Shown: positions 1 through 24,000 of the stretch, one piece after another
How positions within the stretch are numbered: the stretch's first letter is position 1
Layout: the number at the start of each line of letters is the position of its first letter
DNA from: Nostoc sp.
GTDB taxonomy: Bacteria > Cyanobacteriota > Cyanobacteriia > Cyanobacteriales > Nostocaceae
Length of the DNA stretch: 24,000 nucleotides
Assembly: GCF_036917755.1 (NCBI RefSeq)
Contig: NZ_JBALFC010000090.1
Location: 46,205-70,204 of the forward strand
Reading direction: 5' to 3'
Notes under the pieces: model-generated
What the model was told of the DNA's origin: nothing
Databases searched by the model: none
Seen by the model: only the letters and a program-made list of their open reading frames with translations
Program-made: the position numbers and the translations under genes

Positions 1-45
1 ATTGTATTCTTTAATCGTCTCTGTCATCTCAGCTGAATTAGACAT
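1..45 (-). CDS. psaL2: Probable far-red photosystem I subunit PsaL paralog; only the first 15 codons, runs off the left edge
   Basis: Minus-strand ATG at 45..43 follows AGGAGA (58..53) with a 7-nt spacer. The 15 codons MSNSAEMTETIKEYN stay open to the window edge. The ...IKEYN end resembles the conserved PsaL N-terminal xxYNGDPF motif, and psaL2 follows psaB2 in published FaRLiP clusters. Only 15 aa are visible, so the identity is tentative. Confidence 0.4.
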   Translation of the reverse strand, partial: MSNSAEMTETIKEYN

Positions 46-132
46 TATTATTTCTCCTAATTGTCTTAATTAAATACTATCATTAGCGCATAGATTTAGA
101 GTTTTCTTATTCAAAATTAACATAATGTCAAC

Positions 133-166
133 TAAAAAACTCTCCTACCTAAATAGGTAAGAGAGG
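133..166 (-). terminator. Rho-independent terminator or attenuator between psaB2 and psaL2
   Basis: On the minus-strand RNA, CUCUCUUACCU (165..155) pairs with AGGUAGGAGAG (150..140). This gives an 11-bp stem with one G-U pair and a 4-nt loop, followed directly by UUUUUU (139..134). It lies about 113 nt downstream of the psaB2 stop. Confidence 0.55.
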
Positions 167-277
167 AGGTCGAAAACTGAATATTTTTAGCTGAATACTT
201 GCAGATTAGTTACGCATTTTTTGCAAAGAACTAGAATTTGTTGCGTAATTTAAAGTGTAGTTAAACAGCTTTGAAGG

Positions 278-2500
278 TTAACCAAACTTACCTGCTGTTG
301 AGGCGATTAAGAAAGCCCCATAAGTTGCGATATAACCAACAGTAAAGTGAGTTAAGCCGACTAAACGGGCTTGAACAATTGACAGAGCAACGGGCTTATC
401 TCTCCAGTAGCCAAAGGATAGTGGAGTCTGTTCGTGTGCCCAGGCTAAGGTTTCGATTAACTCTTGCCAGTAACCTCGCCAGGTAATTAGGAACATGAAG
501 CTAACAGCCCAAGCTAAGTGTCCAAAGAGGAACATCCAAGCCCAAACAGCTAAGTTATTTGTGCCGTAAGGGTTATAGCCATTAATCAGCTGTGCGGAGT
601 TCGCCCAAAGGTAATCCCTGAACCAGCCCATGAGATAGGTAGAAGACTCATTAAATTGGGCGACATTGCCTTGCCAGATGCAAAGATGTTTCCAGTGCCA
701 GTAGAAGGTGACCCAACCAAGGGTGTTAAGCATCCAAAACACGCCGAGGTAGGAAGTATCCCACGCTGAAATATCGCAAGTGCCACCCCGTCCGGGACCA
801 TCGCAGGGGAAAGCATAGCCGAAGTCTTTTTTATCCGGCATTAGCTTAGTACCGCGAGCATCCAACGCCCCTTTGACTAAGATTAGGGTGGTGACATGTA
901 AACCGAGGGCGATCGCATGATGTACATAAAAATCACCAGGGCCAATTGTCAGGAATAACGAGTTGGTGCCGTTGTTAATTGCATCCAACCAACCTGGTAA
1001 CCAGACATTGCCATGATTGGGCCATGCTGTGGAAGCAATACTATCTGGATTTGACAGCAGCGTGTTAAACCCATACAACAGCTTACCGTTAGCCGACTGA
1101 ATAAACTGAGCAAATACAGGCTCAATCAATATTTGTTTGTCAGCCGCCCCAAAAGCTACTTCTACATCATTGTGGACGTATAAACCCAAAGTATGGAAGC
1201 CCAAGAACATCGATACCCAGCTAAGATGAGAAATAATCGCTTCTTTGTGCTTCAGTACCCGCTCTAAAACATTTCCTTGATTCTGTTCTGGGTCATAGTC
1301 CTTAATCCAGAAGATCGCCGCGTGGGAAAACGCCCCTACCATCAAGAAACCGGCAATGTATTGATGGTGTGTGTATAGTGCCGCCATTGTGGTAAAGTCC
1401 TTAGCGATAAACGCGTAAGGCGGCATGGAATACATATGCTGCGCCGCAAAGGAACTCGCTACACCCAAACAAGCTAGTGCCAAAGACAGTTGAAAATGCA
1501 AAGAATTATTAACGGTTTCGTACAGTCCTTGGTGGGGTAAGTTGAACGGGCCCTCAACTTTATTGCCATAGAAGGTCTTGGAGTCCATCATCTCTTTGAT
1601 GCTGTGACCGATACCCCAGTTAGTACGGTACATATGACCAGCAACAATGAAGATCACAGCGATCGCCAAATGGTGATGCGCCATATCTGTCAGCCACAAA
1701 GATTGAGTCTGGGGATGGAAACCACCCAAAAAGGTGAGAATTGCTGTTCCTGCGCCTTGGGTACTATTAAATACATGGGCTGATGTATCGGGATTTTGCG
1801 CGTATGCCCCCCAGTTCCCAGTAAAGAACGGTACTAAGCCACTTGGGTGTGGTGGGGTAGACAAGAAGTTATCCCAACCTACATGAATACCGCGAGATTC
1901 TGGAATAGCAACGTGTATTAAATGACCAGCCCAAGCTAAGGAACTGACACCAAACAAACCCGCTAAGTGGTGATTGAGACGAGGTTCTGCACTCTTGAAC
2001 CAAGCCAAGCCAGGACGATATTTGGGCTTTAAATGCAACGCGCCTGCAAACAAAAATACAGCCGCCAGGAAAACTAGGAAAATAGCCCCAGCATACAGTT
2101 CATCATTCGTCCGCAACCCGATGGTGTACCACCAGTGATAAACACCGGAGTAGCAAATATCTACCGGGTTACGTGCTCCCGCTTGGGTGTAAGCTTCAAT
2201 TGCCCCTGGCCCAAATTGAGCATCCCAAATCGCGTGAGCAATGGGACGGATATGTATGGGGTCTTTAAGCCAGATTTCAAAATTACCTTGCCAAGCAACG
2301 TGGAACAAAATTCCTGACGCCCACAGAAAGATAATTCCCAGATGACCGAAGTGAGAAGAAAAAATCCTTTGATAAAGATTTTCTTCCGTCATGCCATCTT
2401 GACTTTCAAAATCGTGAGCCGTGGCGATCGCATACCAAACGCGTCGCGTCGTTGGATCTTGTGCAAGGTCTTGGCTAAATTTGGGAAATTTAGTCGCCAT
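278..2500 (-). CDS. psaB2: Photosystem I P700 apoprotein A2, far-red paralog (740 aa)
   Basis: ORF 278..2794 is trimmed to the ATG at 2500, where the conserved PsaB N-terminus [20 protein letters not shown] begins. It carries the FX cluster motif [18 protein letters not shown] and the typical C-terminus ...[14 protein letters not shown]. The paralog number comes from cluster context. Confidence 0.95.
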
Positions 2501-2523
2501 AGTTTTCAAAGTTTTGAGATTTT

Positions 2524-2551
2524 CTCGTTCCCAGGCTGAGTCTGGGAATGC
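2524..2551 (-). repeat. TTCCCAG...CTGGGAA hairpin element in the psaB2 leader
   Basis: The minus strand reads GCATTCCCAGACTCAGCCTGGGAACGAG and ends 23 nt before the psaB2 ATG. A near-identical unit (GCATTCCCAGCCTGAGATTGGGAACGAG) lies at 13601..13628, upstream of psbA3. Confidence 0.6.
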
Positions 2552-2702
2552 ACAAAAAGAGGCTGAACCTTCTAAGAAACCAGGGAACAGGAAATGAGGT
2601 TGCCTTCTGGATGAGGAAGATGAGGAAGATGTTAATACTATTTCTCCCCCTGCCCCCTGCTCCCTTGCCTCCTGCCTCCTGGTTAGGCGAACAAAAGGAG
2701 TA

Positions 2703-5069
2703 TCATCCCAATGCCGACATTCGCGCCGAGAAGAACGCCCAAGTGGTGACAATTCCTCCCAAAAGGTAATGAGCGACCCCCACAGCCCGACCATGAGTGA
2801 TGCTCAAAGCGCGAGGCTGAATAGCAGGGGCAATTTTCAACTTGTTGTGCGCCCAAACAATTGATTCGATTAATTCTTGCCAGTAGCCACGACCACTAAA
2901 CAGGAACATCAGACTAAAGCCAAAAACGAAGTGTCCCGCTAAGAACATTAAGCCGTAGCCCGAAAGTGCTGAATTGTAGGATGTGATTACTTGCGTCGCC
3001 TGCGCCCAGAGGAAATCACGCAACCAGCCGTTATTGGTAATCGATGATTGGGCAAAGTTTCCGCCCGTAATGTGCGTCACTACCCCATCTGCATCTACCG
3101 TCCCCCAGACATCCGACTGCATCTTCCAGAAGAAGTGGAAAATCACCATTGACAAGGAGTTATACATCCAGAACAGACCCAGGAAAACATGATCCCAAGC
3201 TGATACCTGGCAAGTACCGCCTCGTCCCGGGCCGTCACAGGGGAAGCGGAAGCCCAAATTAGCTTTATCTGGAACTAAACGCGAACTGCGGGCAAACAAC
3301 ACACCCTTCAGCAGTACTAAAACAGTGACGTGAATTGTGAAGGCGTGAATGTGGTGAATCATAAAATCCGCAGTACCCAAACTAATGGGCATCATCGCCA
3401 CTTTGCCAGCCACTGCCACAATACCGCCGCCCCATGCATAGCTGACAGGTTCGTGCAAATTAGGTGCAGCAGTTCCCAATCCGCCCAGTTCCAGACCCCG
3501 CAAGCCACCGAAAGCATTACCCAGAGGTGCAGCAGCTTGGAGAGCTGGATTTCCGATGGTCATCGTCTGGATGTGTTGTATCCACTGAGCAAACACTGGC
3601 TGCAACTGAATTCCCGTATCCGAGAACATATCTTGGGGACGACCAAAAGCCCGCATGGTGTCGTTGTGACAGTACATCGCAAAGCTATGGAAGCCCAGGA
3701 ATTGACATACCCAAGCTAGGTGGGAGATGATTGCATCGCGGTGGCGGATCGTCCGATCCAACACGTTGTTGACATGGTCGGCTGGATTGTAGTCCCGTAC
3801 CATGAAGATGCCTGCGTGAGCCGCGCCCCCAACAATGCAGAAACCTGCAATCCATACGTGGTGGGTGAATAGCGATGTAACGGTCGCATAATCCGTTGCC
3901 AGATAAGGATAAGGGGGCATCGCGTACATGTGGTGCGCCACAAGGAGGCTGGCTGTCCCAAACTGTACTAGGTGGATAGATAGATTAGCGTGCCAGGAAG
4001 TCTCGAAAATTTTATCGAGGCCTTTATGACCGACAGGCCCAATAAAGCTGAATAATGGCAGCATCTTCGGAGTTCTGGCATCATCGAGCAGTTCCTTGAA
4101 GTCGTGGCCGATGCCCCAATTCGTGCGGTAGAAATGGCCGGCAATGATGAATAGCACTGCGATCGCTAAATGATGGTGTGCTATATCTGTTAACCATAAG
4201 CCGCCCGTCACGGGGTTCAGACCGCCCTTAAAGGTCAGGAAGTCAGCAAAATTTCCCCACTGCAAGGTGAAGAAAGGCACTACACCCGAAACGAAACCCC
4301 AACTTGCACTGGGATAGAGCTGATCCATCAACTTGGAATTCAAGATGAATTCGTGGGGTAAAGGAATGTCTCCTAGAGCTACCCCAGCATCTAACAACTT
4401 GTTAGTTGGTGAGGCAACATGAATCAGGTGTCCTGTCCAACCCAAAGAACCCAAGCCTAAAAGCCCTGCCAGGTGGTGGTTCATCATTGACTCCCAATTC
4501 AGGAACCACTCTAGCTTGGGAGCGCGTTTATGGTAGTGGAACCAGCCAGCAAACAGCATCACTGCTGCCATCACCAAGGCACCAATGGCGGTGCAATATA
4601 GCTGGTAGGTATTAGTAAAACCTTGCCCACGCCACATCTGGAAGAGTCCAGAGGTAATTTGAATACCGTGGAAGCCGCCGCCCACATCTGCATTCAAAAT
4701 TTCTTGACCAAATATCGGCCAGACAACTTGGGCGCTGGGTTTAATGGCAGTCGGGTTCGCCATCCAAGATTCAAAATTGGAAAAGCGAGCGCCATGAAAA
4801 TACATACCGCTCAACCAGATAAAGACTACAGCTAAGTGTCCGAAGTGAGCGGCGAAGATTTTGCGCGATACGTCTTGTAAATCGCTGGTATGAGTATCAA
4901 AATCGTGGGCGAGTGCGTGGAGGTTCCAAATCCAAGTGGTGGTTTTGGGACCTCTGACAAGGGTGCGGTCAAAGTGTCCTGGTTCCGACCACTTCTTAAA
5001 TGAAGTTGCCACCGGATCGTTATCAACCTCAACCCTTACCTTTTGCTCTCGCTCAGGAGTAATTGTCAT
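2703..5069 (-). CDS. psaA2: Photosystem I P700 apoprotein A1, far-red paralog (788 aa)
   Basis: The N-terminus is [16 protein letters not shown]...[12 protein letters not shown] and the FX motif is [26 protein letters not shown] Shine-Dalgarno sits about 8 nt upstream of the ATG at 5069. It is longer than the roughly 750-aa housekeeping PsaA. Confidence 0.95.
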
Positions 5070-5133
5070 TGAAATTCTCCCTTTTCCGTGAAAGAAATGA
5101 GAACTTTACTCTGCTCAAAGTTTCTCTATAAGT

Positions 5134-5177
5134 AGTTAGTTATTAGTTGGTAGTCGCTGACCAACTAATAACTAACT
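5134..5177 (-). repeat. Perfect 18-bp inverted repeat (hairpin) in the psaA2 leader
   Basis: AGTTAGTTATTAGTTGGT (5134..5151) and ACCAACTAATAACTAACT (5160..5177) are exact reverse complements separated by an 8-nt loop. The hairpin lies 65 to 108 nt upstream of the psaA2 ATG and is built from TTAGTTA-type heptamers. Confidence 0.7.
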
Positions 5178-5456
5178 GAAGCAAGAATTTACAACTTTGA
5201 GTTTTGTTTATTGGTAAACTGTTCCACATTGAAGCTGCATAATATCAGAAAGAAAATTCTCTACAAGCTTAGATGCAATAAGAACTTAAGAATGTCTTTC
5301 TGATAAGTTATGCAATTTAGATGAGTTTCAGTTTAATGATTTAACAGCAGAGAAAAAAGCCAGCGATTGACTAACCAGTGACGCTAGATTAGCGAAACAA
5401 AGGTAACTCAAGAGCAATAAGTAGCTGAAAAACTCTTTCTTTGGACGAGAATAGGA

Positions 5457-5483
5457 AATAAAAATGAAGAACCTATGAAGGAA
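5457..5483 (-). promoter_or_regulatory. Candidate FaRLiP box (direct repeat YTTCAT, 11-bp spacing) upstream of psaA2
   Basis: The minus strand reads TTCCTTCATAGGTTCTTCATTTTTATT. It differs by 1 nt over the first 20 nt from the site upstream of chlF (12098..12130). A third TTCAT lies 21 bp further upstream (5496..5500). Confidence 0.45.
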
Positions 5484-5505
5484 AATACTTTCTTAATGAA
5501 AGGTT

Positions 5506-5646
5506 ACATATATAGTAGTCTGCTTTGATTTTTGTTCGCGCAGCGTGGCGTAGCCATAATTATTTGCGTAGGCGGGGAGTGGGGAAGAAGCCTTTTCGGG
5601 GTGTACTGATTTTTTTCAAAAATTAAATACGAGTCCTACTATATGT
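5506..5646. mobile_element. MITE-like insertion of about 141 bp with imperfect terminal inverted repeats
   Basis: The left end ACATATATAGTAGTC (5506..5520) matches the reverse complement of the right end GTCCTACTATATGT (5633..5646), with one AT indel. There is no coding capacity. It lies between the extra CheY gene and the psaA2 control region. Confidence 0.4.
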
Positions 5647-5662
5647 AGTTAACTGTGGTTGA

Positions 5663-6049
5663 TTATCGGTTCCAGCCCAGCACTGCTGAAACTTGGCTAG
5701 CTAGAGTCATTAAATCAAAAGGTTTAGCGATCGCAATTCTCACCCCCAATTTACCAAATTGCTCTAGTTCTTGAGATGATAATGTAGTCGTTAACAAAAT
5801 TACAGGTATATCTTGGGTTACGGAGTTATTCTGTAGTTGGTGCAAAATTGTAGATAAGTCTCTATCGGAGACAAAAGTATCCAGATCCACAAGGATAACA
5901 TCAACTTTTTGCGTCTTTGTTTTAGCGATCGCTTCTTGGCTCGATACCGCCGTCAGTACCTCCCAGCCTTCTACTGTCTCCAAGCAAAGCTGAGTTACTT
6001 CCCGAATAGCATTTTTATTCTCAATCAGTAAGATGCGTCGGGTTTTCAC
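5663..6049 (-). CDS. Single-domain CheY-like receiver, divergent paralog of RfpC with a degenerate acidic pocket (128 aa)
   Basis: GTG start with GGAAGG about 11 nt upstream. It aligns over its whole length with the adjacent RfpC (shared RIL.I, IRE.TQ.CLE, W.V.TA, DVIL.D, LQ.N..TQ.IPVILLT, KP.D..TL..QV). It keeps the acceptor Asp (ILVDLD), the Thr (LLTTT) and the Lys (AIAKPF). The acidic pair is E-N (LLIENKN) instead of D-D, and MPDMDG is replaced by DTFVSDRD. Confidence 0.8.
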   Translation of the reverse strand: MKTRRILLIENKNAIREVTQLCLETVEGWEVLTAVSSQEAIAKTKTQKVDVILVDLDTFVSDRDLSTILHQLQNNSVTQDIPVILLTTTLSSQELEQFGKLGVRIAIAKPFDLMTLASQVSAVLGWNR

Positions 6050-6123
6050 AATTAATATTTACCTTCCAGCTTAGAATCTTCTGGCTTGCGTATATTGCCA
6101 GCTTCTTCTTTTTTTATAGGGTA

Positions 6124-6153
6124 GGCAAAAAATATGAAAAACTAATGAAGAAT
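6124..6153 (-). promoter_or_regulatory. Candidate FaRLiP box upstream of the rfpC paralog
   Basis: The minus strand reads ATTCTTCATTAGTTTTTCATATTTTTTGCC. Two TTCAT units are spaced 11 bp apart (6145..6149 and 6134..6138) and are followed by a T-run. The site lies 75 to 105 nt upstream of the GTG at 6049. Confidence 0.45.
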
Positions 6154-6301
6154 AGATAAGTAAGTAGGCAAGAATAAATTAAACTATGTTACGCAATGTA
6201 AATTTAATTAAATTGGCTCGTAGTAAGCGGCTCCAGCCCGGAAAATCGGGATAGAGGCGCTGACTACAAGCCTTTAATTATTCACGCCTACTTACTTATC
6301 T
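6154..6301. mobile_element. MITE-like element of about 148 bp with perfect 16-bp terminal inverted repeats
   Basis: AGATAAGTAAGTAGGC (6154..6169) and GCCTACTTACTTATCT (6286..6301) are exact reverse complements. The interior is noncoding and contains hairpins. It lies between rfpC and its paralog. Confidence 0.5.
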
Positions 6302-6347
6302 GGCAAAATTCCCTAACAGATCACAAAGAGCAATGAAAATTTCTTTT

Positions 6348-6388
6348 CCCTACTCCCTACTCCCTACTCCCTACTCCCTACTCCCTAT
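6348..6388. repeat. STRR heptamer array CCCTACT x5 plus a partial unit
   Basis: Five exact tandem units span 6348..6382. The array overlaps the last three codons and the TAG stop of rfpC (stop at 6380..6378). Confidence 0.9.
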
Positions 6389-6764
6389 AACTATTAACTA
6401 TCAACGCCTGTGCAACTTGTTCAGACAGAGTAAAGGGATCGTAAGGCTTAGTAATTACTGCCGCCACTTTGAGTTGAGTAAAGTGACGCTGTTCGGCAGC
6501 CTGTGCTTTTGCTGTTAATAAAATCACGGGAATATTTTGGGTTTGAGGATTTGCTTGCAGATTCTCCAATGTCGTCAACCCATCCATATCCGGCATCATT
6601 ACGTCTAAGAGAATCACATCTGGATGTTCACAAGCAGCTTTGAGCAAACCTTCTTTACCAGAACCAGCTGTCACCACTTGCCATTCATTAGCTATCTCTA
6701 GACATATCTGAGTGGTTTCTCGGATATCTTCTTCATCATCAATAATCAAGATACGCTTGTTCAT
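6378..6764 (-). CDS. rfpC: CheY-type single-domain response regulator (128 aa)
   Basis: All canonical receiver residues are present: IIDDEED, ILLDVMMPDMDG, ILLTA and ITKP. It lies immediately downstream of rfpA, as in published FaRLiP clusters. Confidence 0.85.
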   Translation of the reverse strand: MNKRILIIDDEEDIRETTQICLEIANEWQVVTAGSGKEGLLKAACEHPDVILLDVMMPDMDGLTTLENLQANPQTQNIPVILLTAKAQAAEQRHFTQLKVAAVITKPYDPFTLSEQVAQALIVNSYRE

Positions 6765-6958
6765 TTGTTATACCATTTTGGATTTTAAATTTTAGATTTG
6801 CCGAAAGTGTTTTTCATCGTTTATCTATTTAACAAATTCCGTGGGTTTAAGTTGCTTGAGCTTCTATCAAGCGGCAAGTTTTGTGTTGCGGTTAAATCCC
6901 CCGAAGTAATGCGAGTCGGAAACCGTCCCCACAAACTTCTCTTCATTACAAAACTTTA

Positions 6959-6990
6959 CTTCCGACTTCCGACTTCCGATTTCCGACTTC
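6959..6990. repeat. STRR heptamer array CTTCCGA x4.5
   Basis: Tandem units run from 6959 and end 1 nt from the rfpA stop codon (6994..6992). Confidence 0.85.
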
Positions 6991-6991
6991 T

Positions 6992-9775
6992 TTAATGATT
7001 AATAGGTAATGTGAAATAAAATGTACTACCTTCCCCTAAAATACTTTCTGCCCAAATCTGCCCTCCGTGCTGTTGTATAATGCTGCGACAGATTGCTAAT
7101 CCCAAGCCAGTTCCCCCTTGATGACGCGAGTTAGAGGCATCGACTTGCTGAAAACGGTCAAAAATCTTTTCTAATTTATCCTCAGGAATTCCTCGCCCCT
7201 GGTCTTTTAGCTGGAATAGGATGTTGGAGTGGCAAGGGTCAGAGGAAGAACTAATCCCTTTTGTGACTTCTGTATTTATTTCTTTCCTAGTCTCTACTTG
7301 GGCGCTCAACCAAACTGTAAAACCTGGAGATGAAAATTTAATCGCGTTGCTGAGTAAGTTCGTGAGTGTCTGGATGATCCGGTCTGAATCTGCCCATAGC
7401 TGCACTGAAAGGGGCGTTAATTCTAGCTTAATCTCTGCTCTTTCGGCCATTGCCCGCATTTCGTCCACTGCTTGACTCATCAAGTCAGCTGCATTGCAGG
7501 TCTGTTTATACATCGTTGCTTTGCCGGAATTGATGCGTTCAATATCAAGGATGTCGTTAATCAGACGCACCAAACGGTTCGTGTTATCAAAGGCAATTTC
7601 CAGCATCCTCTGGCTTTTTTTTGGTTGATCATTTAAGGAACCACGCGCTAGTAAACCTAAAGCGCTGCGAATTGAGGTGAGAGGTGTCCGTAGTTCGTGA
7701 CTTACCACTGAGACAAACTCATCCTTCATTCGCTCGACTATCTGTCGCTCGGTAATATCTTTAAATATGACTACTGCTCCGACAATATCGCCTTGTTCTC
7801 TAATAGGTGTGCTTACATACTCGACTGGAAATTTCGACCCATCACAACGATAAAATATGTCATCAGAAATATGTTGTACTGCCCCAGTTTCCAGAGTGGC
7901 GCGAATCGGATTTTCTTCCCAGCAATAGGGAGCGCCGTCGGGCTGGGAATGTTTTACAATTCCGTGCATAAAGTGATTTTTTAGTTCTTTCACCCCAGAT
8001 AAAAGCATTCTGGCTGCTGCTGGATTGACAAAGGTGATGTTACCTTGGGAATTTAAACCGTAAATTCCCTCACCTGCGGAGTTCAAAATTAACTCGCTCT
8101 GTCGGCTGAGGCGTTCTAGAGAGGCTTGTGTTTGCTGGCGATCGCGTAGTGCCTGTTCGCGTTCGCTCATTTCCCGCAGCAATCTTTCATTAGCACGCTG
8201 TAACTCCGCCGTTCGCTCCTGTACTCGCTCCTCTAGTTCGGCATTCAAGGCAGAGATTTTTTTCTCTGCCTGCTTGCGTTCTTCAATATCTCTCTGTAAG
8301 TCAGCATTGAGTACGTGAACTTTCTGATACAGTTCATATTGATGAATTGCCATCGCAAAGTGACTGCCCAAAGCTTGGGCGAGTTCAATTTCTGCGGTTT
8401 TCCATTCTTGGGCTTGACTCCGCTTTAACTCTCGCCATGCTTCAAAGGATTGAACCGGGCGTTGATGTCGCGCATTATTGCGGTCAGGTCGTCGCGCCCA
8501 CAGAGTTTCTGTGTCTATTTCATGGCGAAAAATACTCAAGTAACCCAATATCTGCTGCCGATATTGCAAGCAAATAACCAATAAGCTGCGAATCCCAGCA
8601 TCAAAAAACGCCTGTGCCAAGTCTGACTGTAGTGCAGCCCGATGTAAATCAGTAATTGCCCACACTAGTTTTCCCTTCCCAACAGTCGCCTCCATGTTTA
8701 ACCACTCTTGCCAACCGGGATGTTCCTCGAAGAGGATGGGGGCATTGGGAATTGGGCATTGGGCATTGGGAATTGGGCATTGGGCATTGGGCATTGGGCA
8801 TGGGGCATTGGGCATTGGGCATGGGGCATTGGGCATTGGGCATGGGGCATTGGGCATTGTTATTCTTTGCTCCTCATCTCCCTCATCTCCCTCATCTCCC
8901 CCTGCTCCCCTCCTCCCCCATTCCCTCACTCCCCCACTCCCCCACTCCCCCACTCCCCCACCCCCTCGCTGCCCCATTCCCCAATCCCCACAGCTAAACA
9001 CCTGAGCCGCCTCACCTGGGTTTTGGGGAGCAATATAAATTCTGCCGCCAGCAGACTGTAAAGCAGATACAGTCAACTCCAGCGCTTGTTGTAACTGCAT
9101 TTCGGTCATGGAATGCAGTAGCTTGGCCACGCGGTTAATTGTGGCTTCTTGGTCAGCTTGGGCGCGGGTTTGTTCGAGGAGGGTATTTTGAGCGATCGCA
9201 ATTGATAATTGATCTGCAACCAGTTGCACTACCTGTAATTCCCGCTCGCTCACCTGTCGGGGTGAACTGTGATGAGATACCAACAACCCCCATAATTGGT
9301 TACGATGCAAAATTGGCACAACTAGAGAAGACTGCACTCCCATTGAGGTGAGGTATTCTACATGACATGGGTCTACGAGTCGAAACCGCATATTATTTTC
9401 ATCAAGTGGCTCGGTCGTTTCTAGACTATCTAAGGGACTCAGCCCAATTTGCTGGGCTGCAACATCCACAATTGAGCGCTGACGAGCTTTCAGAAACAAC
9501 TTCCGAGCTTCAAGTGGAATATCCTCAGCCGGAAAGTGTTGTCCTAATAGAGATGGTAAGCGATCGCAGTTAACCGACTCAGCCACAACCTCACCGCTAG
9601 CATCTGGATCAAAACGATACACTTTAACGCGGTCAGTCCCCAAGAATGTACGTACTTCAGCAACCGTTCCTGAGAGGATTGCTGGCAACTCTAGGGATTG
9701 ACGAATGCGGTTCATCATCCGATGTAACAGCGCTTCCAAGGAGTCGATCGGCTTTTGTTTTTTGTCTTTTGTCAT
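6992..9775 (-). CDS. rfpA: Knotless phytochrome sensor histidine kinase (927 aa)
   Basis: The N-terminal GAF domain has the bilin Cys-His (VDPCHVEYL, Cys137) with no PAS domain ahead of it. A second GAF/PHY-like domain carries the tongue-like motif [12 protein letters not shown] coiled coil and a PAS domain ([12 protein letters not shown]) follow. The kinase has the H-box [10 protein letters not shown] and the HATPase boxes [15 protein letters not shown] and [14 protein letters not shown] lies about 10 nt upstream of the ATG at 9775. Confidence 0.9.
8740..8962. repeat. Composite short tandem repeat block inside the rfpA coding sequence
   Basis: On the plus strand there are 17 tandem heptamers GGGCATT/GGGAATT/GGGCATG (8740..8858), then a CCTCATCTC 9-mer x3 (8872..8898), then an ACTCCCCC 8-mer x4 (about 8929..8960). 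On the rfpA strand this is translated as ...[73 protein letters not shown].... Confidence 0.95.
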
Positions 9776-9830
9776 TTGTCAGTTGTCCTCAGATAGCGGC
9801 AAACCGAGAAAGTCACGTCGCTTTGCTCCG

Positions 9831-9858
9831 AATTCAAAATTCAAAATTCAAAATTCAA
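9831..9858. repeat. STRR heptamer array AATTCAA x4
   Basis: Exact tandem units lie in the rfpA upstream spacer. Confidence 0.9.
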
Positions 9859-9880
9859 ATTAACAATCCCCATAAATAAA

Positions 9881-10066
9881 TGATATGTTGGCAAATTGAT
9901 AGCGGGTCTAACCCATCAGCCTTAATCCATCTTAATTTCTTTAATTTCAGTGCGTTTCAACGCACTTTAGCTATTAGCCCGCAATTTATTGTCGGGCGGG
10001 AAAGCAACGCAAAACCAAGATTTTAGGTATGAGGTTTAACCCCTCGTAAATTGACCAACATGATCA
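9881..10066. mobile_element. Possible MITE-like element of about 186 bp with imperfect terminal inverted repeats
   Basis: TGATATGTTGGCAAATT (9881..9897) resembles the reverse complement of AATTGACCAACATGATCA (10049..10066), with about 15 of 18 positions matching and two indels. The interior hairpin AGTGCGTT..AACGCACT followed by TTAGCTATTAG resembles the unit at 11807..11835. Confidence 0.3.
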
Positions 10067-10099
10067 TAAATTTAGGGGCTTGTAATTATGAATTAAAAT

Positions 10100-10381
10100 T
10101 ACAGCAGATTTCAAGGAAAGTGAAGTACACAACGATTCGTCTCAAAGCCAGGTATAAAGCCTGTTTTACTTCTGAATTCTGACTCCTGAGAGGATGTTTT
10201 AAAAGTCCTCTTGTCGGTAGCAAAACGTTCTAGATCCCCCTAAATCCCCCGATAAATTGGGGGACTTTGATTCTGGTTCCCCCCTTTTTAAGGGGGGCTA
10301 GGGGGGATCATTAAGCGCCTAAAATCACCGCCAAACACTTTTAAAACATCCTCTGACTCCTGAATTCTGAATTCTGCTGTA
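10100..10381. mobile_element. Copy A of a roughly 106-bp MITE (TA-flanked, TACAGCAGA... ends), interrupted by a second element
   Basis: It shares blocks of 16, 12 and 33 identical nt with copy B at 16585..16690. The ends TACAGCAGATTTCAAG and CTGAATTCTGCTGTA are inverted repeats. TA flanks both copies on both sides. The right end abuts the stop codon of the rfpB-like gene. Confidence 0.7.
10189..10354. mobile_element. Inner MITE of about 166 bp nested in copy A
   Basis: The 18-bp perfect terminal inverted repeats are AGAGGATGTTTTAAAAGT (10189..10206) and ACTTTTAAAACATCCTCT (10337..10354). It is flanked by an 8-bp direct repeat GACTCCTG (10181..10188 and 10355..10362). The interior holds the palindromes GATCCCCCTA...TAGGGGGGATC. 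Confidence 0.7.
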
Positions 10382-11485
10382 TCAATTATTTTCATCGTCT
10401 ACAACATAATGACAAAGTACTTTATCCAATTCTCTAAATGCAGGCTGCTCTAGTTCTCCAGAAAGAAGTTCTACTAAATGGCGAAGACGCAATGCCTCAT
10501 TTTGGTCAAGAGTAATTTGGGATAGCAATATTTGCTCTATGTGTTTAGCCAGACGTGAACCTTCCGCAAAGCCAAAAATCCCCAAAGCTCCCCCTAACTT
10601 ATGTGCTGCATGATATGCTTTTTGCCGTAATTCTTCAGAGAGATTGTTAGCTTGTAATTCGAGTGAGGCTTGTTGTAGAATTTCTAAGCGATCGCTACTG
10701 TGTACTTTCAACTTCTCCCACACAACTGCTAATGCTTCCCTAATCTGTGGCTTCCTCTTGCTTTGGCTTTTTTTTATTTGTCTTGAGGCTACAGAAGGTT
10801 TTTCTTCATCTGCAAATACTTTCAGACGATAACCCAAACCATAGACTGTTTCAATAAAATCAGTTGGTGCGCCAGCTTGCGTTAGTTTTTGCCGCAAACC
10901 CTTGATGTGAGATGTCACCGTATCTTCTTTAGGTGCTTCTTCTACAGACCAGAGGTGGTCTAAAATTTCACTGCGGCTGAAGACAATATGCTCGTTACGA
11001 AGAAAAAGCTCCAGTAAACGATACTCTTTAGGCGTTAAATTCAAACTATGAGAACCATAAGTCACTTCACAGCTACCAGGGTCAATACGCAGTTTTTCCC
11101 ATTTCATCACTGACAAAATGGGTGAATTTCGTCGCCGCAATAAAACGCGAATTCGAGCTAATAATTCCGATAGTTCAAAAGGTTTAACAACATAATCATC
11201 TGCTCCGGCATCTAATCCCATCACTTTGTGAGTGCTAGAATTTTGGCCTGTCAGTAGCATTATAGGTGTTTGATAATTATGGGAACGTAACCTCTGACAA
11301 AATTTTATGCCGTCCAATTTGGGCAGAATGACATCTAGCAAAATTAAGTCATAGCTAAAAGCTTCTACTAGCTCCCAACCAAGCAGACCATCAGCAGCAA
11401 TATCAACTACATAGTGTTGATTACCAAGGACACTTTCAAGTGTTTTGGTGATACACTCGTCATCTTCAACTAGTAAAATTCTCAT
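10382..11485 (-). CDS. rfpB: OmpR/PhoB-family response regulator with a C-terminal HPt domain, in the rfpB position (367 aa)
   Basis: The REC domain has LLVEDDE, ILLDVILPKLDG, MLLTG and VVKPF. The winged helix has LTPKEYRLLELFLRN and GLGYRL. The C-terminal domain is HPt-like (AYHAAHKLGGALGIFGF...AKHIEQ). It lies directly upstream of rfpA. The symbol is assigned by position only; the domain architecture differs from the published description (see findings). Confidence 0.7.
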   Translation of the reverse strand: MRILLVEDDECITKTLESVLGNQHYVVDIAADGLLGWELVEAFSYDLILLDVILPKLDGIKFCQRLRSHNYQTPIMLLTGQNSSTHKVMGLDAGADDYVVKPFELSELLARIRVLLRRRNSPILSVMKWEKLRIDPGSCEVTYGSHSLNLTPKEYRLLELFLRNEHIVFSRSEILDHLWSVEEAPKEDTVTSHIKGLRQKLTQAGAPTDFIETVYGLGYRLKVFADEEKPSVASRQIKKSQSKRKPQIREALAVVWEKLKVHSSDRLEILQQASLELQANNLSEELRQKAYHAAHKLGGALGIFGFAEGSRLAKHIEQILLSQITLDQNEALRLRHLVELLSGELEQPAFRELDKVLCHYVVDDENN

Positions 11486-11772
11486 TCAATATCACCCTAC
11501 TGTACCTAAACACTAGGACTTCATCTACTACTAGCACAGCACGGCGCAAATAGAGCAATCATTGAAAATCAATGAAACCCTTAAGGTATATGAATTACGA
11601 ATTACGTTAGTGAGTCTTGTCTACGACATGCTGTTCGCGTTCAAGCGTCATTACGAATTACGAATTCGGCCTTGCAGTACTAGCATCTGTGGTGAACAAG
11701 TTTATTTGAAAATCATTAGACCTCTTATAAAAGTCGAAAAACCGCCCGAAAGTTTATTTTCGGTAATAGCTC

Positions 11773-11855
11773 AAGTCGGTTTCAACCGACTTATGACAGT
11801 AGTTTTAGTCCGTTGAAACGGACTTTTGCTATTAGGCAGTGACTTAAGTCACTGG
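11773..11855. repeat. Three consecutive short hairpin units (dispersed-repeat family)
   Basis: AAGTCGGTT-TC-AACCGACTT spans 11773..11791. AGTCCGTT-GA-AACGGACT spans 11807..11824. CAGTGACTTAAGTCACTG spans 11838..11855. The second unit plus TTTGCTATTAGG resembles 9949..9978. Confidence 0.6.
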
Positions 11856-12097
11856 CGGTTCTGGCAGTTCAAGTATTTTTGCAATAGGTTTATTATTGAC
11901 TGTTCTCTGATCCAAAACTTATACAGCTTCAAGCAAATTTACATTTCTTTACTTATTTTGATAATTTAAACGTGACTTATATATTCATTTTTTAATGCCT
12001 CTATCTATTTCTAGAGCCGTCATTGAAGAGGCCAGGGCTAGGTCTTTCCCCTCTGACCTTTCTGATGAATATTGTTAACTTATGTGAAGATATCAAC

Positions 12098-12130
12098 TTC
12101 CTTCATTGGTTCTTCATGTTTTTTTATTAT
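12098..12130 (+). promoter_or_regulatory. Candidate FaRLiP box plus -10-like TATTAT upstream of chlF
   Basis: The sequence is TTCCTTCATTGGTTCTTCATGTTTTTTTATTAT. The TTCAT units at 12102 and 12113 are spaced 11 bp apart. TTCATT is followed 17 nt later by TATTAT. The site lies about 135 nt upstream of the chlF start. Confidence 0.45.
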
Positions 12131-12266
12131 CTTCCTTGACATCGACCTTGAAGTAGTTTTTGTCTCAGAGGCTTTGGTTTGAGTGCAAAAGATTATTCTG
12201 TTGTCTCCGGTTTTAGAAACTGTGGCGATAGAGAATTTCTATTTAATTATGCAAGGATCTATTAAG

Positions 12267-13478
12267 ATGGCGCCAAAGTCAGACAGCATAATTGCAACTT
12301 CGACTGTTAGCGTAAATGAGGTAGTGAGAGCGGCGGCTACCGCCGACGTTAACTGTCATGAGGCGCGGGTTACGCCTGCAAATCACAATCTTCAAACAAT
12401 AGCAACAAACATCTTAGAAAGACGCGAGAAGATTAGTTTATGGGAAAAGTTTTGTTCATGGGTGACGAGTACTGAAAATCGGCTATATATTGGCTGGTTT
12501 GGCATACTGATGATTCCTACTATTTTAACGGCAGCCACCGTTTTCATCATTGCCTTTATTGCCGCTCCGCCCGTAGATATGGGCGGAATGGGTTCACCAA
12601 TTTCCGGTTCTTTATTCGACGGCAATAATATCATTTCAGCCGCCGTAGTACCCACATCAGCTGCAATTGGTTTGCACTTTTACCCAATTTGGGAAGCTGC
12701 TTCTTTTGATGAGTGGCTTTACAGTGGCGGTCCTTATCAGATGATTGTGCTGCACTTTTTGATTAGCATCATCTGTTACCAAGATCGGGAATGGGAATTG
12801 AGCTATCGCTTAGGGATGCGTCCCTGGATTTCTCTCGCGTTCACTGCTCCCGTTGCTGCTGCCATCTCTGTATTCTTAATTTACCCAATTGGGCAAGGGA
12901 GTTTTTCTGCGGGAATGCCTTTAGGGATTTCCGGTACTTTTAACTTCATGTTGCAGTTTCAAGCAGATCACAATATTCTGATGAGTCCGTTACATCAGTT
13001 AGGGGTGATTGGGGTATTAGGTGGTGCAATGCTGAGTGCGATGCATGGTTCTTTAGTGACATCGACCTTGATTCGTACCAAAGAAAGCGACTCAGAATCG
13101 ATTAATACCGGATACAAACTCGGTCAAAAACATCCAACCTACAACTTTGGGTCTGCTCAATTCTATCTGAGGCGGTTGGTATGGCGGCGTGCAAGTTTTC
13201 CTAACTCTCGCAAATTGCATTTTTTCCTAGCGGCTTTTCCAGTAGCAGGAATTTGGTCTGCGGCCTTAGGGGTTGATGTCGCTGCATTTAACTTTGAAAA
13301 ACTCACATTTGATCAGCCAGAAATCAAAAGCCAAGGCCGAGTTATTAACACTTGGGCAGACACAATTGATTGGGCTGATTTGGGGATAAAAGTGGCAGGC
13401 GAAAGCGATCGCCGAGTTTATAACTTCTCTGAAGATTTAGCTACAGGGGAAGCCATCCCGTTGAGTTTTGAATTTTAA
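12267..13478 (+). CDS. chlF: Chlorophyll f synthase, super-rogue D1 paralog (PsbA4)
   Basis: It has a D1-family fold ([32 protein letters not shown]). Water-oxidation ligands are lost: D170 to A (GSFSAGMP), E189 to D (QFQADHN) and H332 to G (KVAGES). The D1 Met127-Gly128 position reads QD ([10 protein letters not shown]). The start is uncertain: ATG 12267 has AAGGA 9 nt upstream, and ATG 12249 or GTG 12183 are alternatives. Confidence 0.9.
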
Positions 13479-13484
13479 ATTACT

Positions 13485-13628
13485 TGGGAACGTGCATTTC
13501 ATAGCATTTTAGATTCCTCGTTCCCAGTGTCAGACTGTGAACGCATTCAGAGAGTTTCTACCTTCGGCGATCGCCAGTATGAGGCAGTAGCCCACCTGTA
13601 GGCATTCCCAGCCTGAGATTGGGAACGA
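13485..13628. repeat. Cluster of TTCCCAG/TGGGAA hairpin units filling the chlF-psbA3 spacer
   Basis: TGGGAACG...CGTTCCCA spans 13485..13526. TTCCCAGTGTCAGACTGTGAA follows from about 13521. GCATTCCCAGCCTGAGATTGGGAACGAG spans 13601..13628. A HIP1 site lies in between. Confidence 0.65.
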
Positions 13629-13660
13629 GAAACAAGAAGTTTTTGAATTTGGAATTATTT

Positions 13661-14752
13661 ATGACTACGATTTTGCAACGAGAGAGGCGCCGTTTCCCAA
13701 CCTGGGAAAGGTTCTGTAATTGGGTTACTAGCACTGAAAATCGGCTATATATCGGCTGGTTTGGTGTCTTAATGATTCCCCTCTTGGGAGTTTCCTTCTG
13801 CGTCTTCACCATCGCCTTCATCGCCGCGCCGCCAGTTGACATTGACGGTATCCGCGAACCGGTAGCTGGTTCACTACTCTACGGTAACAACATCATTACC
13901 GGCGCCGTAGTTCCCATGTCCAACGCTATAGGCTTACATTTTTATCCCATCTGGGAAGCCTCTTCTATGGACGAATGGCTATACAACGGTGGCCCCTACC
14001 AGATGATTGCATTTCATTACATACCTGCCCTTAGTTGTTACATGGGGCGTGAATGGGAATTATCTTACCGTCTTGGTATGCGTCCTTGGATTTGCGTAGC
14101 CTACAGCGCACCGTTGGCAGCTACAACCTCCGTATTCTTGATTTATCCCATTGGACAAGGCAGTTTTTCTGATGGTCTGCCTATGGGTATCAGTGGTACT
14201 TTCAATTTCATGTTTGTGTTTCAAGCCGAACACAATATCTTGATGCATCCCTTCCATATGTTGGGAGTGGCTGGAGTACTTGGAGGTTCACTATTCTGTG
14301 CCATGCACGGTTCACTGGTAACATCTAGCTTGATACGTGAAACCACCGAATTAGAATCCCAGAACCTTGGTTATAAATTCGGTCAAGAAGGAGAGACTTA
14401 CAACATTGTTGCGGCGCACGGCTACTTTGGTCGTTTGATTTTCCAGTACGCCAGCTTTAACAATAGCCGATCGCTCCATTTCTTCCTTGCAGCTTGGCCC
14501 GTAGTTTGCATTTGGGCTGTAGCTCTAGGTATCAGCACAATGGGATTTAACCTGAACGGATTTAACTTCAATAACTCAATTCTCGACTCTGAAGGTCATG
14601 TACTTCCATCTTGGGCTGATGTTTTGAATCGGGCAAACTTGGGCTTTGAAGTAATGCACGAGCGCAATGCTCATAACTTCCCATTGGATCTTGCTAGTGG
14701 CGAAGCATATTCTGTGCCAGTTGCACTTCAAGCGCCTGCAATTGCTGGTTAG
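13661..14752 (+). CDS. psbA3: Photosystem II D1, far-red paralog (363 aa)
   Basis: The start is trimmed to [21 protein letters not shown]. All Mn4CaO5 ligand positions are retained: D170 (GSFSDGLP), E189 (FQAEHN), H332-E333 ([10 protein letters not shown]) and D342-L-A344 followed by a C-terminal extension. The divergent helix [14 protein letters not shown] differs from FHFLLG of standard D1. Confidence 0.9.
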
Positions 14753-14813
14753 GCAATTGTTCAGTGGAAAAACAGCTGACTACTAACTACTAACAAATAA
14801 CCAAGAGTAAACA

Positions 14814-15290
14814 ATGAGCATAGTTACAGAATTGATTTTGAATGCTGATAGTGAATCTCGCTATCCTGCTCCCAAAGAGCTAAGAGTTTTTCAAGAATTT
14901 TTGAAAAGTGGAGAGCAGCGAATTCGCATTGCCAAAATATTATCACAGAACGAACAACAAATTGTCCAAAATGGTAGCCAAAAATTTTGGGAACGGTGTC
15001 CTAACACTCCCAGTAATAGCGGCAATGAGCGCAAGACAGCTTCTTGTCAACGCGACCAGGGTTGGTATGTCCGCTTAGTTGCCTATTCTATCTTAGCAGG
15101 CAGTGAGAAACCCCTGGAAGAAATTGGCACGATTGGCATTAAGGAAATGTACAACAATTTAGAAATTCCTCTCAGAAATATCGTTGAGGCTATGCGCTGC
15201 GTTAAAGATGAAGCCATATCTTTGCTGAGTGAGGAAGATGCAGTCGAAGTCGGACCTTATTTTGACTACATCATTAGAGCGTTGTCATAG
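14814..15290 (+). CDS. apcA2: Allophycocyanin alpha-type subunit, far-red paralog (158 aa)
   Basis: It is alpha-AP-like (MSIVTELILNAD...YFDYIIRALS). It carries the far-red-type signature FWERCPNTPSNSGN and SCQRDQGWYVRL where standard ApcA has PGGNAY and TCLRDLDYYLRL. The A2 name comes from gene order only. Confidence 0.65.
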   Translation: MSIVTELILNADSESRYPAPKELRVFQEFLKSGEQRIRIAKILSQNEQQIVQNGSQKFWERCPNTPSNSGNERKTASCQRDQGWYVRLVAYSILAGSEKPLEEIGTIGIKEMYNNLEIPLRNIVEAMRCVKDEAISLLSEEDAVEVGPYFDYIIRALS

Positions 15291-15394
15291 GAAAGTTAAG
15301 GATGAAGTATGAAGTTTAAAAAAGTAAGTTCTTACTTCATCTTTTCCTAACTGCTAATTACCAATATTTCGGAAATAAATTTAGGAGAAAAATA

Positions 15395-15880
15395 ATGCAA
15401 GATGCAATTACTGCTTTGATTAATACCTCTGACGTTCAAGGCAAATACTTAGATAATAGTTCTTTAGACAAGCTGCAAAGTTATTTCCAGAGTGGTGAAG
15501 TCCGTGCTCGTGCAGCCACCACAGTTAGTGCCAATGCTAAAAATATTGTCACTAAAGCAGTTGCTAAATCTCTACTTTACACGGATATTACTGGCCCTGG
15601 TGGGAATATGTATACTTGCCGTCGTTATGCAGCTTGTATCCGGGATTTAGATTATTTTCTGCGCTACGCCACCTATGCCATGTTAGCTGGTGATCCATCA
15701 ATTCTTGATGAGCGGATTCTAAATGGCTTGAGAGAAACTTACAACTCTTTGGGCGTTCCTGTTGGTGCAACTATCCGCTCGGTGCAAGCCCTGAAAGAAG
15801 TATCCACAAGCATCGTAGGTGCTGATGCGGGTAAAGAACTGGGTGTCTATTTCGACTACATTGCTTCTGGCTTGAGCTAA
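15395..15880 (+). CDS. apcB2: Allophycocyanin beta-type subunit, far-red paralog (161 aa)
   Basis: It starts [20 protein letters not shown], has [25 protein letters not shown], and ends [10 protein letters not shown]. An AGGAGA Shine-Dalgarno is upstream. Confidence 0.85.
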
Positions 15881-15886
15881 ATAATT

Positions 15887-16060
15887 GGGGAGTGGGGAGT
15901 AGGGAGTAGGGAGTAGGGAGTAGGGAGTAGGGAATTAAGAGTTAGGAGTTAGGAATTGAAAGTCAATCCATCTCCCTCATCCTCCTCATCCCCCTCATCC
16001 CCCTCATCCTCCTCATCCTCCTCATTCCCCCATTCCCCACTCCCCACTCCCCACTCCCCA
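15887..16060. repeat. Inverted STRR arrays filling the apcB2-apcD2 spacer
   Basis: The left array has 11 heptamer-phased units, GGGGAGT x2, AGGGAGT x4, then AGGGAAT/TAAGAGT/TAGGAGT/TAGGAAT/TGAAAGT (15887..15963). The right side has CCYCCTCAT 9-mers x6 (15972..16025), then TCCCCAC x4 (16033..16060). The TCCCCAC units are the reverse complement of the left-array unit. Confidence 0.9.
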
Positions 16061-16065
16061 CTCCT

Positions 16066-16545
16066 ATGAGCATTATTACAAAATCAATTGCTAGCGCTGA
16101 TCGGGAAGCTCGCTATCTCAATCCTGGTGAGTTAAACGCTATTCGCAACTTTTATGAAGGTGGATTTTCTCGGCTGCGTATTGCTGTAACTCTGACAGAA
16201 AATGAAGAAAAAATTGTCGAAAAGGCAAGTCTCAAGTTTTGGGAACGATGTCATGATACTCCCAGTAATAGTGGGAATAGAATTTATCGGTCTTCCTGTT
16301 TGCGTGACCAAGGTTGGTATATTCGTCTGATTACATATTCTATACTGCTGCAAGATATCGAGCCGCTCGCAGAAATTGGCACTATTGGGGTTCAGGAAAT
16401 GTATAACTCTTTAGAAATTCCACTCCCCAATCTAGTGATAGCAATTCGTTGTCTGAAAGAAGTTTCTTTAGACCTTTTTAATTTAGAAGATGCTGCGGAG
16501 TTAGCACCTTACTTTGACTACTTAATTCAGGAGTTGACACCTTAA
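16066..16545 (+). CDS. apcD2: Allophycocyanin alpha-type subunit, far-red paralog (159 aa)
   Basis: It starts MSIITKSIASADREARYLNPGEL, carries FWERCHDTPSNSGN and SCLRDQGWYIRL, and ends YFDYLIQELTP. The D2 name comes from gene order. Confidence 0.65.
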   Translation: MSIITKSIASADREARYLNPGELNAIRNFYEGGFSRLRIAVTLTENEEKIVEKASLKFWERCHDTPSNSGNRIYRSSCLRDQGWYIRLITYSILLQDIEPLAEIGTIGVQEMYNSLEIPLPNLVIAIRCLKEVSLDLFNLEDAAELAPYFDYLIQELTP

Positions 16546-16584
16546 GGAAGAGTTAGGAGTTAGGAGTTAAGAATTTTGAATTAA

Positions 16585-16690
16585 TACAGCAGATTTCAAG
16601 TTGATGAAGTACACAAGCTAAGTCTTAAAGCTAGGTATAAAGCCTGTTTTACTTCTGAATTCTGAATTCTGAATTCTGAATTATGCTGTA
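16585..16690. mobile_element. Copy B (uninterrupted, 106 bp) of the TACAGCAGA MITE
   Basis: It is TA-flanked, with inverted ends TACAGCAGATTTCAAG and CTGAATTATGCTGTA. It contains an internal CTGAATT heptamer run. It is homologous to 10100..10381 without the nested element. Confidence 0.7.
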
Positions 16691-16729
16691 ACTTCTAACT
16701 ATTACCAATTACCAATTACCTTTTTAACA

Positions 16730-18973
16730 ATGAATATAAAAGCAAGTGGTGGTAGCCCTGTTACTTACCCGCAAAGATATCAGACTTTACCTATTGCAGT
16801 AATTTCGCAATCTGAACAACAAGACCGCTATTTAAAGCAGACTGAAGTTGAGGAACTAGGAGCATTTTTTAGTTCTGGTAATCAGCGGTTAGAAATTCTG
16901 GAAACATTGACTCGTAATGCAGACGAAATTGTGTCTGCTGGAGCAAACCGGATTTTTTATGGTGGTTCGCCGATGGCTTATCTGGAAAAGCCTCAAGACC
17001 CTGTGGGATTACCTGGTTCTGGTTATTATGTGGCTGAGGATTACCTGACGGCGGCGAGGAGAAGTGGTGTTACTTCTAGTAAGGAACGCCTCAACTTAAC
17101 AGACAATCTAAACTTTTTTAATCCTTTGAGCGGTTGGTTGGAACGAGCGCGGACTCTTTTGACTGATAGAGAACCACTTCCTGGGGGTTTCCGCTTTATC
17201 AATATCTCTCGCTATGGGGCAACGAGAATGAAAAGATCCATGCGAGATTTAGCATGGTTCTTACGTTATATCACTTTTGCCATAGTTGCAGGAGATGACA
17301 GTATTCTGACAGCTAATGTTCGGGGATTACGCGGTGTCATTCCAGAAGATGTAACGGATGCTACTGTGGTTGCTCTCAAGGAAATGCAACGCCAATCCCT
17401 TACTTACTTCCCAGAAAATGCTGAGGCGGGGGAACTGATAAAGCAATCTTTTCAGACATTGATAACTGAATATTTAGCAGAAAAACCCTCAGTAAAACTC
17501 AGGGTTGGGGTTTCTAACGAACAGCAAGGTTTAGTATTACCTCAAAGTTATGCGATCGCGGCAGAACATCGACTAAAATTTGTGATCAAGTCGGTGCTAT
17601 CAGAAACGGAAAAGCAAGCGGCAATTCAAGCTGCTTATCGTCAAGTCTTTGAGCGCGATATCACCGCAACTTATGATTTTCCCGCTAGTGAATTGGAATC
17701 TCAGGTTAAAGGCGGTCAAATCTCGACGAAAGAGTTTATCCGCCGCTTGGGTAAATCCCGCCTCTACCGCCGCTTATTCTATGAACCGTTTACTATTAGT
17801 CGCGTTATCGAATTGGCGATGCGTCACTTTTTAGGACGGGGGTTGAGTTCTCTGGCGGAGTTTCAAGAATACTTTGCCATTATTACCAAAGGTGGTCTGC
17901 ATAAGCTGATAGATGCGTTGGTAGATTCCCAAGAATACGCTGATTATTTCACAGAAGAAACTGTACCATACCTGCGCGGCTTAGGTCAGGAAGCTCAAGA
18001 ATGCCGCAATTGGGGACCGCAACTGGAATTGTTAAAGTACAGCGCTTCTGTTCGCAAAGTTCCTCAGTTTCTCACCCTTTTTGGGAAGTATCAGAAACCT
18101 TTACCCAATCAGCATCCCTATGGTTCTGGTAATGACCCGCTAGAAATTCAGTTCGGTGCGATCTTTCCTGTGGAGACTTTGCCTGCAACGACTCTACACA
18201 ATTCTGCACCCTTTGGGAAAGATAATCGTCGCATCCTGATTAGTTCTGAAGGCTTTGGACAAGTTCCAGGCTCTTTGGGAAGGGTGATGAAGCTAGTACA
18301 GACAAATCACCGGAATGGTCATGAAACAAACGGTTCTAGCCCAAAATTGCCCACCGGACTTAGTATCAGCCTGACGGAAAATTCATCATCAGCAGTGATT
18401 CAGGCAGCTTATCGACAGATATTTGGGCGCGATGTTTTTGAAGGTCAGCGTTTAACATCTGTTGTGGAGTCAGAGTTATTATCTGGCGAAATTACGATGC
18501 GGGAGTTTATTCGTCAGTTAGCTAAGTCGAAATTATTCCGCAAAACCTATTGGGAACCTTTGTATGTAACTAAAGCGATTGAATACATCCATCGGCGGTT
18601 GTTGGGTCGTCCTACTTACGGACGTGAGGAAATGAATCGCTATTACGATATCTGTGCAAATCAGGGCTTCTACGCTTTGATTGACAAAATAATCGACAGT
18701 GCAGAATACATTGAAGTTTTTGGTGAAGATACGGTTCCCTATGAGCGGTATGTAACACCAAGGGGTTTGGCGATGCGACAGTCATCAGCTTCTCATGCTC
18801 TCAATATGTCAGAAAAATCGCTGCTTTCATCGCAATCGCAACTGGATCGATTTGTTCCTAACAACCGCAACGGCAAAGTACAACTTTTGCTAGAGTCCGC
18901 GAATGGACATGAGTTAAATGTCGAAATGTCAGCAGAACTGAGTTATGCAGAACCAGAGGTGAGCGATTTGTGA
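16730..18973 (+). CDS. apcE2: Phycobilisome core-membrane linker, short far-red paralog (747 aa)
   Basis: It has an N-terminal phycobiliprotein-like domain with a loop insertion. Only two REP linker domains are present (AIQAAYRQVFERD around aa 300 and VIQAAYRQIFGRD around aa 565). The phycobiliprotein-like domain has no cysteine: RGVIPEDVTDATVVALKE where standard ApcE has ENACS. Confidence 0.9.
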   Translation: MNIKASGGSPVTYPQRYQTLPIAVISQSEQQDRYLKQTEVEELGAFFSSGNQRLEILETLTRNADEIVSAGANRIFYGGSPMAYLEKPQDPVGLPGSGYYVAEDYLTAARRSGVTSSKERLNLTDNLNFFNPLSGWLERARTLLTDREPLPGGFRFINISRYGATRMKRSMRDLAWFLRYITFAIVAGDDSILTANVRGLRGVIPEDVTDATVVALKEMQRQSLTYFPENAEAGELIKQSFQTLITEYLAEKPSVKLRVGVSNEQQGLVLPQSYAIAAEHRLKFVIKSVLSETEKQAAIQAAYRQVFERDITATYDFPASELESQVKGGQISTKEFIRRLGKSRLYRRLFYEPFTISRVIELAMRHFLGRGLSSLAEFQEYFAIITKGGLHKLIDALVDSQEYADYFTEETVPYLRGLGQEAQECRNWGPQLELLKYSASVRKVPQFLTLFGKYQKPLPNQHPYGSGNDPLEIQFGAIFPVETLPATTLHNSAPFGKDNRRILISSEGFGQVPGSLGRVMKLVQTNHRNGHETNGSSPKLPTGLSISLTENSSSAVIQAAYRQIFGRDVFEGQRLTSVVESELLSGEITMREFIRQLAKSKLFRKTYWEPLYVTKAIEYIHRRLLGRPTYGREEMNRYYDICANQGFYALIDKIIDSAEYIEVFGEDTVPYERYVTPRGLAMRQSSASHALNMSEKSLLSSQSQLDRFVPNNRNGKVQLLLESANGHELNVEMSAELSYAEPEVSDL

Positions 18974-18975
18974 AA

Positions 18976-19060
18976 GGGGATGAGGGGGATGAAGAAAGTG
19001 TTTTCCCAATGCCCAATGCCCAAATCCAAAATCCAAAATCTAAAATCTAAAATCCAAAAT
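18976..19060. repeat. Composite STRR block: GGGGATGA x2, spacer, CCCAATG x2, AAATCCA/AAATCTA x5.5
   Basis: Tandem units are read directly. The block fills the whole apcE2-apcD3 spacer. Confidence 0.85.
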
Positions 19061-19064
19061 TGCT

Positions 19065-19586
19065 ATGAGTTTAGTCAAGCAGGTGATTCTGAACGCTGAT
19101 GAAGAATTGCGTTATCCTACCCCGGCAGAAATTCGGATGATTCAGAATTTTTGCGATTCGGGGGAACAACGGATTCGCATTGCTACAACTTTGGCAAAGA
19201 ACCAAAGTCGATTGGTAGAACGAGCTAGTGATAAGTTCTGGAAGGTGTGTCCGGTGACACCCAGTAATAGTGGCAATATGAGGAAGACTGCTTCCTGTCA
19301 ACGCGACCAAGGTTGGTATATCCGTTTAGTTGCTTACTGTATTTTGGCGGGGAATGAGCAACCTTTGGAAGATATTGGCACCATTGGAATGAAGGAAATG
19401 TATCAATCTTTGGGAATTCCGATTTTCAATTGGGTGGAGGCGGTGCGCTGTATCAAAGAAGCAGCACGGGAACTCTTGGGGGATGAGGATGCTGCGATCG
19501 CCACTCCTTATTTCGATCATATCATTCAAACTCTCGCCTCTCCGGGCCCTCCTTATTTTCAGAATAATGGTCGGACGGATTGGTAA
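19065..19586 (+). CDS. apcD3: Allophycocyanin alpha-type subunit, far-red paralog with a C-terminal extension (173 aa)
   Basis: It starts MSLVKQVILNADEELRYPTPAEI and carries FWKVCPVTPSNSGN and SCQRDQGWYIRL. After YFDHIIQTLA there is an extra tail, SPGPPYFQNNGRTDW. The D3 name comes from gene order. Confidence 0.65.
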   Translation: MSLVKQVILNADEELRYPTPAEIRMIQNFCDSGEQRIRIATTLAKNQSRLVERASDKFWKVCPVTPSNSGNMRKTASCQRDQGWYIRLVAYCILAGNEQPLEDIGTIGMKEMYQSLGIPIFNWVEAVRCIKEAARELLGDEDAAIATPYFDHIIQTLASPGPPYFQNNGRTDW

Positions 19587-19590
19587 ATTG

Positions 19591-19639
19591 TCATTGATCA
19601 TTGGTCATTAGTCATTAGTCATTGGTCATTGGTCATTAG
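19591..19639. repeat. STRR heptamer array TCATTGG/TCATTAG x7
   Basis: Tandem units lie directly upstream of psbD3 and are related to the classical TTGGTCA STRR. The same array, in the same orientation, recurs at 20721..20755. Confidence 0.9.
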
Positions 19640-19661
19640 TTATTTACAAAGGACAAATTAT

Positions 19662-20720
19662 ATGACTATAGCTCTCCGACGCGGTTACGCAGGCTGGGGA
19701 TGGTTTACTGTCCTTGATGACTGGCTGAAACGCGATCGCTTTGTATTTATCGGTTGGTCTGGTTTATTACTCTTCCCTTGCTCCTATATGGCATTGGGGG
19801 GATGGTTTACTGGCACAACGTTTGTTACTTCCTGGTACACTCACGGCATAGTTAGCTCTTACTTGGAAGGTTGCAATTTCCTAACTGCTGCGGTTTCCAC
19901 TCCTGCAAATAGTATGGGTCACTCCCTACTTTTCCTGTGGGGGCCGGAAGCTCAGGGAGATTTAAGGCGGTGGTTTCTAATTGGCGGTTTGTGGAATTTC
20001 GTCGCCTTTCATGGTGTCCTTGCTTTAATGGGTTTCATGTTGCGGCAAATGGAAATTGCGCGAACTGTGGGCATTCGTCCCTATAATGCGATCGCTTTTT
20101 CTGCACCGATTGCCGTTTTTGTTTCTGTATTCTTGATGTACCCTTTGGGTCAATCTAGCTGGTTTTTTGCTCCCAGCTTCGGGGTAGCTGCAATTTTCCG
20201 TTTTTTATTATTCTTTCAAGCTTTCCATAACTACACCCTCAACCCTTTCCACATGATGGGTGTGGGAGGTGTCTTAGGCGGAGCATTGTTGTGTGCAATA
20301 CACGGTGCCACGGTGGAAAATACTTTGTTTAAAGACACCACAGGTTTTAATACTTTTAGTGGCTTTAGCCCCACCCAATCTGAAGAAACTTACTCAATGG
20401 TGACAGCAAACCGCTACTGGTCGCAGATTTTTGGGATTGCCTTTTCTAACAAGCGGTGGCTGCACTTCTTCATGTTATTTGTGCCGGTAACTGGTTTGTG
20501 GATGAGTGCGATCGGTATGGTGGGTTTGGCGTTTAATTTGCGGGCATACGACTTTGTTAGCCAAGAGATACGAGCAGCAGAAGACCCAGAATTTGAAACG
20601 TTTTATACCAAAAACATTCTCTTGAATGAAGGGGCTAGAGCCTGGATGGCGCAAGGAGACCAACCCCACGAACACTTCCAGTTTCCAGAAGAAGTATTAC
20701 CTCGTGGAAATGCACTTTAG
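19662..20720 (+). CDS. psbD3: Photosystem II D2, far-red paralog (352 aa)
   Basis: The start is trimmed to [34 protein letters not shown]. It contains [36 protein letters not shown]. The leader AAAGGACAAAT (19648..19658) precedes the ATG. Confidence 0.93.
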
Positions 20721-20755
20721 TCATTGGTCATTGGTTATTAGTCATTAGTTATTGA
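20721..20755. repeat. STRR heptamer array TCATTGG/TTATTAG x5
   Basis: It begins 1 nt after the psbD3 stop and is in the same orientation as 19591..19639. Confidence 0.85.
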
Positions 20756-20776
20756 CAAATGACGAAGAGAGAAGTC

Positions 20777-20799
20777 TGAGCGCCGACTTCCGGCGCTCA
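20777..20799 (+). other. GC-rich 9-bp stem-loop between psbD3 and psbC2
   Basis: The structure is TGAGCGCCG-ACTTC-CGGCGCTCA, a perfect stem. No U-run follows, so it is more likely a processing or stability element than a terminator. Confidence 0.5.
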
Positions 20800-20834
20800 T
20801 AACTAAAGGGACAAAAGTCAAAGGACAAATAAAA

Positions 20835-22235
20835 ATGGAAACCTCTTTAGGTCGTTCTTCAACTAAACCGAAAATCAGTGCCCCAGCAGCAGAAGGTCGT
20901 GACCAAGCATCTACCGGATATGCTTGGTGGGCTGGTAATGCCCGTTTTATTAACTTGTCTGGTAAGTTTTTAGGCGCACACGTCGCCCATGCAGGCATAG
21001 TGGCTTTTTGGGCGGGAGCAATGTTGTTGTTTGAAGTCTCTCACTATGTCCCAGACAAGCCGATGTATGACCAGGGCTTAATTTTGATGCCGCACATCGC
21101 GACATTGGGTATTGGTGTGGGACAGGGGGGAGTAATTACAAGTGTCTTCCCATTTTTTGCGATCGCTGTGACGCATTTGATTGGCTCTGCCGTTTTAGGT
21201 ATTGGTGGTCTATATCATGCACTCAGAGGCCCCGAAAAGCTAGCTGGCTTTTTTGATTTCGATTGGAGTGATAAGGACAAAGTTACTAGTATCCTGGGCT
21301 ATCACCTAATCGCCTTGGGTGTGGCAGCGTTCTTACTTGTCGGCAAAGCCACGCTTTGGGGCGGCATATACGACACTTGGGCACCGGGCGGCGGTGATGT
21401 GCGCCTTGTTACCCAGCCCACGCTCGACCCCCGCATCATCTTTGGTTATCTGTTAAAAGGAATTACAGGTGGTGCAGGTAATATTGCTGGCGTTAATAAC
21501 CTAGAGGATTTGGTCGGCGGTCATATTTGGATGGGTAGCCTTCTAATTTTGGGTGGTATTTGGCATATTATCACCAAGCCCTTTAAATGGACTCACGGTA
21601 TTTTTACCTGGTCGGGTGAAGCTTACCTTTCACAAAGCTTAGGTAACGTTGCTGGGCAAGCTTTAATTGCATCCATGTTTATTTGGTTTAATAACACTGC
21701 CTATCCCAGTGAATTCTACGGCCCTTCAGGCCCAGAAGCATCGCAAGCCCAAGCCTTGACCTTCTTAGTGCGTGACCAAAAATTGGGGGCGAACGTCGCT
21801 TCGGCTCAAGGCCCCACAGGCTTAGGTAAATATTTAATGCGATCGCCTACAGGAGAAATCATCTTCGGTGGTGAAACAATGCGCTTCTGGGATACTAGGG
21901 CGCCTTGGCTAGAACCATTGCGCGGTGTCAACGGACTAGACATCGATAAGATTCAGCATGACATTCAACCCTGGCAAATTCGCCGCGCAGCAGAGTACAT
22001 GACTCATGCACCTTTAGGTTCTCTGAACTCAGTAGGTGGTGTATCGACCGAAATAAATGCTTTTAACTTCGTATCACCACGTACCTGGCTAGCTTCTGCA
22101 CACTTTATCTTTGCTTTCCTGTTCTTAGTTGGTCATCTTTGGCACGCTGGACGCGCCCGCGCCGCCGCCGCCGGTTTTGAAAGAGGTTTGGAGCGTGAAG
22201 ACGAGCCAGTTAGGTCTATGAATCCACTGGATTAG
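20835..22235 (+). CDS. psbC2: Photosystem II CP43, far-red paralog (466 aa)
   Basis: It contains [54 protein letters not shown] (the Mn-cluster Glu and Arg region) and [16 protein letters not shown]. The leader AAAGGACAAAT (20820..20830) precedes the ATG. Confidence 0.93.
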
Positions 22236-22257
22236 GTATTTGGGACTGGGGAGCAGA

Positions 22258-22341
22258 GGGAGATGAGGGAGATGAGAGAGACAAGGAGAATACCCAATGC
22301 CCAATGCCCAATGCCCAATACCCAATGCCCCATGCCCAAAT
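22258..22341. repeat. Composite STRR block: GGGAGATGA x2, spacer, CCCAATG-type x7
   Basis: GGGAGATGAGGGAGATGAGAGAGACAAGGAGAATA is followed by CCCAATG x3, CCCAATA, CCCAATG, CCCCATG and CCCAAAT (22293..22341). It has the same architecture as the reverse complement of the block inside rfpA. Confidence 0.9.
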
Positions 22342-22512
22342 TAGATTTTCAGAAAATTATTGCTCCCATAGTTGGGAATATTGCGATCGCCTTTTTTTCT
22401 GTGCTTGTAATGTTGTTGAAAACCTTTTTTCCCAAATCCATATCAGGCACATACCTGCAACTGTTTTTCTAAAAGTTAAGAGCCATGAATTCAAAACTCC
22501 TAACTCTTGTAC

Positions 22513-22532
22513 AGACGCGATTAATCGCGTCT
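22513..22532. promoter_or_regulatory. Perfect 20-bp palindrome in the psbB2 leader or promoter
   Basis: AGACGCGATTAATCGCGTCT is flanked by direct CTCCTAACT repeats. It ends 30 nt upstream of the psbB2 ATG and 16 nt before the AAGGAG Shine-Dalgarno. Confidence 0.5.
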
Positions 22533-22561
22533 CTCCTAACTTTTTACAAGGAGCATAACAA

Positions 22562-24000
22562 ATGGGATTACCTTGGTATCGCGTCCATACAGTGGTCTTG
22601 AATGACCCAGGACGATTGCTAGCAGTACACTTAATGCACAATGCCCTTTGTGCGGGCTTTGCCGGTTCCATGCTTTTGTATGAACTGGCTCTATACGACC
22701 CCAGCGATCCAGTACTCAATCCCATGTGGCGACAGGGGTGTTTTTTAATGCCTTTTGTGGCGCGTTTGGGGGTGACAAATTCCTGGCAAGGCTGGAGCAT
22801 TACAGGTGAAAACTTTGTCGATCCGGGTTTTTGGACATTTGAAACTGTAGCGATCGCTCACATCGTATTTTCCGGTTTGGAATTCCTAGCTGCTTGCTGG
22901 CACTGGGTATACTGGGATGTCGCCACATTCTTTGACCCCGAAACCGATAAACCAGTTTTAGATTTGCCTAAGATTTTTGGTATTCATCTATTATTAGCTG
23001 GTTTACTCTGCTTTGGTTTTGGTGCTTTCCATCTAACCGGCATTTTTGGGCCGGGTATGTGGGTTTCCGACCCCTACGGTTTAACAGGGCATATGCAACC
23101 TGTCGCCCCGGTGTGGGGGCCAGAGGGCTTTAATCCTTTTAATCCGGGTGGGGTTGTCGCTCACCACATTGCCGCAGGGGTTGTAGGCATTATCGGTGCG
23201 CTGTTCCATTTAGCTGTTCGACCGCCGGAGGTGCTATATCGGGCACTACGGATGGGAAATATTGAAACGGCTCTCGCCAGTGGGCTGGCAACTTTCTTTT
23301 TCGCAGCTTTTGTAGCTACTGGTACTATGTGGTACGGCAGTGCTACCACACCTATAGAATTGTGGGGACCAACTCGCTACCAGTGGGATCAAGACTACTT
23401 TAAACAAGAGATTGACAGGCGGGTTCAAGTTGGCTTGAATGAAGGTAAAACTCCTTCAGAAGCTTGGTCAGCCATTCCCACAAAGCTGGCTTTCTACGAT
23501 TACATTGGCAATAATCCTGCCAAAGGCGGTCTGTTCCGAGTTGGTCGAATGGTGGATGGCGATGGGTTAGCTATAGATTGGCTCGGTCATCCAGTATTTA
23601 AAGACAGTGAAAGTCGGGAATTAACGGTACGAAGAATGCCGGCTTTCTTTGAAAATTTCCCTGTCGTCTTAACAGATAAAGATGATATTGTCCGTGCCGA
23701 TATTCCCTTCCGGCGAGCAGAATCAAAATTTAGCTTCGAGCAATCTGGGGTTTCAGTCAGCTTTTTGGGTGGGAGACTGGATGGTCAAACCTTTACAGAT
23801 CCCTTCAATGTCAAGCAATATGCCCGCAAAGCTCAACTCGGTGAAGTTTTTGAATTTGACCGCCAGAGATACAACTCTGATGGAGTTTTCCGGACGAGTA
23901 ACCGGGGCTTCTTTGCCTTTTTCCATGCTTGTTTTGCCCTAGTGTGGTTTTTCGGACACATTTGGCATGGTTCTCGCACCATATACCGGGATGTCTTTGC
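22562..24000 (+). CDS. psbB2: Photosystem II CP47, far-red paralog; 479 codons, 3-prime end beyond the window
   Basis: This gene is not in the ORF track because no stop lies inside the window. I translated it manually from the ATG at 22562: [26 protein letters not shown]...[40 protein letters not shown]...[19 protein letters not shown]...[17 protein letters not shown]. This is colinear with CP47. AAGGAG lies 7 nt upstream. Confidence 0.93.

Follow-up and report, generated by a model that had tools for sequence, protein, structure and literature searches.

The window, the whole 24-kb stretch of Nostoc DNA analysed here, encodes on its minus strand an intact 927-aa protein that was characterised through its translated open reading frame, Pfam matches, neighbours and orthologs. 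The Pfam matches (GAF, residues 30-194; PHY, 404-478; PAS, 561-678; HisKA, 683-751; HATPase_c, 796-925) outline the GAF-PHY-PAS-histidine kinase layout of a knotless phytochrome without an N-terminal PAS domain, the domain order that defines RfpA (Zhao et al. 2015, PMC4658448). The exact protein is present in NCBI as WP_335166376.1. Around the gene are psaA/B, psbA/D/C, apc and response-regulator genes, which together form a cluster for far-red light photoacclimation (FaRLiP). Classified by domain, its neighbours comprise PsaA/PsaB paralogs, two CheY-like receivers, a receiver with a winged-helix regulator, Photo_RC and allophycocyanin paralogs, an ApcE-like linker, psbD and psbC; rfpB/rfpC and paralogous psa, psb and apc genes, which characterise a FaRLiP cluster, thus lie beside it. 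Full-length identity to the RfpA proteins of Calothrix sp. PCC 7507 (84%), Fischerella thermalis (73-80%) and Chroococcidiopsis thermalis (65%) indicates orthology with RfpA from strains in which FaRLiP has been experimentally shown, and the aligned orthologs keep the GAF-domain Cys-His pair C137-H138 without exception. On these sequence-based grounds of domain order, FaRLiP neighbours and 65-84% identical orthologs, the gene is rfpA, in agreement with the sequence-only reading, which had named it as the FaRLiP photoreceptor.

Within this gene lies a block of short tandem repeats that is translated in frame, the bounds of which were set from sequence and coordinates and the internal parts by parsing of the coding strand:

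6992..9775, minus strand: rfpA open reading frame, intact, 927 aa
8738..8980, minus strand: repeat-built in-frame insert, residues 266-346 (81 aa, 243 nt)
8740..8858, minus strand: C-rich arm of 17 heptamers (AATGCCC x12, CATGCCC x3, AATTCCC x2)
8859..8871, minus strand: non-repetitive 13-nt spacer AGCAAAGAATAAC separating the two arms
8872..8989, minus strand: G-rich arm with GGGGGAGT x4, degenerate GGGGAG units and GGGAGATGA x3
8872-8900, minus strand: the GGGAGATGA x3 repeats, a 29-nt perfect tract encoding GDEGDEGDE
8927-8961, minus strand: the GGGGGAGT x4 repeats, a 35-nt perfect tract

An in-frame tandem-repeat block of about 245 nt (8738-8985) had previously been proposed; the block is real, and its bounds were refined to 243 nt (8738-8980). 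Parsing returned the unit counts given before (17 heptamers, three 9-mers and four 8-mers, the heptamers being of AATGCCC type), all in frame. The description of the segment as wholly repeat-encoded holds for most of it, tandem repeats accounting for about 93% of the insert and not for 100%. The insert contains five Cys residues instead of the six reported, and the C-rich arm encodes MPNAPCP-type heptapeptides of which five are full and one partial, instead of six. Tandem Repeats Finder recovered positions 8740-8859 at period 7 (17.1 copies, 91% matches, score 205) and 8878-8982 at period 8 (12.8 copies, score 99). With scores of at most 47 in 30 dinucleotide-preserving shuffles of the window, the score of 205 identifies the head-to-tail 7-nt units expected of short tandemly repeated repetitive (STRR) sequences. 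The longest perfect tract in the C-rich arm spans 30 nt at period 7 (4.3 units) and 78 nt at period 21, and variant heptamers sit at unit positions 3, 6, 9 and 13, 16. The heptamer array contains no stop codon in any frame, and the identical heptapeptide is encoded in all three frames. Spacer AGCAAAGAATAAC is conserved in the rfpA loops of the Nostoc clade and resembles the junction of an intergenic copy downstream of psbC2.

Other readings of the block as a genetic element were discarded. Three plus-strand open reading frames (8656-8997, 8694-9005 and 8708-9061) were rejected as genes, since the repeats are stop-free in all six frames and this accounts for frames opposite the block. Likewise, an intron, an intein or a known RNA element was rejected: the block is fully translated in frame and Rfam returned nothing in or near rfpA, its only match in the window being IsrR, inside psbC2.

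An AlphaFold2 model of RfpA places the insert between a strand (residues 258-263) and a helix (353-361) of the PHY domain, with pLDDT below 50 for residues 269-343 and around 90 in the flanking blocks from residue 351 on. The model fold matches the knotless GAF-PHY structures 8W26 and 4BWI, and RfpA residues 248-356 (about 108) correspond to residues 251-275 (about 24) of 8W26, the SyB-Cph1 GAF-PHY crystal structure. It is on the model and the match to 8W26, not on Pfam, that assignment of the insert to PHY is based. The Pfam PHY model covers only the C-terminal half of the domain, in short-loop orthologs too, and the partial match was hence rejected as a sign of a domain split by the insert. 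The insert is therefore predicted to form a disordered surface loop of the PHY domain with well-folded flanks, in line with the earlier suggestion of an insertion into a PHY surface loop. Residues 264-348 represent an obvious deletion target for RfpA expression, crystallography and cryo-EM, and orthologs with loops of 0-8 codons exist.

The comparative survey of this site encompassed 86 loci, with loop lengths of 0-249 nt (0-83 codons), a median of 51 nt and the longest loop in the window; among 120 homologs, the segment aligned to RfpA residues 235-375 ranged from 58 to 163 aa. The expectation that the segment would be absent from orthologs was not borne out, given that insert length at the site varies throughout the orthologs and that close Nostoc relatives carry homologous arrays. 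Nor did orthologs present a conserved, non-repetitive segment of similar length, the outcome that the sequence-only reading had set against its own proposal; they vary over the range given above. The close Nostoc relatives L002, L003, L006, L007 and L012 have the spacer and arm layout in common and differ in unit numbers, the L002 protein being 96% identical to RfpA of the window. Loop sequence, length and Cys residues are unconserved even between proteins that are 94-96% identical. Additional elements were identified inside these arrays. A 24-nt element, also found on Nostoc plasmids, occurs in two copies in the L002 array, at AAT^GCCC, and a palindromic element of about 41 nt, which matches a Chroococcidiopsis plasmid perfectly over 36 nt, is present in the L007 and L012 loops. 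Both of these unrelated elements are translated within the loop.

The same unit families recur at many, mostly intergenic, sites within the window, as expected of STRR sequences. The repeat finder, complemented by alignment for the composite copy, detected the following:

22242..22339, plus strand: intergenic copy of the composite, just downstream of psbC2, in opposite orientation to the rfpA copy
22289-22339 and 19005-19023: AATGCCC/CCCAATG arrays
15888-16064: GGGAGTA/CCCCACT arrays
2610-2631, 15975-16025 and 22256-22281: GATGAGG-type 9-mers

Of the 39 rows that the repeat finder gave for the window, 23 have period 7, and arrays occupy 21% of its non-coding bases versus 1.6% of its coding bases, the latter falling to 0.37% without the rfpA insert. 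The composite downstream of psbC2 consists of GGGGAGCAG, followed by GGGAGATGA repeats, GAGACAAGGAGAATA and AATGCCC x7, and aligns colinearly with rfpA loops; its 15-mer GAGACAAGGAGAATA is common only to the L003 rfpA loop. Its unit number differs between near-identical strains, with a 42-nt indel between the window and L163 and no single-base differences across 4.4 kb. Further copies of the composite were searched for on plasmids and no match was returned, for which low-complexity masking is a possible cause. That psbC2 has a homologous composite downstream of it points to copying or conversion of composites between sites, a poorly understood process.

Taken together, the data indicate that the rfpA block is probably a tolerated STRR-type repeat insert, located in an unconstrained disordered loop and kept in frame by selection. 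The insert would be a composite of short tandem repeats native to this genome, in which a short spacer separates a G-rich arm from a C-rich heptamer arm, all within the codons of a loop that, among RfpA relatives, tolerates every length between 0 and 83 codons. Within the Nostoc clade this loop is made of repeat arrays, with unit types and numbers differing from species to species, and small elements known elsewhere in cyanobacteria have landed in it. Array length probably changes through replication slippage or unequal recombination, and purifying selection on RfpA would remove out-of-frame or stop-containing variants, so that only in-frame versions persist. Being stop-free in every frame and encoding the same heptapeptide in all three, the heptamer array would be well suited to such a loop, and the repeat has probably persisted in RfpA because it landed in a loop without length constraint. 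Variant-unit spacing and the 78-nt perfect period-21 tract suggest that the present array grew in 21-nt (three-unit) steps; the 21-nt superstructure was also found in intergenic arrays and is therefore no proof of selection for frame. The Gly/Glu-rich and Pro-rich peptide is probably a passenger with no specific function, and the loop would then be dispensable. A tolerated low-complexity loop had been the fallback of the sequence-only reading, and the evidence agrees with it.

The interpretation put first in that reading was a potential on/off switch, or a hot spot for loss of the FaRLiP response, through slipped-strand mispairing of the 7-nt unit; it was weighed here as a switch in which slippage of the 7- and 8-nt arrays would turn off rfpA and, with it, the whole far-red response. 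The units are not multiples of 3 and lie inside an open reading frame, such that changes in unit number shift the frame, one of the features of a contingency locus. In agreement with what had been proposed, simulated gain or loss of one or two heptamers yielded RfpA products of 356-377 aa, truncated before most of the PHY, PAS and kinase domains, whereas changes of three heptamers preserved the frame (920 or 934 aa); a change of one 8-mer yielded 285-291 aa. Comparable intergenic heptamer arrays differ by 1, 2 and 6 units between near-identical assemblies, including differences of +14 and -7 nt in two arrays between the window and L001, and heptamer repeats are reported to drive phase variation in Haemophilus influenzae HMW1A (PMC8262952). 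Nonetheless, the loop is in frame in 85 of the 86 loci, and natural alleles alternating between in-frame and out-of-frame states were not found among them. The sole frameshifted allele, in the relative L080, also carries an N-terminal truncation and a large internal deletion, and in this multiply broken pseudogene other lesions may have preceded the one in the loop. The window and L001, which differ by single bases elsewhere, have identical array DNA, and the 927-aa protein occurs on three contigs, even though shorter intergenic arrays differ. This identity also counts to some extent against a pure passenger model, under which three-unit in-frame changes should be neutral; none were seen, in a very small sample. 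The perfect period-7 tract of only 4.3 units compares with a 78-nt tract in the in-frame period of 21, and the array is situated in mid-gene, away from the 5' end. With residues 1-265 as the query, many short products were returned, and among those of the Nostoc clade only the L080 fragment P0126 ended in the loop; the remainder were contig ends or distant proteins that may be paralogs, P0134 and P0164 among them. Population variants in metagenomes were sought through an exact search with the downstream flank, which returned nothing, and through a protein-based scan, which returned no near-identical Nostoc locus except L109, a contig ending in the array. Each cell of a filamentous cyanobacterium also contains many copies of the genome, and a recessive off state would be blunted by them. 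Furthermore, phase variation was judged unlikely for such repeats in Nostoc sp. PCC 7120 (Rehm et al. 2015, PMC4692102). These comparisons yielded no positive evidence for a slippage-driven switch of rfpA, which is very unlikely, and it is just as unlikely that the array is a true contingency locus, generating heritable, reversible FaRLiP-off variants in Nostoc populations such as those of lichen thalli. If it were, far-red acclimation would be a bet-hedged trait, L080-type pseudogenes would mark the end point of a locked-off lineage, and rfpA would be the first such locus known to govern a programme of photosynthetic acclimation, a possibility that the data obtained here speak against.

A tolerated insert must also be weighed against a functional one, in which a Gly/acidic and Pro/Cys-rich loop would be selected as a flexible spacer, an interaction surface or a redox-sensitive element tuning RfpA signalling. 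Most orthologs do have a loop, whatever its length, the large loops of many lineages have a Gly/charged-rich half followed by a Pro-rich half, which could reflect protein-level selection, and five Cys residues lie within the photosensory module. This possibility is nevertheless very unlikely: the loop measures 0 nt in four surveyed loci and at most 27 nt in about a quarter, neither its sequence, its length nor its Cys residues are conserved, unrelated 24-nt and ~41-nt elements are translated within it, and the G-arm/C-arm layout of the DNA, which intergenic copies have too, accounts for its polarity. The nucleic acid itself could instead be the functional entity, with G-quadruplexes or a two-arm RNA hairpin modulating rfpA transcription or translation. 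G-quadruplex motifs (at least four tracts of three or more G, with loops of 1-7 nt) were found at 8738-8854 on the plus (template) strand, where the C-rich arm reads (GGGCATT)n, and at 8880-8989 on the minus strand, where the motif falls in the G-rich arm, on the coding strand as well as in the mRNA; related Nostoc GGGGAYT units fold as G-quadruplexes in vitro (PMC4692102). A specific RNA hairpin in the rfpA insert was rejected, as its fold is no better than that of shuffled sequences (z = +0.46). By contrast, the apc-spacer composite (z = -5.1) and the orthologous loop of L008, which forms a long hairpin (z = -4.6), fold well. Given that arm sequences are unconserved between relatives, that in most orthologs the loop is either missing or free of repeats and that Rehm et al. 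found no regulatory role (PMC4692102), such a regulator is highly improbable. Lastly, array length or frame might have been produced by short-read assembly. All sequences compared come from assemblies, for the most part metagenomic, and arrays of this kind are difficult for short-read assemblers; three assemblies (L010/L050, L109 and the 277-nt contig of P0122) have contigs that stop at the rfpA array, a point of relevance for annotation and assembly, and the intergenic differences in array length could themselves be assembly errors. A split of rfpA into two open reading frames in Fischerella thermalis PCC 7521 has been ascribed to sequencing or assembly errors (2015, PMC4390838). An artefact is nonetheless extremely improbable here: the window and L001 give the same 243-nt block, the exact protein is found on three contigs, the frame is intact and inserts at the same site are present in relatives that were assembled separately, the complete genome of Calothrix PCC 7507 among them.

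The tolerated repeat insert can be compared with several known systems. STRR sequences, heptamers of heterocystous cyanobacteria, were reportedly described by Mazel and colleagues in 1990. As with these, tandem 7-nt units occur at many sites in Nostoc DNA, and the relative L006 carries the classical CCCCAGT unit in its rfpA loop. Unlike STRR sequences, described mainly as intergenic, the rfpA copy lies midway along a sensor kinase and is translated in frame, and it is a composite of 7-, 8- and 9-nt units instead of a single unit type. STRRs have been used for fingerprinting (Rasmussen & Svenning 1998, as cited in PMC5088731). G-rich heptamer arrays are abundant in Nostoc sp. [quoted passage not shown] 2015, PMC4692102). 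The rfpA arrays resemble them as G-rich heptamers with the same G-tract spacing but differ in their units (GGGCATT and GGGGGAGT), for which G-quadruplexes are predicted from the motif; neither RfpA nor in-frame translation of an array is described in that study. With the phase-variable loci of host-adapted pathogens, rfpA shares a repeat in an open reading frame whose unit is not a multiple of 3, such that a one-unit slip shifts the frame. It differs from them in that on/off polymorphism was not observed, that the repeat is interrupted and located mid-gene in a cytoplasmic sensor, and that the frame is kept at the longest perfect register of the repeat (21 nt). In-frame insertion into protein-coding genes is reported for Rickettsia palindromic elements (Ogata and colleagues, 2000), and very small mobile repeats have reportedly been found in cyanobacteria (Elhai and colleagues, 2008). 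As in both cases, a selfish or neutral repeat would be tolerated and translated at surface positions of an open reading frame, and small elements known elsewhere lie inside the heptamer arrays of L002, L007 and L012; the rfpA insert differs in being mostly a tandem array and not a discrete transposed unit. The insert probably belongs to an already known kind, the STRR-type repeats of heterocystous cyanobacteria, and provides a clear natural case of usually intergenic repeat DNA carried and translated inside an essential sensor.

The block of short tandem repeats lies in frame within the PHY domain of rfpA, which encodes the far-red-light sensor kinase and master photoreceptor of the far-red light photoacclimation (FaRLiP) cluster. 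The sequence-only reading had proposed both the block and its location, and both were upheld by a repeat finder, the intact ORF and a structure model. The rfpA ORF (6992-9775, minus strand, 927 aa) is unbroken with the block inside it, and its product presents the Pfam order GAF, PHY, PAS, HisKA and HATPase_c; a GAF-PHY-PAS-kinase layout is defining for RfpA (PMC4658448). Full-length homologs were identified in Calothrix PCC 7507 (84% identity), Fischerella thermalis and Chroococcidiopsis thermalis, and the exact 927-aa protein, present on three contigs, is NCBI WP_335166376.1, from Nostoc sp. metagenome-assembled genomes. The neighboring genes encode PsaA/PsaB paralogs, two CheY-like receivers, a receiver with a winged-helix regulator, two Photo_RC paralogs, allophycocyanin paralogs, an ApcE-like linker, psbD and psbC, and this neighborhood is the FaRLiP cluster. 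The second CheY-like receiver gene (5663-6049, minus strand), downstream of rfpC, may be rfpD, an optional gene (bioRxiv 10.1101/2024.05.15.594131). A 131-nt segment (5514-5644), possibly a small mobile element, is present in the window and absent from the near-identical assembly L001.

Tandem Repeats Finder reported 39 rows in the window, 23 of them at period 7, against a mean of 3 rows and a top score never above 47 in 30 dinucleotide-preserving shuffles. Two rows map to the block, at 8740-8859 (period 7, 17.1 copies, 91% matches, score 205) and 8878-8982 (period 8, 12.8 copies, score 99). On the minus strand, the block resolves into a composite of two arms and a spacer:

8872-8989, minus strand: G-rich arm, four copies of GGGGGAGT (35-nt perfect tract), degenerate GGGGAG units and three copies of GGGAGATGA
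8859-8871, minus strand: spacer AGCAAAGAATAAC, 13 nt, non-repetitive
8740-8858, minus strand: C-rich arm, 17 heptamers (AATGCCC x12, CATGCCC x3, AATTCCC x2)

The earlier description stands apart from details: the insert (residues 266-346) comprises 81 aa with five Cys residues rather than six, and about 93% of it, not its entirety, is tandem repeat. Because the variant heptamers fall at positions 3, 6 and 9 (CATGCCC) and 13 and 16 (AATTCCC), the longest perfect tract of the array is 78 nt at period 21 versus 30 nt at period 7. This pattern suggests that the array grew in frame-preserving steps of three units. Period-21 structure is also present in intergenic arrays, and the three-unit pattern in rfpA is therefore no proof of selection. 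The rfpA start codon and first ~8 codons (MTKDKKQK) fall inside a separate array of (TGACAAA/GACAAAA)n heptamers (9752-9787, minus strand).

An AlphaFold2 model of RfpA residues 1-520 (alignment of 91 sequences, mean pLDDT 79) predicts a GAF domain joined by a long connecting helix (177-220) to a GAF-like PHY domain. A helix (228-238) and two strands (243-248 and 258-263) precede the insert, residues 269-343 are predicted to be unstructured (pLDDT <50), and a helix (353-361), further strands, a tongue-like segment and an exit helix (460-519) follow. Foldseek matched the model to the SyB-Cph1 GAF-PHY crystal structure 8W26 (E = 9e-31) and to Cph2 (4BWI). In the sequence alignment, RfpA 12-248 and 356-503 correspond to 8W26 13-251 and 275-421, so that ~108 RfpA residues stand for ~24 of 8W26. 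Pfam recognizes no more than the C-terminal half of the PHY domain, here and in short-loop orthologs alike, and its match is thus uninformative on the insert. The loop Cys residues are not conserved in the homolog alignment. C137-H138, the conserved GAF-domain Cys-His pair, shows no variation among aligned orthologs.

Alignment with RfpA relatives overturned the expectation that the segment would be absent elsewhere, revealing a loop of variable length. Query residues 235-375 correspond to anything from 58 to 163 residues in 120 aligned homologs, with conserved sequence on either side. In the 86 genomic and metagenomic loci for which tblastn placed both flanks, the DNA between Gly263 and Ile347 spans 0-249 nt (median 51), the loop of the window being the longest. 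On the evidence of these alignments, the PHY loop is the sole place in RfpA with free length. More than half of the loop is tandem repeat in the Nostoc clade, in Fischerella muscicola (L054) and in the Nostocaceae bin L008 (69% protein identity), which carries AATGCCC and AATCCCC heptamers; a few Leptolyngbyaceae loops contain heptamers as well. Close Nostoc relatives have the spacer and the two-arm layout in common, with different unit types and numbers:

L002 (96% identical protein), loop of 210 nt: C-rich arm of ~7 heptamers, broken twice at AAT^GCCC by the 24-nt element ACTTCGACTTCGCTCAGTACAAGT
L002:3911-3934 and 3949-3972: copies of the 24-nt element, within the rfpA heptamer array
L003 (94% identical protein), loop of 141 nt: C-rich arm of ~9 degenerate heptamers
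L006 (Nostoc clade), loop of 147 nt: C-rich arm of AATGCCC, AATCCCC and the classical STRR unit CCCCAGT
L007 and L012 (Nostoc clade), loops of 162 and 186 nt: ~41-nt palindromic element inside the array
L007:2383-2423 and L012:2407-2447: the ~41-nt palindromic element, within the rfpA heptamer array

Both elements are translated in frame in these loops. Neither is confined to rfpA: plasmids carrying the 24-nt element are known from Nostoc punctiforme, Nostoc PCC 7120, N. flagelliforme and Nostoc UHCC 0926, and 36 nt of the ~41-nt element are matched perfectly on a plasmid of Chroococcidiopsis.

The same repeats extend beyond the gene. Tandem arrays occupy most intergenic spacers of the FaRLiP cluster in the window, covering 21% of non-coding versus 1.6% of coding bases (0.37% without the rfpA insert), and each of the insert's three unit families is found again outside rfpA. 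The spacer just downstream of psbC2 (22242-22339, plus strand) aligns colinearly with rfpA loops, in the order GGGGAGCAG, GGGAGATGA repeats, junction and AATGCCC repeats. Among the window and 165 loci, the junction 15-mer GAGACAAGGAGAATA occurs in two places only: this spacer (window, L163 and L164) and the rfpA loop of L003. This unique sharing indicates that the two composites are homologous, presumably through either copying or gene conversion. The rfpA composite (8740-8989, minus strand) and the psbC2-downstream composite lie ~13 kb apart in opposite orientation, and recombination between them would invert the intervening segment and split rfpA. On the strand opposite psbC2 (21264-21450, minus strand), Rfam places a full-length match to IsrR, the antisense RNA of isiA (129 bits, threshold 52). 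Sequence similarity between isiA and psbC is the probable cause, not a real antisense RNA.

Assembly comparisons indicate that arrays of the type found in the rfpA insert are labile. Alongside ~20 single-base changes in roughly 9 kb, the window differs from L001 by +14 nt (two units) in an ACTTCCG array adjoining the rfpA stop codon (6977-6990) and by -7 nt (one unit) in a TCCCTAC array adjoining the rfpC stop codon (6388). No single-base differences separate the window from L163 in 4.4 kb, yet the two are 42 nt (exactly six heptamers) apart in the psbC2-downstream array (22292), a gap that reflects either very rapid turnover of the array or a collapse of repeats by the assembler. At this site, L162 has eight 9-mers and three heptamers.

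Such lability lends some plausibility to the proposal that slippage of 7- or 8-nt units switches rfpA on and off. The frameshift arithmetic behind it is correct: gain or loss of one or two heptamers leaves a product of 356-377 aa and of three heptamers one of 920 or 934 aa, and a simulated change of one 8-mer yields 285-291 aa. The proposal nonetheless has a low probability. No positive sign of on/off alleles was seen, the window and L001 share the 17-unit array unchanged amid these varying ones (the near-identical comparisons being few and all from assemblies), and 85 of the 86 loci are in frame through the loop. The exception, Nostoc sp. P12649 bin 6 (L080), has a +1 shift inside the repeat loop; its rfpA (L080:1573-3215) has also lost the N-terminus, where it runs into a truncated rfpB-like ORF, and the PAS region, the latter through a large internal deletion. 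The missing N-terminus and the deletion, besides the shift, mark it as a decayed pseudogene, and one Nostoc lineage thus appears to have lost its FaRLiP regulation. When residues 1-265 served as the query of a protein search, L080 remained the only Nostoc-clade case of a product that stops within the loop. These data fit purifying selection for an intact RfpA frame. A similar view, with phase variation judged unlikely, has been taken of Nostoc G-rich heptamers generally (Rehm et al., PMC4692102). An assembly artefact is likewise unlikely: short-read contigs do end exactly at the rfpA array in three other assemblies (L010/L050 at ~residues 269-331, L109 at residue 273, and the contig of P0122 with a start of APILFEEHP), but the window and L001, which differ elsewhere, give the same block.

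An RNA hairpin in the window insert was rejected, its fold being no better than shuffled sequence (z = +0.46). The orthologous loop of L008 (L008:2268-2500), where a (GGGCATN)n 5' arm is complementary to an (AATGCCC)n 3' arm, is predicted to form a long hairpin (z = -4.6) with an additional small hairpin element inside. A long imperfect hairpin (-82.5 kcal/mol, z = -5.1 versus shuffles) is also predicted for the stretch separating two apc genes (15880-16066, plus strand), which is made up of (GGGAGTA)n, a spacer, (CCTCATCCT)n and (CCCCACT)n; it may serve the apc operon in mRNA processing, mRNA stability or termination. G-quadruplex sequence motifs are predicted for both arms of the rfpA block: those of the G-rich arm lie on the coding strand, those of the heptamers on the template strand.

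The rfpA block is best explained as a tolerated composite repeat of the STRR type (short tandemly repeated repetitive heptamers of heterocystous cyanobacteria) in an unconstrained, disordered PHY loop. The array would lengthen and shorten by slippage and acquire small elements present elsewhere in cyanobacteria, and selection on RfpA would hold it in frame. This has practical use for RfpA structural work and genome assembly, and the switch proposal, though of low probability, is testable. No mention of this loop was found in the RfpA literature examined; the phenomenon belongs with known kinds, namely STRRs, intragenic G-rich heptamers and in-frame repeat inserts.

Follow-up and report, generated by a model that had tools for sequence, protein, structure and literature searches.

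An ordinary short-form RfpB in a complete FaRLiP cluster, with an HPt domain shared across the RfpB family

RcaC of Fremyella diplosiphon consists of an N-terminal receiver, an OmpR-type DNA-binding domain, and a histidine phosphotransfer (HPt) domain, followed by one or more C-terminal receivers. Going by the title of Kehoe and Grossman 1997, the RcaE-RcaF-RcaC system is reportedly a four-step phosphorelay. RfpB, the regulator considered here, is the master activator of gene expression in far-red light photoacclimation (FaRLiP). It is usually given two CheY-like receivers, one on either side of a winged helix, as described from JSC-1 and Chroococcidiopsis, and this was the premise of the preliminary description of the locus. 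The premise holds for general descriptions of RfpB, but not for the RfpB proteins of Section 4/5 cyanobacteria, which were reported to be nearly 300 amino acids (aa) shorter and to have no C-terminal receiver, probably as a result of an ancestral deletion (Gan, Shen, and Bryant, Life 2014, PMC4390838). The second receiver cannot serve to define the family, given its reported absence from every Section 4/5 member (PMC4390838). Deletion of rfpB in Chlorogloeopsis fritschii PCC 9212 abolishes FaRLiP (Zhao et al. 2015, PMC4658448), and this strain is one of two with genetic proof that rfpB is required (PMC4658448). According to published work, RfpA phosphorylates RfpC, and RfpC in turn passes the phosphoryl group to RfpB (PMC4658448). 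As of 2023, RfpB-binding motifs were still being sought (PMC10127269). In the literature that we searched, we found no account of phosphotransfer or DNA binding for any RfpB and no published RfpB binding motif. The term HPt had 0 occurrences in the FaRLiP papers searched (including PMC4390838 and PMC4658448); subscription reviews may depict an HPt in RfpB, and JGI product names of RfpB homologs do mention it.

The window, by which we mean the whole 24,000-nucleotide stretch of DNA that was analyzed, contains a complete FaRLiP cluster, as judged by gene order and Pfam assignments. Its plus strand carries two PsbA-family genes, four phycobiliprotein genes, an ApcE-like linker gene, and PsbD-like and PsbC-like genes; psaB2/psaA2-like genes lie on the minus strand at 278-5069. 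Amid these far-red photosystem I, photosystem II, and allophycocyanin paralogs, the open reading frame (ORF) at 10382..11485 (minus strand; TGA stop at 10382-10384) is the first of an rfpB-rfpA-rfpC unit and encodes a protein of 367 aa. The adjacent rfpA gene (6992..9775, minus strand) encodes a 927-aa knotless phytochrome histidine kinase with the Pfam order GAF-PHY-PAS-HisKA-HATPase, and its position matches that in the loci of Aulosira, Fischerella, Chroococcidiopsis, a Richelia-assigned metagenome-assembled genome (MAG), and C. fritschii PCC 9212. The gene order of the window is colinear with the FaRLiP clusters of Fischerella, Chroococcidiopsis, and C. fritschii, and therefore the ORF at 10382-11485 occupies the rfpB position. 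The closest relatives of the window are Nostoc and Aulosira. The protein is 92 to 93% identical to 365- to 367-aa proteins of Nostoc spp. and Aulosira sp. DedQUE10, and the nearest cluster at 90% identity consists of 26 Nostoc proteins of 365 to 367 aa. Identity to RfpB of C. fritschii PCC 9212 (WP_016873417) is 66% over 364 aa, from residue 1 to the VxDD motif, and identity to a 622-aa protein of Chroococcidiopsis is 62%. A scan of contigs with generic receiver and OmpR peptide patterns returned mostly unrelated OmpR-family loci; the informative ones were those of the Richelia-assigned MAG (L001) and of Nostoc favosum (L002), and a third locus, L004.

Pfam searches (Response_reg, Trans_reg_C, and Hpt) gave the domain order receiver, winged helix, HPt (REC-wHTH-HPt) for the 367-aa product, just as it had been read from the sequence. 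The N-terminal receiver, REC1 (residues 3-113; 11147..11479, minus strand; 102 bits to Response_reg), retains D8, D9, D51, T79, and K101, the codon of the phospho-acceptor Asp51 lying at 11333-11335 on the minus strand. Across 81 long and 22 short RfpB homologs, D8, D51, T79, and K101 are invariant, and D9 is replaced once, by E. The OmpR/PhoB-type winged helix (residues 147-221; 10823..11047, minus strand; 82 bits to Trans_reg_C) is also supported by an AlphaFold2 (AF2) model and by Foldseek matches to MtrA, RpaA, PhoP, and PrrA. When the full-length model was searched with Foldseek, OmpR/PhoB regulators came out on top, matches that do not inform the C-terminal domain.

That domain is a predicted four-helix domain (residues about 241-345; 10451..10765, minus strand) which the preliminary description called an HPt. 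The Pfam check that it proposed agrees: Hpt (PF01627) matches residues 256-341 with 30.9 bits against a gathering cut-off of 24.6, and scores 31 to 40 bits in seven RfpB homologs. Among PDB sequences, the last 118 residues match the CheA P1 domain 1tqg best, the query histidine falling on the phospho-histidine, and a profile built from 22 homologous C-terminal domains matches CheA P1 domains, the HPt 3myf, and the HPt of BarA. AlphaFold2, run with an 84-sequence alignment (mean pLDDT of 80), placed helices at 241-278, 284-303, 307-321, and 328-345, with pLDDT values of about 75 to 93 per 10-residue block over the four. Foldseek searches with the isolated domain also ranked HPt domains first, with weak matches (E of 0.06 to 1, TM of 0.5 to 0.6) because that model had been folded from a single sequence (pLDDT of 67). 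The codon for His295 lies at 10601-10603 on the minus strand, in the motif AAHKLGGALGIFGF, and the residue sits in AAHKLGGALG, on helix 2 and in the H-x-x-(K/x)-G context expected of an HPt. The HPt histidine is invariant in 103 of 103 homologs (81 long and 22 short), as is the surrounding motif AAHKLxGxLGxFG, over wide divergence. Judged by these sequences, the HPt is a family-wide feature of RfpB, as it is of RcaC, and is not specific to the lineage of the window. The preliminary description had offered an HPt step as the alternative to a truncation; with an HPt and an invariant histidine in every short and long homolog examined, the either/or was false, and any HPt step would be family-wide.

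The protein ends in a tail (residues 354-367, ...LCHYVVDDENN; 10385..10426, minus strand) that has AF2 pLDDT values below 50. In the alignment with homologs of roughly 600 to 640 aa, VVDDENN falls on the "LLVVDDD" opening of a middle receiver-like domain, and the tail is thus a relic of strand beta-1 and the acidic pair of the degenerate middle receiver of long RfpB. This is the identity that had been proposed for it, a first beta strand and acidic pair of a receiver. Equally sound were two further statements, that the second receiver is missing from this RfpB (Pfam, alignment to the long homologs, and tblastn concur) and that no receiver-coding remnant lies between 9776 and 10381. Searched with tblastn using ten long-form C-termini, that interval gave nothing beyond noise (best match 18 bits, E = 8), and the only real matches in the window were the paralogous receivers, namely REC1, rfpC, and a second stand-alone receiver. 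The coding sequences of rfpB in the window and in Aulosira are nearly identical through GACGATG, and divergence is confined to the last three codons, which encode ENN in the window, VRE in Aulosira, and VGD in Nostoc.

By length, the homologs fall into classes of about 361 to 407, 422 to 441, 517 to 522, and 598 to 643 aa. Long forms have three Pfam receiver stretches, arranged as REC1-wHTH-HPt-(degenerate REC)-REC. The middle receiver of the 81 long forms has degenerated: only 37 keep its phospho-site Asp and 3 its Lys. Their C-terminal receiver has all of its catalytic residues fixed. The short forms (361 to 407 aa) all stop a few residues past a VxDD/VEEE motif that aligns with beta-1 of the middle receiver. 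This same end point is found in Aulosira, Nostoc, Calothrix, Fischerella, and C. fritschii PCC 9212. At the rfpB position, Aulosira sp. DedQUE10 has a 365-aa RfpB separated from rfpA by a 124-bp spacer of heptamer repeats that is free of miniature inverted-repeat transposable elements (MITEs), Fischerella has a 387-aa RfpB whose gene overlaps rfpA by 17 bp, and C. fritschii PCC 9212 has a 395-aa RfpB whose gene overlaps rfpA by 41 bp. Because the end point is common to many genera, the loss of the receiver is old, and because the RfpB of PCC 9212 is both short and genetically required, the short architecture is that of a working master regulator. Thus, the suggestion of a truncated or remodelled RfpB peculiar to this lineage was right insofar as the protein is a truncated form when set against long RfpB, but the truncation is shared by many genera. 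A longer gene in close relatives, for which the preliminary description had advised looking, did not turn up; the Aulosira protein and the 26 Nostoc proteins are all of 365 to 367 aa. Whether canonical RfpB has this same architecture depends on the form: the short Section 4/5 proteins do (at 395 aa in PCC 9212), and the long forms do not. The gene in the window is a typical representative of short RfpB as published, and the central claim made for it was already known.

Other arrangements occur as well. A 622-aa long RfpB is encoded in the FaRLiP cluster of the Richelia-assigned MAG (Nostocales). Calothrix parasitica NIES-267 (Nostocales) and its relatives have 422- to 441-aa proteins that stop inside the middle receiver, a class that was monophyletic in 86 of 100 neighbor-joining (NJ) bootstraps; in NIES-267, 116 bp separate rfpB from rfpA. 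In the 517- to 522-aa forms of Coleofasciculaceae, only the middle receiver is missing, and in one Leptolyngbyaceae MAG a 368-aa REC-wHTH-HPt ORF is followed by a separate 196-aa receiver ORF. Taken together, these sequences indicate that the C-terminal module is evolutionarily labile and was not lost in all Nostocales. The short forms grouped as a single clade in 0 of 100 NJ bootstraps, in trees whose whole backbone was weak, so that they do not prove a single ancestral deletion. If true, retention of the full form in some genomes assigned to Nostocales would mean amending the 2014 account, in which the receiver was lost once, at the base of Sections 4/5.

The spacer between rfpB and rfpA in the window is 606 bp long and laden with MITEs. 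Two MITE-like insertions had been noted right at the rfpB stop; both are there, one nested in the other. MITE 1 (10189..10354) is 166 bp long. Its terminal inverted repeats are perfect over 18 nt, a target duplication of 8 bp, GACTCCTG, flanks it (10181-10188 and 10355-10362), and at least 10 near-full-length copies, 80 to 85% identical, occur in unrelated metagenome contigs; it thus has the inverted repeats, target duplication, and dispersed copies by which a MITE is recognized. MITE 2 (10100..10381) is about 110 bp long, with 14-nt inverted ends, TACAGCAGATTTCA and TGAATTCTGCTGTA (TACAGCAG...). It begins at the base directly past the TGA, abutting rfpB, and is interrupted by MITE 1. A second copy, 86% identical over 99 nt and with identical ends, lies in the window at about 16572-16700, between two apc genes; MITE 2 has inverted repeats and this one further copy, with no clear target duplication. 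A Logan contig that carries the exact rfpB of the window ends 29 bp past the gene, which fits a repeat at that place.

Two stand-alone receivers accompany rfpA. The product of rfpC (6378..6764, minus strand) is a 128-aa receiver with an intact acidic pocket and Asp (87 bits to Pfam Response_reg), and its identity is also backed by synteny with the loci of Aulosira, Fischerella, and Chroococcidiopsis. The second (5663..6049, minus strand), also of 128 aa, is 45% identical to RfpC, as befits the paralog that it had been taken for, and its acidic pair is degenerate, with IENKN for IDDEE. We considered whether it might be the lost RfpB receiver split off as a separate gene and rejected this; set against its 45% identity to RfpC, its score to any domain of RfpB does not exceed 32 bits. 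Nor is it a relic of RfpB, since it coexists with a long RfpB in the Richelia-assigned MAG. C. fritschii PCC 9212 (see also PMC4658448), that MAG, and Calothrix parasitica each have a counterpart of this second receiver, whose presence is uncorrelated with the short form of RfpB.

Upstream of several genes in the window is a candidate RfpB box, a direct repeat of the form TTCYTTCAT-N2-3-GTTCTTCAT followed about 9 to 10 nt on by a -10-like TAnnnT. Upstream of the chlF-like gene (12099..12117, plus strand) it reads TCCTTCAT-TGG-TTCTTCAT, followed by a T-rich spacer and TATTAT. The other two occurrences are upstream of the psaA2-like gene (5464..5482, minus strand) and about 85 nt upstream of the second stand-alone receiver (6134..6152, minus strand), the latter with 1 to 2 mismatches depending on the scan pattern. 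Three matches in the window compare with 0.04 expected, and 19 matches in 140 kb of FaRLiP loci with 16 in 1.78 Mb of unrelated loci. Seven FaRLiP loci from five or more genera have the box at corresponding places in their promoters; beyond the window, these are the loci of Aulosira, Fischerella, Chroococcidiopsis, Richelia, Calothrix parasitica, and the Leptolyngbyaceae MAG. Direct repeats at -35 are typical of OmpR/PhoB-type activators. We propose this conserved repeat at the -35 of FaRLiP promoters as a putative RfpB binding site.

The reading of the locus that we consider highly probable is that the gene is the short-form RfpB orthologue of heterocyst formers, that its receiver was lost long ago and the MITEs arrived later, and that the protein would act through a phosphorelay and bind the promoter repeat. 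A recent truncation by the MITEs in the lineage of the window, leaving a decaying or remodelled rfpB, would account for MITE 2 starting directly past the stop and for last three codons unlike those of the nearest relatives. However, Aulosira has the identical protein end next to a MITE-free spacer, and therefore the MITEs did not cause the truncation. Moreover, the end point recurs in the 26 members of the Nostoc cluster, the short rfpB genes of Fischerella and C. fritschii overlap rfpA, no remnant lies downstream in the window, and all catalytic residues are intact. Recent truncation is thus very unlikely, and MITE insertion as the cause of the receiver loss is refuted, surviving as an explanation for the last three residues only: the MITEs came after the loss and at most altered those codons (ENN). 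Even less credible, in our judgment almost certainly wrong, is that the gene is an RcaC-type paralog that happens to lie inside the cluster. Its REC-wHTH-HPt order is common to RcaC-like proteins, and a 605-aa homolog with 50% identity does occur in a non-FaRLiP context in N. favosum; yet the rfpB-rfpA-rfpC order is kept within a complete FaRLiP cluster, and identity is 62 to 93% to rfpB-position proteins versus about 50% to that non-FaRLiP paralog.

How the orthologue of the preferred reading might be phosphorylated is the less settled part. The published transfer from RfpC to RfpB would be chemically awkward as an Asp-to-Asp step but would become a standard His-Asp-His-Asp relay, of the kind proposed for RcaE-RcaF-RcaC, if it ran through His295. 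Far-red light would switch the RfpA kinase, which would hand the phosphoryl group to RfpC, on the Asp of its single receiver domain; RfpC~P would donate it to His295 in the HPt of RfpB, and His295 to Asp51 in REC1. Phospho-RfpB would then dimerize and, through its winged helix, bind the direct repeats that overlap the -35 of FaRLiP promoters. In the long forms, the additional receiver module at the C terminus would be a dispensable modulator. We infer this RfpA-RfpC-His295-Asp51 relay by analogy with RcaC and from conservation. The main rival is that RfpA phosphorylates Asp51 of RfpB directly, as happens in ordinary OmpR-type pairs, with RfpC as a competing sink or connector and the HPt serving dimerization, back-transfer, or a phosphatase route. 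In its favor, REC1 has the full set of features of a canonical OmpR-family receiver, the transfer is chemically possible, the sequence does not fix the direction of transfer, and published models leave open what RfpC does (PMC4658448). Against it, a domain with a structural role alone would hardly be expected to keep the histidine and AAHKLxGxLGxFG invariant in all 103 homologs, RfpC is genetically required (PMC4658448), which an obligatory relay fits better than a sink, and RcaC genetics (Li and Kehoe 2005) reportedly implicate the HPt histidine. On balance we think the direct route unlikely. A broader version of the relay would make the HPt histidine the obligatory entry point of an RfpA-RfpC-HPt-REC1 relay in all FaRLiP organisms, the dispensable C-terminal module having been shed in several independent ways; we advance it tentatively, as a possibility falling somewhat short of an even chance. 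If true, it would explain why RfpC is essential. In that reading, the protein would have been cut off at beta-1 of the middle receiver in most Nostocales and farther along, within that same domain, in the Calothrix parasitica clade; the 517- to 522-aa Coleofasciculaceae forms would have lost the middle receiver through an internal deletion, and in the Leptolyngbyaceae MAG the gene would have undergone fission.

Short RfpB being already documented and genetically validated, the window reveals no new regulator. Its value for work on far-red photosynthesis is modest and lies in the family-wide HPt and the candidate binding site. An HPt with an invariant histidine throughout the family would give the published RfpA-RfpC-RfpB scheme a chemically sensible route, and the RfpB box, if true, would be of direct use for far-red-inducible expression systems.

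Among described systems, the short RfpB proteins of Section 4/5 (PCC 9212, Fischerella thermalis, and Calothrix sp. PCC 7507) have the same operon position, architecture, and VxDD end as the protein of the window. It differs from them in a slightly shorter wHTH-HPt linker (367 versus 387 to 395 aa overall) and in its last three residues, which are unique, and its locus differs in having the MITE-laden spacer, whereas in theirs rfpB overlaps rfpA or ends a short distance before it. The long RfpB of the Chroococcidiopsis thermalis type (622 aa) is homologous over its first ~350 residues and shares the REC1 and HPt residues and the operon position, but has two extra Pfam receiver stretches, a degenerate middle one and a conserved C-terminal one, both absent from the RfpB of the window. 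The resemblance to the first three domains of RcaC that the preliminary description pointed out stands as far as domain order is concerned; RcaC is likened here by description, and the sequence compared was that of the probable RcaC-like paralog of N. favosum only. Like RfpB with RfpA and RfpC, RcaC is partnered by a photoreceptor kinase and a single-domain receiver (RcaE and RcaF). Unlike RfpB, it serves a green/red response via a cyanobacteriochrome, binds the L-box, and is encoded outside the FaRLiP cluster; an RcaC-type gene would be a REC-wHTH-HPt-REC gene next to rcaE-rcaF, and the gene here encodes the first three of these domains and has rfpA and rfpC as neighbors in place of a cyanobacteriochrome kinase gene. 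The Spo0F-Spo0B-Spo0A and Sln1-Ypd1-Ssk1 relays have the same order as that proposed here, from kinase to single-domain receiver to histidine phosphotransferase to the receiver of the regulator. The RfpB relay, proposed from sequence, would differ from both in that the HPt is fused to the terminal regulator.

The direct repeat TTCYTTCAT-N2-3-GTTCTTCAT, which lies immediately 5' of a −10-like TAnnnT, is conserved in front of chlF (12099 to 12117, forward strand), psaA2 (5464 to 5482, reverse strand), and the gene for a second stand-alone receiver (6134 to 6152, reverse strand). [quoted passage not shown] The repeat is a candidate RfpB binding site; no published RfpB binding motif was found in the literature searched. 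The second stand-alone receiver (5663 to 6049, reverse strand), which has a candidate RfpB box of its own upstream, is a paralog of RfpC with 45% identity. Its phospho-site Asp is kept, as are the Thr and the Lys, but the acidic pair is E-N instead of D-D.

The length of RfpB varies among genomes. The full 622-aa protein is retained in some genomes assigned to the Nostocales (L001, Richelia sp. SL_2_1, 8001 to 9869), and a different truncation is found in the C. parasitica clade, in which RfpB has 422 to 441 aa and ends inside the middle receiver, the degenerate receiver after the HPt domain (L207, C. parasitica NIES-267, 8001 to 9272). Thus, the 2014 picture of Gan, Shen, and Bryant, one loss of the C-terminal receiver across all Section 4/5 strains, is incomplete. 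In Leptolyngbyaceae cyanobacterium RU_5_1 (L208, 8001 to 10047), rfpB, which lies about 1 kb upstream of rfpA, is apparently divided between two open reading frames, one encoding REC-wHTH-HPt (368 aa) and the other a receiver on its own (196 aa). The split may reflect fission of the gene, a frameshift, or an error in the MAG.

Small elements surround rfpB in the window. Two nested MITEs lie 3' of its stop codon (10100 to 10381). The inner one, 166 bp long with perfect 18-nt ends and flanked by an 8-bp target duplication, interrupts the outer one (about 110 bp, with ends TACAGCAG), which has a second copy in an apc intergenic region (16572 to 16700). Relative to Aulosira, the spacer between rfpB and chlF carries a 193-bp insertion (11699 to 11891) containing small stem-loop repeats of the GTCCGTTTCAACGGAC type. 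Because a unit resembling these recurs, inverted, on the downstream side of rfpB (9949 to 9973), the gene is bracketed by related small repeats.

Repeats also occur inside rfpA (6992 to 9775, reverse strand), where 17 in-frame GGGCATT heptamers and a period-8 array lie at 8740 to 8859 and 8878 to 8982, between the GAF and PHY regions. Their translation gives MPNAPCP-type repeats together with a Gly/Glu-rich segment, which brings RfpA to 927 aa here versus 853 to 888 aa in relatives.

The full FaRLiP cluster in the window contrasts with the account of Nostoc sp. C052, in which an RfpA-like gene was described but a FaRLiP cluster could not be detected (PMC9415938). A 365-aa RfpB-like protein of that strain falls in the same 90% cluster as the window's nearest relatives, and given that account, the C052 locus merits another look.

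What the first reader, a model, noticed from the sequence alone, without database searches (positions are those of the whole stretch)
12098..12130. Conserved direct-repeat motif shared by three promoter regions: a candidate operator for the OmpR-type FaRLiP regulator
Three intergenic sites carry nearly the same 26-33 nt sequence, each on the coding strand of the downstream gene.
- chlF upstream, 12098..12130: TTCCTTCATTGGTTCTTCATGTTTTTTTATTAT.
- psaA2 upstream, minus strand of 5457..5483: TTCCTTCATAGGTTCTTCATTTTTATT.
- rfpC-paralog upstream, minus strand of 6124..6153: ATTCTTCATTAGTTTTTCATATTTTTTGCC.

The consensus is TTCYTTCATWRGTTYTTCAT followed by a T-run. The flanking sequences are unrelated, so this is a short site and not part of a larger dispersed repeat.

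The core is a direct repeat of YTTCAT with 11-bp spacing. That is the geometry typical of OmpR/PhoB winged-helix regulators, and the cluster encodes one. At chlF the first half site, TTCATT, sits exactly 17 nt upstream of TATTAT, which is a -35/-10-like arrangement. I am not aware of a published RfpB binding site, so this is offered as a candidate FaRLiP box.
Basis: partly seen in the sequence, partly recalled or inferred. Interest (0 to 1): 0.8.

Follow-up and report, generated by a model that had tools for sequence, protein, structure and literature searches.

The report
Far-red promoter box, already described
Three promoters in this far-red-light photosynthesis gene cluster share a conserved box that is very probably the docking site of the cluster's own regulator RfpB. 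The box is real and well conserved, but a 2024 preprint already described it and proposed the same role.

Summary

The window is a Nostoc FaRLiP cluster. The sites lie upstream of chlF, psaA2 and a receiver-only response regulator, which the literature calls rfpD.

In 8 independently fetched FaRLiP clusters and 21 cyanobacterial hits of a genome-wide pattern scan, the same architecture recurs. It is YTTCAT-NN-GTT-N-TTCA-K (two YTTCA half-sites 11 bp apart), then exactly 10 T-rich nt, then TAnnnT. It always points at chlF, psbA3, psaA2, rfpD, apcD5 or psbO2.

This matches the Pho-box geometry of PhoB: 11-bp direct repeats 10 bp upstream of the -10, with no -35. The cluster's RfpB is an OmpR/PhoB-family protein. 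A class II RfpB operator is therefore the best explanation, but binding has not been shown.

- The conserved -10 at chlF is TATCTT (12128-12133), not TATTAT.
- The chlF and psaA2 sites also share an 18-bp upstream element.

Novelty is low. bioRxiv 10.1101/2024.05.15.594131 already reports this motif (33-bp short and ~61-bp chlF forms, same gene set) and hypothesises RfpB binding.

New here are the PhoB-like geometry and the resemblance of the upstream element to the RpaB HLR1 box.

The parts
12101..12117 (+). chlF promoter: RfpB-box core CTTCATTGGTTCTTCAT. Two YTTCA half-sites lie 11 bp apart (12101-12106 and 12112-12117).
   Evidence: 39.4 bits. The orthologous position is conserved upstream of chlF in L001, L002, L004, L005, L006, L008, L012, L013, L019, L031, L074, L077 and L083.
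12118..12133 (+). chlF promoter: 10-nt T-rich spacer (12118-12127) followed by the conserved -10-like hexamer TATCTT (12128-12133). The inferred transcription start is about 12139-12141.
Evidence: TAnnnT lies exactly 10 nt after the core in 36 of 37 curated sites, and in 17 of 18 sites not pre-selected by the scan pattern.
12071..12088 (-). chlF promoter: upstream (5') element. Read on the minus strand it is TTCACATAAGTTAACAAT, which resembles the HLR1 box (14 of 16 positions). A 12-bp gap separates it from the core.
   Evidence: The same offset and strand recur in 14 of the 16 best-matching sites across lineages.
5464..5480 (-). psaA2 promoter: RfpB-box core CTTCATAGGTTCTTCAT.
   Evidence: 40.6 bits. 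Orthologous sites lie upstream of psaA2 in L027 and L110.
5448..5463 (-). psaA2 promoter: T-rich spacer (5463-5454) and -10-like TATTCT (5453-5448). The inferred start is about 5442-5440, which implies a 5' leader of about 370 nt before the ATG at 5069.
5493..5510 (+). psaA2 promoter: upstream element. Read on the window's + strand (the strand opposite psaA2) it is TTAATGAAAGGTTACATA, matching HLR1 at 13 of 16 positions. Its offset from the core is the same as at chlF.
6134..6150 (-). rfpD promoter: RfpB-box core CTTCATTAGTTTTTCAT. This is the short form, without the upstream element at the -30 offset.
   Evidence: 46.0 bits. Orthologous short sites lie upstream of receiver-only genes in L003, L007, L013, L027 and L031.
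6118..6133 (-). rfpD promoter: T-rich spacer (6133-6124) and -10-like TACCCT (6123-6118). The inferred start is about 6112-6110. The GTG start codon is at 6049.
10382..11485 (-). rfpB: OmpR/PhoB-family response regulator (REC + winged-helix Trans_reg_C + Hpt) and the presumed binder of the box. This is a short form without the C-terminal receiver domain.
6992..9775 (-). rfpA: phytochrome-type (GAF/PHY/PAS) histidine kinase, the far-red sensor.
   Evidence: Its role is taken from PMC10127269 and PMC5737509.
6378..6764 (-). rfpC: single-domain receiver that acts as the phosphotransfer protein.
   Evidence: Its role is taken from PMC5737509.
   Evidence: The preprint names it rfpD.
12249..13478 (+). 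chlF (psbA4), the chlorophyll f synthase. It is the first gene of the long rightward operon: psbA3, apc genes, psbD3, psbC2 and onward.
   Evidence: No further box occurs downstream in the window.

Best explanation
The box is the activator-dependent core of far-red-induced promoters.

Proposed mechanism (inferred):
1. In far-red light the phytochrome kinase RfpA phosphorylates RfpB through RfpC.
2. Phosphorylated RfpB, an OmpR/PhoB-family winged-helix protein, binds as a head-to-tail dimer to the two YTTCA half-sites, which are 11 bp (one helical turn) apart.
3. The 17-bp site ends exactly 10 bp upstream of a TAnnnT -10 hexamer. It therefore occupies about -39 to -23 and stands in for the missing -35 element.
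4. From there RfpB recruits RNA polymerase carrying a sigma-70-type factor, as PhoB does at Pho boxes (class II activation).

In this window the box drives three transcription units. These are chlF with the psbA3/apc/psb genes, psaA2-psaB2, and rfpD. Because rfpD is itself a receiver protein, its induction would create a feedback loop on the phosphorelay.

Shown here: the sequence, its conservation, orientation, fixed geometry, specificity, the lack of a -35, and the family of RfpB.

Inferred: RfpB binding, the transcription start sites and the activation mechanism.
For: - The three sites are far above chance: 3 matches against 0.03 expected.
- Eight FaRLiP loci fetched through ChlF homologues, without reference to the motif, all carry the same box. 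It lies upstream of chlF, psbA3 or rfpD and points at the gene.
- A weight matrix separates real sites (at least 28.6 bits) from everything else in about 180 kb of FaRLiP loci (next best 16 bits). It also separates them from 98 non-cyanobacterial pattern matches (best 27.7 bits).
- In a scan of one genome per species, 22 of the first 120 hit loci were cyanobacterial. Of those, 21 lie in FaRLiP/rfp gene context.
- Geometry: TAnnnT lies exactly 10 nt after the core in 17 of 18 sites not pre-selected by the scan pattern. E. coli Pho boxes are described as tandem direct repeats with 11-bp period located 10 bp upstream of the -10 consensus TAN3T/A (PMC1906773).
- The sigma-70 consensus scan does not call these promoters, because they have no -35.
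- RfpB has REC + Trans_reg_C domains. Its closest solved relatives are DrrD, RpaA, BaeR, MtrA and PmrA. Its recognition helix is conserved in all RfpBs, as is the box.
- No box lies upstream of rfpA, rfpB or rfpC. This fits sensor genes that must be expressed before induction.
- Independent literature reports the same motif, gene set and hypothesis. RfpABC are reported to activate the cluster transcriptionally.
Against: - No binding experiment, footprint or mapped transcription start exists in the searchable literature or here.
- Of the 37 curated sites, 19 were found through a pattern that already demanded the core and TAnnnT. Their conservation is therefore partly by construction, and only the other 18 sites count for geometry.
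- The whole genome of the source organism was not available, so off-cluster copies in this genome cannot be excluded.
- Liu et al. 2023 found that only 1 of 10 heterologous FaRLiP promoter fragments was far-red-inducible in Chlorogloeopsis. I could not check which fragments carry the box because the supplement is not held.
Confidence: 0.7

Rival explanations
1. The 3' box is a specialised core promoter read directly by an alternative or group-2 sigma factor. Its GTTCTTCA would serve as a -35-like element paired with TAnnnT. RfpB would act elsewhere, for example at the upstream 18-bp element, or indirectly by controlling that sigma factor.
For: - The distance to TAnnnT is rigidly fixed, and conservation is very high across about 33 nt, as expected of a sigma-specific promoter.
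- The upstream element is also a direct repeat of OmpR-family type.
Against: - Short-form promoters (rfpD, many psbA3, psbO2) lack the upstream element yet belong to the same set. The preprint reports rfpD and psbO2 as preferentially expressed in far-red light.
- No sigma factor gene belongs to the cluster.
- Two half-sites 11 bp apart, 10 bp from the -10, is the documented PhoB arrangement.
- In other phyla the same box with an extended -10 lies next to OmpR-type two-component genes.
Confidence: 0.12
2. The box is bound by a different OmpR-family regulator encoded outside the cluster, such as RpaB or RpaA. RfpB would act upstream of that regulator.
For: - Cyanobacteria carry many OmpR-family regulators.
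- RpaA is RfpB's second-closest solved relative.
- HLR1-like elements are enriched in the two regulatory intergenic regions of the window: 5 against 1.2 expected.
Against: - The half-site YTTCAT with 11-bp period differs from HLR1 (KTTACAWW, 10-bp period).
- Among cyanobacterial hits the box occurs almost only beside rfp/FaRLiP genes (21 of 22), so it tracks rfpB and not a universal regulator.
Confidence: 0.08
3. The similarity has no regulatory meaning. It would be a chance match, or a remnant of promoter duplication or a small dispersed repeat.
For: - The preprint infers that the psa and other motifs arose by duplication of the chlF motif.
- The chlF and psaA2 copies share about 63 bp.
Against: - 0.03 matches are expected by chance.
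- The box is conserved across at least five cyanobacterial orders, with invariant positions and variable flanks.
- It is always oriented toward the gene.
- There are only three copies in 24 kb.
- It forms no RNA or DNA hairpin: fold z-scores are -0.5, -0.9 and +1.7.
- No Rfam family matches at the sites.
Confidence: 0.03

Closest known systems
FaRLiP intergenic motif of Antonaru et al., bioRxiv 10.1101/2024.05.15.594131 ('chlF', 'long' and 'short' motifs)
   Same: - T-rich and located within a few hundred bp upstream of chlF, psbA3, psa (Nostocales), rfpD, apc and psbO.
- Absent upstream of rfpA, rfpB and rfpC.
- A 33-bp 3' region. Here that is a 17-nt core, a 10-nt spacer and a 6-nt -10.
- A 5' region separated by a gap of about 12 bp. 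Here that is 18 + 12 + 33 = 63 bp, against their ~61 bp.
- Hypothesised to contact RfpB.
   Different: - I could not compare logos, because the figure is not held.
- The preprint text does not mention direct repeats, half-sites, OmpR geometry, sigma factors or the -10.
- The preprint suggests RfpD may bind DNA. Here RfpD has only a receiver domain.
Pho box / PhoB of E. coli (OmpR/PhoB-family class II activation)
   Same: - Tandem direct repeats with 11-bp period.
- The site ends 10 bp upstream of a TAN3T -10.
- No -35 element.
- The cognate regulator is a REC + winged-helix protein.
   Different: - The half-site sequence is YTTCAT here and CTGTCAT-type there.
- The signal is far-red light sensed by a phytochrome kinase, with an extra phosphotransfer step through RfpC.
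- RfpB carries an Hpt domain and, in most lineages, a second receiver domain.
- Binding is untested.
RcaE/RcaF/RcaC with the L-box, and CcaS/CcaR with the G-box (chromatic acclimation types 3 and 2)
   Same: - A bilin photoreceptor kinase signals to a single-domain phosphotransfer protein and then to an OmpR-class regulator.
- That regulator binds a short repeated box in promoters of light-harvesting genes (PMC5737509).
- From my own knowledge, RcaC shares the REC-wHTH-Hpt-REC layout seen in long RfpBs.
   Different: - The box sequence and the light colours differ.
- The RfpB box controls photosystem and chlorophyll f synthase genes as well as antenna genes.
- The L-box and G-box have experimental binding data. 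The RfpB box has none.
HLR1 box of RpaB, (G/T)TTACA(T/A)(T/A)-N2-(G/T)TTACA(T/A)(T/A)
   Same: - The upstream 18-bp element of the long form matches at 13-15 of 16 positions in 16 sites, always at the same offset and strand.
- Its inferred centre, about -61, falls within the -66 to -45 activating window reported for RpaB.
- PSI genes are classical RpaB-activated targets.
   Different: - The match is imperfect: 14/16 and 13/16 in this window.
- Matches with 3 mismatches are common by chance.
- The transcription start is not mapped.
- The element could equally be a second RfpB site or an UP-like alpha-CTD contact.

Membership tests
Published FaRLiP intergenic motif (bioRxiv 2024.05.15.594131) | [quoted passage not shown] | tested here: met
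   In the window the core starts about 150 nt (chlF), 410 nt (psaA2) and 100 nt (rfpD) upstream of the start codon. Across loci the same gene set is found.
Published FaRLiP intergenic motif (bioRxiv 2024.05.15.594131) | A 33-bp conserved 3' region, plus (in chlF and long forms) a 5' region separated by a gap of about 12 bp, about 61 bp in total. | tested here: met
   The 3' region is 17 + 10 + 6 = 33 nt. The 18-nt 5' element lies at -30 to -13, leaving a 12-nt gap and a 63-nt total.
Published FaRLiP intergenic motif (bioRxiv 2024.05.15.594131) | Not present upstream of rfpA, rfpB or rfpC. | tested here: met
   The matrix scan of the window finds only the three sites.
Published FaRLiP intergenic motif (bioRxiv 2024.05.15.594131) | Sequence agrees with the published logo (Figure 5A). 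| not testable with these tools
   Figures are not held, and Table S11 carries only colour coding.
OmpR/PhoB-type class II activator site (Pho-box-like) | Two or more direct-repeat half-sites with a period of about 11 bp. | tested here: met
   YTTCA occupies positions 0-4 and TTCA positions 12-15. Both are invariant or nearly so in 37 sites.
OmpR/PhoB-type class II activator site (Pho-box-like) | The site abuts the core promoter, about 10 bp upstream of a TAN3T -10, with no -35 consensus. | tested here: met
   TAnnnT lies 10 nt after the core in 17 of 18 sites not pre-selected by the scan pattern. The sigma-70 consensus scan does not call them.
OmpR/PhoB-type class II activator site (Pho-box-like) | A cognate OmpR/PhoB-family regulator is present and genetically linked. 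| tested here: met
   rfpB has REC + Trans_reg_C domains. The box co-occurs with rfp genes in 21 of 22 cyanobacterial hits.
OmpR/PhoB-type class II activator site (Pho-box-like) | The regulator binds the site and activates transcription from a start about 7 nt after the -10. | not testable with these tools
   No EMSA, footprint or transcription start data were found.
HLR1 / RpaB box (upstream element only) | Two octamers KTTACAWW separated by 2 nt. | tested here: inconclusive
   - The window sites match at 14/16 (chlF) and 13/16 (psaA2). Across lineages the match reaches 15/16.
- 16 of 37 sites score at least 13, against 4% of AT-rich background windows.
- No permuted octamer repeat fits as well (0 of 3000).
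- However, 3-mismatch matches are common in the window.
HLR1 / RpaB box (upstream element only) | Centred -66 to -45 from the transcription start for activation. | tested here: inconclusive
   The inferred centre is about -61 if the start lies 7 nt after TAnnnT. The start is not mapped.
Dispersed repeat / mobile element remnant | Many copies in varied, non-promoter positions, terminal repeats, and flanks that move with it. | tested here: not met
   There are three copies, all in promoter position and orientation. Flanks beyond about 63 bp are unrelated. Cyanobacterial hits are confined to rfp/FaRLiP loci.

The most novel reading that the evidence does not exclude
The long (~63-bp) form of the FaRLiP promoter may be a composite of two different OmpR-family operators. 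The first is the RfpB box at about -39 to -23. The second lies 12 bp upstream and is read on the opposite strand: an HLR1-type box for the redox and light-intensity regulator RpaB, centred near -61.

If so, far-red induction of chlF and the PSI paralogues (chlF, psaA2, some psbA3 and apc promoters) would be gated by RpaB. The short-form promoters (rfpD, psbO2, other psbA3) would respond to RfpB alone.
Probability: 0.25. Interest if true: 0.6.

Novelty: already known. Interest (0 to 1): 0.3.

Why it matters
FaRLiP lets cyanobacteria photosynthesise beyond 700 nm. Its far-red-inducible promoters are wanted as light switches for synthetic biology. In 2023 the field still listed the RfpB DNA motif as under study.

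The box is the obvious candidate for that motif, but it has already been pointed out in a preprint. This finding therefore adds an instance, not a discovery.

What this analysis adds is a concrete and testable anatomy:
- two half-sites to mutate;
- an exact -10 and predicted transcription starts;
- a PhoB-like activation model;
- a possible second input through an RpaB-like box, which could explain differences between long-form and short-form promoters.

Tried and rejected
- **Half-sites alone.** YTTCAT-N5-YTTCAT with 2 mismatches is not enriched in the window (10 against 11.9 expected). Only the full box is informative.
Rejected as the conserved arrangement. The aligned -10 lies 3 nt further downstream.
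- **An RNA element or known RNA family.** The sites show no significant folding and no Rfam hit.
- **Kinship of regulators in other phyla.** I tested whether OmpR-type regulators next to the same box outside cyanobacteria share RfpB's recognition helix. They do not: xVD(V/A)HIKNLR against TVT(A/S)HIKGLRQKL. No covariation argument could be made.
- **Comparison with published sequences.** The preprint's Table S11 holds only colour codes. The promoter table of Liu et al. 2023 is not held. The claim that this is the same motif therefore rests on matching lengths, layout and gene distribution.
- **Literature searches.** Searches for RfpB EMSA data and for a peer-reviewed version of the preprint found nothing.
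- **Unused resources.** The metagenome scan, structure prediction and covariance models were not needed.

Full report
**1. Observation**

The three sequences are in the window exactly as described. The 20-mer consensus with up to 3 mismatches finds only these three sites, against 0.03 expected from shuffles. The bare half-site pair is not enriched (10 against 11.9 expected), so the signal is the whole box.

**2. Gene context**

NCBIfam and Pfam scans identify a FaRLiP cluster.

| Gene | Coordinates | Strand | Note |
|---|---|---|---|
| psaB2 | 278-2794 | - | |
| psaA2 | 2703-5069 | - | |
| receiver-only gene | 5663-6049 | - | 128 aa |
| rfpC | 6378-6764 | - | |
| rfpA | 6992-9775 | - | GAF/PHY/PAS histidine kinase |
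| rfpB | 10382-11485 | - | REC + Trans_reg_C + Hpt |
| chlF | 12249-13478 | + | |
| psbA3 | 13619-14752 | + | |
| five apc genes | 14814-19586 | + | |
| psbD3 | 19629-20720 | + | |
| psbC2 | 20835-22235 | + | |

ChlF is 100% identical to a protein from a Nostoc sp. metagenome-assembled genome.

**3. Conservation in loci chosen without reference to the motif**

I fetched eight FaRLiP loci through ChlF homologues. They are Calothrix NIES-3974, Chroococcidiopsis CCALA 051, Pleurocapsa minor, Leptolyngbya NK1-12, Phormidesmis 146-12, cyanobacterium CRU_2_1 and two further assemblies. Every one carries the box upstream of chlF, psbA3 or an rfpD-like gene, pointing at the gene.

The shared architecture has three parts:
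- the core YTTCAT-NN-GTT-N-TTCA-K, which contains two YTTCA half-sites 11 bp apart;
- exactly 10 T-rich nucleotides;
- TAnnnT.

Of 18 sites that the genome-scan pattern did not pre-select, 17 have TAnnnT exactly 10 nt after the core. The remaining site has it at 9 nt.

A 33-nt weight matrix built from those 18 sites scores real sites at 28.6 bits or more. The next best position in about 180 kb of FaRLiP loci scores 16 bits. The window has only the three sites.

**4. Specificity**

I scanned one genome per species (185,579 species) for YTTCATNNGTTCTTCA-N11-TANNNT.
- Twenty-two of the 120 loci are cyanobacterial.
- tblastn with the window's proteins places 21 of those 22 in FaRLiP/rfp context.
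- In those 21, the box points at chlF, psbA3, psaA2, apcD5 or psbO2, or lies directly after rfpA-rfpC.
- The one cyanobacterial hit without this context lacks the T-rich spacer.
- None of the 98 non-cyanobacterial hits reaches the matrix score of a real site (best 27.7 bits).

**5.

The -10 hexamer that aligns across all sites is:
- TATCTT at chlF (12128-12133);
- TATTCT at psaA2 (5453-5448);
- TACCCT at rfpD (6123-6118).

No -35-like hexamer is conserved, and the sigma-70 consensus scan does not call these promoters.

The flanks are not entirely unrelated. The chlF and psaA2 sites, and most chlF, psaA2 and some psbA3 sites elsewhere, share an 18-bp element at -30 to -13 from the core. A 12-bp gap follows it, giving a 63-bp composite. 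The rfpD site has only the 33-bp part.

**6. Mechanism**

RfpB is a standard OmpR/PhoB-family protein. Its closest solved relatives are DrrD, RpaA, BaeR, MtrA, RegX3 and PmrA.

E. coli Pho boxes are described as tandem direct repeats of 8 bp plus a 3-bp linker, located 10 bp upstream of the -10 consensus TAN3T/A (PMC1906773). The RfpB box has the same period, the same distance to the -10 and the same lack of a -35.

I therefore commit to a PhoB-like class II model. RfpA signals through RfpC to phosphorylate RfpB (relay as stated in PMC5737509, and PMC10127269). An RfpB dimer then binds head to tail at about -39 to -23 and recruits RNA polymerase.

The sites do not fold as RNA and match no Rfam family.

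The absence of a box upstream of rfpA, rfpB and rfpC fits sensor genes that must be expressed before induction. The box upstream of rfpD implies far-red-induced feedback on the relay. Both points are inference.

**7. What is already known**

Liu et al. 2023 wrote that studies to identify the RfpB motif were under way.

[quoted passage not shown] Its description includes:
- a ~61-bp chlF motif with 5' and 3' regions separated by a gap of about 12 bp;
- ~59-bp long motifs (psa in Nostocales and Chroococcidiopsidales, apc, some psbA3);
- 33-bp short motifs (psbA3, rfpD, psbO);
- no motif upstream of rfpA, rfpB or rfpC;
- the hypothesis that the motif contacts RfpB.

Lengths, layout and gene distribution all agree with what I derived independently. 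I could not compare the logo itself because the figure is not held.

The preprint text contains no mention of OmpR, direct repeats, half-sites or sigma factors. I found no peer-reviewed version and no binding experiment.

The finding is therefore a correct rediscovery. The direct-repeat reading and the 10-bp geometry are modest additions.

**8. The upstream element**

Read on the strand opposite to the gene, the 18-bp element resembles the RpaB HLR1 box, KTTACAWW-NN-KTTACAWW (consensus from PMC6525291).
- Sixteen of 37 sites match at 13 or more of 16 positions, against 4% of AT-rich background windows.
- Of those 16, 14 sit at the identical offset and 2 are 1 nt off.
- Examples are TTTACAAAAGCTTACATT (15/16) and, at the window's chlF, TTCACATAAGTTAACAAT (14/16).
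- No column-permuted octamer repeat fits the element as well (0 of 3000).
- Its inferred centre, about -61, lies within the -66 to -45 range reported for RpaB-activated promoters.
- In the window, HLR1 matches with 2 or fewer mismatches number 5 against 1.2 expected. All five lie in the rfpC-rfpD and rfpB-chlF intergenic regions.

There are caveats. Matches with 3 mismatches are common (17 against 11 expected). The sites are homologous, so they amount to roughly one evolutionary observation. The transcription start is not mapped. The element could equally be a second RfpB site or an UP-like contact for the polymerase alpha subunit.

I rate the RpaB reading at about 0.25.

**9. Verdict**

- The best explanation is an RfpB class II operator fused to an activator-dependent -10, with confidence 0.7.
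- Novelty: already known. Interest: 0.3.

Noticed in passing
Loci L016, L023, L028, L040, L056, L062, L070, L079, L080, L094, L098, L107, L112, L114 (positions): About 15-19 of the 98 non-cyanobacterial pattern hits lie next to an OmpR-type regulator and histidine kinase pair. They come from Clostridia, Chloroflexi, Treponemataceae, Nitrospiraceae and others. The box lies 58-145 nt upstream of the regulator gene, of a small secreted protein or of an ABC transporter, often with a TG-extended -10. This looks like a widespread promoter type for some OmpR subfamily. The recognition helices of these regulators are not RfpB-like.
   Followed up: partly
L021 2923 (+), L108 (- strand), L121 1730 (+), L104 6748 (+), L120 7253 (+): In Microcoleus-type and Prochloraceae genomes, a full box lies directly after rfpA-like (51-60%) and rfpC-like (55-61%) genes. 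It points at non-photosystem genes: a 72-aa membrane ORF, a 70-aa Cys-rich ORF and NYN/LabA-like proteins. In the FaRLiP strain Hydrococcus rivularis the arrangement is the same, and the box there points at a 97-aa protein. The RfpB regulon may extend beyond photosystem paralogues. The preprint lists some 'hyp' targets.
   Followed up: partly
window 9776-10381 and 10382-11485: RfpB here is a 367-aa short form (REC + wHTH + Hpt), as also in Calothrix NIES-3974. In other lineages RfpB is 600-670 aa and carries a C-terminal second receiver domain. The 600-bp stretch between rfpB and rfpA has stops in all frames and shows no remnant of that domain.
   Followed up: yes
window 6185-6202 (-) and 11938-11955 (+): Two HLR1 (RpaB-box) matches with a single mismatch: TTTACATTGCGTAACATA lies 35 nt upstream of the rfpD box, and TTTACATTTCTTTACTTA lies in the rfpB-chlF intergenic region. 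The second overlaps a consensus-type promoter, TTTACA-16-GATAAT.
   Followed up: partly
L110, oriented positions 3078 and 3318 (- strand): In a close Nostoc relative (psaA2 97% identical) no rfpD gene was detected by tblastn between rfpC and psaA2. This leaves the short box and the long psaA2 box in tandem, 240 bp apart, upstream of psaA2.
   Followed up: no
window 21264-21450 (-): There is a strong Rfam match to IsrR (129 bits), the antisense RNA of isiA, lying antisense inside psbC2. It probably reflects isiA/psbC homology and not a real antisense RNA gene. No promoter check was done.
   Followed up: no
window 5663-6049 (-): RfpD has only a receiver domain by Pfam and NCBIfam. The preprint's supplement suggests it may bind DNA. 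With no recognisable DNA-binding domain, it is more likely a phosphorelay or phosphate-sink component.
   Followed up: partly
window 5070-5441 (-): If the inferred -10 is correct, psaA2 has an untranslated leader of about 370 nt. The equivalent box-to-start distance is 155 nt in L027 and 410 nt in L110. Nothing is known about this leader.
   Followed up: no
window about 6346-6386: A tandem heptamer array (GGGAGTA, about six copies) lies between rfpC and the rfpD promoter. It is typical of the short tandem repeats of heterocystous cyanobacteria.
   Followed up: no
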